Of a stretch of 64,000 nt of DNA, positions 1 to 64,000 are shown piece by piece. Each line of letters begins with the position of its first letter. Position 1 is the first letter of the stretch. The DNA comes from Lingula anatina (taxonomy: Eukaryota; Animalia; Brachiopoda), in assembly GCA_051362555.1 (NCBI GenBank), contig CM120648.1:18038587-18102586 (forward strand), read 5' to 3'. A program made the translations under genes and the position numbers. The notes under the pieces were generated by a model. It did not search any database. It saw only the letters and a list, made by a program, of their open reading frames with translations, and had not been told where the DNA came from.

Positions 1-1381
1 AACGAGTGGCCGGAATGGCGCCAACGCTTCATCCGATATAGGCAGGCCACTAAACTGGACTCGGAGGCAGGGGGAATTCAAGTATCTGCTCTGATTTATG
101 CTATGGGAAAGGATGCAGAACAAATATTTTCTACCTTTAAGCTATCCACAGCAGATGCTACGGCAGAAAATTCAGAAGGTGAGCCCGAGGCAGAGAATTT
201 TGACGTTGTTATTGCTAAGTTTGACGAGTATTTCATTCCACGAAGGAATATTATTCATGAAAGGGCAAGATTCCGTCAACGCCGACAGATACCTGGAGAA
301 TCAGTTGAGACTTTTTATAGAAACTTAGTGGAACTTTCAGAAAATTGTGAATTCACCAACAAGGAGGAAGAGATAAGAGATGCTATTGTAATTGGAATCG
401 CCGACAGAAATTGCTCATTAAAACTCCAATTAAAAGCCGACTTGACCCTGAAAACAGCATTAGAGATTGTTCGCAGTATGGAACTGATCAAATTACAAAA
501 CAGTACTAATCCAAGTGTTGCAAACGTGAGTGAAGTGGAGAAAGGAAATAGACAAGCCAGAGGTAAACCCAGAGGTCAAAACAGCCAACAAAGAGGTCAG
601 CCCAGACGATGTGGACAATGTAATCATATACTAGACCACAGACATGCATCATGCCCAGCACAAAACAAAAAGTGTAATAAATGCCATAGAATTGGACACT
701 TTGGTGTCGTGTGTCTCGTACTTTTAAAAGCAGTGCTAGTAAACAAATGGGTAGTGTTCATGAAGTTATTGCAGATGACATTGATGATGTAGAATGTTTC
801 CTTGGATCATTGTTTACAGAGAATAGTAGTAATGATTCAGAATGGAATGTTAAACTAGACATGAATGGTCAGTCTGTAGATTTCAAAATAGATACAGGGG
901 CAGATACCAGTGTAATTAGTAAGGCAATGTATGAAAGTCTAAAGCCAAGTCCCACACTCTCTCCCACCACAGTAGTGTTGAATAGTCCAGGTGGAAAATT
1001 AACCAACATTGGCAAGTTTGTAGCAAAAACAAAATTTAAAGAAAAAAATGTATACATTTACTGTACATGTTGTCAGAGAGAATGTGAGTAACTTGCTTGG
1101 AAGAAGTGCTTGTGTTGACATGGGTTTAGTAACTAGAGTGTTACAGGCAGATTCAGTTGGTACACTTAAGAGTGACCCAGTACATATTAAGTTGAAAGAT
1201 AGTGCAAAACCATGCATATAGTGTTAGTGCAACCAGACGAGTCCCAATTCCATTGTTACCAAAAGTCAATGCAGAACTAGAACGTATGGAAAAGGCAGGT
1301 GTTATTGAGAAAGTAACTGACCCGGTTGAGTGGTGTGCACCCATGGTTCCAGTTGTGAAACCTAATGGTGATGTGCGCATA
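1..1381 (+). pseudogene. gag-protease-RT N-terminus of Gypsy element, frameshifted
   Basis: ORFs 103-792, 711-1091 and 1202-1396 join through frameshifts near 717, 1048 and 1200; ends ...KPNGDVRI at the insertion. Confidence 0.9.
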
Positions 1382-4300
1382 CAGTGGTCGGAATAATTTT
1401 GTTTCCGTTGTACACCGGTGTAACAACGTTCGAAATGTTTTAATCCCTATCTTGTGAATAGAAGGGGGCGGACAAACAATGGAGGGCCGTATAAATCCCT
1501 TCAAAATTCGAACGCACAAACACAATAGCTTAGGTGGAATAACACAATACTTAATACGAGTGAACCCCATGACGCCGGTATCTGTGGCCCAGCGCGAGCG
1601 TGACAATCCGCTGTAACTAGGTGTAATTAACAGCAGGATACATCAGCCAGAAGGTCCCTATTGTTTGTTGCGGCGATAGGATTATAGCTTGAAGAGGCTA
1701 AACCCATGCTAAGGTGTGCCACGCGAAGCGAACTGTCCTTTTGTTCACTAGTTTGGCACGCGCAGCTGGTTTTTAGTGTTGCTAACAAACTGCTAGTTAA
1801 ATTTGTTGTCAGTTATTTCATCCTATATGAAATTTCCGCAGTCAAAAATTGAACTAATTATTGTTTGTTTGGTTGAAATGCATGAGCGTCAGCATCAATC
1901 TGTCTCAAAAAATTCCTATTGCATTAATTTATAAATGTATAATTTATTTATGTACTTACGTTTTAATTTGAAATATCTGCATTCAAGCGTTCAAGTATTT
2001 ATAAAACATGAATGATAATGAAAGAGGAATAAGGAAATAACATATTACTTATATTATGCTTATATTATAATATTGAAATTAAATGAGGTGCATTGACATA
2101 GGCGCAATGACAATCCAACTACAACGTGCAACAGGGGGAAGTCTGGCTGTATGGTCATACAATATACGAAAGTACGGTCAATTAAAAGTGTAAATCATCA
2201 GTTAAAGAGGAGGGGGTCTTACTATAGCTCGCTATCTATTGTTAAACCCGACTGTCATTATCTCTCGAACAAGCTTAAAGCATGCCTTTACAATTACTGT
2301 GTCTCCGGATGCCGTTCAGAAACACCATGTCGAACATATTTTGCTACAGTGAGAAACATGGTACACTAGCGACTTGTTTTAGATCACTCAAGAAAGGATG
2401 CATACGTGCGACACCAGAGGAAAAACAATCAAGTATGCATCTGATCCATTAATAGTAATTACAGTGCATGTTACTAGACCTTTGTCCTAACTCAGTAGTT
2501 AGGAATAGGATGTTTGGATAAAAAAGCTTCTATTCATCTGCTTAGACCTAGGGCGTGATGCTATCATCCGATGAAACACGTAACTAAACCCTCTACCTGA
2601 ACCTGAAGTCCCTTTAGCTGAAACAAAAACTGCCCCTTGAACATGTCCATTTTTTAATCGTCAAATGATTTGTGATTTCATTGAACGTCTTTGATCGAAA
2701 GCTTTCAAGTGACAATAACCGAACCGTGTGTTGATTATTTATTAAAGCGTAATTAAGTTTATTCAACATGATCTATTTTGTAAACGATACTTGCCAAGAT
2801 TGAGCTTGGATTGATCACCGTCACTATTTAGCTACTCGCCTATAATGCGTGCTGAACGACAGACAACTTAAAAATATTATCTGTGTAACTGTGCAAATGA
2901 ACGCATTTAGTTAAAATATAACGAAGCCGGCATTTAATCCATCGAACATTTTTATATTTGTTCTTTTAGAACCAGTGTAAGGTTAACGCCAAATCAAAGC
3001 AAGCCTTGCAGACTGGTTTTGTTTAAACTGTCGTGCATCAAGTAAAGCTAAGTAAAGCCTGTTTCTACTTCGCAGTGTTCATCCCAGCCATAAAACTGCA
3101 TGAAGGATAACAAGACTCCGTAGACCTGTGCTTCAGGTTTCCAGGAGTCCCGTGTAACACAATAATATCGAAGGCCTGAGAGTAATACATATATTAGGCC
3201 GTGTATGAAAGATTTAACAAATTAGAAATTCAAGAATTTAAACATGCTAGGTACATGCACATCACTTAATAAGTCATTTCACAAAAATCGCATCTAATTG
3301 TTTAGATTAACCTTTACTTTTATCGATCTCATCCCATTGTCTCAACCACCTAAAAGAAATATAGAGAACATGAGGAAAAGTAACACGTTTACATGCAGGT
3401 GAAGGAGTTATACTTCAATATTAATCGCGAACAATATCAACAGCGACTAAAGACCGTTGCCTGTCTTTCACACTTTTACACAAACACACGAAGGTTTAAT
3501 AAAGGGAGTCGCGGCGCGATATCTATCTCTTTCATTCGAACAAGCAAAGGGCTGACCCGGAGTAAGCTTTCTATACTAATGTCCTTTTTATTGTATATTG
3601 TAATTACTCTACTTGCTCGCCTCCATTGTCTTGTAAAAATGACAAAGAATGTGTTGTATTCACACACGAGTTGAAAGAACTTTGCATAACTCCTTTGCCT
3701 TAAGTTGCATAATGTCTTTCTCAAGGTTATAATCAGTGTGAAGAGGGTGTCTTGCCTCATTTAAAAAGGGTGTTGTTCTTCATACTGGTTGTTGCTTAAC
3801 TTATGCTAATCTTAAACTTTTATGTACCAATATGGTTTTAATAAATCGCCAAAATTATGAATTTAATGAACATTGTGTATCAAACGTTTTGATACGATTT
3901 AAATAAATGGACGAGGAGGATTACGGTATTAGGTTCTATTTACCTCTGGCTTTAACTTCGCCCTGCTATATAAATGAACAAATGTTGCAGATCGTAACAA
4001 AAAACTTTCTTATAGTGTTTTATGACATATATGATTTACACATTTGATAGTGAAACACTCCTCGACTTTAACGAATCACCTGACGTAAACTGTCTACCCG
4101 CGCTCCCCGAAAAAACTGTTTCTTTTAATTTTGAAATGAATTGCTTTTAAGGCAAAGAAGTCCATTAAACCCTTTAGTCTCAATAATATTGTACAGCATG
4201 TTGTAATCGATATTTTAAAAAAAAGTTAATTTTTGTACTCCGCTTTCATCGAGGATACCTCAAGTTGAGGTTACAATTACGTCGCTCGCCTATGCTACTG

Positions 4301-5775
4301 GAATATATATTTAAGGACAAATTAAGCTTTGTAAAGTCCCTATTGTCACACACCATAGATACTTTATTTTGTCTTGAATGAAAAAATAGCCTCAAATTAT
4401 CGTTTTGTGCTTAAACCTTTCATTACTTGAACCAAGATCTGTACTATAGCTACCAAGACGTACATGCATCAAGTTGGGTCTGCTGGGGGAGGGGAGCATT
4501 TAAATGATAAACGAGGAAGTCTACCTGCAAAAGCAGCAGCAGTGGTTTAAATAATCGCTATCTAGACTCCTTTTTCTTTAACAGCAACATAAAAAGTGTT
4601 TAGGGAGAAAGTCACACAAAGACCCGACGTTGTTTTGTCTTCAGCATTTCCTCTTCCTTGTTATCTGCAATTACTATCGTCAATTAATGAAATCGAGAAA
4701 GCAATTAAGTGACGGCACATTGAATATAGTCACTAGGTGCATTTCGCTGAGTGTTTACAAGATCTAGCTACACATTTTATCGCCACGCGTTCTAGTTTGA
4801 TTAGTTTAGAAAATTAAACAGTTACTCTAGCGGCTCTCCGTTATTGCTATGAATCTGACATCGAATTTAGTCCAAAATATTAGTAAATTCAGAATTATTA
4901 GCTAAAACGTAAATTGCCCTAATTTGTCAGATAATCAAAAATGCCGGTGATCCACGCGGAGGGTAAGCTTTCCTGAAGGTAGCGGCGCCGAACGGCGACG
5001 ATATTTTTCTGAATAGTGAACCTTTATTAGTTACGAAAAGCCCCCTTTTCAACAGGCGCGTTTTATTAATTACTTCATGTCACAAAGTTAATTTATACAG
5101 GCAAAATTTATTCAAGGAAATAGTTTCACGAAATGAACGAGAGTAAAATATAAGTCGGCACAAATATAAGGCACACAACAATGAGTCATGTTATGGATCA
5201 TGTTATGGGCCATGTCGGATTATAATGGCATACCTTGATGCAAAACAGTCTATCGTTTCTTCCACCGCGAGTCCCTTTATTTAATGTATTGTATTACTCA
5301 TTACCCGTTTCATTTGACACTCTCTCTTTTTATCTCCCTTCCCCTTTCTCTTGTTAGAGGAGGGTAAATAATTAAGCACTCAAAATCTGCACCACCAATC
5401 TTCAGAAAAACATAAGTCAACGGACCAGTGGGCTGATCCACAACATCCGACACAGCAGAATGAATCAAATAACAGCTAGCACAAATGTATATGCAGTTAG
5501 CTATAGTGTCACTACATACATTATCAGCTGCACGGGCGAAGCTGTTGAACAAAAGGATAGTTCGCTACGGGAGACCGTTTGTTTACAGAAGTACTCTAAG
5601 GGGGCGTGGCTACCCAGGCGACCAGGGAATTAGGCTAGTCACTATATGCCGTCAACAATTGTTTAGCGACCCTATCATTATACACTCTCTCTATTGTATT
5701 TTCCACCGCATTAATTGCAGTGTAATCTTCAAATGGTCCACGGGGTAAATGTACACATTCTTAATCCTAGTACGG
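1382..5775. mobile_element. 4.4-kb unclassified insertion with TA target duplication
   Basis: Removing it plus one TA restores GDVRI-CVDLRRLN; TA at 1380-1381 and 5776-5777; termini only weakly inverted (10/15). Confidence 0.85.
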
Positions 5776-5777
5776 TA

Positions 5778-8280
5778 TGTGTAGATTTGAGGCGTTTGAA
5801 TGAGTCAGTTGTACGAGAGAAATACTTGATCCCTACTAAAGAGGAAGTACTTAGTCAACTTGCAGGTGCATCATTTTTTAGTAGTCTAGATGCTGCAAGT
5901 GGTTTCTATCAGTGTGAGTTGGATAGTGATAGTAGTAAACTTACTACATTTCTCTCACCGAAGGGACGGTTTTGTTTCAAAAGACTACCATTTGGGGTGA
6001 CTTCAGCTCCAGAAATATTTCATCGGAAAATGTGTGAAATACTTGAGGGTCTAGATGGTGTTGTAGTGTATCTAGATGACATTTTAGTCTTTGGCAAGAG
6101 TGTAGAGGAACATGACAAAAGACTTCCTAAAGTCTTAAACAGACTGGACGAGAAGGGTCTGAAACTCAACATGCAGAAATGTAAGTTGCGAAAATCAGAG
6201 TTGAATTTCCTTGGCCAAAATATCAGTGCGTCTGGTATTGGTATTGATAAGTCTCGAGTGCAGTCAATACAAAACTTGGAAGTACCAAGTAATGTGTTAG
6301 AGCTCAAGCGTGTCCTAGGAATGGTTAATTACCTGGGGAGTCACCTGAGTGAGCTTTCTGAGAAACTTCATCCCTTGAATGAACTTTTACGTTCAGATGT
6401 TCAGTGGCACTGGGGTTCCGATCAGGATAGTGCTTTTAAGGAGGTAAAGCGGTTAGTTTCCTCAGCCCCAGTCCTTGCATTTTATGATCCATCCTTACCT
6501 ACAGTGGTTTCAGCAGATGCCAGTAGTTATGGATTAGGTGGTGCACTCATGCAGTATCATGGTAGTGTACTTAAGCCAGTAGCATACTGTTCGCGAATAC
6601 TTTCTGAAGCCGAACGTGGTTATGCCCAAATTGAAAAAGAATGTTTAGCTGTAGTTTGGGTATCAGAGAAATTTGATCGCTATTTGCGAGGCATGGAGTA
6701 TGAACTGTTCACCGATCACAAACCATTAGTTCCCTTGATCAATGTTCGTGATCTTGACAAAGTTCCCTTACGTTGTCAGAGACTGCTAATGCGATTGATG
6801 AGGTATTCACCCAAAGCAGTGTATGTCCCTGGGAAACAGTTGTTAATAGCTGATACTTTGTCACGTGCTCCAAGTTCCAGTGACACATCAGACAAAACAA
6901 TGTTGATACCACAAGATATTGATGCTTATATCAATAATGTAGAGTCATGCTGGCCAGCTTCTGATGAGAAATTATCAGAGATTAGAAATGTTTCATCTGT
7001 TGATGATGAAATATCTACTGTTTATCAATACACATTGAATGGATGGCCCAAGTATGTAGATTCAGTAAATCCAGTCGCACAGAAATTTTACAGTGCCAGA
7101 GCACATTTGTCAGTGCATGATGGATTGTTAGTTTATGATGACCGTATTGTCATACCAAGAAAAATGAGGTCAGATATGTTGGAAAGGCTTCATAGTGGTC
7201 ACCAAGGTCTTACAAAGTGTAGGCAGAGAGCACAAAGTAGTATATGGTGGCCTGGTATTAGTCGAGATATTGATAGTTAAGTCAGTAAGTGTGAACATTG
7301 TCAGATTCACAAGCCGTCAGCTCGAAAAGAACCAATGAAATCAACTCCTCTCCCCGATAGGCCATGGCAAATGTTAGGGGCAGATTTGATGGATCACAAA
7401 GGAAAGAGTTTCTTAGTTGTGAGTGATTATTATTCGAGATACATTGAACTAGTGCATTTGTCAAGCACCACTAGTTTTGCAGTGATTGCAAAGTTGAAGA
7501 ATATCTTTGCCAGGTTTGGTATACCTGAGGTGTTCATTACTGATAATGGACCACAATTTGTTCCTGAGAAATTTAGTGAGTTTTCTCAAGAGTATGGATT
7601 CACTCATACAACTTCAAGCCCGCATTACCCACAGGCTAATGGGCATGTAGAAAGGGCGGTACAAGTTTGTAAAAAGATTCTTAGTCAGTCAGATCCAATG
7701 TTAGGTTTATTAGCATATAGGTCAACTCCACATTCAGCAACTGGGTATTCACCAGCTCAATTGTTGATGGGAAGAAATCTGAGAAATACTGTTCCCTGTC
7801 TTCCGAAGATACTAGAACCGAAATGGCCTAATAGTGAACAAGTCAGGTTCAAAGACGAGTTAGCAAAGAGTTATCATCAGATACATTATAATGATAGGCA
7901 TGGGGTAGTTAGAGCTCCTGAGTTAAAGTCAGGAGATTTTGTTAGAATTAAAACTGACAAAGAAAAGCTGTGGAGTGAGGTTCCTGCTCAGGTTGTGGGA
8001 AAAACAGATACTCCATATCAGGTCATATGTGGTGAAAACGAGTGAGGGTGCAGAACTCCGTAGAAATCGGAGACATTTAAGTGTTATGCCAGAACTAGCT
8101 GAAAAGCATGTTACCACTCCTGTACATGCTAGTAAGTCTGTTGAATGTAGTGGCAGTACAAGCAATGAAAGTGGTATGCACGGTGTTAGCAACAACATTC
8201 ACACAACTGAAAGTGCAAGTAATGTATTGCAAACAAGATCGGGTAGAATTGTAAAACCTGTTGAATGTTTAGACTTGTAG
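5778..8280 (+). pseudogene. pol (RT, RNase H, integrase) of Gypsy element, disrupted
   Basis: ORF continues CVDLRRLN...YLDD...; stop/frameshift near 7280 within the integrase zinc finger; frameshift near 8020; ends TRSGRIVKPVECLDL*. Confidence 0.92.
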
Positions 8281-8448
8281 ATTTTCTGTATACTGTTTGT
8301 TACATATAAGCATGCTTAATGCAAGTGAACTTTATGAACTTTATTGAAAAAAAAATGTTGATTGTATGTTAAATGTAATAGCTTGATGTTTAAAGGTTTA
8401 GAGACATTTAATTCCACACTTTATTAGTTGTTATCTTTGGGGGGAAGA

Positions 8449-8548
8449 TGTCATATACGTCTTGGCCTAAAGCGCCACCTGTGAGTAGTTACAGATGTAT
8501 GAGAATAAAAAGACACGTGTGAATTAGCGTGTTCGTCTTTATTTGACA
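8449..8548 (+). repeat. 3' LTR (~100 bp) of first Gypsy element
   Basis: Follows polypurine tract GGGGGGAAGA (8439-8448); TGTCATATA...TATTTGACA inverted ends; AATAAA at 8504; partner LTR not in window. Confidence 0.7.
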
Positions 8549-9032
8549 TGAACTAGTTTCAGTGAGTATTTTTATGAACGACCTTCACCTATTCTTGATG
8601 CGTGATACGCAAAAGGCAAACTTGTGCTTGTGGATATGCATTTGGAATATTGGGCCACTTTTGTATGATTTTATTAATGAGAATTTATCATTTTTGAAGG
8701 GCCTTACCTTAGGAAAAGGGTTTGAATTTACGTAATCTAATATCATTTATGCAGGAGATTATATGACCTACAGTACATATGTATTAAGAGTTTGCGTAAA
8801 CAAATTGGAGTGAACACGTGTAAAGAAGTGAGAGAGGCGGATAAATGTGGATCTGTTGCGGGTTGTAGCTGAACTCTAGAACTGTAAAGGATGACAAACA
8901 TTTAACAAAGGTAATTCTGGTTTATGATAACGTTTGTAAAGCAGGCCTTCTAAAGTAAAACGCAATTCATGATGTTTAGTTTAACTTTCATTGAATGCCA
9001 TATGGGTTTACCATGTACCAGTATGATATGTA

Positions 9033-9816
9033 GGGGAGAGCGGGGTGGGTTGGAACGCGGGTAAGTTGGAACATTGGCTTTATTTCTTAAATCACAAGAC
9101 TGATCATGTGCTCCTTCAGCATAAAAATGTCACGTGGCATGGTCATTCATCTGGTAAACTTGTGGAAGTTTCGAAAATGCATTAAAAGTTTTATTCGAAA
9201 AAAACTTATTTTCGCTACTCGAAGTAAGTTTTCATATTTTTGACATTCATCGTGCTGTAAACTAAAGTATAAGGATTATATCACTGAAATTGTGCAAAGC
9301 GTTTAGGACCACCTTGATGTTCAAAAAGCTGTTTTTTTTTAATCACTTCCCACGTGTTAAAGAAATACAGTGTCATAAGTAGGCCATGACGTCATGGGGG
9401 CTGGTCGGAACATTTGACATGGGGCCATGGGGCCAGTTGTAAAAAATGCTTACAAACTATGGAGATACGAATACAAAGTAACACGCACTTGTTGGGAAAT
9501 TAATATAGATAAACCTACTCTTAAAATGAATTATACTTTGAATTTATATGCAAGCGTTCCAACTCGCCCTCTTGTTCCAACTCACCCCACTGCCTGTTCC
9601 AACTTACCCCGCGGGTGGGGTGAGATGGAACGTTTTAGGAGGCAACTTTGAGCATTTATTACTCTAAAATAAAAAGACCTACTTGATGTTTTATTTCATA
9701 GGTGAGTGCGGCATATAATTTTCCCCTATCAGATTTTTTATTTTTGTCCCCAAAGCTTTGACTGCTGAGATATCGCAAAAAAGGTGAAAACTGTTCCAAC
9801 CAACCCCGCTCTCCCC
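9033..9816. mobile_element. MITE, Tc1/mariner-pogo type
   Basis: 24-bp TIR GGGGAGAGCGGGGTGGGTTGGAAC / GTTCCAACCAACCCCGCTCTCCCC (one mismatch), TA on both sides, internal TIR-like subrepeats. Confidence 0.9.
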
Positions 9817-11664
9817 TAGTATACGTACCACTCTACGTACCTTATAGCGTATTCTAAAATTGCTCTGTTAGCTCTTTATTTATTGTTATTTTTTCCATTA
9901 CAATTATTGCCAACTTCTTTATTTCTCATTATTTCAGAATTCACAGATGAAGAACTTTTCTGCCTGTATGTGCCAATATGTTTTCTGGCATACTTATAAC
10001 CTGTTCATGGCAGATTGGATGAGAGAAAACAGTTTTCTTATTTTATTTGTACTGCAAGCTTCTCAACAATGATCAAACCACAATTAAATTAGTGATACTT
10101 TTTTGTTACACATACAAATAGAAGCCTGAAAGCGATAGACTATATTAAAAAGGACTTTAGATTTATGCATTTCTGAGTTTTGTTTAACTGAAATTGAACT
10201 TTACATTCAATTTTTGATAGTTTTTATCATGAGTGTAACTCGCCAATTTCAGATTGTAAGTGTATCTTTGCCCTTTATAGTTTCTCCTTTGACCAGCATC
10301 AAATACATGTAGTAAATTAAAAAATATACAAGCTTAAAAATATGGAATTGTTAGAAAAATAATATAAGTGGATTCCACGATCACTAGTCTCACGACACTT
10401 TTACTAATGGAAATATGTTTGAGTTATATATGTGTCCTGATACAAATAAAGTGTCATTGCCAGAACGTGCACTGTTCATTCCATGCAGTGAAAAATTTGT
10501 TTCCCATGGAAAGCGTACTTGGTTGACCCATGTGCAAATCTCCAAAAAGTATCCAAATTGTATCAAAGATACCAGTGCCAAATTCCAAATGTGTGCGGCT
10601 CAGTCCATTTTTGTAGAAGAAAGAATTGAGGGGGACAGCTCAATAACATGTACTGAGAATTTTTTTTATAAATAATTTCAAATACGATTTTAAATCTATT
10701 GAGTATTTGCAAAAAAATATCAAGATTTACATCGTTTACTTTTCATGCAACTTTAAGTGATCCTTTCCCATTAAAAGTCATGCCAAGTATCTGCTACAAA
10801 CTGAACTCCCCTACACCAAGTGGAAATTAATGTGTCAAAGACGCGTGCAGTGCTAAATTCTGAAGTCGTTTTGTTTGTTGAAATTTGATAACGGAAATAA
10901 ACTACAGAGTTTGAGACCTAGTGCGTAATGGTGAACAAACTGGATACTCTGATGCTAAGTCGATTTTTCATTCAAAATTGTGCAGACTGCTGTATGACGA
11001 CAAATTTCGTGAAGAACTCTCAACGACAGCGCAGAACTGCAGGTGCGATAATGATAAAAATCGTCATTTTGAATTAAGACATCCGAGAAGGTAAAAGTTA
11101 TATTAACACATTGGTTTTTTTATTATATTTATTGGAAATATAGTTTTGTTACTGAAATAAAAGATAAGTACTTTGATTTTCGATATTTGAAAAAGTCAGC
11201 AGACCTTCACTTGCTTCTGTATTGGAAAAAATGACGTCAGAATATGGTCAAAAACGCACTTCAACAGCTGGCAAAAAAAGTTGCCAGAATAAATTCTGAT
11301 GAAACTTGGTAGGTTTATTTTGCGTATTAAAAGTCATCTTCTATCGACTGGAATAAGGTGCACACTCTCTGTGATAGGAGATATCTCAAAATGTTACGGT
11401 GTTGCTATGGATAATAATCGGCATGTTGGCCGACTTTGTCGAGTTATATTTCCTTCATTTCACTTTGATTCTGGGTAAATCTCACACTTACAGACGCGTG
11501 ATAAACTCTGCTACCATGCCTTAATTTTTCATAAGAACATTCAGAGGTAATGAAGTACAATTCTTTAATTTCCGTGCTGGTTGCGAAATTTACAAAATTT
11601 CAACCGCGACGTCATCTCAGCGCACGCGCTCCGTTCTGAATATCTTCCTACGCGCAGCCAGTTG

Positions 11665-12120
11665 GGTCCGTGTATGGGGGGGCAAAGTTATTTCCATTTC
11701 GTCAGAAAATGAAAAAACGGCCGTTTTTCATTTTCATTTGATAGAAATAGCCAAAATGTAATGGAAAATGAAACTCAGTTTTCGTTTTTCCATTTAAAAT
11801 GAAAAATGGAAAAACGGAAATTGCCCTCGTTTTTTATATTTTACTATAAAATGCAAAATTCAACATCGACAGATCCCCGATGTGATAGAAAATATAAATA
11901 TCGACCGTTTTCGTGTTTTCTAATGTTTAAAATGTGAAATAGATAACAAAATACCCTTTTATCCTTGTCTTTGAGAAAATAACAGGTTCGAAAAGTGTTC
12001 ATTATTCAATTTTTGATTCAAATAGAAAAACGGAAGTCCGTTCGTTTTTCTGATTTTCATTTCATGAATGAAAATGGAGAAACGGACGTACAGACACACA
12101 GACAGAGAAATGGCAGCCGC
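11665..12120 (+). repeat. left arm of ~450-bp inverted repeat (putative long TIR of a DNA transposon)
   Basis: GGTCCGTGTATGGGGGGGCAAAGT...GACACACAGACAGAGAAATGGCAGCC aligns in reverse complement with 27549-27998. Confidence 0.8.
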
Positions 12121-12325
12121 TGCAAGTTTATAAGTTATTGGTGATTAAATTCTGTCAGATAAAGCTTAAATGCAATGAATTTTAAAATTTTATAGAAAAT
12201 GCAGAATTTGGGGATTTGCTGTTTACGTTGGACTAAAACTTCAACTTAAAGCCATAACAGAAACGAAGATCCATTTCAAGTGTGCACAAGAGAGTTAAAA
12301 TTTGTGCAACAGACAGGTACATGTA

Positions 12326-13718
12326 CACACACTGGACAAAAGAAGTGTCACCCCTACTGAGCCAATGCTATGGGGGAGATAAATGACTGTGGAATGATAT
12401 GCTCCTGGTATCTTTTTATTAACATCAAATTTCACAAAAGATCACAAAATGAGAACAAAATATACATTTTACCAAAATATGCAGTTTCAAGTCCAAAATT
12501 AGTACTTAGTGGCATAGCCACGTGACCTAATAATAGGTGCCAGTCTACGAAGCAAGGTTTCATATAACTGTCTGCTGCGTTCAGGGCTTATGCTGGCCCA
12601 GGCATGAAACACTCAATATAACAGAGTTTCTCTGCTGGTTAGACGGGTATTTGTAAAAAGTTTTGACATATCTTTCCACACATTTTCTATCATGTTTGCA
12701 TCCGGACTCTGGGCAGGCCACATCACCCTGCGAATGTCCTGTTGGTCAAACCGATCATCAACTGCTCTGGGCCTGTGACAAGGAGCATTGTCATCCTGGT
12801 GAACAAATGGACAATTCCTGTCACCAAACATGTTAGTAATAGATGGTAGCAAGCCTGACTCCAAAACATCGATGTATTTCTAGTGATTCATGTTTCCATT
12901 AACCACTATCAATTCGCCCAAGCCATGGATGCTGATGCAGCCCCACACCATGATGAATATGCTGCTCCGGGTTCGAAAATTCAGTGCATGTGGTTCAAAT
13001 GCTTTATCAATAGTTTGCCAGCATCATACCCGTCTGTCATCAGAGGTCAGACCAAAGCGACACTCATCAGAAAAAATACAGGGTATATAGGACCAATTGT
13101 CATGAACTGTCCAGTTCCAGATCCTGTTGACCCTAGTTTACTCTAAGTTGCCTGTTCTGTAACGATATAAGAGGTTTCTGTCTTGCTACCCTGCTGTACA
13201 CTTGCTTAGCATGTAACCGACGCCTAGCAATTTTCACAGACACATTCCTATATGTGAAATTGTTCCACTGTGTTGTAAACTGACAAGCAATGTCGAACTT
13301 TGACAACCTGGACATCAAAATCAGTCGTCGGTCTTCACGGCCAGTATTTTTTCTTGGACGACCCATCAGAGGCAATTTGTCTCTTGATCCAGTGTTTCTA
13401 TACCGAGACCAGACCCTCTGCACGGTTCTGACTGAACAATTCAATTGTATCGATATTCTGACATTGCTTATATTCCGCCTCTTCAGGTTAATAACTTGCA
13501 CCTATAACCGTTAGATAATTGCCTGTATCTTGCCATATTGGAGGAAGACAGGAATAACATTTGCTGTACATGTACAAGTCTAACAATACAATTCAATGGT
13601 ATAGCAGTTTTATACTCATTAGTCACATTATAAGTAGACCAGGCATTATAAGTACCCAAGATCTGCCTACTTTTATTACTCTGAGTTAGGGGGTGACACT
13701 TCTTTTGTCCAGTGTGTG
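12326..13718 (-). mobile_element. Tc1 (DD34E-type) DNA transposon, full length, inactive
   Basis: 29-bp TIR CACACACTGGACAAAAGAAGTGTCACCCC, TA TSD at 12324-12325 and 13719-13720. Confidence 0.95.
12499..13536 (-). pseudogene. Tc1 transposase pseudogene
   Basis: HTH region with GRPRK, catalytic FSDE, HQDDNAPCH, SPDANMIENVW, C-terminal GYATKY*; frameshifts and an in-frame TAG near 12881. Confidence 0.92.
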
Positions 13719-14542
13719 TATATTGCAAACAGTGCATGTGCCAGCTGTTTGTGTGCTGAAAATATATTCTAATCAGACTGTTTTAATCCTCTACCCACTG
13801 TGAATAACTTTCATGGACATTTAGGTTTTAATAATGTATTTGGTTATTATCATATTTTTATTGTTGTTTATTGTAGATCCGCTGATTTGTAGATGATATA
13901 GGCCTACCATTTAGCTTCAACGGCACGATTAAAAACTTAAACATTTTGTCTTTGTTCTCATCCTTGATCAGTCTTACTTCTTTAAAAATCAGTCTTATTG
14001 TTTAATGATTTATCGAAGCACGTGTTTCCTCTTATTTGAAAGTTTGGTCAGAAAATGCTGATTCAGTTACATGTAGGCCCTATCTACGGTCAAAGGGCCG
14101 AAAGGGAGTAGGGGGCTATCTGTAAGCTAGGACCAAAATTATTATCGTCTATCCTAGCTGTAAGCAAATTTTTAAGAGAGAAAAACCCACCAAAACGGTT
14201 GTCAAAGGCCAGGAAGGCGTCAGGAACATTTTATGATTAAGGGGGGATGTAGGTTAGAGACTTTCTCTTAAAATAAAGGTCTTAGTTTTTTATTCCTGTC
14301 ATATTCATTTAATGTTCCTTCAAAACATCTAATTATGCTTGAAACACAGCTACGGGCTAGGAAGTCAAGACCTTACTAGATAATATACTCATTCACTCCT
14401 TCAGAAGATCGATACAGTTTAATTTATTCCTGTTACAGATGTATATCAAATCCATATCTTGATGTCCCATTTTATTTCATTTATTTAATTTTTTACTCTT
14501 TTATTATTCTAAATTATTTCTTTTTAGGTTGGTGAACATTTT

Positions 14543-14925
14543 AGGTGGCGGATTTATGGGGGCATCAGGGGGATTCTGACCCCCCCCCCCCCTTCGATTT
14601 CTGAAAAATATCACACCAATGATCCCCTCTTGAAATTAGAATAATTTTGAACAGCTGACTCGTAGTTCTAAACCATACCAAATGGTACTCTCCAAAATAA
14701 ATACCCAAATTTTTCGGTGCCCTTCAGCGGGCCCCGAAACCCACGCCAGGGAGGGGGGGAGGGTCGGCTTCGCATCCAAGGACTGTTTTTTGAACATCTT
14801 TATTTTCTTGAAAGATTAAATATTAATATATTATAATATTACAACAATGACGCGCTTACCCGCGGACTCCCCCCCCCAAAAAAAAAAAAAAAAATCTTGT
14901 TCAAATAATCTTGGATCCACCCCTG
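14543..14925 (+). mobile_element. hAT-like MITE family copy (related copies 27999-28255 partial, 28754-29024, 50023-50285)
   Basis: Shared CAG(T/G)GGCGGAT...GGATCCRCCCCTG ends and shared body (CTGACCCCC..TTCGATTTCTG..TTGAAATTAGAAT..GGCCCC). Confidence 0.75.
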
Positions 14926-15764
14926 TTTTTGTTACTTGATTAGTTGCTGGTTTGTACAGTAACAGCAGTAAAAACTGAACAAGAGAGAATTCTTGCACTT
15001 ATTTTTCCTTCTATGTACAGCTTATTTTTATCAACACGACGAATATTTGAGATTGTCCGTCCCAACGCTCGTATTGCATTAAAAAAGAGAGTCAAACTCA
15101 AGATGCAAATTTGTGAATGTTTATTAAATAAAATACCCCCACCCCCCAAGGTTGCATTAAAATGTTTAGGAAGAGGAAATACATGTAGTAAATGTAGGTA
15201 ATTTGCTTATTAGTTTGTGATAAGATAATAAAGCAAATGTATTGCGCAAAGGGCCCTGTAGGTTTGTAAAAACTCAATAACTTCTTTGACTAAGGTACAA
15301 TAACATTCAACAGCAACAAGACGCAGTGGTGTAAAGATTCTAACAAACATTTTATTAACTTATCCAGTGTTAACCACGGACACACAGCTTCAAAATTTGT
15401 GCAGCTACATAACTGCTTTGCCCAGTCGTACGTACCAGTAGGGCTTAGTTAAAAGAACATCAATTGAGGCTATACCAGCACTACAGTCCAGGCGACTTAA
15501 AGGCACATACGTCCTCAGCCGAAATATCAGTGTTTTCACAATAAAGTGTTCAAACTAACGGCCTCAGCATATTAATCGTAACAAATAATGCCCACGACAA
15601 TGGAAAATAAAGCCTAAAAGCCGATGGATCTGTAAATAAATAGGTATGAAAAGTGCTTTTTTCTAAAATTCGTACGAATATCCAATATGCAAATCAGCTA
15701 GGATCCGCCTCGAAGTGTTACGTATCTCTCATTTAAATATGTGTCACATGACCGCAAAGTTATC

Positions 15765-17548
15765 ATGGCGGACAAGGGGGAGCGTAAACTGGTTTGTAAA
15801 CAAGAACTTGTTAGCCGATTCAGCGAAGAAAAGGAGAAGAAAAGTTGGATAAGAGAAGATGCAGCGAGAGGGTGACAGTCGGAAAAGAATTTTGGAGGCG
15901 GAGAGAGGTCAAACAGCGGATAAATGCAAAAACAGTCGAGGCAGTGGCCCTGTTCCTCATTGAATCGGTAAGTTAATATTGATCATGTGGGACATGAAAT
16001 GGGTGCATGGAAGTTGAAACTTAGCTTTTTGAGAGGTTTTAGGTTTTAATACGATTGAAAAACACATGGATTTTCTCTACAGATGATCCTTGTGCAAATA
16101 GCCTTAGGGAAAATTCGAGTGAGATCAAATGCCGTCTCAGAGACTGCGAGTGTCCCAGCTGAATACGTATGCCCTGTACTTTTGCTCCCGAGCTGCTTCA
16201 TTGTCAGCTTTGTTTCAGTGTTAGTGAGTCTCTGTGCTACGACTCAGTGAAAGTCAACCATTTGAAAACCAACTGATTAGTCCGTGTTATATGAAATAAT
16301 GCTTAATTATAGTGAGAGTCACTGTTAAATGCTTTCCCTTTTTCCTGAAAGGGACACAGCATTGTTGATATCTCAGCCAGTGTGACTGTGATAGTCAGAT
16401 CTTTTGTCTGTAGGCTTTCTATAATGAATAGCATATATTTATATATATATTACTTTTAATTAGATATGGCACAAGTGAGGCAGAAGCATCAACCGCAGTT
16501 TTTCCATCAACATCCAAATACACCAGTGATTCAGAATTGTAAGTTTTTTTCCTTTTAATAAAATTATAATAAATTTATAACTGTCTTCTTTATACGCTGT
16601 GTAAATTTTATGTATTTCTTTTTATTCTGGACATCTCATTTTGACTTATTTATTTTATTCATATTTTTTCATTTTTATTTCAACAGTGGTTACATAAATA
16701 AATTAATTAAAAAAATATATATATTATTCTTTATTCCTCATTGGTCAAAATGTTTTTATTATCAGGGTTATGTTGCATGATTCTTTTAATTCTATTCCAC
16801 AGAAATATAATAGTGGAACTTGAGTGATCCCATCAACACCCGATGTATTGTGCCAAGCGGTGCAGTTAAACACACCTCCAATTAATAGAGTAAGGAACAG
16901 ACTAGCCGCTCTGGACCATGATGTAAACAAGGAGGGAGCTGTTCAGACTAATATAGATGGCACAACAAGGTGGTGATACAATTTCTATTTTATTTGAATA
17001 AAGGCATTTTTTTTTTCTAAAAAAAGGAAAAAAGGACAAAAAGGAATCAGAAAGGTAGTTAAGATGGTGTATCATGGAATAATAACTGTAATATTGTTTT
17101 ATCAATGTTTTATTGTTATCAGAAAAATATATTATAGCTTGGATTTTTTTTGAAAATTTAACAGCTAAAACCCCAGCCTTTGACGTACTGTGGTAAAATA
17201 AACTTTTTATATAATTTTGATCACCTGCACTAATTATTGTACTAGCATAAAACTTACTTGTGTGCACAGTGACATGATGTTATGAAATATAAATTGCATT
17301 GTATATTGTATTGCATTTCCAGATACCACAGAGCTTATAGTTAAAAGTGGGTGCTGGTCAGTTTACCCTGAGAAAGAGCACAAGACTTATACCAATGTTC
17401 AAGCTATTCTAAACAATGCACTGAAGAAGATAATAAATGACAGGGTGGCGATGAGACGAACTATGTTGGAGAAAGGATTTCAAACCACATAGCACCTGTT
17501 CCCCCACCTGCAACAGAGCAGTTGGTACAAGAAAGTTTCAAGATTTTA
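15765..17548 (+). pseudogene. Kolobok transposase remnant (N- and C-terminal exons, catalytic core missing)
   Basis: Exon 15765-15967 ...VGKEFWRRREVKQRINAKTVEAVALFLIES; exon from 17323 YHR..GCWSVYPEKEHKTY...IAPVPPPATEQLVQ; resemblance from memory, not searched. Confidence 0.6.
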
Positions 17549-18880
17549 AAGAATTATTTTTCCACATACATTGTGTACTGTCAGACTGCTATTGTTCTGA
17601 CCTGAAAATGGACAGGCTGTTGGGCACTGCACACTAGGACACGAGTTTCAAAAATTGTTTTATAAGACTAGTTTCTCTCACATACTACTGAGTGTAGTGT
17701 GATTTATAGTACCATTTGAAATGTTGCACTTACTGGCAATTTTTGGTGCATGTCGTGGCGCAGAATGTGGTCTGCTAGGACAGTTTCTTTACATGTTTAC
17801 TCTATTACACATTATTTAAATATAAGAAGCAGACCTGCTAGTTATGTGGTATTGTAATGGTAGGGGAGAATATCTGACCGAAAATGGGAAGCTCTGTTGA
17901 AAAGATTGCTGCCTAATCAACATTGCTAATGTGTAATATGTTGTGTTAACATTCAATAGCCTTGTCTTTGCATGCTTGGCATGGATGGAAAATTACGTTC
18001 TGTGGGTATGTGGCCCACAAGTTTCATTCCGTAACAATTGTAATATAATTTTTGTTATAAGAATAAAGACCAAGAGCAGCAATTTATCCACGAAAATAGT
18101 ATTTTAATTTCAATACCTCTTTATAATAATAATAAAGATGATGATGATATTTTTTCAGCTAATATACATAAAATACAATTAAAAATAAAGGAAAATGCAT
18201 CTCTTAGAAGTTCCTCAAAATTCTCAGCTGCTGAAACAAATTAGTTTTCTTCAATTTCAATTGACCATTTGAAAGGTTTTACTGCAAAATGGTTGCTATC
18301 AAGGAAAAGAAGATGAATAAAACACTATCATTTGTATATCTTACAACAATTACTAACAACCGAGTCACTTCTGATCACCCAAGTGTTTCTGGAAAAACTC
18401 CACATACTGCCCGAAAAGAGGAATACTTTTCTGTTCCCTGCCCCTGTCTATAGGCAGTATGTCCATTTACCTTCACAGGGTCCATCATAAAATGCAGCAG
18501 GTTTCAGCAGTATAAGTGGACCAGACTGAGGATGCCTTCATTCAAAATCAGCACACCAAAATGTTAAAGGTTAGCTAGAAAATGGCCAGTAACCCAAACC
18601 CCTTCATGCTATAAAGTTGTTGAGCATAAATACCTTTTGTCATTTCAGGTATTGAGGTAAGAGGTTCATAAAACTAGGAGGTAGGAGTGTTGTGCACTGT
18701 TGAATACCATAGCATATTTTCTCTGACTCCTGTAGATAAACAGTTTGGGGTGTTGCTGCTTGGTTCAGGATGTTATCCCCCTGGCTAGCAGCCTGGTGTT
18801 CAACACATTGGCTAGATGGTTTTCATGACAGCTCACCTACACTCCCTTTGCTTTGCCATCTGGAGAAAAAGCAAATACAT

Positions 18881-18989
18881 CAGAGGCAGAATTGAAGGGG
18901 GTTTCGGGGGGGGGGGGGGGGGGGGGAGGGGGGGGGGGGGCTTTCCATCCATGCCCCCCCCCTTTCACATAATCCTGGATCCGCCCCTG
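18881..18989. mobile_element. short hAT-like MITE with 5-bp TSD
   Basis: CAGAGGCAGAAT...GGATCCGCCCCTG flanked by TACAT on both sides. Confidence 0.75.
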
Positions 18990-19165
18990 TACATATATCA
19001 TGAAGTATAGCAAATCATGAGAATAGTTAGTTACTTTCTTTCACTTTATTATAAAACAAGGGCTACTCATTTGATAAGTCTTTGATCTCATCATTTAGAT
19101 ATAAGAAAAAGTTATTTACTGAGCTTCGTTTTTTTATAAAGCGTGCCAGCTAACACTGCATCATC

Positions 19166-19463
19166 CAGGGCCGTAGGCTCCGGGGGGGGGGGGGGGGGGG
19201 GGGGGGCAGGGGGGCAGCTTTGTCTGTGCTTTGTTTGAGGTGCAAAAAAATAATTGCAATTTCTGACTTCTGATTGAGCAATAAATAACAGTTAAAATTC
19301 ACCAGAATGCAGTATTATACATACAGATTTTCAAAAATTGGCCACATCGTGGGAGGGGGACACCCCCACCCTTCTCCCTCGGGGGGTTCGCCCCCTCGTG
19401 TCCGCTTACTGCCCCCCCCCCCCCCCCCCCCCCCCCCGGCATTTTGCTCAGGCTACGGTCCTG
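19166..19463. mobile_element. hAT-like MITE with 5-bp TSD
   Basis: TIR CAGGGCCGTAG / CTACGGTCCTG flanked by TCATC on both sides. Confidence 0.8.
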
Positions 19464-19772
19464 TCATCATGTACAGAATAGAACTACTCAAATAGAATTG
19501 ATAAAGCACGAACTTACTCTGAAGGTTTCCTTTCTTCTCCTCAAATTCTCCACTGCCACTTCGGCTCTCTGTTCTGTAAAAACTGAGATAGGTACCGCAC
19601 ACGGTCAGTTGTGTTTACGTATTCTTCAATCGCTGAGTTTAGTGCTTACATACAACTTTATTTATAAAGATCAGATTTTGAACCACAAAGTCAAACCTAT
19701 CACTTAGATGTGTCTACGTAAACAATATGAAGATTCAGCAAAGTAAGCCTCGTGACTATCGAAGTAAGAACC

Positions 19773-20171
19773 TGTGACGATGTAGTGTGTTAGTTGAGAT
19801 TATTTTATATTGCTACCGGTAGATGTCTCTGTAAGTAAAGTGTTGTCCGGTGCGCAAGTTTGAATCTCTCCCTTGATTGGTAACCTTAAGGTAAAACTGT
19901 TCACTGTATAGTTGGTTCTGATTGGTAAACGTGTACTATCTGAACTTGTATATAAGGTGTAACGTGAAATAAATCGGTCTCTTTGGCCTTTTTGCTCTTA
20001 GCGGCTGTCTTTTGCTCTTCTCTTGGGGCTGATCTCTTTGGCTTCTTTGCAGCTGACTTTGCAGCTCTCTTGGTTCTTTTGGTCTTTCTTATCTGTGCTT
20101 ATACTCTGAGACACCAGTAAGTACATTGTTATTTGTACCTTCATAAGGCACTCGGCCGCGAAGGCGTAACA
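19773..20171 (+). repeat. 5' LTR
   Basis: TGTGACG...CGTAACA; TATATAA and AATAAA inside; one visible substitution versus the 3' LTR. Confidence 0.97.
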
Positions 20172-20173
20172 AT

Positions 20174-20191
20174 TGGCGCAGTCGACAGGAT
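20174..20191 (+). promoter_or_regulatory. primer binding site, probably tRNA-Ser
   Basis: TGGCGCAGTCGACAGGAT 2 nt after the LTR, complementary to ...AUCCUGUCGACUGCGCCA, similar to animal tRNA-Ser 3' ends. Confidence 0.8.
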
Positions 20192-21104
20192 AGAGTTTGT
20201 GTTGCTTATTAATTGAAAGGATACAATTTGTGTAGCATATGTTGTTAAATGACAGAATTCAATTTGTGTAGCTAACGTTGTCAATTTACGGGATAGAATT
20301 TGTGTAGCTTGTGTAGTTAGAGGATAGAATTGGTAGTTATTAGTGATATTGGAATTTTTGAAAAGCTTTGTGTATGACTGAGTGAGAGTTGGAAAGATAG
20401 TGACACGTGTTAGACGGGACTTGTTGCAAGACGCGAACTAGTCGGAACATATTGCAGTGATATTTCATTTTCATTGTTGTTTGATACTCGTGGTAATTCA
20501 GTAAATATTTTCAGTTTAGAATTCATTTTAGTAGAGATATTTTGTATTAATTTTCTGTTGTGATACTACAACTCCGGAGACATAGTGGACCACGTGTAGT
20601 GAGTAGTAGTCGGAAAGACCACGTGTACTGAGTAGTAGTCGGACAGACCACGTGTAATTACAGGCCCGTGCGTGTAGAGCCTTATGTTGTAATTAGAATA
20701 CAGAACATAATTTAGTGAGTTTATTTACAAAGAAAAGCATTTATTTAAAATAAAGGTTTCAAATTTGTGTTTTTCACTGACTTGCTGAATGAAGGAGTGA
20801 TTGTGAATTGTTTATTGTATATTTTTATCAATATTGCAATAGCATATATTGATAGAGTACTATTCTACCTTGTTCGTCTGTGTTGAAGGTGTTTCATCAT
20901 AGGTGTACATGTGAGTAGGTTGAATAGTGTGAGAGATTTATGTGTATTTACTGTGAAGTTTAGTAGTGGCTTTTTGCTGAAACTTTCTTCAAACAGTAAA
21001 GTGTGGTAGTGGTGAAAGTATTTTATTGTGTAGTTTTTGTGGCACAGCTGCATTGCTATCATCAATAAAATTGTGTAATAGGTTGTGGGAAACTGGAAGT
21101 GAAA

Positions 21105-23156
21105 ATGGCGTCGGGTAATGTAGAAAGTAGTGTTGTGATGAATGTGCAGACAGCATCTGAGACAGAATTGAAAAATTTGAAAGGAATTGGTCCAGTGAAA
21201 GCTCATAGATTGGTGTCTTTGAGAAATCAAAAAGGAAAATTGCAGTTGAGTGATTTGGAAGAAATTACTGGTATTAGTGTAGCAGAATGGCAGAAATGGG
21301 AAAAGAAGGGTAATGTGATTCTGGGTGTAATGGAAGAAAAAGATGAAGGTTCAAAAGTTGGAGATGAGAAAAAGGAAGAGAGTGTGAATTGGGAAGAAAA
21401 GTATAGAAAGTTGATGGAACGATTGAAGGTAAAAAATGAAATGATAATAAATCTTCGAGATGAGGTAGAAGAAGCGGGAGAAAAGATAGAATTTTTATCT
21501 AGCGAATTGGAGATGAATGATGCTAAAGTGAAAAAGTTGGAAGTTGAAAATTCAGAAATGGCAATTGATTACAAAAAGTTGAAACAAGAGAGGAATGCAT
21601 TGGAAGATGAGAAATCTGTGTTGGAAAATGAAAAGAGTGCATTAGAAAAAGAGAAATATGCTTTGAAAAGTGAAAAGTATAGTTTGGAGAGTGAGAAGTG
21701 TGATTTGAAAAATGAAAATGATATGTTGAAAGAAAGAAATGTGAAAATTCAGAGTGAGTTGGGAAAAACTAAACAAGTGTTGATGAAAAAAGAAATGGAA
21801 ATGGAAGAAGAGTGTCGAGAGTATTCCACAAAAGAAATGATGTTACATACACAGGTTGAAACACAGAATGAATTGTTGAGAAAACGTGTAGAAAGTTTAC
21901 AGAAGTGTGAAATTGAAAAAATGGATTTGAAATTGCAATTGGATGAGATGACAGCCCGTCATGATCATTTGCAAATTCAGTATGAAAGAATGCATTTACA
22001 GCATGATTTAGAAAAAATTCCTAGGCCAACTCCTAGAAATATTAAAAGTAGACCCACACCTGCACCTAGAAGTAGTAAAAAGAAAAGTTTGGAAACCCCT
22101 GTGAAAAAACCAATACTGAAACTAGCAGAGAGTGAAAGTGATAGTGAAAGCGAAAGTGAAAGTGAATCTGAATGTGAACAGAAAAGAGTCCCTTTAGTCG
22201 AAAGAGAAAAAGGACCTGTTCATAAAATGCCTAGTTTTAGTGGGAATGGAAGAGAAAATTGGGAAGCTTTTGTATTTAAGTTTGAAGGCATGGCAGAAAG
22301 ATACGGATGGAATGATAAAAGAAAAACTAGCAGAATGATTGAATGTTTGGAAGACAGAGCTCTTGAGTATGCGGTGGAGTTTGGAAACTGCAAATATAAA
22401 CGTTTGAAAGAAGTGATGTCAAAACGTTTTAGTATGAAAGAGTCTGCTTCATCTGCGCGTAGAGCACTTCAATCAATGAGACAGGGTGAAAGTGAATCTT
22501 TGCAAGATTTTTCTCATCGTGTGTTCATGGCATCTAGAGAGGGATATGCAGAAGGTGGTGAAGGAATAGCTGTGGATTCATTTTTGAGAGGGTGTCGTGA
22601 CAAAGAATCTGCAAAGTTGGCTATGGATAAAGAGCCTAAAGATTTATTTGAAGCGTTGGAGTTTGTGAAAGTTGCAAACAATAACTTCAAAGCAGTGTAT
22701 GGTACAGGTGGGAGAAATGTGCATATTAGACAAGTTGGAATGTCTGATCAGAGTGTGGAGAATGGAAGTGGAAACCAATTACTCTACAATATGCAAAGAA
22801 CCATGTCTGCTATGTGTGATCAGATGAAAAGAATGAATGATGCATGGGTGTCACCGTCAAATTCTCAGAGAAATCCTAGTAGAATGGTAAAATCACCCCA
22901 GAATGGAAACATAAATCAAAGTAGAGGGGGTCCACCACAATGTTTTAAATGTGGAGAAAGAGGTCATGTTCAAAGGGATTGTAAGAATGAAATTGTAGAA
23001 CATCCACCTAATCCCAATGTTAGTAAAAATGCCAGCCCAAGTTCTATTTTGATTTGTCATAAATGTGGACAGAGAGGTCACATTCAAACAAATTGCCCTC
23101 AAAATAGAGAAATGCCAAAGAATCCTCCTCCTGGTGCAAGAAATTCGGTAAACTAG
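21105..23156 (+). CDS. gag: Gag with N-terminal ComEA-like HhH domain, long coiled coil, capsid domain and two CCHC knuckles
   Basis: Intact ORF; NVQTASETELKNLKGIGPVKAHRLV; heptad repeats; CFKCGERGHVQRDC and CHKCGQRGHIQTNC. Confidence 0.92.
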   Translation: MASGNVESSVVMNVQTASETELKNLKGIGPVKAHRLVSLRNQKGKLQLSDLEEITGISVAEWQKWEKKGNVILGVMEEKDEGSKVGDEKKEESVNWEEKYRKLMERLKVKNEMIINLRDEVEEAGEKIEFLSSELEMNDAKVKKLEVENSEMAIDYKKLKQERNALEDEKSVLENEKSALEKEKYALKSEKYSLESEKCDLKNENDMLKERNVKIQSELGKTKQVLMKKEMEMEEECREYSTKEMMLHTQVETQNELLRKRVESLQKCEIEKMDLKLQLDEMTARHDHLQIQYERMHLQHDLEKIPRPTPRNIKSRPTPAPRSSKKKSLETPVKKPILKLAESESDSESESESESECEQKRVPLVEREKGPVHKMPSFSGNGRENWEAFVFKFEGMAERYGWNDKRKTSRMIECLEDRALEYAVEFGNCKYKRLKEVMSKRFSMKESASSARRALQSMRQGESESLQDFSHRVFMASREGYAEGGEGIAVDSFLRGCRDKESAKLAMDKEPKDLFEALEFVKVANNNFKAVYGTGGRNVHIRQVGMSDQSVENGSGNQLLYNMQRTMSAMCDQMKRMNDAWVSPSNSQRNPSRMVKSPQNGNINQSRGGPPQCFKCGERGHVQRDCKNEIVEHPPNPNVSKNASPSSILICHKCGQRGHIQTNCPQNREMPKNPPPGARNSVN

Positions 23157-23167
23157 AACGGGACGAA

Positions 23168-24919
23168 TTGACCGACCGGATTTCGGATCCCTTACTTCAT
23201 GCTGAAGGTCGGATTATGGATAGTGGAAATGTGAAAATGATGAATGTTGGAAAGTTAGTAGGAGAAAATTTTGTGATTCCTGTTAGTGTAGGTGGTGTGA
23301 AAACATTAGCAGTTGTGGATACGGCAGCTCAATTTACTATAGTAAATAAAAGATATTATAGTAAATTGCAGGGTGTGCCTGAGTTTTGTGAGACTCTGAA
23401 ATTAATGCTTGCTGGAAAAAATGCATTTATGATGGGTCATAGAGTAGAAAATTTGAATATTGGGATAGATGGGATAGAATATAAGGAAAATGTGTATGTT
23501 GCAGATTTGCAAGAAGGAATTGATATGTTGTTGGGATTGAAGTTTTTGAAGGAGAGAAATTGTGTGGTGAATTTAGTTGATCAAACATTGATCATTGGAG
23601 AAAAATGTGTGCAAGGAAGCATAGAAGTTGAAGGTGACTCTGATTTGAGTAAAGTGAATGGTGAGACAGAAGCTAAAAGTGATGAGAAATGTGTTGATGA
23701 AATGGAGAGAGAAGTTAAAATTTGTGAAAATATGGTGAGAACGAAAAAGAGAATGGTAGTTCCTCCATTGACGGTGATGAGAATTTCTGTTTGTGCAGAT
23801 TATGAGTTAGAGAAAAAGAAAGAATATGTGATAGAACCTTGTGTTGATAGACAAGTGTTGGTATCTTGTGCATTAGTTAAAGGTGATGATGTTGTTCCTA
23901 TAGAGATAGTGAATGATGGAGAAAGAAATGCTGTTTTGAAAGCAGGTAGTGTGTTAGGTGTTATTAAGGAAGTTGAGACAGTTGATTCTGAAGTGAGATG
24001 TGAAGATGTTGATGGAAAAGCTAGGGTGTCTGCTGTGAATAAAGTTGAAATGAAGTTGAATATAGGTGAAAATGTGGATAAAAAAGATGTGATGAGAAGT
24101 TTGAAAAGAGATTTGCCTGAACATTTGCAAGATTTATTTGAAAGATCAAGTGAGGAGCTTGATTCAAATGAAATGGTTGCATTGTGTGAAACTTTGAGAG
24201 ATTATGAAGATGTATTTGCAAAGCATGATCTTGATTTAGGGTGCATGAAAGGTGTTAAACATACTATTAACACTGGTAGTGCAGCTCCTGTGAAACAGAA
24301 ATTGCGTAGAACTCCATTGGGAATGGAAGGAGAAGAGAGAAAGATGCTTGAAAAGTTGTTAGCTTCTGATGTTATTCAGCCGTCAAATTCTGGATGGGCA
24401 TCCCCACCAGTTTTGATAAGAAAGAAAGATGGAAGTGTTAGATGGTGTGTGGATTATAGGGAATTAAATAAGAAAACAATCAAAGATTCTTATCCTATTC
24501 CAAACATTGGTGATTGTTTAGATTGTCTGGCTGGAAATCAGTTTTTGAGTTTGATTGATATGGCTCAAGGATATTTTCAAATTGAAATTGATGAGAAAGA
24601 CAGAAATAAAACTGCTTTTATCACCAGGTATGGTCTGTATGAGCATAAGAGAATGGCTATGGGACTTACCAATTCTCCTGCAAGTTTTTCTAGAGCAATG
24701 CAGTTAGTATTGAGAGGTTTGACTTGGGAGAAAGTGTTAGTGTATCTGGATGATATCACAGTGTTGGGAAAGAATTTTGAAGATCATCTTAAGAATTTGA
24801 AAGAGGTTTTGGAGAGATTGCGTTCTTACAACTTGAAGTTAAAGCCTAAGAATTGTTTTCTTTTCCAAACAAAGTGCGAGTTTCTAGGAAAGTCTTTCAG
24901 TAGAGAAGGTGTTGGTTAG
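23168..24919 (+). CDS. pol: Pol (aspartic protease + RT), truncated after RT, in -1 frame relative to gag
   Basis: AVVDTAAQ protease motif, WASPPVLIRKKDG, WCVDYRELN, YLDD (24743-24754); stops at EFLGKSFSREGVG*. Confidence 0.92.
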   Translation: MTDRISDPLLHAEGRIMDSGNVKMMNVGKLVGENFVIPVSVGGVKTLAVVDTAAQFTIVNKRYYSKLQGVPEFCETLKLMLAGKNAFMMGHRVENLNIGIDGIEYKENVYVADLQEGIDMLLGLKFLKERNCVVNLVDQTLIIGEKCVQGSIEVEGDSDLSKVNGETEAKSDEKCVDEMEREVKICENMVRTKKRMVVPPLTVMRISVCADYELEKKKEYVIEPCVDRQVLVSCALVKGDDVVPIEIVNDGERNAVLKAGSVLGVIKEVETVDSEVRCEDVDGKARVSAVNKVEMKLNIGENVDKKDVMRSLKRDLPEHLQDLFERSSEELDSNEMVALCETLRDYEDVFAKHDLDLGCMKGVKHTINTGSAAPVKQKLRRTPLGMEGEERKMLEKLLASDVIQPSNSGWASPPVLIRKKDGSVRWCVDYRELNKKTIKDSYPIPNIGDCLDCLAGNQFLSLIDMAQGYFQIEIDEKDRNKTAFITRYGLYEHKRMAMGLTNSPASFSRAMQLVLRGLTWEKVLVYLDDITVLGKNFEDHLKNLKEVLERLRSYNLKLKPKNCFLFQTKCEFLGKSFSREGVG

Positions 24920-25235
24920 AAAATGAACCGAAAGAGTCAGTTGTAATGTGTAGTATGACTGTGAAAGAATTGTGGAATTACAATGAGCAACTGATATATA
25001 TGAGTTATATTACAAATAAGAAAAGAAAGATAGAAATTTGTTTAATTGTACCATAAGATTTGGTCAATGAATTTTTGTTTTTCTTTATTTGAATTTGCTT
25101 TAAATACATAGTAAATGCGGCGATGCTGTAATACTATGTTAGTAATTAATGAAATACTATGTTTATGCTGTAATACTATGTTAATAATGTAAAATTATGT
25201 TAATATTCATTTGAAAGAAAAGATCATTATCATGT

Positions 25236-25914
25236 ATGTTCATTCAAGAAAATAAACCATTGTATAAGTTTATTTCAGATATGGATGATCTAGACATGCT
25301 AGATGAAGCTTGTTTTGTCCCGGATTATAATGACACTGATTTGGTGGAAGATCCTACTGTCCTAATTGGTGAAGAGGGGGAGGAAGTTACCCACTCAAAG
25401 TGCAGAAGGAAGAAACAGAGGAAAGAAGTTCAGTGTGGTTTGTGTCTGGTGTCCAGTGCTGACTTGAGTAGACATTTTGGACATCACGTGAAATCTGTTC
25501 ATTTGCCGTGGTATATGACTCCAGGATTGGTGTGCTGGTATTGCAGATCAATGGAAAAGGACAATTCGCTTTTGCGTAAACATCATGGTGATGTTCATTT
25601 GTACGGAACTGGTGAATTCGAGGAAAAAACTGTGGATCCAGTTGGTGAATGGATTTATACATTTCCTGATATTAACATTAAATATGAGAAATATATGGGA
25701 GCTGATGGACTATGTGAAAAGTGAAGGACTAATAATGTTGCCAGATAACTGTTCCAAGGAGGACATTAACTTTGTGAAAATATACATTCATGGAAATGGT
25801 ATAGAGCATAAGACTGAGATTCTGAATCCTTTGTTGACTTTGTTTCACTGGAGAACTTTGTTTCATCTGTTACAAAAACTTTCATCAGAGGATCGTGAAC
25901 TCAGTAGTCATTAG
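25236..25914 (+). pseudogene. third ORF of LTR element, Cys/His-rich, one frameshift
   Basis: CGLC...HHVKSVHLPWY...CWYC...KHH, continuing in the next frame as LWIQLVNG...LFHWRTLFHLL; lies between pol and PPT. Confidence 0.6.
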
Positions 25915-26330
25915 TATCGGCGGATGGAATTTACTTTGCTATATGGATAAAAAATGAACTATATAATGATTTGACATTTCACATTGACATTGTTATCATT
26001 ACTAATGTTGTTTTGAGCAACTTTGAGTTAAAATCACTTTGTTTGCTTTTAAAGTTGATTTAAAGTGATAATGGATTTAAAACTTTGTTTTGCATTCCTA
26101 AGGATGGACATTTATGCTGAGATATGGACTTGATTGACTTTGCTTGTGTTAAAGTTTAATGTTGAATCTTGGCATAACAATAATGACTTATTTGCATTAT
26201 TTGCTTATTTTAAATGTAAAGTAAGATTTCATTTGTTGTATTATAATAATAGTTGAATTGTAGTAATTGTTAGTTTAACAATTTAAAGTAATTGTTTATA
26301 TTGTAATAATAGGGGGGAGTTTTGTTCGTC

Positions 26331-26344
26331 AAAAGGGGGGAGAG
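26331..26344 (+). promoter_or_regulatory. polypurine tract
   Basis: AAAAGGGGGGAGAG abutting the 3' LTR. Confidence 0.9.
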
Positions 26345-26743
26345 TGTGACGATGTAGTGTGTTAGTTGAGATTATTTTATATTGCTACCGGTAGATGTCT
26401 CTGTAAGTAAAGTGTTGTCCGGTGCGCAAGTTTGAATCTCTCCCTTGATTGGTAACCTAAAGGTAAAACTGTTCACTGTATAGTTGGTTCTGATTGGTAA
26501 ACGTGTACTATCTGAACTTGTATATAAGGTGTAACGTGAAATAAATCGGTCTCTTTGGCCTTTTTGCTCTTAGCGGCTGTCTTTTGCTCTTCTCTTGGGG
26601 CTGATCTCTTTGGCTTCTTTGCAGCTGACTTTGCAGCTCTCTTGGTTCTTTTGGTCTTTCTTATCTGTGCTTATACTCTGAGACACCAGTAAGTACATTG
26701 TTATTTGTACCTTCATAAGGCACTCGGCCGCGAAGGCGTAACA
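26345..26743 (+). repeat. 3' LTR
   Basis: Direct repeat of 19773-20171. Confidence 0.97.
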
Positions 26744-27548
26744 AACCTCACTCGCACCCCAGTCTTACTTCAAAGTTGCACATGTCACCTCGACCACGTA
26801 AATGATTGTGTGCGATTTTGTGCTTCAAAAATTACTCTCACAAATGCCTGTTACCTTTTTCATTAAAGAATATCGGTTAAAATGTTGCAGTCCACGTACA
26901 TTTGAAGGAAACGACCGTTAAGTACACAGCAATGTCGATCTCGTCGATGCCATATTGAAACACGTGCGTATTTATGGCTCAGTGTTTACATCCAGGTTCC
27001 GGATATAGATGCAAAGCGCGCGCAATATTTAAATTATCTTTGACTGACAAGTGAGGAAGTCTCAAATAGCGGTATAAAAAAGCGCTCAAAAACATCATAG
27101 GGAAGAAATTTATGAGTTTGTTGTGAGCAGACATGTAAGTTAGGTATATTTGAACACCACCAACCTATTTTAATGAGGAAAATCAGCGAACTTTTCGTTA
27201 AAATCTGAGCACGTATGGGCCTTTAATAAACATTCAAATATTTCTCTCATGATAAAAATTTCTACTTTCTATCAAAATCTTGTCACAAAAAAAAAAAAAA
27301 AAAAAAAAACTTACAGCAACAGATCCAACCTTCATCTTTACTCCACTTAGACCTAGGCACTAACCTAGGGGCCTATTTCATATTTCTGAACCACACACAG
27401 TGATGGAGCATTGTTTTTCCATAATTGTCCACAGTTTTTAGAATATCTGAAATTCCTTAATTCATTTTTCTTGAAGTTATTTACTAAATCTCCGAATACT
27501 TATACAAAACCAGGAATAATCCTAGTCTTGTGAAGTCAAAGTTTCAAG

Positions 27549-27998
27549 GGCTGCCATTTTTCTGTCTGTGTGTCTTTATATACTTCCGTTTTCCAATTTT
27601 CATTTCCAAAATGAAAATCAGAAAAACGAACTGACTTCCGTTTTTCCATTGAAACTATAATGGCAAAAAATGAACATGTTTCGATACTTCATTTCTTCAC
27701 AGAAGGAGAAAAGGACGTATTTTCTGATATATTTCACTCTCTTGACATGGGAAAACAGTGGATGTTTCTATGTTCTATCACGTTTGGAAATCTGTCGTTT
27801 TTTGTTTTTTTATGTCATAAAAAAGTAGAAGAAACAAAAAAATAATCTCGTTTTTCCATTTTTCATTTTAAAAGGAAAAACGAAAATCGAGGTTGATTTT
27901 CCATTTCATTTTGACAATTTATCAAATGAAAAGGAAAAACGGCCGTTTTTTCATTTTCTGACGAAATGGAAATCACTTTGCCCCCCTATACACGGACC
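27549..27998 (-). repeat. right arm of ~450-bp inverted repeat
   Basis: Reverse complement of 11665-12120, diverged in the middle. Confidence 0.8.
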
Positions 27999-29823
27999 TG
28001 ACCCCCTCTCCTTCGGTTTCTGAAAAAAAAAATCACACTTAATATTACCCTTTTGAAATGAGATTTTTAAGTTGCTGATTTATAGTTCTTAACCGTTCCA
28101 AAAGGCACCGTTTGGCATTCAAAACACCAAAATATTTTGGGGCCCTTCAGTGGCCCCCAGCCCCACCACAAGGGGGCTGAGGGTCGGCTTCGAATCCGAG
28201 GCCTGTCATTTGTAAAAGACACTGTCACCCCCTTCAAATCCTGGATCTACCCCTGTCTAACCACCTGTATAATGCGTTCAGGAGACAAAATGGTATCTTC
28301 TTTGTAAAATTGTTTGGCAAATATGCTTAGGCGGGGATGTTTTTTGTTCTTTATCCTTTACCATCTACGCCACAGATCAAACTTGAATGGAGTCATTAGG
28401 TAATCCGGCATTGCGGCATGAATGGCATACTTCTAAGCAATTTTTTTTCAAAAGTCACGTCGCCCTTATCACTATCAGTGATCTCTCAGTAATCTTTCTT
28501 GAAATTAGAATTTTGGTCAGCTGATTCATAGTTCTCAACCGTACCAAACGGCACCGTTTGCCCCCAAAACACTCCACGGAGGCCGAGAGTCGGCTTCTTA
28601 TCGGAGGCTTGTCATTCCTAAAAAAAGCGATCACGTAAGATTGCCACCTGACATTTGGGTGCCTTGTGGCCTGTGAAAGGGAATACCCCCCCCCCCCCCC
28701 CCCCCGCCCCAGGACGAATAACCTGTAAAAACTCGGCAAAGTGGTACGGTAAACAGTAGCGGATTTAGGGGGTGTCAAGTGGTTCCTGACCCCCTTCGAT
28801 TTCTGGAAAACATCAAACCAATGGTCCTCTCTTGAAATTAGAATTTTGACAAACTGAATCATAGTTATAAACCGTACCAAATGGCACCGTTCGCCCTCTA
28901 AAATACCAAAAATTTTCAGGTCCCTTCAACGGGCCCCAGACCACAGTCCAAAGGAGGGGGGGCGTCGGCGTTGCATCCGCGGACCCCCCCCCCCCCCCTC
29001 TCAAAAATCCTGGGTCTGCCCCTGTCCGACACCCATATTCTTTCTTAATTATATCATGCTAGTTTCCAGAATTTGACTCTCGATTTATACCGCTCACTTA
29101 GCAGGTGACAAGATGATACAACGATTAGCACAGCATTTATATAAGTAATGGATTAAGACAGACATGGAGTATTCGTTATATTTAATGATATATTCACACA
29201 TGGAAAAGTGTATCAATATTTTTGGGCAACAGTGTATTTCTTGTTACGTTTTATTAAACTTTATTATTGTGTTTTCAGATCTGAGGGAAATTATTTCCAC
29301 GAACATGATTTCTCGCTTAAGAGAGTTATCTTAGGTGGTAGTGACGTTAGAAAGCCATCTCCGTGCGATTTATTGAAATATCCCCTCTAACAACGCAGAT
29401 TTTGCTCTCAGCGGTATCGGTTATCTGGACAACATATTGTAAAACAGTTTTCACAAAATTTGATAAGGGTGGTTCAAAGGAAGGAAAGAAATGATTACAA
29501 ATTAAACAGGCTCTCGATCTTGTATTCTCTTATGCTTCATTACCATTTACATTTTGGTGAAGGTTTGCATTCAATTGTGGGGAGATCTGGAGTTTCATTG
29601 GTTTAATTGAGAAATACAGGATGAGGGTAAACTGTGCGTAGTCTTCAGTAGTAAAACTGGGATATTAAATAAAAAGAATAAAAAAACGACATACACGTTA
29701 CCAGAGGAAAGTAGCCTGCAAGTTTGGTTCTTCTCCACCCCCTCTCTCTCCGTTTCTCTCCCTTTATCTTACTCTCTCCCTTTCCCCCTCAATATCTCCC
29801 TCTCTTTTTCTCTCTGTGAGTAC

Positions 29824-29863
<40 letters not shown>

Positions 29864-30915
29864 CACTGTTAAAGGGTGTATTTCACATGTACAGTATATG
29901 TACACAAAATATTGTTTTAAAACGCCTTAGGTTGTACATGTACTGTGCATAGTAATTGTACAATAATTTTACAGTGGCTGATTTCTTTACTACATGTACA
30001 GTAGCTTTTGTAATCAACGTGTTCAAATAAACAAAAAATAGTTTAGTTTTAGTACAATTTTGTTCAATTTTCTTTTTTTTTAACCGAAAAACGTCATTAG
30101 TTGACACCATCCCGGACCCAGAACCAGAGATTTTCTACAGTAAGTCGTAACTTAATCAGTTGAATTGTTTCCAAATATGTAGGAAACTTGTTTATACACA
30201 TGAATGACACAAAACACACACACACAGAGAAATAATAAAAATTAAACGTTCACTCGAGAAAAATGTTGGACCTTAAGTATGATCTCAAAATCATGGCGAT
30301 AGTCGATCTTTACATCTACATGTATTTAACATACTTGTACAGTGTATCCACTCATTTTCTACCGTGTGATACTATCGAAAAAACTTGCCAAATTAAATCA
30401 TTATAAAACCATAATAATGGCCGTAGCGGGATCTCGCGGCTTCGCAGCCTAATGCTAAAGACACAGTTCACTCCAGGGAAATGACAACGCTGGAGAAGGC
30501 GGAGCCAATTTGAAGGCGTGTCATTGGAAGAGTTATGTACTGGGAGGGTGATTTAGTAAAAGGGCAAGTCACTGGAAAAGGGTCAGTCGCTTAAATAAGC
30601 AATTCACAGGAGGGATGAGGTGATTGCACATTTAGTTTTCATCATTTGTCTGTTTTATTATTGTGACATTCATTTTAGCTGAGCCTATAGTGTCTGAGTT
30701 GTAGAACATGTCATTTGCTTGATATGTTAATATCTGTGTCACTGTGATTGGATTATATGAGGAATCACAAGTTTTGAATAATTTCAAAGCAGTTCTTAAC
30801 AAATAAGAACTGTGCTTACAGTGCAGTTTATATAAAAGGGAGTATGTTTTCTATAGGTAAATGATGCATCAGGTTAAAATTATTGTCAGATGGTACCTTT
30901 TATTTCCTTTTACAG

Positions 30916-31017
30916 GTTGGTGTGTGGGTTTGGCGGTGCTCTGTTCATTTATTTCCACAGGAAAATTATCCACTTTATACGAAAACAGAGGAAATTGTCC
31001 TCCTTTCTCCAGAAGAA
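30916..31017 (+). CDS. CLCN2: ClC exon A
   Basis: tacag|...|gtaagt; LVCGFGGALFIYFHRKIIHFIRKQRKLSSFLQK. Confidence 0.93.
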
Positions 31018-31474
31018 GTAAGTACCAGTTACAACAGGAGTCATCCACTGTATGTGACTTACAAGAGAGTAATTATATGACGGTGTATAGTACAAGTAAG
31101 TAGCAGTTACAACAGGAGTCTTCCACTGTATGTGACTTACAAGAGAGTAATTATATGACGGTGTATAGTACAAGTAAGTACCAGTTACAACAGGAGTCAT
31201 CCACTGTATGTGACTTATAAGAGAGTAATTATATGACGGTGTATAGTACAAGTAAGTACCAGTTACAACAGGAGTCATCCACTGTATGTGACTTACAAGA
31301 GAGTAATTATATGACGGTGTATAGTACAAGTAAGTAGCAGTTACAGCAGGAGTCATCCACTGTATGTGACTTACAAGAGAGTAATTATATGACGGTGTAT
31401 AGTACAAGTAAGTAGCAGTTACAACAGGAGTCATCCACTGTATGTGACTTACAAGAGAGTAATTTTATGACAGT
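31016..31474 (+). repeat. 78-bp minisatellite (~5.8 copies) containing the exon A donor
   Basis: AA|GTAAGT recurs every 78 bp from 31018. Confidence 0.95.
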
Positions 31475-31784
31475 GCAACTGATTTGCACATGTATGTCAC
31501 ATACAATAGACCACAAGTGTTTGTAGAGCTGCCTCAAGCATTTATAGGATGATTACACTTGTATTTTGCTTACAACACAGTGAAGCATGTTAATAAAGAT
31601 GAGCAAGCAATTATTCCATTGTTGCTAACAGTAAATGTTTTTATGATTGTTATCACATAAGGAAATGTTTGGGATAATTATGTGAAAAGGACATAGTGAA
31701 GATACCTTTTATTAGCATTCAGTTTATTCCCATTTTTTGTGTGATATAATGTGTTGTAAATATGATGTGTTTTATTTATTTCAG

Positions 31785-31875
31785 TCGATTCATCTATCCA
31801 ACTGTGATACATGTAACATTTTTGATATCCACTCTATCCTTCCCCCTGGGGCTGGGGCAGTATACAGCTGGAATG
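31785..31875 (+). CDS. CLCN2: ClC exon B
   Basis: ttcag|...|gtaggt; RFIYPTVIHVTFLISTLSFPLGLGQYTAGM. Confidence 0.9.
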
Positions 31876-32013
31876 GTAGGTATCATGGGGGGTGGGGGTG
31901 TTATCCTTTCCTCTGGGGTTTGGGCAGTATACAGCTGGAATGGTACGTATCATGGGGGTGGGGGTGTTATCCTTTCCTCTGGGGCTGGGGCAGTATACAG
32001 CTGGAATGGTATG
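31835..32013 (+). repeat. 66/67-bp repeat (3 copies of exon B 3' end and donor)
   Basis: GCAGTATACAGCTGGAATG|GT at 31876, 31943, 32009. Confidence 0.93.
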
Positions 32014-32229
32014 TTTTCTAGAAACATTTTTCACAAGACTAGGAAGCAAACATATGATTAGTTTGTCCGATTTACCAACACAACTTACCAAACACCTCTT
32101 TCCTGCATTAGTAATAGATACATCAAAATGTACAGAGATTATACTGCTGTGGGCATAAGTCACTTTCCACAACTCATGACAGTCCATCTGTCCATTCAGT
32201 TCTCATGGAGAAATTTAATGTACTTTCAG

Positions 32230-32388
32230 TTAACTCACCGAGAAGCTGTGAATGAGTTGTTTAGTAACTTCACATGGTCCACGAGGGAAGCAGAGAACTT
32301 AGATCTGGACCAACTAGAGGTCCTCAGTCACTGGAATCACCCGGACACCAGCGTCTACGTCACAATGACTTTGTTTATTATTATACAG
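32230..32388 (+). CDS. CLCN2: ClC exon C
   Basis: ttcag|...|gtgaga; LTHREAVNELFSNFTW...VYVTMTLFIIIQ. Confidence 0.92.
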
Positions 32389-32574
32389 GTGAGATTTACT
32401 CTTTGTATGAGAAGACCAAACATCAACCCCAGTCTAATTGTATGAAGATTTTAAGAGTTGGCAATTTGAAAATTTGTCTGTTATAACCTAACTTTAAAAT
32501 ATGCCATGTGTCTCTGTAATACTTAAATTTTTTGGTATATATAAATAATTTTGAATGGTTGTGCACTGATTTCA

Positions 32575-32981
32575 GTTGTACAGAGTGATCTCACACAAAC
32601 AGTTTACTTATAATAATAATGGATTACATTTGTTTTCAGTTTGTGTGATCTTTCAGGTTCAGTAAGGTACAGTGTAATAATGGAATGTTGTATAGAGTGA
32701 TCTCACACAAACAGTTTACTTATAATAATAATGGATTACATTTGTTTTCAGTTTGTGTGATCTTTCAGGTTCAGTAAGGTACAGTGTAATAATGGAATGT
32801 TGTACAGAGTGATCTCACACAAACAGTTTACTTATAATAATAATGGATTACATTTGTTTCTAGTTTATGTGATCTTTCAGGTTCAGTAAGGTACAGTGTA
32901 ATAATGGAATGTTGTATAGAGTGATCTCACACAAACAGTTAACTTGTAATAATAATGGATTACATTTGTTTCCAGTTTGTG
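32575..32981 (+). repeat. 112-bp minisatellite (~3.6 copies) containing the exon D acceptor
   Basis: tttgtttyyag|TTTRTG with the acceptor G at 32639, 32751, 32863, 32975. Confidence 0.93.
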
Positions 32982-33045
32982 ACAGCTGCTTTGGCTGGTT
33001 CTCTCCCCATTCCTGCTGGAGTGTTCATTCCTGTCTTCACTATAG
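32976..33045 (+). CDS. CLCN2: ClC exon D (GxFxP selectivity motif)
   Basis: FVTAALAGSLPIPAGVFIPVFTIG; gtaagt donor. Confidence 0.95.
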
Positions 33046-33287
33046 GTAAGTTGTGTCATCATTTCACCACTTACTGTTGCCTTGTCAACTATTCCCCATG
33101 CTGCAGACTGCGCAATTACATATTAAAGGAAAGCTTTTTTAATAACATTTCATTTTGTTTTGTTGTGTTTGTTAAAATTGATAACATGACTGTTCAGCAG
33201 TAGGTATGAGCAGTTTGAGTTCAGGTACATTGATAATTCTTTATTCATTTGAATAATTTTCATCATCCTTGGATAATCTACTAATTA

Positions 33288-34740
33288 ATTGTACCACCAG
33301 CGTTAGCGCTGGCGGTACACATGGTTTTAGTCCCGTCCGGTCCATTCCGCCGGCTCCTGCGGCTCCGCCGCCATGTTACCGTTACCCCTTCTCCTCCTAG
33401 ACGGTAAGGGCCCCCATACCCATCTCTTAGATTTAGGTCACCTATAATCTCAACTCGTTCCACGTAAAATTTGGGCTTTGTCGGTATTGGGGTCTAGGTG
33501 TGGCACTCATTGCAATGCACCCTTGTCCAAAAATGGCAAAATTAAATGCTAATTATCTACCCTATGGAAGGAATTATGGGAAAAATTTCTACAGACGGCT
33601 TTCCAAAAGTCATATGTGTAGATTTCAAATATGCCCTTGGATTTGACCTTTGACCTTTATTTCAAGGTCAAACGGGCAAAATTTTCAAAAAAATGAATTT
33701 TTTTACGAAAAAAAAAATTTATTTGCGCTGTTATTCAGACACCACACAGACTTAACCAATAATATTATTGGAAGATGTTACCCTTCAGGTCATCTTTCAT
33801 ATCCGTAAATTTGGGGTCAATCGGTGCATTTTCACGGGAGTAGCGGCCATAAGATACCGAAACTGAAAACTGTCTCTAATTCAGGAACCGTTAATGCTAG
33901 AGACCCATTCTTTTTTGCATTTTGTAGAGCATGTAAAGCCCAACACTGAAGGTGGTCTCCGTTTTTTTGTATTCCATACGGTTTTCGAGTTACGCTGTAT
34001 CAAAAAGTACATATTGGTGGTGAAAGCAAAATGTGCAGTACGGTAATGGATAATAAATTTTGAACTCTGGAAAAATAAAACATAAGGCTTGGCAAAGCAG
34101 ACAACTTGTGGTAAAAAATGACATTATTTCATCAAATTTGAACTTCTGGAACTTCAGAGCACCTCCCATTTCAAGAATTTTGACCAAAATGACCTTTTCT
34201 TTATTTTAATTAATTTTTTCTGTAGGAAATTTATGGCACATTAAGGTAACTCCGAAATTATAACATTTAGTCCCTTATATCTCCAAAACTGGCAGAGATA
34301 GGTCCATAGTTGCTATTGAAGTTGAATAGGAAGTCATATACTGGCAATCTAAGTGTGACCTTGAAATTGACCTTTGACCTACTTATAATCATGAACTGAA
34401 CTCTGCTAATTTCTTTCTCTTTTAACTCCAAACCTGGCAGAGATAGGTCCATAGTTACTATTGAAGTTGAATAGGAAGTCATATACTGGCAATTTACTGT
34501 GACCTTGAAATTGACCTTTGACCTACCTTACGATGAACTTAACTTTGATTGTACCATTTTAAGTTATATATATTTTTTGCGTATTTTGAAAATTCTTGTT
34601 GATTGCATTTTTATACCTTGTCAAGCATAAGACTGGTGGCTGTGTCCCTTATTTTGTGTATGTGGGGGTCTATACGAATGCGCTTGCTCCAGCTGGTGGT
34701 ACAATATTCGGAGGCGGTATCGCCTCTCTGATCCTCTAGT
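33288..34740 (+). mobile_element. non-autonomous Helentron/HINE-like element, copy 1
   Basis: Subterminal IR TTGTACCACCAGC / GCTGGTGGTACAA, 3' hairpin GAGGCGGTATCGCCTC, CTAGT end, T-rich site, ~2 internal 146-bp units. Confidence 0.8.
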
Positions 34741-34986
34741 TATATATGGGTGGTGAATTTAAAAATGATGCAAATGAAAGAGAATTTTAATAATTATGCT
34801 GTTCCATGAAAAGTTGAACTTGAAAAGCACTGACCTTGACCTACAGAAACCTGTCCACTCTGGTCTCACAGTGTCACACCTGAAGATCGTGACAGCTGTT
34901 GTTGTGGCTGAATGCCCATTTTCCTTCACTATGCTGCCATCTTCAGATTAAAATTAGCTAAGAGAATGTTCCTTAATTATTCCCAG

Positions 34987-35097
34987 GTGCTGCCTTTGGT
35001 CGTCTTGTAGGAGAGTGTTTGGCTACGTGGTTCCCCAGTGGAGTGAGGATGGGGGATCAGGTGTCTCCTATAGTCCCTGGAGGATATGCTGTAGTAG
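34987..35097 (+). CDS. CLCN2: ClC exon E
   Basis: cccag|...|gtgagt; [37 protein letters not shown]. Confidence 0.93.
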
Positions 35098-36673
35098 GTG
35101 AGTGTATGACTACATGGTATCCCAGTGAAGTCAGGATGGGAGAGCAGGTGTCTCCTATAGTACCTGGAGGATATGCTGTAGTAGGTAAGTGTATGACTAC
35201 ATGGTATCCCAGTGAAGTCAGGATGGGAGAGCAGGTGTCTCCTATAGTACCCGGAGGATATGCTGTAGTAGGTGAGTGTATGACTACATGATATCCCAGT
35301 GAAGTCAGGATGGGAGAGCAGGTGTCTCCTATAGTACCTGGAGGATATGCTGTAGTAGGTAAGTGTATGACTACATGGTATCCCAGTGAAGTCAGGATGG
35401 GAGAGCAGGTGTCTCCTATAGTACCTGGAGGATATGCTGTAGTAGGTAAGTGTATGACTATGTACATGGTATCCCAGTGAAGTCAGGATGGGAGAGCAGG
35501 TGTCTCCTATAGTACCTGGAGGATATGCTGTAGTAGGTAAGTGTATGACTACATGGTATCCCAGTGAAGTCAGGATGGGAGAGCAGGTGTCTCCTATAGT
35601 ACCTGGAGGATATGCTGTAGTAGGTAAGTGTATGACTACATGGTATCCCAGTGAAGTCAGGATGGGAGAGCAGGTGTCTCCTATAGTCCCTGAAGGATAT
35701 GCTGTAGTAGGTAAGTGTATGACTACATGGTATCCCAGTGAAGTCAGGATGGGAGAGCAGGTGTCTCCTATAGTCCCTGGAGGATATGCTGTAGTAGGTA
35801 AGTGTATGACTACATGGTATCCCAGTGAAGTCAGGATGGGAGAGCAGGTGTCCCCTATAGTACCTGGAGGATATGCTGTAGTAGGTGAGTGTATGACTAC
35901 ATGGTATCCCAGTGAACTCAGGATGGGAGAGCAGGTGTCTCCTATAGTATCTGGAGGATATGCTGTAGTAGGTGAGTGTATGACTACATGGTATCCCAGT
36001 GAAGTCAGGATGGGAGAGCAGGTGTCTCCTATATTACCTGGAGGATATGCTGTAGTAGGTGAGTGTATGACTACATGGTATCCCAGTGAAGTCAGGATGG
36101 GAGAGCAGGTGTCCCCTATAGTACCTGGAGGATATGCTGTAGTAGGTGAGTGTATGACTACATGGTATCCCAGTGAAGTCAGGATGGGAGAGCAGGTGTC
36201 TCCTATAGTACCTGGAGGATATGCTGTAGTAGGTGAGTGTATGACTACATGGTATCCCAGTGAAGTCAGGATGGGAGAGCAGGTGTCTCCTATAGTATCT
36301 GGAGGATATGCTGTAGTAGGTGAGTGTATGACTACATGGTATCCCAGTGAAGTCAGGATGGGAGAGCAGGTGTCCCCTATAGTACCTGGAGGATATGCTG
36401 TAGTAGGTGAGTGTATGACTACATGGTATCCCAGTGAAGTCAGGATGGGAGAGCAGGTGTCTCCTATAGTACCTGGAGGATATGCTGTAGTAGGTAAGTG
36501 TATGACTACATGGTATCCCAGTGAAGCCCGGATGGGAGAGCAGGTGTCTCCTATAGTACCTGGAGGATATGCTGTAGTAGGTAAGTGTATGACTACATGG
36601 TATCCCAGTGAAGTCAGGATGGGAGAGCAGGTGTCTCCTATAGTACCTGGAGGATATGCTGTAGTAGGTAATA
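35011..36673 (+). repeat. 87-bp minisatellite (19 copies) derived from exon E
   Basis: GCTGTAGTAG|GT from 35098 to 36668 = 18 x 87 + one 4-bp insertion. Confidence 0.97.
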
Positions 36674-37015
36674 TCATGTAACTCAGCAGTACTCTCTATC
36701 ACTGTTAAGATTCATATTAGAGTCCTCTACAAACCCATGATAGTAACTACAGGTACGAAAATTGATCACTTCAATTATACTTGATCTAGTGTGTCAGGTA
36801 TTTTAAATATTTGAAAAAAAAATGAAAATTATTATTCCAAAATGAGTTTTTCAGTACTTTATTTATTAATAAGTCAGCTGTACATGTATCTTAATGCAGC
36901 AGCTATTGCTCTTTAAGTTGGCTGATATCGCACTGGAAAAAAATGTCAGTAGTATGTTCCTTTCAATGTATTTTTGCTTACATAATCATAAAATATGCGT
37001 GTATCATTTGTGTAG

Positions 37016-37113
37016 GAGCTGCTGCTTTGGCAGGAAGTGTTACCCACACCATTTCCACCTCTGTGATAGTGTTTGAGCTGACAGGACAGATATCCCACAT
37101 TCTACCTGCTGTG
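37016..37113 (+). CDS. CLCN2: ClC exon F
   Basis: [33 protein letters not shown]; gtaaga donor. Confidence 0.95.
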
Positions 37114-37644
37114 GTAAGACAACTGATTGTTTGATAAATGTAATAGTGGTTGAGCTAACGGGACAGATATCCCACATTCTACCTGCTGTGGTAAGACAAC
37201 TGATTGTTTGATAAATGTGATAGTGGTTGAGATAACGGGACAGATATCCCACATTCTACCTGCTGTGGTAAGACAACTGATTGTTTGATAAATGTAATAG
37301 TGTTTGAGCTAACGGGACAGATATCCCACATTCTACCTGCTGTGGTAAGACAACTGATTGTTTGATAAATGTGATAGCGTTTGAGCTGACAGGACAGATA
37401 TCCCACATTCTACCTGCTGTGGTAAGACAACTGATTGTTCGATAAATGTAATAGTGGTTGAGCTAACGGGACAGATATCCCACATTCTACCTGCTGTGGT
37501 AAGACAACTGATTGTTTGATAAATGTGATAGTATTTGAGATAACGGGACAGATATCCCACATTCTACCTGCTGTGGTAAGACAACTGATTGTTTGATAAA
37601 TGTGATAGCGTTTGAGCTAACGGGACAGATATCCCACATTCTAC
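37062..37644 (+). repeat. 77-bp minisatellite (~7.6 copies) spanning the exon F donor
   Basis: 52 exonic + 25 intronic nt; donors at 37114, 37191, 37268, 37345, 37422, 37499, 37576. Confidence 0.96.
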
Positions 37645-37748
37645 TGGCTGACAAGATTGTTGGTCTTTGAAAAATGTTAATATATTTAATCAATTTTATA
37701 AAACCAACACTTATTTTACATTTTCTATATATCATTTGTATACTCCAG

Positions 37749-37864
37749 ATAGCAGTGTTGATAGCCAATGCAGTCGCCCACAGCCTTCAGCCGTCCATTT
37801 ATGACAGCATCATCCAGATCAAAAGGCTGCCTTACCTGCCCGATATAATCCCCACCAAGTCCAG
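37749..37864 (+). CDS. CLCN2: ClC exon G (central Tyr, end of membrane domain)
   Basis: [38 protein letters not shown]. Confidence 0.95.
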
Positions 37865-38382
37865 GTAATATGTGATATCATCCCCACCAAGTCCAGGTAA
37901 TATGTGATATCATCCCCACCAAGTCCAGGTAATATGTGATATCATCCCCACCAAGTCAAGGTAATATGTGATATCACCCCTACCAAGTCAAGGTAATATG
38001 TGATATCATCCCCACCAAGTCCAGGTAATATGTGATATAATCCCCTCCAAGTCCAGGTAATATGTGATATAATCCCCTCCAAGTCCAGGTAATATGTGAT
38101 ATAATCCCCACCAAGTCCAGGTAATATGTGATATAATCCCCACCAAGTCCAGGTAATATGTGATATAATCCCCACCAAGTCCAGGTAATATGTGATATAA
38201 TCCCCTCCAAGTCCAGGTAATATGTGATATCATCCCCACCAAGTCCAGGTAATAAGTGATATAATCCCCACCAAGTCCAGGTAATATGTGATATAATCCC
38301 CTCCAAGTCCAGGTAATATGTGATATCATCCCCACCAAGTCCAGGTAATAACTGATATAATCCCCACCAAGTCCAGGTAATA
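37842..38382 (+). repeat. 32-bp minisatellite (17 copies) spanning the exon G donor
   Basis: 23 exonic + 9 intronic nt; donors 37865 to 38377 = 16 x 32. Confidence 0.96.
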
Positions 38383-38484
38383 CTTTCAGTACAAAACATT
38401 TTTCTGTACGTGAAATATTCCATGTCAAATGTGTTATCATATCCTTCTTGCAGCCCATATTATGTACTTGAGAAGGACTTCATG

Positions 38485-38533
<49 letters not shown>

Positions 38534-38550
38534 GTCTGGTGTCTTTGCAG

Positions 38551-38684
38551 CACTTACAATGTGTTTGTGGAGGACTTCATGATCCGTGACATCAGGTTTA
38601 TCAGCTATATCGCCACATACCAGGATGTGAAGAATCTGTTGGAGACATCCAAGTTAAGAACATTCCCATTGGTGGATGCCCCAG
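38551..38684 (+). CDS. CLCN2: ClC exon H (CBS1)
   Basis: TYNVFVEDFMIRDIRFI...RTFPLVDAP. Confidence 0.93.
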
Positions 38685-39222
38685 GTAGGGTAAACACACA
38701 CATGTGTAATGGCACTGGAGAAAGTTTGATTTTCTTCCTACAAATCAAACAGAGGCATGTCTGAAATCCCAATCAGGATGTGTTTTTATCCAGGGATGGA
38801 ACCATGGTTCGTGGAAGCAGTGTTGAACCAGTCAGATTTTTAAAAATCAAAATATATGTGTGAAAACTCCTCCTCTAACCCTTATTTTGTCCTGTCTGTT
38901 ATACCTTGAACATAGCACTGGCATATCAGGATCTCTGTGAGATTCCAAGACATGGGATTTATTAACTGAACATTGTACACTGTTATGTAGTCTTCTTACT
39001 TAGTGTTATATTCTAGTATGTCAGTTTTACATGATATTATCAGGTTTGAAAGCACCTTTCCTCTGATATTCCGATAAACTTTTTCACCAAACAGTTTATA
39101 ACAGTTATATATGAGACATTTATTTTTAGTATTTAGACCACTAACATATTGTTATATGTATACAGTATAATGCTATGACATTCAGAAGACAATCATATCC
39201 ATTATGTTGTGTATATTTCCAG

Positions 39223-39551
39223 AGTCCATGATTCTCCTTGGGTCTGTACAGAGACTGGAGCTGGAACTGTTACTGGAGGCTCAGCTTGGACGACAGCGCC
39301 GCCTGGCAGCAGTGGAAGAAGCATTACATAAACGGCAACAGGAAGAGGAGGAGAGGAAGAGAGCCAAGGAACAACTGGAGAAGAGGGCGTCCCAAGGCGA
39401 TACCGAGGGGACGCGACCAATGGCAGCTTGCAGTGGAGATATGTTGAACGCTGTGAAGGTCCACCGCCAGCCATCGGCCAGGTTTACAGTGACCCCTGCA
39501 GCCAGCAAGGTGGACAGTGGCGGACATGTCCAGTTGAAGCTGGACTCCACG
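39223..39551 (+). CDS. CLCN2: ClC exon I (end of CBS1, linker)
   Basis: ESMILLGSVQRLEL...QLKLDST; phase matches exon H. Confidence 0.9.
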
Positions 39552-39867
39552 GTAAACAGTGTGTGTGTGTTTGTGGATTTGAATGATAATCATAGGGACC
39601 ATTCCACAGATGTTTGGAGCAATCTATCTCCCAGGGGAGCCTCACTTAATTACTATCGACTTAACTGGCTTAAATGTCTTTCAGGCCTAGTAAAGCTGTT
39701 AGGGTGTAATTATCTTTACCCCCTAGCTTATTTGGTGGGCTTGACAGACATTTAAGCCAGTTATTTCATAGCAATTTATTGAGACTTCCCTGGGAGTTAG
39801 ACCGAACCAGATGGTGTGATAATATATGTGAAATGATATTACTACATTATCTCTGCCATCATTCCAG

Positions 39868-40069
39868 CCACCAGAACAAACAGCTAATGGAGACACGCTG
39901 AAACCGCACAAGTACACCAAGGCACCACAGAGAGGGATATTAAAGAAGAGTCCCCGTCCCAGCCCCTGGGCTAGTCCCAGGGCCAGTCCTAAAGGAAGTC
40001 CTCAGTCTTCACCTCGCTCTAGTCCACCAGGGTCTGCCAAGACAAGCCCCACACCCAGCCCACAGTTAG
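39868..40069 (+). CDS. CLCN2: ClC exon J (SP-rich linker)
   Basis: Open in phase, PPEQTANG...RGILKKSPRPSPWASPRASPKGSP...; weak gttagc donor. Confidence 0.75.
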
Positions 40070-40317
40070 GTTAGCCAGCTCTGGGCTACTACACTGGTCT
40101 GAAAGTTAACTTTTGATGTATTAAGAATATGGCTAAGTTAAAGGACTGTCTAGAAAATATTCCAGTTTTTATTAAAATCACACTGCAATTTCTCAAAAAA
40201 AAAAAAAAAAGAAGGGTATAGTGTATATAATTTGGTATAAAAAAAACGAATGATCATGAATAATTATTCAAAATTACTGAATTAGAGTAATGTGATTATT
40301 AAGTAATCTTTACATTA

Positions 40318-41283
40318 GGCCACACTTTTTTATTTTTATGGATGACATCCTCTGGGTACCCCAAAATCGGTGCGAGAGGGCGAAAAAAAAAAAAAAAACG
40401 GTCCAAAAGAAAAAGAAAAAAAAATACTGCTTAAGTAGAGGAATGCTGTCAGTGCACAGCTGGAAACACAAATTTTACCACAGAAACACGTATCAAACTA
40501 ATAATATGTCTTTATCCATGCTCTCAAAATATTAAAGCATTGTGAATACTTCGTAGAAATGTAAAAAAAAAAAGTCATGAATAGATATACTTCTTATCAC
40601 AAAATCTATTAAGGTTATTTCATGCATTTTGTTGGTATAGCAATCAATAAAACAAACATCAAACAAACAGTGTGTCTTTATTTGTATTCTCAGAATATTA
40701 AAGCATTTTGAACACTTCACAGAAAAGTTTCACAGATATGCTTAATAGGCCTACTACCAAATCTATTAAAGGTCATTTCGGACGATGCCATTTTGTCTAC
40801 TTCGACTCACACGGCCAAACTGTCAGGTGGCCCGTCCGACCTTCAGCCCACCAAATACCTCGACGCCCTTGTCGACCCTTTTTTCGCTACAGAAAACCTG
40901 GTAGCCTATGTGCTGCTTTGTACAGAATGTCACTGAAATTTTTCGGGCTATAATCGCTGGCGGCTGACAGCCTTTCGCACAATTGTAAAAAGGTGATATC
41001 TCCATGCCAAATATCAATGGCATACCAATCCAAAACGACGGCACCCGTTCTCTTTATGACTTTAATTGTCGTGTAATTTGAAAGTAATCCTAGAGATGAA
41101 CTTAACGGCAAAGCGGTCACATTTCCACGTGGCGATAATACGCATGCGCAGAAAACTCATTTCCGACGTTTGCGACAACCGACTTCGTTGGGGGCTGGGG
41201 GGGGGATTTTTTTTTTTTTCGGAGAACGGGCGAAAATCGGTGCGCGCGCAGGATGTCATCCATAAAAATAAAAAAGTGTGGCC
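40318..41283. mobile_element. non-autonomous DNA transposon, PIF/Harbinger- or Zator-like
   Basis: 34-bp TIR GGCCACACTTTTTTATTTTTATGGATGACATCCT, 3-bp TSD TTA. Confidence 0.88.
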
Positions 41284-41464
41284 TTAGCTTGATGCAAGAT
41301 GAGGTTAAAAATTGCTTACATTTAAAAAGATAATTTTAACCCTCTATAACAGGTACCTATATAGTATATACACCCTTAGGTTTATTTACCATCACACTAT
41401 TGTTTTCCATGTACCTTTCTCTGTTTATTTTGATAATGAAGTTTGATTAATTTTGATTTTACAG

Positions 41465-41559
41465 AAAAGAAATTCAGCATTGGGCTGGCAAAGATTTTCA
41501 AATCTCGAAGTAAAGAAAGTATCGCGGACAGTACAACTTCCGAAGATGATGAAGCTCAG
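41465..41559 (+). CDS. CLCN2: ClC exon K
   Basis: tacag|...|gtaact, phase fits J; EKKFSIGLAKIFKSRSKESIADSTTSEDDEAQ. Confidence 0.7.
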
Positions 41560-41713
41560 GTAACTATGGCAACAAACTGATAAACAGCATGGAATATTTT
41601 AGTTTAAAAGTCAATATTTACAGGGTTCTGTATTCTACTTATGAAGGATTAGCAGTGTGAGGACTCAAGTATATCTAATTATATTATATATAGCATCGTG
41701 AATATCATAAGAG

Positions 41714-41759
<46 letters not shown>

Positions 41760-41991
41760 CATCATGAGGGTAGTGGCTAAGTTTACATTTATCTATTCAT
41801 CTGTGTTTAATGTTATTATTTTTTATTTATTTATATCTTTTGCATGTGCTGTAAGTCTCTGCATACATGAAGTACCAGTTTGAAGTGAATAGTTAATAAT
41901 TGAAGATGTATAATATATATTGTAATAGAGTGACCATGATGTAAGGTTTCAGAGTGTGATACTGATATTTGGGTCATCCAGACACCATTAA

Positions 41992-42555
41992 CAACATACC
42001 TGTATCTACCCAGGTTTGTCAACTGTTTGCCCTCTGAGTCAGTACAACAGTTAATGTGTGGTATTACACCATTAAAACTACCTGAAGGTCAACATACCTG
42101 TATCTACCCAGGTTTGTCAACTGTTTGCCCTCTGAGTCAGTACAACAGTTAATGTGTGGTATTACACCATTAAAACTACCTGAAGGTCAACATACCTGTA
42201 TCTACCCAGGCTTGTCAACTGTTTGCCCTCTGAGTCAGTACAACAGTTAGTGTGTGGTATTACACCATTAAAACTACCTGAAGGTCAACATACCTGTATC
42301 TACCCAGGCTTGTCAACTGTTTGCCCTCTGAGTCAGTACAACAGTTAGTGTGGTATTACACCATTAAAACTACCTGAAGGTCAACATACCAGTATCTACC
42401 CAGGCTTGTCAACTGTTTGCCCTCTGAGTCAGTACAACAGTTAGTGTGTGGTATTACACCATTAAAACTACCTGAAGGTCAACATACCTGTATCTACCCA
42501 GGCTTGTCAACTGTTTGTTCTCTGAGCCAGTACAACACTTAGTGTGTGGTATTAA
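41992..42555. repeat. 98-bp intronic minisatellite (~5.7 copies)
   Basis: CAACATACCTGTATCTACCCAGG recurs every ~98 bp. Confidence 0.93.
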
Positions 42556-42727
42556 GCCTGGGCTAACAGCCAGCTGCCGTATGCACTGCACACTTGGTGT
42601 TATATACAGCATATAGTTTCATTCTCATGGTCTATCTGATTGGGTGAAATGTTGATATCAACTGTAAGTGAAATGGTCTGGGTATTATTTGAATGTCTGC
42701 TTTTATATTATATTTCACTATTGACAG

Positions 42728-42805
42728 GATTCCTCCCTATATGAGTTGGACCCCGAGTCTGACAGGTTCTTACACAGGCATGGCAAACATGCCCATGTAA
42801 AGCTG
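42728..42805 (+). CDS. CLCN2: ClC exon L
   Basis: gacag|...|gtaaga, 78 nt phase 0; DSSLYELDPESDRFLHRHGKHAHVKL. Confidence 0.65.
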
Positions 42806-43130
42806 GTAAGAAGATGGCTGCTGCTTAACAAACCACTTTTTATTTGATCATGTGACTTGTTATCTAGTCATGTGACCACAGCTTTTGACCACATGTTTTG
42901 CCATTGTTTCACAACTTTTGACTGCAGTGTGTAGGTAATTTAATTTTTGTAGCAGATTGCTGTGAGTGTGTTTTATCATAACCCATTTTATGTTTGTAGT
43001 TTCAAGCAAGACTGTTGCCATTGTGTGGCTTAGTTTTAGTTTTCTTATATGGTAAAATTTTCAGAGCTCCCCTTGTGTCTGTAAGTATAGCTTGATGATT
43101 GCAGTTGTCAAAGTGTGAAGATTTTTACTT

Positions 43131-45253
43131 ATTGTACCACCAGCGTTAGCCGGACGGCTACCGTTACCGCTTCTCCTCCTAGACGGTAAGGGCCCCCGTA
43201 CCTATCTCTTGGATTTAGGTCACCTATAATCTCAACTCGTTCCACGTAAAATTTGGGCTTTGTCGGTTTTGGGGTCTAGGTGTGGCACTCATTGCAATGC
43301 ACCCTTGTCCAAAAATGGCAAAATTAAATGCTAATTATCTACCCTACGGAAGGAATTATGGGAAAAATTTCTACAGACAGCTTTCCAAAAGTCATATGTG
43401 TAGATTTCAAATATGCCCTTGGATTTGACCTTTGACCTTTATTTCAAGGTCAAACGGGCCAAAATTTTCAAAAAAATGATTTTTTTTACGAAAAAAAAAT
43501 TATTTGCCCTGTTATTCAGACACCACACAGACTTAACCAATAATATTATTGGAAAGTGTTACCCTTCAGGTCATCTTTCATCTCCGTGAATTAGGGGGTC
43601 AATCGGTGCATTTTCACGGGAGTAGCGGCCATAAGATACCGAAACTGAAAACTGTCTCTAATTCGGGAACCGTTAATGCTAGAGACCCATTCTTTTTTGC
43701 ATTTTGTAGAGCATGTAAAGCCCAACAGTGGAAGTGGTCTCGGTTTTTTTGTATTCCATACAGTTTTCGAGTTACACTGTATCAAAAAGTACATATTGGT
43801 GGTGAAAGCAAAATGTGCAGTACGGTAATGGATAATAAATTTTGAACTCCGGAAAAATAAAACATAAGGCTTGGCAAAGCAGACAACTTGTGGTCAAAAA
43901 TGACATTATTTCATCAAATTTGAACATCTGGAACTTCAGAGCACCTCCCATTTCAAGAATTTTGACCAAAATGACCTTTTCTTTATTTTAATTAATTTTT
44001 TCTGTAGGAAATTTATGGCACATTATGGTAACTCCAAAATTATAACATTTAGCCCCTTATATCTCCAAAACTGGCAGAGATAGGTCCATAGTTACTATTG
44101 AAGTTGAATAGGAAGTCATATACTGGCAATCTAAATGTGACCTTGAAATTGACCTTTGACCTACTTTTCACCATGAACTGAACTTTGCAAATTTTGCTTC
44201 CCTTTTATCTCCAAAACTGGCAGAGATAGGTCCATAGTTACTATTGAAGTTGAATAGGAAGTCATATACTGGCAATCTAAATGTGACCTTAAAATTGACC
44301 TTTGACCTACTTTTCACCATGAACTGAACTTTGCAAATTTTGCTTCCCTTTTATCTCCAAAACTGGCAGAGATAGGTCCATAGTTACTATTGAAGTTGAA
44401 TAGGAAGGCATATACTGGCAATCTAAATGTGACCTTGAAATTGACCTCTGACCTACTTTTCACCATGAACTGAACTTTGCAAATTTTGCTTCCCTTTTAT
44501 CTCCAAAACTGGCAGAGATAGGTCCATAGTTACTATTGAAGTTGAATAGGAAGTCATATACTGGCAATCTAAATGTGACCTTAAGATTGACCTTTGACCT
44601 ACTTTTCACCATGAACTGAACTTTGCAAATTTTGCTTCCCCTTTATCTCCAAAACTGGCAGAGATAGGTCCATAGTTACTATTGAAGTTGAATAGGAAGT
44701 CATATACTGGCAATCTAAATGTGACCTTAAAATTGACCTTTGACCTACTTTTCACCATGAACTGAACTTTGCAAATTTTGCTTCCCTTTTATCTCCAAAA
44801 CTGGCAGAGATAGGTCCATAGTTACTATTGAGCTTGAATATGAAGTCATATACTGGCAATCTAAATGTGACCTTGAAATTGACCTTTGACCTACTTTTCA
44901 CCATGAACTGAACTTTGCAAATTTTGGTTCCCTTTTATCTCCAAAACTGGCAGAGATAGGTCCATAGTTACTATTGAAGTTGAATAAGAAGTCATATACT
45001 GGCAATTTACTGTGACCTTGAAATTGACATTTGACCTACCTTTCGATGAACTTAACTTTGATTGTACCATTTTTAGTCATATATGTTTTTTGCATATTTT
45101 GAAAATTCTTGTTGATTGCATTTTTACAGCTTGTCAAGCACAAGACTGGTGGCTGTGTCCCTTATTTTGTGTATGTGGGGGTTTATACGAATGCGCTTGC
45201 TCCAGCTGGTGGTACAATATTCGGAGGCGGTATCGCCTCTCTGATCCTCTAGT
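43131..45253 (+). mobile_element. non-autonomous Helentron/HINE-like element, copy 2
   Basis: Same family as 33288-34740 with ~7 internal 146-bp units (44061-45040). Confidence 0.82.
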
Positions 45254-46744
45254 TTTCTGTTTGGATTTTGCTAAGAATAATATTGGAATGCTGTTATTAT
45301 GCTGTGATCATTTTTGAAGATGAGACAGAAAGGCATGACTACAGGTAATGTTATAATAGATAGACTTAGGAAACTATGGAGAAATACACCTTTACTGCTG
45401 ATTGAAAAGAACAGAACCCAATTGTCAAAATGTAATGCAAAGTACATTCTGATCATTTTGTAGGGGTGTTCTAACAAAAATACAGTAGCATCTGCACCAA
45501 AAGCTGCTTCTGTTTTGATATTTTTTTCTGCTCGCAGTGAAAACCAATATTTTTTGTCTACAAAATCATTTTCATTTGGATTGAAACATATATTCTTGAG
45601 ACTCTGACTGCTTGGATTGATATACAGTTTTATTTTAAAAAAATTGTATTATTATTTTCTTTCTTGTAATCAATTAATGGTCTTCACATCCAAAAGAACT
45701 TCAGAGCAACCCCAGATGAGACACTATAAAAACCTGGACTGGTTTTCTGACTGTTCATGTAGTTCAAACTCCATAAATATGTCTGGCATTTTAATAAACG
45801 ACACATGCAGATATCAAAGAATCATCAAAAGTTGGAGCACATTTACTCTCCCTAAAGGTTGCCGCCTTAGTGCGGAGTATCAATTTGTGAAATTGTCCTC
45901 ACTTGTTGTTAACTGGCTGTGGTAATTGAGTTGTGTTATCTTGTAAACTGTTGTGAGGGGAATAATGCAATGGCTGCTGCCCAGAAACCTATTAAATATA
46001 TAGATAAACACTGATTTATAACATTCTCAACAGATTATATTGTGCAAACAATTCTGTTGGGAAGTATAAAATGGCATATGAACAAAAACCAGTTGAAAAT
46101 GAAGATGAACTTGCACTGATGTTGACAGAGGTCAGCTGCTTTCTGCTTTCTCTATGCACCAGCTTATAATATTACAAGTTTTACATATTTGGGGAAGTTC
46201 CTTAACTTACTGCCACTCTCCCCCCTCCCTGCACAATGGTTATGTTCATCTGAAATCTACTAATAAGACTATAACTACTAACTACTAACTATACTTTCCT
46301 GTGTACAGCATAAATACCTTGCATGCTTAGGCCTGGTGGCCTAGTATCTTATGATTTATGGTGGTTCATCCATTGTCATGCTTTAATAATGTGTCTTTAT
46401 GTTTACTAACATCTTTATTATTTGATTTCAGTTGTCAAGAAACACCCTTCCTCCTTACATTCCCTTTAAATTCTTAAGTACAGGGATGGGAACATCCTCT
46501 TTTCTTGCATGCTCTTCAAATTTTGAATTACAGGGATGGAAATTTCCCAAGTTTTATGCAGAGAAGACATGTTATAAGAATAGATGTCAGTGTAGATAAC
46601 TAGAGACAGGTTCCTTCCTGTCCTTACATTGTTCCCATCCCTGTACATGATATGTAGCAGTAAAAACACCATTAAACTAGCACTTTGATGTGCAGCATAT
46701 TTAAGACACCATTCCCAGAGCCTATCACACTAACTTTGGATCGG

Positions 46745-46908
46745 TCCAGGGGGATTCCCACTAAATTGCTATTAAATTAAGCAGCTTAGATGTCTCGCAC
46801 ACCCACTGATGCTGTTAGGGGGTAATAAACTCATTCAGCAGCTTTAGCAGGTGTGCCAGACATCTAAGCTGCTTAAACTGAAAGCAATTTAGGGAGAAAC
46901 CCCTTGGA
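46745..46908. repeat. imperfect foldback / possible MITE
   Basis: CTAAATTGCT / AGCAATTTAG and TTAAGCAGCTTAGATGTCT / AGACATCTAAGCTGCTTAA arms. Confidence 0.75.
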
Positions 46909-47475
46909 GATAGTTCGATCTTCTAAGATCAATCTAGGCATGGTAACCCAGTCAACCTTATCAGTCAACTCTGTTATGTGCATGTGCAGCATATTTAATA
47001 CCCTATCAGTCAACAATGTACCTTGTACCTTGATAGCATGTGCATGATATCCATACCCTTATATTTGCAGATCACATTATTGTCAAATACACAATTTTCC
47101 AAATATTTATTTTAAAGCAAGGCTTCAAGTGATGGATTGTCATATGCACATACATGTATTTATTGTTGATGTTTAAGGATGCCCAGTATGTAGAACATTA
47201 TTAACAGTGGATTTCTATTAATATTGGGATGAAAGTTACATTGCACTTGCTGTTTCTTAGATAGTTTAATTTGCAGTCAACAATTTTAGGTATTACACTC
47301 TCATAGATGTAATCAACATTGATACAACTTATCTGTTCGCCAGAATTTTTTTTTCTCAAGAAGTTAGGTTTCTTGGCTACTGAAATGAGAGTGTAAACCT
47401 AGTATTTGTTGTCATGGTAATTCTTTCTGTTGCATGTTTTTCTTCATTTTCCTTTCCCTGCATTTTCTCCACTAG

Positions 47476-47565
47476 AGGTCTCTTCTAGACGATTTCCCCA
47501 AGCAATATACTGACTCTGTGCGAAGTGGCAAAAGTGTTCAATTTAATGTCTTGGACTTACAAGAG
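47476..47565 (+). CDS. CLCN2: putative ClC cassette exon M
   Basis: Long pyrimidine tract, ctag|...|gtaagt, 90 nt open in phase 0; no recognisable homology. Confidence 0.5.
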
Positions 47566-48975
47566 GTAAGTTTAATGTCATAGGTTTACTAGAGAAAATG
47601 TTAAAGTGATGAACGTGCAGGTGAGTCCTGAACCATGCTTTCATAAACAAAATAAACAGAGGCTGGCAGATCTGCTGCACTGTGGAAATTATACTTTTGA
47701 AATACTGCCACTACCCATGTCAGTAATTATCAGTGATGTTTTTAAAAGTAATAAATATTGTTATGTGTCAGTTACTGCATCCCAGAGCTAATAATATGAT
47801 ATCATGGAGGATAAAGGGGTCCAGTCAGGGTCAGGGGGAGATCAGAGGTGAAGTGAAGGTCAGGGCAAGGTCAGAGGTGAAGTAAAGGTCAGGGAGAGGT
47901 CAGAGGTAAAGGTCAAGAAATTGTCATTTGTCCATCACAAGATCAGTCTTGGGTCAAGAGACCCAGAAATGTGCCAAAAGAAGTTATATTGAAATACAGT
48001 CATTTGACAATTGGGATGTAGCACAGTTGTTTCTTTATGTATAATATTATTTATTAATTATGATTTTATCGATATGAATATTATTTCTTTAATTTTTTGG
48101 AATTTTATAGGCTTACCAAATATTTCATAGTCGAAGGCTAATTTTAAGGTTGCTTTTTAGAAGTGACTTAGTAGACATGCTTTTCTTGCTAGTTTATACA
48201 TGTATATATTTTAGATGTCTAGCTTTCCTATGGAATATTGTATCACTTGTGGTGATACTCTAGTAGTATTTACTATTATACCCCAGACACTGGTTTAGGG
48301 GTGTATGGACTACAGGTTGGCTGTCTGTTAAGTTTGTTCATTAAAATTGCTTGACTTGGTGAAAACATCACATAACAGGTCAGCAGATTGTATTACTGAA
48401 ATTTTCAGACTTTTTTAAGATGAAGAAAAGGTAAATGATGTTAGTGAATTTTATGGATATTTCTTTGTATTACGGTAAGTTGATTTCGGAAATGCATCTA
48501 GTAAGGTGTGATGTGTGGTATATTTGATATGTTTATCATGTGTGTGTTGTGTTTAGAATTTATTTTGTCATGATTGTAGAACTTGCAGTGATGAGAGCCT
48601 TAGTGTCTTCACTAGAACAGCTTGCAGTGAACTGACACATGGTTACATACTATATTGACTTTAGAGAGTATCTAGAACCAGTTTCAGAAAATGACTTAAA
48701 AGTTTGCTTTTCTTTAGTCTATATGGCATTCAACAGAAATTCTGAATTAAAGACGAGACTTTTAACTTAGCTGAAATCACCCTACCTGGTTAACAATAGA
48801 ATGTTATTTTAAAACCCGATATTTTATTTGAAAGGTATAGGTGATGAGATCAATAACCTTTATAAAGATGTTGCGTAGTTTATTTGTATTAAAATAGCAC
48901 ATTTCTATACTTCAAAAATAACTGATTTCAAAAAGTTATCATTCTGTCATTGGATTATTTCTCTTCATTTGCAAG

Positions 48976-49011
48976 CCTCCACAGAGAGTGATAGATTTGA
49001 GTGAAGAAGAG
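48976..49011 (+). CDS. CLCN2: ClC exon N (36-nt microexon)
   Basis: PPQRVIDLSEEE resembles the invertebrate ClC-2 pre-CBS2 motif (RVIDMS); AAG acceptor, gtaaag donor. Confidence 0.75.
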
Positions 49012-50022
49012 GTAAAGTACCAGTAGCATGATGTGTGCTGTGTTCATTTATAAACTGACATCAGAGAAGACTTACATCCGCTGTGTTATGTTAGAACAAT
49101 TAAGTAGTTTTTCTTCAATCAACAGCTAATATTTGGCAGTGAATATTGCCTCATTCCATGATGTAGATACTCTTGAGAGACAGTGAAATATTGGAGGTAA
49201 TTATTAGCTGCCAGTATTCACTGGTCATTGAAGAAAAATGTCTTTATTCTTAAACTGACATATTGTTAATGTTGTTTAGTTCAGTCATACCCAGCCAAAG
49301 AATTTTAAACCAAGTTCAGAAGAAGGCAGATGAAGGCGGTTGTTTTGACAGAAGCTTCAAAACCAGAAAGAAAGTGACCAAGTGTATAATAGGCCAATTT
49401 ATCTGCTGCTTCTTTAAAAATATATGTTACATTTTGTTTACTTATTGATGTCAGGGGCAGATAATAAGGGTTGAAATGTCAAATAATTGACATAAAGTGT
49501 GACCTATACCATCCCATCCCCAGGTACTCATAGTAGTTAAGATGTGAATTATGGTTTTATCCTAGATATTCAATATTAGTACTTGAACCTAACTCACACT
49601 GCTTCATTTTGACAGCCTTAAGTCATGCCAAAAACTATAAGTATAATAGTATAAATATTTCACAACTGTCACTATGAATGAAAATCATAATATTTAATCA
49701 ATAACAAAAATAAAAAAATAAGTCTTGAGATTCAATTTTTTAAAAAACTTACATAAAAGTGTATCACATTCTATTGAATTACAACTTTATAGGCTAAGAA
49801 TTGGTTAAATTCCTTCTTGGATCACTATAAGGCTTTTGCAGTTAAGATGGAAGGCTTTATTATATGAAGCAGGGTCTGGCTCTGTAGATATTAATGACAA
49901 CCTGTTTTATTGCTCTCTGTAGATGTAAAATGACACAGTTGGTATTACACTGGGTCTGGGTCTGTAAATTCCATTGTTGGTCAGTTTTATTTCTTCCAGT
50001 AGTTATAAAATAGCACAGCTCT

Positions 50023-50285
50023 CAGTGGCAGATATTAAGAGGGGTGTCAGGGGGGTCCTGACCCCTCCCCTCCCCTTTGATTACTGAGAAAAAAATCACA
50101 CCTATAATTCCTCTTGAAATTAGAATTTTGTGTAGCTTAATCATAGTTTTAAACTATACCAGATGTCACCATTCACCAAATAAAATACCAAAATATCAGC
50201 GGGCCCCGAACCCCACTTCAGCAGGGGAAGGGGAGACTTCGATTCCATGGACCACCCCCTTCAAATAATTCTGGCTCCGCCCTTG
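50023..50285 (+). mobile_element. hAT-like MITE with 5-bp TSD
   Basis: CAGTGGCAGAT...CTCCGCCCTTG flanked by GCTCT on both sides; same family as 14543. Confidence 0.7.
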
Positions 50286-50836
50286 GCTCTTATTGCACAG
50301 TAATGCACTGCTTGTAGTGCTCTAGATATGGTTAGTCTCTTCCTCCATGTAGTGTTGCCATTTTGTATAGCCTGATTAAAGCTCATCTTATATGACAATG
50401 GCAATGAACAGTTTCCTAAATTTGAATGATTCTTGATAAGTTTAGTCTTGTTCTGCTTACTGCTAACATTAGATTGGATTGCTGTCTTAATTTTGGAGAG
50501 CACTGTAGATGGTCATGATAGTGTCATTGTTTTGACATGGTGTGACATTTGTTTGACAGTGTTGTGACAATGTATTGATGATAGTGTGATGTTGTTTGGG
50601 TGTAGTGAGACATCTTTACAAGGTTTTTTTTTTTAACATAGTGTGACATTGTTTTGACAGTGGTGTGGTATATTTGGACATAGTGTGACATTGTTTTGAT
50701 GTTAGTGTGATGTTGTTTGGATGTTTTGACATTTTTACAGTTTTTTTTCTCGGACATGGTGTGACATTTTTTGACAGTGGTGAAATATTTTTGACAGTAG
50801 TGTGACATTGTTTTGACACTGATGTTTATTCTGTAG

Positions 50837-50941
50837 CAAAGACAGTGGGAGGAAGAGCAGTTGAAATGTCAGGTGAAGTTTGAAGAGGCTCAGATAGACC
50901 CCGCCCCCTTCCAGCTAGTGGAGAGGACTTCCTTACAGAAA
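50837..50941 (+). CDS. CLCN2: ClC exon O (CBS2)
   Basis: QRQWEEEQL...[17 protein letters not shown]. Confidence 0.95.
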
Positions 50942-51274
50942 GTAAGATGAAAAAAAACAGAACATTTAGAAAATGCATGGCTGGTTTTCAAGAATGTTCA
51001 TTTTATCCGCATCTCTGTCTTTTACATAAATAAAACTTTCCAAAATTCAATAATGACTGGGGAATTGAAAAAAGAGAGGATCATTTAATCAAAATAAAAT
51101 TTAGCATCAATGCAGAGGAATCTGTCGAAGTGTTTCAGCTTATTCTTGGAAGAAATGGATCCATCATAATGGCATGGGAGAACTGAATTGTACATGTATT
51201 CTTTACAGTACCTAAGTAGTTAAGACTTCACTGTTTCACTTCTTTCTCACTATGTGGTTGTGGCTATGTTTCAG

Positions 51275-51361
51275 GTTCACTCTCTGTTCTCACTGCTAGG
51301 CCTGAACCATGCCTATGTCACCAATACAGGGAGATTGGTAGGAGTGGTTGCACTTAAAGAG
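51275..51361 (+). CDS. CLCN2: ClC exon P (CBS2)
   Basis: VHSLFSLLGLNHAYVTNTGRLVGVVALKE. Confidence 0.95.
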
Positions 51362-51519
51362 GTAAACACACATCAACATGTTACTATCATAACTATATAA
51401 CACTGTAAACTTGAACCATGCCTATGTCACCAATACAGGGAGGTTGGTAGGAGTGGTTGCACTTAAAGAGGTAAACACACATCAACATGTTACTATCATA
51501 ACTATTTAACACTGTAAAC
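51303..51519 (+). repeat. 109-bp tandem duplication spanning the exon P donor
   Basis: 59 exonic + 50 intronic nt; donors at 51362 and 51471. Confidence 0.95.
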
Positions 51520-51728
51520 ATCAGAATTGCTGCTATTTGGCACTAGAAAAGTAAATGCTTAATGTGTTTAAAAGTTGTTACAGTATTACTCAGCCTTTGT
51601 TAAATCTTGTGTGACCCAAGTCTTGTGTAAGGTGTTACACTCTCAAAGTATAGGTCAGAGAATGATGGAACAAGTTTAACAAATCACAGCATGGGGTAAT
51701 GCAATCAGCCTGCATTTTGTGCTTGCAG

Positions 51729-51848
51729 GTGAGGAGGGCCATTGAGGGCCAGGTAGAAGAAGACCATGAACTGATGCGGACACACAAGCATGGCAATACT
51801 GTGGAACTGGAGATGGAAGTGCGGGAACGGTCGGATAGTGAGGCTTGA
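51729..51848 (+). CDS. CLCN2: ClC last coding exon Q
   Basis: tgcag|VRRAIEG...RSDSEA*. Confidence 0.9.
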   Translation: MRRAIEGQVEEDHELMRTHKHGNTVELEMEVRERSDSEA

Positions 51849-52139
51849 ACTACATCAACTCATCAGATAGTGAGGCGTAAATAATAATTGCTCATGGTCA
51901 GTTTGGAACAGAAAGGAAAGTAAAGCACATGGAAACTGAAATATTTTATCAGGACATGAAATATGCCAGAAGACAGTGAAGAGAACATTACTAGGAGCTG
52001 TGTACCAGTAGAGAGAGAGGAGAGTAGGAACTCTTAACATTGGTGCTGTGGTCAGAATACTTGGTGTTTACCATGTACCCCCCTCTCACTGCTGACATAC
52101 TGCATTTAGAGAGTTATCAAAATAAAGAACAAAGAGATA

Positions 52140-52425
52140 TGGCATGTCATGATAGTCCATGACTTGACAGTCAGTGTCATGGTAACCATTGCCATGACAA
52201 TATGCCATGACAGTCCATGACCTGACATTCAGTACCATGGTAACCATTGCCGTGACAATATGGCATGACAGTCCATGGCCAGACATTCAGTATCATGGTA
52301 ACCGTTGCCATGACAACATGGCATGACAGTCCATGACCTGACATTCAGTACCATGGTAACTGTTGCCATGACAACATGCCATGACAGACCATGTCGTCAT
52401 ATACAGTGACATGGTAACCATTGTT
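52140..52425. repeat. 58-bp minisatellite (~5 copies) in putative 3' UTR
   Basis: CATGGTAACCRTTGCCATGACAA...GACAGTCCATGA periodicity. Confidence 0.85.
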
Positions 52426-52566
52426 TCAGTTCATAATAATGCCAATATCATTTTATCCATGTTAAATTTATTTGGGTGCTTAAGTAAATAAATACATTGT
52501 AACTACTGGTGTATGGGGGTGGGGGGGTTCATGCCAAGGCAGTCCTTTTGTACCCAGAGTTTAAGA

Positions 52567-52728
52567 GTTTACTGTAGACTGACCTGTGTAATCATCATGT
52601 CTTCCAGAAAGGGAGGGGAGACATGATGATAATACAGCTTACTGGCAGTTTACTGTAGACTGACCTGTGTAATCATAATGTCTTCCAGAAAGGGAGGGGA
52701 GACATGATGATAATACAGCTTACTGGTA
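52567..52728. repeat. 82-bp tandem duplication
   Basis: AGTTTACTGTAGACTGACC...CAGCTTACTGG twice. Confidence 0.9.
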
Positions 52729-53048
52729 GTCTACTGGAAACTCCAAAACTCTGGATGCCATTTTAGTCATATATTTGTATATATATATTAACATTACCAT
52801 ATTTTTTATATCTCTTTTTGTACAGACTGCATTATGATTTAAATTAGCTTTTTGAATGGTCAAATGATCCCTTGTTTTCCTTGTTCTGTTTATTTCAGTC
52901 ATTGGCATATTATCATTATTCATAAATTTCAATTATCACAAAACAGATACAACTGTAACAGTGAATTTCCCTCTGGGGTTTAACTGTTGTTTATATTTAA
53001 CAAAAAGAAACAACACTATGCTGTCAAGTGCAAGGAGCCAAGTTGTTT

Positions 53049-53289
53049 TAAAATAGGTTGTTCTATTAAAATAGACAGAACTGTTTTTATACGCTGTGGT
53101 GTACAGTGTTTGTCCACATAAATAGAATTAAAATAGGTTGTTCTATTAAAATAGACAGAACTATTCTTATACACTGTGGTGCACAGTGTTTGTCCACATA
53201 AATAGAATTAAAATAGGTTGGTCTATTAAAATAGACAGAACTGTTTTTATACGCTGTGGTGTACAGTGTTTGTCCACATAAATAGAATT
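53049..53289. repeat. 80-bp tandem repeat (3 copies)
   Basis: TAAAATAGGTTG...CCACATAAATAGAAT three times. Confidence 0.92.
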
Positions 53290-53947
53290 CCTCTCTCTTC
53301 TTTAGAATGTCAATTTAATACTTTTGATTTACTGAACAGCTGTGGCCAACAAACATATATTATCTCTATCTTATAAAGTATAAGGGTGTGTGTATGTGTG
53401 TGATCATTTGTGGGTGTGTAACAGTATAAGAAACGTTGTGCAGCATAAGATTTCTTAAAACTACAAAGCATCTCTGTGCGTCTTGATAGCCTTATGTATA
53501 AAGTTGGAGCCATGATATGTAAAAAATGAAGTCATCTTTTTCAGATATTCTAGTCTTACATACAGTATGTAGTATTGGGCCAGAATATCACTTGGTTGTT
53601 GCGGGATTTTGTACTTTTTACTATTCAGTCAGAAAAATTTCATTAGCATGGTGGGCCTCATATAATATGCTTACAAACTTGAGCATTGGTTGATCAAAAT
53701 TTATATTGTTTATGCATCAATTATGTGCCTATGTTATTGTTTATACAGAATGAAGTTAATCCAAGCCTGATATGCGTATATATTAGTGTTATGCAAGGTG
53801 TATTTAATAATAACGAACAGCAGTATTAACTACAGACTTCAGTGCAGTGATTTAGCTGGCATCATACCAGGAAGTTTATCAACAATTCTGTCTTCTCTGT
53901 AATGCTGAGATTTGAGACACAACTGTTGACCTTTGCAATTAATGAAA

Positions 53948-53953
53948 AATAAA
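53948..53953 (+). terminator. candidate polyadenylation signal of ClC gene
   Basis: AATAAA followed by a GT-rich tract; other AATAAA occur upstream, so tentative. Confidence 0.3.
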
Positions 53954-55192
53954 TATATTTTTCTTGAAATACAAGCTATTGTCTGTCTTGATTGACAGTA
54001 GACAAAGTTGTACATATATTCTGTAAAGAAGTTGGATGAAAATGACCACTACTGGTAAGATCCTTAAAACATTACTTTCCATTTGCAATTGAAAAACGAT
54101 TCCGTATAAACTTTTGTAGTTCTAAGGTATAAGCTAGGGTGATATTTACAAGACTGAAAAGCTTTTAAGCATCATTTTATCAGCAAAATTTGGAAAAAGT
54201 AACCTTAAAGATATAAATATTTTGGATGGTATATCTGTGCTAGTGTATACTTCATATTGCCTAGTAACAGTTGCCTTGGTGATCTCCAAGGCAACAAGTT
54301 CTGATTGTACTGGCTGTATGGAGTTGTGCCAGTCACTGCCAAACATGCCTACGAATGATTTCACCGCTCTCTCCGTCCCTGAAAAGATAGGGTTTGATTA
54401 ATAAAATGTAGGTAGAAAGACCAAGGAAATATTTAGTTGTAATCAATTAATTATTGTTTTGAAATAGAAAAATGATGGATTTAAGTTGGAAATTAGGATT
54501 ACTGGAAGAGGGCACTGAATAGGTGAAAATACAACCTCTTTCATATCAAATTCACATGATAGATATATTTTATGAATGTACATATGAACCAAGCATCGGT
54601 GGAGTGTGGATTCCCAGTAACACATAAACCACTTCTACTAGTTTCTTATACGACTCAAATAAAATCAACATGTTAAGGGATAAACTGAATAAATCACTCG
54701 TTCTGCCAAAAAAGAGCTTTAGACTGCTCCTTTCTTTAAATTTTTGGTCAAAAACTTTATCTACTTTCCTGACCTAGTTTTCTGCCACATTGATATACAG
54801 CAGCAAATCCATTCAGATATGATTTTTCGGGTAAAATTAAAAAGTGTCTTTTGGTTATCATCTTAGTTATACTACTAAAAACTATATGCTGGCATTTTGG
54901 TTAGCTTTTATGGCAAAATGTGCCAGAATTTAAGACTGAAAGATTTATTTACTCCTTTATTCCATATGCACCTTTAAATCGTGGAACGCAACTTATTTTG
55001 TTCTTATTTTATTATTATTATATATACAGTCATCCAGAGGAAACAGTTCAAGTCTTATTATGTTTACTGCTATGAAATACGTACACTGGTCTGGAAGAAA
55101 TACAACATTGGTAAAAAAGGTTGTCCCACCCCCAGTTTCATGTCAGGAAATGACGTAACCGCAGAGGTCGCATTGTCCAATGGCATGGCTTC

Positions 55193-56851
55193 TTTTTATG
55201 TACAGACACAGATGTGTCTGTACATATTGCCATCACCTGCGTCTGTCGTCGCCGATGCCGTCGCCGATGCCGATGCCGGCGCCGTGCACTTTCCTTGTAA
55301 ACACGATAAGTGGAGGGCAGTTTTACTTTTTGGCTTTATATTTACAGAGCTGATGAATATTCATAAAACGCAGGTCAAGTTCGAAAATCAGCTTGATCGG
55401 GCCATTATTGTAGAAGTTCTGCTGTTTTTTTACTTTTCAGCATATTTTTCACATTTCCTCAGATTCAATTCTTAGGCATGTTAACAGTCTCATTATTAAA
55501 CTAATAAGATACGTAAAAGTTTTTGTTTGACATTTCCTGTATCTTTACAACATTGTTAGTTGGTTTTGTAAAAATGATGGTAAACTTGTTATCGTGTATT
55601 GTGTAATAAAGTTTCAAAAATGGAAATAAACTCATATCATTGCAGTTTGTCAGATTCAATCATTCACTATGTTCAGAATCTCAGAATGGAAGAAATTGGA
55701 CATTTAACACTGCTTTATTGATATTTTTCCCATCTCATCAATTTTCTTAGTTGATCATATAAAAATGGCAGTAAACTGTTAATTTTGTTTTATGTTAAAA
55801 ATTGTTAAAAATGGAAAAAAAAAACATTTCAGAACAGTGCTGTTTTGTTTACATTTTGGCATTTTCAAGTTGTGACTTTGAAGTTCCATGGGCCTGAAGA
55901 CCTTTGCTAGTCACATTTTCTGAATATCCATGATACTAATATTTTATTATTAAAAATTGATGGTCATTATGCTGTTAAACATTATGTAATATTGCATCAA
56001 AATTTGAAAAAAACCTACTTTGGGCACTGCTCCCATGATGACCATTTAAGAAAAACCATGTCACTTACTGTTCTCAAACAGTACAGTAAATATGTACAGA
56101 TGTGTCTGTACATATTGCAATCACCATTGTCTGTCGTCGCCGTCAGCGCCGTCACCAGCGCCTTGCACTTTCATTGTAAACACGATAAGTGGAAGGCAGT
56201 TTTACTTTTGGGCTTTATATTTACAGAGCTGATGAATATTCATAAAATGCAGGTCAAGTTCGAAAATCAGCATGATCGGGCCATTATTGTAGAAGTCTTG
56301 CTTGTTTTCACTTTTCAGCATATTTCACATATTGGCATTTTCAAGGTGTGACTTTGAAGTTCTACATGCTTGAAGCCCCATGCTAGTCACATTTTCTGAA
56401 AATCCATGATACTTATATTTCATTATTAAAAATTGACGGTCATTATGCTGTTAACCAATATGTAATATTGCATCAGAATAGAAGAAAACAATTATGGGTG
56501 CTGCCACCATGATGACCATTATGGGAAAACCATGTTACTTATGATTGCCAAATGTTCAAAAAAGAAATGCAGGACTAAAATGCAGCCTGAGTTGGAAAAG
56601 TAGTCTAATTGGCTTCTTTTTCTGGAAGTTATACATTTTCAAAGTGTGAACTTGAACTCCCATGGGCCTGAAGCCTTATGCTTGTTACTCGTTTTACTTA
56701 CATTGGTATTACCTGTAGAGCATAATTAAAATTTGATGTTGAATTTGCAGTTTAACATAATGTACTTTTGCATCAGAATTGACAGTAGCCTATTTTGTGC
56801 ATAGTTATTTCCTGCTTTTTGTCTGTACATTTGACAGCTTTGCTGCCTTGT
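55193..56851 (+). mobile_element. second Helentron/HINE-like family element with internal duplication
   Basis: 5' ATGTACAGACAC..GTGTCTGTACAT hairpin, GCCGAT/GCCGTC microsatellite, 3' TGTCTGTACAT + short palindrome + CTTGT; head duplicated at ~56091-56330. Confidence 0.65.
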
Positions 56852-56917
56852 TCGTAATGGTAGGTTAGAGAGGACTGATATAAACATCAGAGGTGGAATT
56901 TGGATATACGGTTTGAT

Positions 56918-59168
56918 CAAGAAGTTATAAAGAGAAGGAGTAGAAACAAGGGGTTTCCTTTCATCCTATCCTCGTAACGGGCTTAATCCTAATAATTACC
57001 CAGCTGGTGGTCTTAGGGAGAGCTTGTGCCTAATACATATCCAAGAGACCGTCCACGTGGGTTGCTTCAGCCAATTGGGATAAACCCTCGCGAAGTCTCT
57101 AATAATCTCACAGAGAAAACATGGTGGGATTACAGAAAGGTGTAGAGAGAGATTTCAAGCCTGGACGCAAACATTTTGGGAAATAAAACTCAAATCATGC
57201 GAGATACACCTTCATTTGATCTAGAGCCGATTAGCTATACAAAAATTAGTTTCACATCAAGAATGTATGAGAACAATTTCACAAACCCACCTTCAACGCT
57301 AAAATTTGCACCTGTAGAAGTCTCATATTTATTTTAAATTCTTTTTGTTGTGTAAAGGCGTGTAAAGGAAATTTACCTTCATCCAGAAATGACACATTCA
57401 ATTCACAGCCGTGTACACAAAACAGTAGTACTTGCAATTTCCGTATGCCAGCCTCGTTTCTTTCTTTTTTGGCACATTATTGCTTATATACCAAGTAAAG
57501 CTTAAACAGGAAAATTGGGGAAATGAAAATAAGTTATTGCACTTAGTATGATTCTAAATAAAATTTCATTAATATATATTTTTGTTTAACTCTTTGTCTA
57601 TTACAGGAGGCCAACTAATAGTAGACTGATAGTTTAAATTCATTAGAAGAAAAAATCAAAGAAATATTTTTATTGATTGATATTGCTTTATTTCAACATT
57701 CGAGCAACTTGTATAATATCTAAAACAAAGTACCAGCAATGAAAATATGTCAATATTGTTACACCCAACAGTGATTAAAGCAATACAAAATTGGTAAGTT
57801 TTTATTTTGATGTGGTAATTATTTTATTTTATACTTTAGACAATTAGCCAGTTAACACTAAATTCCCTTTTAAAACTTGGACCACTAAATTCCCTTTTAA
57901 AACTTGCACCTCTTGTGCACTATAGTTTAATATTACTGGCGGTAAGAAAACAGAGCCTTGTGCCTCATCAAGTTGCTGCTGGAAACAATCATTTTGACTG
58001 TTCAATTATGGCTACATGTACATCTGCCAGCAAAACTAAAGATCTTTCACCTGCATTCTCTTCAACCTGAAATGAGTAAGTGCGGAATTCATAACAAAAT
58101 ATAACTCTATATCCTAAACGAAACTCTGCAAACATCATATTGCAATAAAAAATTGAAAAAAATTCCGAGAGTTCCCTGTCATCAAATTTTGGACCCACCA
58201 TTTTGAAAAAGTCCCATTGAAAAGTTGTTTATTTGAAACGATGTTTTTCATCCAAAGGATTGATTCATTTAATATCAAAATGTTATATTGTAATGGTGCG
58301 CGTGCTTAACTAACCAGAAAAACATAAATTATGTGCTTACACCACGTTAAAATTACCAAAAATTGTCCCAAACTGTCACCCAACTGTCTCTAACCAATTT
58401 AGGGACCCGCCATTTTGAAAAAGTCGGATGAAAAGTTGTCTATTTGAAACGATGTTTTTCATCTAAAGGGTTGATTCATTTAATATCAAAATGTTATATT
58501 GTAATGGTGCGCGTGCTTAACTAACCAGAAAAACATAAATTATGTGCTTACACCACGTTAAAATTACCAAACATTGTCCCAAACTGTCACCCAACTGTCT
58601 CTAACCAATTTAGGGACCCGCCATTTTGAAAAAGTCGGATGAAAAGTTGTCTATTTGAAACGATGTTTTTCATCTAAAGGATTGATTCATTTAATACCAA
58701 AGTGATGTATTGTAATGATGCACGTGCTTAACTAACCAGAAAAACATAAATTATGTGCATACATCACGCACTTAAGAAGAAAAAAGTCCTAAACATGGAG
58801 GTCCCGCTGAATCGGCCTCAGATCTTCGAGCTAACGCTGCTTTCTGCACAGACAAATTTGACTGACAGCCACCGTATGAACATAAAACAATGCTCAAAGC
58901 AGATTATCAACTCTCACTCACCTTTATATCGCTCGACTTGGCGTTTTTCTAAGTATAACTTCCAAATATTCGCAAACATGAATAAATCAAGACGTATACG
59001 CACTGGTTCAGCTTCTCCGTCTTGAGTCACGCGGAGGCGAGCGGAGGATTAGACCAGTTACGAGGATCGAATTTCAAAGGACGCCGCTTTGAAAAGAATG
59101 CTGCGATCTGATTGGACGAGAGAGATAATTGATGTCCCGTTTCTACTCCTTCTCATTATAACTTCTTG
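56918..59168. mobile_element. non-autonomous P-element-like DNA transposon
   Basis: 30-bp TIR CAAGAAGTTATAAWGAGAAGGAGTAGAAAC, 7-bp TSD GTTTGAT (56911-56917, 59169-59175). Confidence 0.85.
58191..58760. repeat. 211/212-bp tandem repeat (~2.6 copies) inside the P-like element
   Basis: CCATTTTGAAAAAGTC at 58198, 58410, 58621. Confidence 0.9.
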
Positions 59169-62100
59169 GTTTGATTGTGCGTATGCCATGCACGGAATTT
59201 ACAAACGAGCGACGGGATGATGTAGCTTGCAGTATTAGCGGTAAGCGTGCCAAGTTTTAGGCCGCTCCGATGCCCGGCAGTATTTTATTTCGATTATTAT
59301 GTTGGAACTGGTTGTTTTTTGTTTCACAAGCTCATTCTATTTTATTGTCTCTATGGAGGTATATGGGGACTTTACGACATTCGGTTTGAAGGCTTTAACC
59401 ACTTGTTATAGTTTATTTTTGCATTGTATTGGATTAATGTGGCAGTCTGAAGTTGTCCTAGGTGGTTTTCAAGTTTATGCACCGGGTTTTAATATCATTT
59501 AGCGATTTTACGACAACCGTTTACTATCCAATCAAGGTGACAGCCGAGCGTGCTTTTGACCAATGTTGTATATACCATAAAACTAAGAAGAGCTAGGTCG
59601 TGATTATTTCAAATGAATTCAATTATTAAATCAAAACACTCAACCTGTCTGAAAAGGTCTTCTGCAAGAATGTTGTTCGAGACTGAACAAACGGTAATTT
59701 TTTTTTCATCTTCTTGTTATTTGAGACGTTTTATTTCAAGTGATTGACAGGCAGACGACATACCCACCCGCAGTAGAGGAGACCACAGAAAGGTGACCAC
59801 GACTATTAGTCAACAGAGGTAGTGCATCAGCCCGGGAGCCACTGGCTGATTTGACGGTTATTTTGGAAAATATTAGATTTGGCCTCGTTTTCAAAACGTG
59901 GAGTGGTAGCCCCAAAAAAATTTGGCGGGAGACGAAGGCATAGAGACAGGTAAGTTGTACATGTGTTTGTGGAATGAACAGTAGATTTAAATACTAATGA
60001 ATTTGACGGGACAATACAGTATATGCTTAAGTTACATTTTATACACCGAATAAGTCTTCGTGTATCGATTTCACTGAGTATTCTCTAAAGTTACTGGCGA
60101 TTAGCAAAATGGCCGCACACAAAACGTCATTGTAAACATTGACTTTTGAACTGTGCCAAATGCAGCTTAAGGGTTTTTTTCTTTATCTGTTCCTGTTTTT
60201 TCATAGTTTGGCAATATTTTTTGAACATATCAAATTTTTAAGATGTGCGATGGCCTGTAATTTGTAGAATTTCAACATTTCCAACAAGCTGTATATTCAC
60301 CGTGCCGGGTACCTATCATTTAGTTGATCGAGTGATGGCAGTGGCTTTCTGGTCTCATGCATGGAATGAATGTCACCGTATAAGTGAAATGTTTGAATCT
60401 TGGCTTCTCATGCAATTTCTTCGTGTTTTAATGTGAAAAGGATGAAGTGGATTGCGAAATAACATTGTCATCCAACCTGCATACACGTATACGTATGTGC
60501 ATATCGTGGTGTACCAGTACTTGTTTGCAAAGCGGTGGGAGGGGGGGGGGGAGGGGGGGCATTGGTACCAGTAGTTGTGAAAGATACAGTATTGTAAACT
60601 AACCATAGGCATGTTTTGAAATATATGAATCGTAAATTATGTCTTTTTTGCTGGGGGCGGGGGGGGGGGGGTTAAATGTATCAATTGTGTTAATTTTTTT
60701 AGAAAAAAAAACATGTAAACACAAAATAAGTTTTATTGCATTGGTTGGGGGTTTTGAGGAGAAGAATGTCATAAAAATGCAAGTTTAAAAAAGGTGAATA
60801 ATATATGTATGTGTGTATGTACATTAAATGAAACAGGCTCTTCAATGATGAGGGCATACGATAGTGATGTGGTGCTCTGACTTGCATGTGTTTTCTAATT
60901 TTTTCATGCCTTGATTCAAATTGGGTTTTTGAATTATGATGGGTGTGCAACTTTGCCCAAAGTTCAGTTTCAAATGTTTTTTTAATAATCACTGTTATGA
61001 ATTAAGTATAAATAGTGCAGTTTAAGGTAAAGATTGTAAATATACTGTCATGCCTATAATTCACGCGACAACTAATTGATCATTTTCTGACATCTGTATG
61101 CGTACATGGTGACGAGATAATTATAGGGCAAAACACAATAGCAATGAAAATGAGAAGACGTCAAGCCCGCCCTATGTTCGCTAATATGCAAATCAACCCC
61201 GCTTGTCCATCGGTGGCGGCTTGTCACCCTGTTTATGCTCGACGGGGAGTTAATTGCCGCTTGCTGTAAGCCGACGTAATTACATAGTTGCTTATCTGCC
61301 GGTACTGTTCCTTTCTCTAGGCTGACACAGGGCCTATCTCCTGCCTTGCTAACGGGTTTTTCTTCACTTTGCAAAGTTTTGTTTGAAAGATTTAATATTT
61401 ATTCTACTTGTGAGTTTTTGTCCTGCTATTCACAATTTTCCCACATAACAGCCAACGTTAATTTGAAAATGACGTAATGCAGTATCGGTCACAAACCACG
61501 GAGCGTGCCGTCTGAGGTAATGAGGAAAAATAAAATATTATATTCGCTTCTTTAACGTCTTTTACCGAGACATTATATGCTAATCTCATTTGAAAGTTTT
61601 TCGCGTATTATTAATTTCGGTCAACTTATTCTGTCAAGCCATACGGGCCTGTCACTGCACGTGCGCCATCTTGAGTTTTATATGTAGAGGGAGGCAGGTC
61701 GACAGCCATGCGAAAAAGGACTCTGTGCGCGCGGAGAAGTGAAAGTGATACCTTTTTGAAAAACGATATCATTAAAAAATACATTCATAAAAATTTAAAC
61801 TTTGCTCGTCGGAGGCTGATACCCCACAAAGCTCTCAAGCTGCTTTGCACTGAGTTATTTATAAGTGGGATCTATTTATGTCCTGGAGTGGTTCATCGTA
61901 GAAATATAATTTTGTAAAATTGCAGTAATAACAACATTCTAATTCATTGCTTCTTTGTACAAGCAAGATGCTCTTTTCAAATGAATAATGAAATGAATAA
62001 ATCATGTAATTAAGTTGAGAGAAAGCAGCTCGTTATCTATAAATGGGTCTGTGTTAATTTTTTTTTTTCAGGTCGATCCTTAGATTGTGTCTATTGGCTG

Positions 62101-63552
62101 GTAATGTAGTTCTGTCTTTTAAATTGATCAACAACTAGTTTTTAAATTTTCTTTAATAAAATACAAATAACAAGTTTGAAATTGAAAATCTAACATGCAT
62201 GAAAAGCCAATTATAGTTCAAGTGTTATACTATTAAAATCCTATTTCAGCATGCAAAATATAGGCCCTATATTTAAAAAAGTTTGCATCGATCATGTTTT
62301 GTTTGCTTAACCTTTTTGTTTTAGACTTTGAACACATGAATGGAATTTGTAAATATTCTACACAATATAATTCACTTTCATTAGTTTTGAATTTAAATAT
62401 ATGGACAGTATTAATTAGATAAAATGTTACTTATTAAGAAAACGTAAATTTATTGAGAATAAAAATGCCCTTCTGTAAGCGTATTTTTGAGAGATGATTC
62501 TGTACAGTATTTACGAGTGTAAATAATATGCGTTTGACAGCATTTTCTTTCAAATGTGATTCTTTAGAAATGTGTGCATTAACTTTTTTTGTCTTACAGA
62601 CAGACACAGAGAGGACTTAAGGTCCGAAATCAGAAAGCCACATGGAAAATACATCGAAGGTCTACAAAAGGCTGCCTCCTTTGTAGGGTCTTATCTAGCG
62701 CACGAAAATCTTTATTAATAATGCGATTTGATAAATTATCACAGATGATGATTTAGTCTAATTGGTGTGCTACACGGATAAGAAGGGCGCGTAGAAAGTT
62801 GCCTGGGTCTGTAAATATATGCATTTTGGTGTCGGGGGGGGGGGGGGGGGGGTGGGGGGGTGGGGTCTCCTTTACTTGCCACAGTATTTAAATATTTTAT
62901 CTGGAAATTATTCGATCACCAATCGTCAAGCTGTCTATGCAGAAAGATATTTTTTAAACTAGCGGAGAGCACCTGCATTGGAGAAGACGACCTGACAGAG
63001 AAAGACGAAAGATAAAGATCACTCTCTCATACTTTTTTCCCGTAAATATTTTGATATTAAAGACTCCTGTCCCTCTTCTCTTGTTCGTGTCCTTCTTTTC
63101 TACATTTACTGCATTTTATCACTTGTTTTCCCCGAAGTAAGAATGAATCGTTTGAGCAAGCGGGCTTGGTAGAAAAAGAGGGGAGATATGGACATCAATC
63201 TTATTTCCCGTAAATGTTTTTAATATTAAGGATTCCCATCACTTTTTCTTGATAGTTTCCTCTTTCCTCTATTTCTTTTCGCTGCACTTTTATCTGTTGA
63301 CTTCTCTTAAATGAAATGAATCAAATCTAAATAAAACAAATAACGGAGAGCAGATTCTTTGGTGAAATTATTTATCTGTCAAAAACCTTATAAAACGTTA
63401 AAACATTCTTTATGAATAACGACCCATGCAGTAGTGTAAAATATCCATTTTGTAGAAGGTTGCACAGGATTAAATTCTCGATGCAATAAACGATTATTTC
63501 CTAGTCTTTCATTAGCCTACCAGCACCTAATTGAGAAAATTTTGATTCACCC

Positions 63553-63572
63553 CAAGAAGTTATAACTTCTTG
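63553..63572. mobile_element. excision footprint of the P-like family
   Basis: CAAGAAGTTATAACTTCTTG (fused TIR tips) flanked by direct repeat TTCACCC. Confidence 0.8.
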
Positions 63573-64000
63573 TTCACCCTGACACTGCAAACGAAAAAGT
63601 TCTTTAGTTTACTGGTGTCTCTTGAATATTTAGGCACTGTTGATGGCCCCAAAGATTGAAATTTGCTGAAACCGATGCTTTATCGCTATTGTTTAATGAT
63701 TAACAATTGCTGCCTGAGAACGCTCTTGGGATGTATACTAGTAGACATAGACAAAGAATGGAATAGTTTTTAATATAAAGGTCACTTACAACCCAGTCAT
63801 TAGGTAACACTGGACAACGAAACAAAGGGGCGACTACCAGTTGTAACTGCCATTGAATGAAATGCAAAAGGTGCGAAATCGGCCACCCCTTAATGCGATC
63901 ATTAACCAGCAAACAAAGCGTTGTATTGTAATCTCCACCGCCGACAAGCGGGATATCAAAAAAGAATGACAGTCTTTTTACTTCCACCATCCATCCCTAG

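What the first reader, a model, noticed from the sequence alone, without database searches (positions are those of the whole stretch)
30916..51519. Splice sites of one chloride-channel gene repeatedly amplified into independent minisatellites
Seen: seven splice junctions each sit inside their own tandem array with unrelated units: exon A donor 78 bp x~6, B donor 66/67 x3, D acceptor 112 x4, E donor 87 x19, F donor 77 x7, G donor 32 x17, P donor 109 x2. Six of seven consecutive exons (A-G) are affected. In each case the copy next to the exon body keeps the reading frame and the rest fall in the intron, giving about 50 decoy splice sites. Using a decoy gives an immediate stop or frameshift (AAG TAA at A, TTT GTG TGA at D, GTT TGA at F, AGG TAA at G), except for two E donors. 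Inference: either a mutational process that nucleates at exon-intron boundaries (e.g. co-transcriptional splicing or R-loop-linked breaks repaired by repeated template switching), or a high background duplication rate filtered by selection. Copy number could also tune channel expression through poison splicing and NMD. Isolated cases are known in animals; I do not know of this density being described as a system.
Basis: partly seen in the sequence, partly recalled or inferred. Interest (0 to 1): 0.88.

Follow-up and report, generated by a model that had tools for sequence, protein, structure and literature searches.

The report
Mirage minisatellites in brachiopod chloride-channel gene
Seven exon edges of a lamp-shell (Lingula-like) chloride-channel gene are each copied in tandem into the neighbouring intron, giving 51 spare splice signals, but this is a repeat type already described in lancelets, the few RNA reads checked point to use of the normal sites, and the repeats are likely harmless by-products of DNA duplication.

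Summary
It is not a new system. Such arrays are the amphioxus "mirages" (PMC3087553, PMC3902484); human F7 and ABCA7 VNTRs are single-site cases, and this scan reported the same pattern in other genomes (unchecked notes; none found for Lingula). The intact copy beside the exon is automatic geometry. RNA reads from other individuals support the authentic site at A (10 of 10), D (4 of 4) and B (19 reads; 3 placed at a decoy look mis-mapped); depth is low and E, F, G, P were not tested. Arrays B and G leave traces in other data, so they are not artefacts. Seven of 11-12 arrays span a splice site against about 2 expected (P about 0.001, but post hoc). Poison-splicing regulation is unsupported.

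The parts
30916..51849 (+). C-terminal two-thirds of a ClC-2-type chloride channel gene, 17 exons A-Q, 673 aa open frame; the part matching residues 1-322 of the full protein is absent from the window
30916..31017 (+). exon A (first ClC exon in the window)
   Evidence: A-B junction in 10 RNA reads
31016..31475 (+). array A, 78 bp x5.9, unit = 2 exon bases + first 76 intron bases; 5 decoy donors
31785..31875 (+). exon B; carries a 6-nt in-frame insertion near 31808 absent from P0002 and from 14 of 14 RNA reads
31835..32011 (+). array B, 66/67 bp x2.7, 41 exon bases per unit; 2 decoy donors; head-to-tail junction also in another DNA run and in protein model P0003
32230..32388 (+). exon C (no array)
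32575..32981 (+). array D, 112 bp x3.6, ends 6 bases into exon D; 3 decoy acceptors
32976..33045 (+). exon D
   Evidence: C-D junction in 4 RNA reads
34987..35097 (+). exon E
35007..36669 (+). array E, 87 bp x19.1, about 83 exon bases + 4 intron bases; 18 decoy donors, first two in frame and open; copies 97% alike to each other, 83-89% to the exon
37016..37113 (+). exon F (weak Pfam Voltage_CLC hit, E 3.5e-05, below the curated cut-off)
37062..37644 (+). array F, 77 bp x7.6, 52 exon bases; 6 decoy donors
37749..37864 (+). exon G
37842..38382 (+). array G, 32 bp x16.9, 23 exon bases; 16 decoy donors; 8-residue junction-frame peptide found in model P0002
41992..42554 (+). intronic array, 98 bp x5.8, ends 174 bases before exon L; no splice site
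50521..50825 (+). degenerate intronic array (21/42/121 bp periods) ending 12 bases before exon O; no splice site
51275..51361 (+). exon P
51303..51519 (+). array P, 109 bp x2, 59 exon + 50 intron bases, 98% identical; 1 decoy donor
52143..53289 (+). three further arrays (58 x4.8, 81 x2.1, 80 x3.0) downstream of the stop codon, no splice sites known
30400..30600 (.). inferred left edge of the ClC segment: CpG o/e falls from 0.9-1.2 to 0-0.5 near 30590; CpG-rich, promoter-like stretch just upstream
   Evidence: sequence

Best explanation
The seven arrays are mirage-type minisatellites: each holds tandem copies of its own splice site, likely born by a local DNA duplication across the exon edge, likely grown by unequal exchange or slippage, and likely tolerated because the spliceosome keeps to the site next to the exon. 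Shown: arrays, unrelated units, one intact junction beside each exon, authentic sites in the reads at A and D and most reads at B. Follows from geometry: any tandem duplication across a splice site leaves the exon whole and puts the extra copies in the intron. Inferred from human F7 work: the most upstream donor wins even against equal or stronger copies, which would also explain six donor arrays against one acceptor array. Inferred and untested: the excess at exon edges is a DNA-level effect, because exons are the stretches that stay alike between haplotypes (repair and crossover would start there and slip where likeness ends) and an exon-anchored array is harder to delete. The arrays differ in age (83-89% exon-to-copy identity at E, 98% at P), so the process is recurrent. 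This window's copy of the gene may itself be a 5'-truncated duplicate, but arrays B and G also appear in an assembly whose models carry the N-terminal half.
For: Array anatomy. RNA reads: exon A body joined to B in 10 of 10 loose ends; C joined to the last D acceptor in 4 of 4; B-C joint at the first donor in 7 (X15) + 8 (X18) reads plus 4 loose ends; no RNA depth over 31887-31960 in any of 3 runs. Decoy donors match the consensus as well as or better than the true one in 46 of 49 cases, so position and not strength decides, as in F7 (abstract). Mirages reported not to disturb splicing in amphioxus. Same size class of arrays without splice sites in and after the gene. Edge excess 7 vs about 2, and 9 arrays within 50 bases of an exon edge vs 3.2-4.1 expected. 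Lingula heterozygosity 1.6%. A 52-bp x2.7 array spans the exon-H-equivalent donor in 1 of 4 fetched ClC loci (L004, another organism).
Against: 3 X15 reads were placed at the third B donor; I read them as mis-placed (35 bases on the short side, X15's exon carries the two alleles of copy 3, no depth on the intervening bases), but that is an interpretation. Read depth is tiny, comes from other individuals (one 90-95% alike) whose arrays were not seen, and NMD would hide decoy products. E, F, G and P, which hold 41 of 51 decoys, were not tested. The cause of the edge excess is not tested at all, and the excess rests on one hand-picked gene. No clear microhomology at most junctions.
Confidence: 0.6

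Rival explanations
1. No real edge bias: minisatellites arise evenly and often in gene bodies, selection removes exonic ones, and this gene is a chance extreme picked out by the scan.
For: Gene stretch is array-rich overall, 14 vs 5. With about 34,000 genes, a P of 0.001 would be met by tens of genes if others are as array-rich. Exons H-O have no splice-site array.
Against: 7 observed vs 2.1 expected even after rejecting wholly exonic placements and removing transposons; the longest intron (4,670 bases) holds no deep-intron array except one inside a transposon.
Confidence: 0.2
2. Duplications are nucleated at splice sites by a transcription- or splicing-coupled lesion (R-loop, paused polymerase) repaired by repeated template switching.
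For: Arrays sit in the transcribed, CpG-poor stretch; the A and D array edges fall within 2 and 6 bases of the splice site.
Against: In B, E, F, G and P the breakpoints lie 23-83 bases inside the exon and up to 50 inside the intron; arrays of the same kind occur away from splice sites; no intron-less, RNA-templated junction is seen.
Confidence: 0.12
3. Copy number tunes channel level through decoy use and NMD, as for the human ABCA7 VNTR.
For: ABCA7 intron-18 VNTR starts with the donor GT, like array A, and one-unit retention gives an out-of-frame transcript. 49 of 51 decoys give early stops. 3 reads placed at a B decoy.
Against: Stops are what any read-through into an AT-rich intron gives. 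No read covers array-specific intron bases at B. Units are unrelated and of different age. This copy lacks its 5' half and has an insertion not seen in RNA.
Confidence: 0.05
4. The arrays are assembly artefacts.
For: Copy numbers were not checked in long reads; only B was laid against DNA data; the missing 5' half could be a misjoin.
Against: Copies carry patterned differences (E copies 97% alike). A 97-base contig of run X2 spans the B head-to-tail junction at depth 511 vs 234 on exon C. Models P0003 and P0002 contain junction-frame peptides of B (18 aa match) and G (8 aa match).
Confidence: 0.03

Closest known systems
Amphioxus 'mirage' minisatellites (Adh3, globins BflGb6/BflGb9, troponin C, PGBD5); PMC3087553 and PMC3902484, passages read; the original Adh3 paper was not held and is known to me only through these citations
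   Same: Tandem copies of an exon-intron boundary, donor or acceptor side, units of 10-160 bp, copies homogenised, splice signals kept, normal splicing reported undisturbed.
   Different: Different phylum (brachiopod); seven sites in one gene. Length variation between haplotypes and somatic instability were not tested here.
Human F7 intron-7 37-bp VNTR (PMC1557585, abstract and outline read)
   Same: First unit spans the exon-intron boundary; identical pseudo-donors follow and stay silent; most upstream donor chosen.
   Different: Single site in a mammal; the mechanism was shown with minigenes there and is only inferred here.
Human ABCA7 intron-18 25-bp VNTR (PMC5954066, passages read)
   Same: Unit starts at the donor GT, like array A; use of the next donor gives a premature stop.
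   Different: There decoy use and a length effect were measured; here no convincing decoy use was seen at low depth.
ClC-2-type chloride channel, Lingula anatina models P0002 and P0003
   Same: 94% identical over exon C; mostly 90-100% on the other matched exons.
   Different: Window copy lacks residues 1-322 of P0002, has a 2-residue insertion in exon B and several substitutions where both models agree.

Membership tests
Mirage minisatellites | Minisatellite-size unit in tandem that spans an exon-intron boundary | tested here: met
   7 arrays; A and D include only 2 and 6 exon bases
Mirage minisatellites | Extra copies keep GT/AG signals and lie in the intron | tested here: met
   51 in-register decoys
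Mirage minisatellites | Normal splicing not disturbed | tested here: inconclusive
   Authentic sites in 10/10 (A), 4/4 (D), 19 reads at B with 3 disputed; low depth, other individuals; E, F, G, P untested
Mirage minisatellites | Concerted evolution among copies | tested here: met
   E copies 97% to each other, 83-89% to the exon; not evident in younger arrays
Mirage minisatellites | Copy-number variation between haplotypes or tissues | not testable with these tools
   No long reads or second haplotype held
Splicing-regulatory VNTR (ABCA7 type) | Decoy use measurable and dependent on array length | tested here: inconclusive
   No read over array-specific bases at B; no genotype-matched RNA
Intact ClC-2 gene | Full channel coding sequence including the N-terminal half | tested here: not met
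   P0002 residues 1-322 have no hit in the window (best E 6.3); exons over 30.9 kb upstream not excluded

The most novel reading that the evidence does not exclude
In highly heterozygous marine invertebrates, small tandem duplications arise preferentially where conserved exon sequence gives way to divergent intron, so mirages are a genome-wide mutational bias and not scattered curiosities; they can rebuild splice donors, as at exon E, where the donor in place today appears to be a hybrid made by the duplication junction itself. This Lingula gene, with 7 of 33 splice sites hit, would be a clear single-gene example.
Probability: 0.25. Interest if true: 0.62.

Novelty: new member of a known kind. 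Interest (0 to 1): 0.3.

Why it matters
Modest. It extends mirages to brachiopods (no paper found) with a dense example. It offers a natural panel of 51 equal-strength decoys to test first-come donor choice in an invertebrate. It shows a practical hazard: two public Lingula ClC-2 models carry array-derived peptides and lack exons around the arrays. If a genome-wide exon-edge bias were confirmed, it would bear on how splice sites and introns are renewed; I found no such test.

Tried and rejected
No whole genome is held, so no genome-wide enrichment test and no search for the gene's 5' half. No RNA holder was listed among indexed runs; this is no evidence on expression. RNA run X12 gave only 2 intronic reads. 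Reads across the upstream edge of exon A were not obtained, so the truncation rests on tblastn and CpG profile only. Metagenome scan gave 4 ClC loci: L001-L003 show no splice-spanning array (L001 and L003 match in long unbroken blocks), L004 has one; too few for statistics. The original Adh3 mirage paper was not held. The earthworm metallothionein paper concerns intronic repeats, not boundary arrays. Rejected: units derived from one transposon or one ancestral repeat (no cross-matches); the 146-bp array at 44054-45060 as a mirage (it lies inside a transposon present twice); 'frame kept next to the exon' and 'immediate stops' as signs of design (both follow from geometry and intron composition). 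Supplements of PMC4595640 (repeat tables) were not read and could mention tandem repeats.
Full report
Observation. TRF finds all seven arrays at the stated places and sizes. I set exon edges by hand: 17 exons from 30916 to 51849, all with AG/GT edges, join into one open frame of 673 residues. Counting sites in register gives 6, 3, 4, 19, 7, 17 and 2 for A, B, D, E, F, G, P: 51 decoys, of which 49 give an early stop and two (E +87, +174) stay open. The units match neither each other nor other places in the window. Two of its striking points are automatic: a tandem duplication across a splice site always leaves the exon-side junction whole, and the stops are simply the first met on reading into the intron. 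Arrays A and D contain only 2 and 6 exon bases.

Identity. Exon C finds two proteins among 5 candidates, both Lingula anatina ClC-2 models, 94% identical; most other matched exons are 90-100% identical. Pfam gave sub-threshold Voltage_CLC and CBS hits on 2 of 8 exon pieces. The window is thus from Lingula or a close relative.

Residues 1-322 of model P0002 have no match anywhere in the window (best E 6.3), though 30.9 kb lie upstream and the gene's own introns are 316-4,670 bases. CpG depletion typical of the gene body starts abruptly near 30590. Exon B carries a 6-base insertion absent from P0002 and from all 14 RNA reads covering it (4 of 4 in X15, 10 of 10 in X18); the copy also has substitutions where both models agree. 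This suggests a 5'-truncated duplicate or broken allele under relaxed selection; a very long intron or a misjoin is not excluded, and no reads across this edge were obtained. There is no stop or frameshift.

Are the arrays real? For B: a 97-base contig of DNA run X2 spans the head-to-tail junction at depth 511, against 234 on exon C, and model P0003 contains an 18-residue stretch matching the junction frame. For G: model P0002 contains an 8-residue junction-frame match. Both models carry the N-terminal half, so these arrays belong to the locus and not just to this copy. An 18-residue match of array E to P0003 reflects a shared exon allele, not a junction. A, D, F and P left no such trace, and no copy number was verified.

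Splicing. One stretch (31480-32570) was laid on 3 RNA runs and 1 DNA run; about 6-25% of each RNA run was read. B-C joint at the first donor: 7 reads in X15 and 8 in X18, plus 4 loose ends in X18. Three X15 reads were placed at the third donor; they have at most 35 bases on that side, X15's exon carries the two alleles of copy 3 (31842, 31845), and no run has depth over 31887-31960, so I read them as ordinary mRNA mis-placed; 4 further X15 loose ends of about 12 bases are uninformative. Loose ends show exon A body joined to B in 10 of 10 and exon C joined to the last D acceptor in 4 of 4. X12 gave 2 intronic reads only. Reads include mates, come from other animals, and cannot exclude decoy use of 10-30% or products removed by NMD. 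E, F, G and P were not tested. Decoy donors match the consensus as well as or better than the true donor in 46 of 49 cases, so position must decide.

Chance. Collapsing arrays to founder units, 7 of 12 (or 11 without transposons) span a splice site against 1.8-2.1 expected; P 0.0005-0.0012, also when wholly exonic placements are rejected. Nine lie within 50 bases of an exon edge against 3.2-4.1 expected. The gene stretch holds 14 arrays of score >=100 in 23.4 kb against 5 in 40.6 kb outside (P 0.001, limits chosen by me). The window was picked for this feature and Lingula has about 34,000 genes, so these values suggest but do not prove a bias.

Mechanism. Most likely each array began as a local duplication and grew by unequal exchange or slippage (established minisatellite behaviour, from my own knowledge). 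Ages differ: E copies are 97% alike among themselves but 83-89% to the exon, P is 98%. At E the listing suggests a unit of 83 exon bases plus the first four intron bases, with a 6-of-8 base likeness at the breakpoints; joining them makes a consensus donor at the exon edge, whereas the last copy keeps a weaker donor followed by unique intron. The donor in place today would thus be a product of the duplication (inferred). Tolerance is explained by first-come donor choice, shown for human F7 (abstract only), which would also favour donor over acceptor arrays (6 to 1 here). For the edge excess I favour a DNA-level cause: exons stay alike between haplotypes in a genome of 1.6% heterozygosity, and exon-anchored arrays are harder to delete. 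This is untested. Splicing-coupled nucleation is less likely since five of seven breakpoints lie 23-83 bases inside exons and similar arrays occur away from splice sites.

Known relatives. PMC3087553 (passages; references) describes tandem duplications of exon-intron boundaries, termed mirages, in amphioxus Adh3 and globins, on both donor and acceptor sides, not disturbing splicing, and suggests they are general in cephalochordates; PMC3902484 (one passage) adds troponin C and PGBD5. ABCA7 (passages) shows the poison-splicing variant in a human gene. Searches for a Lingula report or a genome-wide test found none (listings; PMC4595640 passages: no 'minisatellite' in the main text). Earlier notes of this scan report the same pattern in annelid, abalone, sea urchin and elephant shark windows (22 findings in at least 9 genomes; unchecked; none for Lingula); they gave me the F7 lead. 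One of 4 ClC loci fetched from metagenome contigs (L004) has a 52-bp x2.7 array on the donor equivalent to exon H.

Verdict. A real, dense, clean example of a known repeat type in a new phylum, probably neutral, on a gene copy that may be truncated. The open question worth testing is a genome-wide exon-edge bias. Interest 0.3.

Noticed in passing
window 30400-30916: The ClC gene starts mid-protein; CpG profile shifts near 30590 next to a CpG-rich promoter-like stretch. Possible duplication, inversion or assembly breakpoint.
   Followed up: partly
window 31808, 32284, 32287, 32365: Changes in the window's copy (6-base insertion; residue changes in exon C) that differ from the RNA reads covering them and from the public models; may mark relaxed selection.
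   Followed up: partly
window 31842, 31845 and exon E near 35057: Array copies carry alleles that are exonic in other individuals (X15 reads; model P0003), so arrays preserve or exchange exon alleles.
   Followed up: partly
window 19773-26744: LTR retrotransposon with 400-bp LTRs 99.75% identical (recent), gag/pol-like reading frames, pol apparently cut short; sits between exon-like pieces of a minus-strand gene.
   Followed up: no
window 1-8450: Second retrotransposon-like pol region, interrupted between about 1380 and 5770 by other sequence (read by eye).
   Followed up: no
window 33292-34741 and 43130-45254: Two 95%-identical copies of one transposon-like element in introns of the gene; the second has an internal 146-bp x6.9 expansion.
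   Followed up: partly
window 40317-41287: Intronic element with terminal inverted repeats.
   Followed up: no
window 15766-17525: Exon-like pieces of another plus-strand gene whose first exon seems to shift frame; TRF lists no array of period 20 or more over it.
   Followed up: no
P0002, P0003: Both public Lingula ClC-2 models lack exons near the arrays and include array-derived peptides; P0003 repeats the H-J block.
   Followed up: partly
L004 2096-2237: 52-bp x2.7 array spanning a ClC exon donor in another organism: an independent mirage at a site that has none in this window.
   Followed up: partly
window 42728-42805 and 48976-49011: Candidate exons L and N keep the frame but are absent from the public models; may be alternative exons or my over-call.
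   Followed up: no
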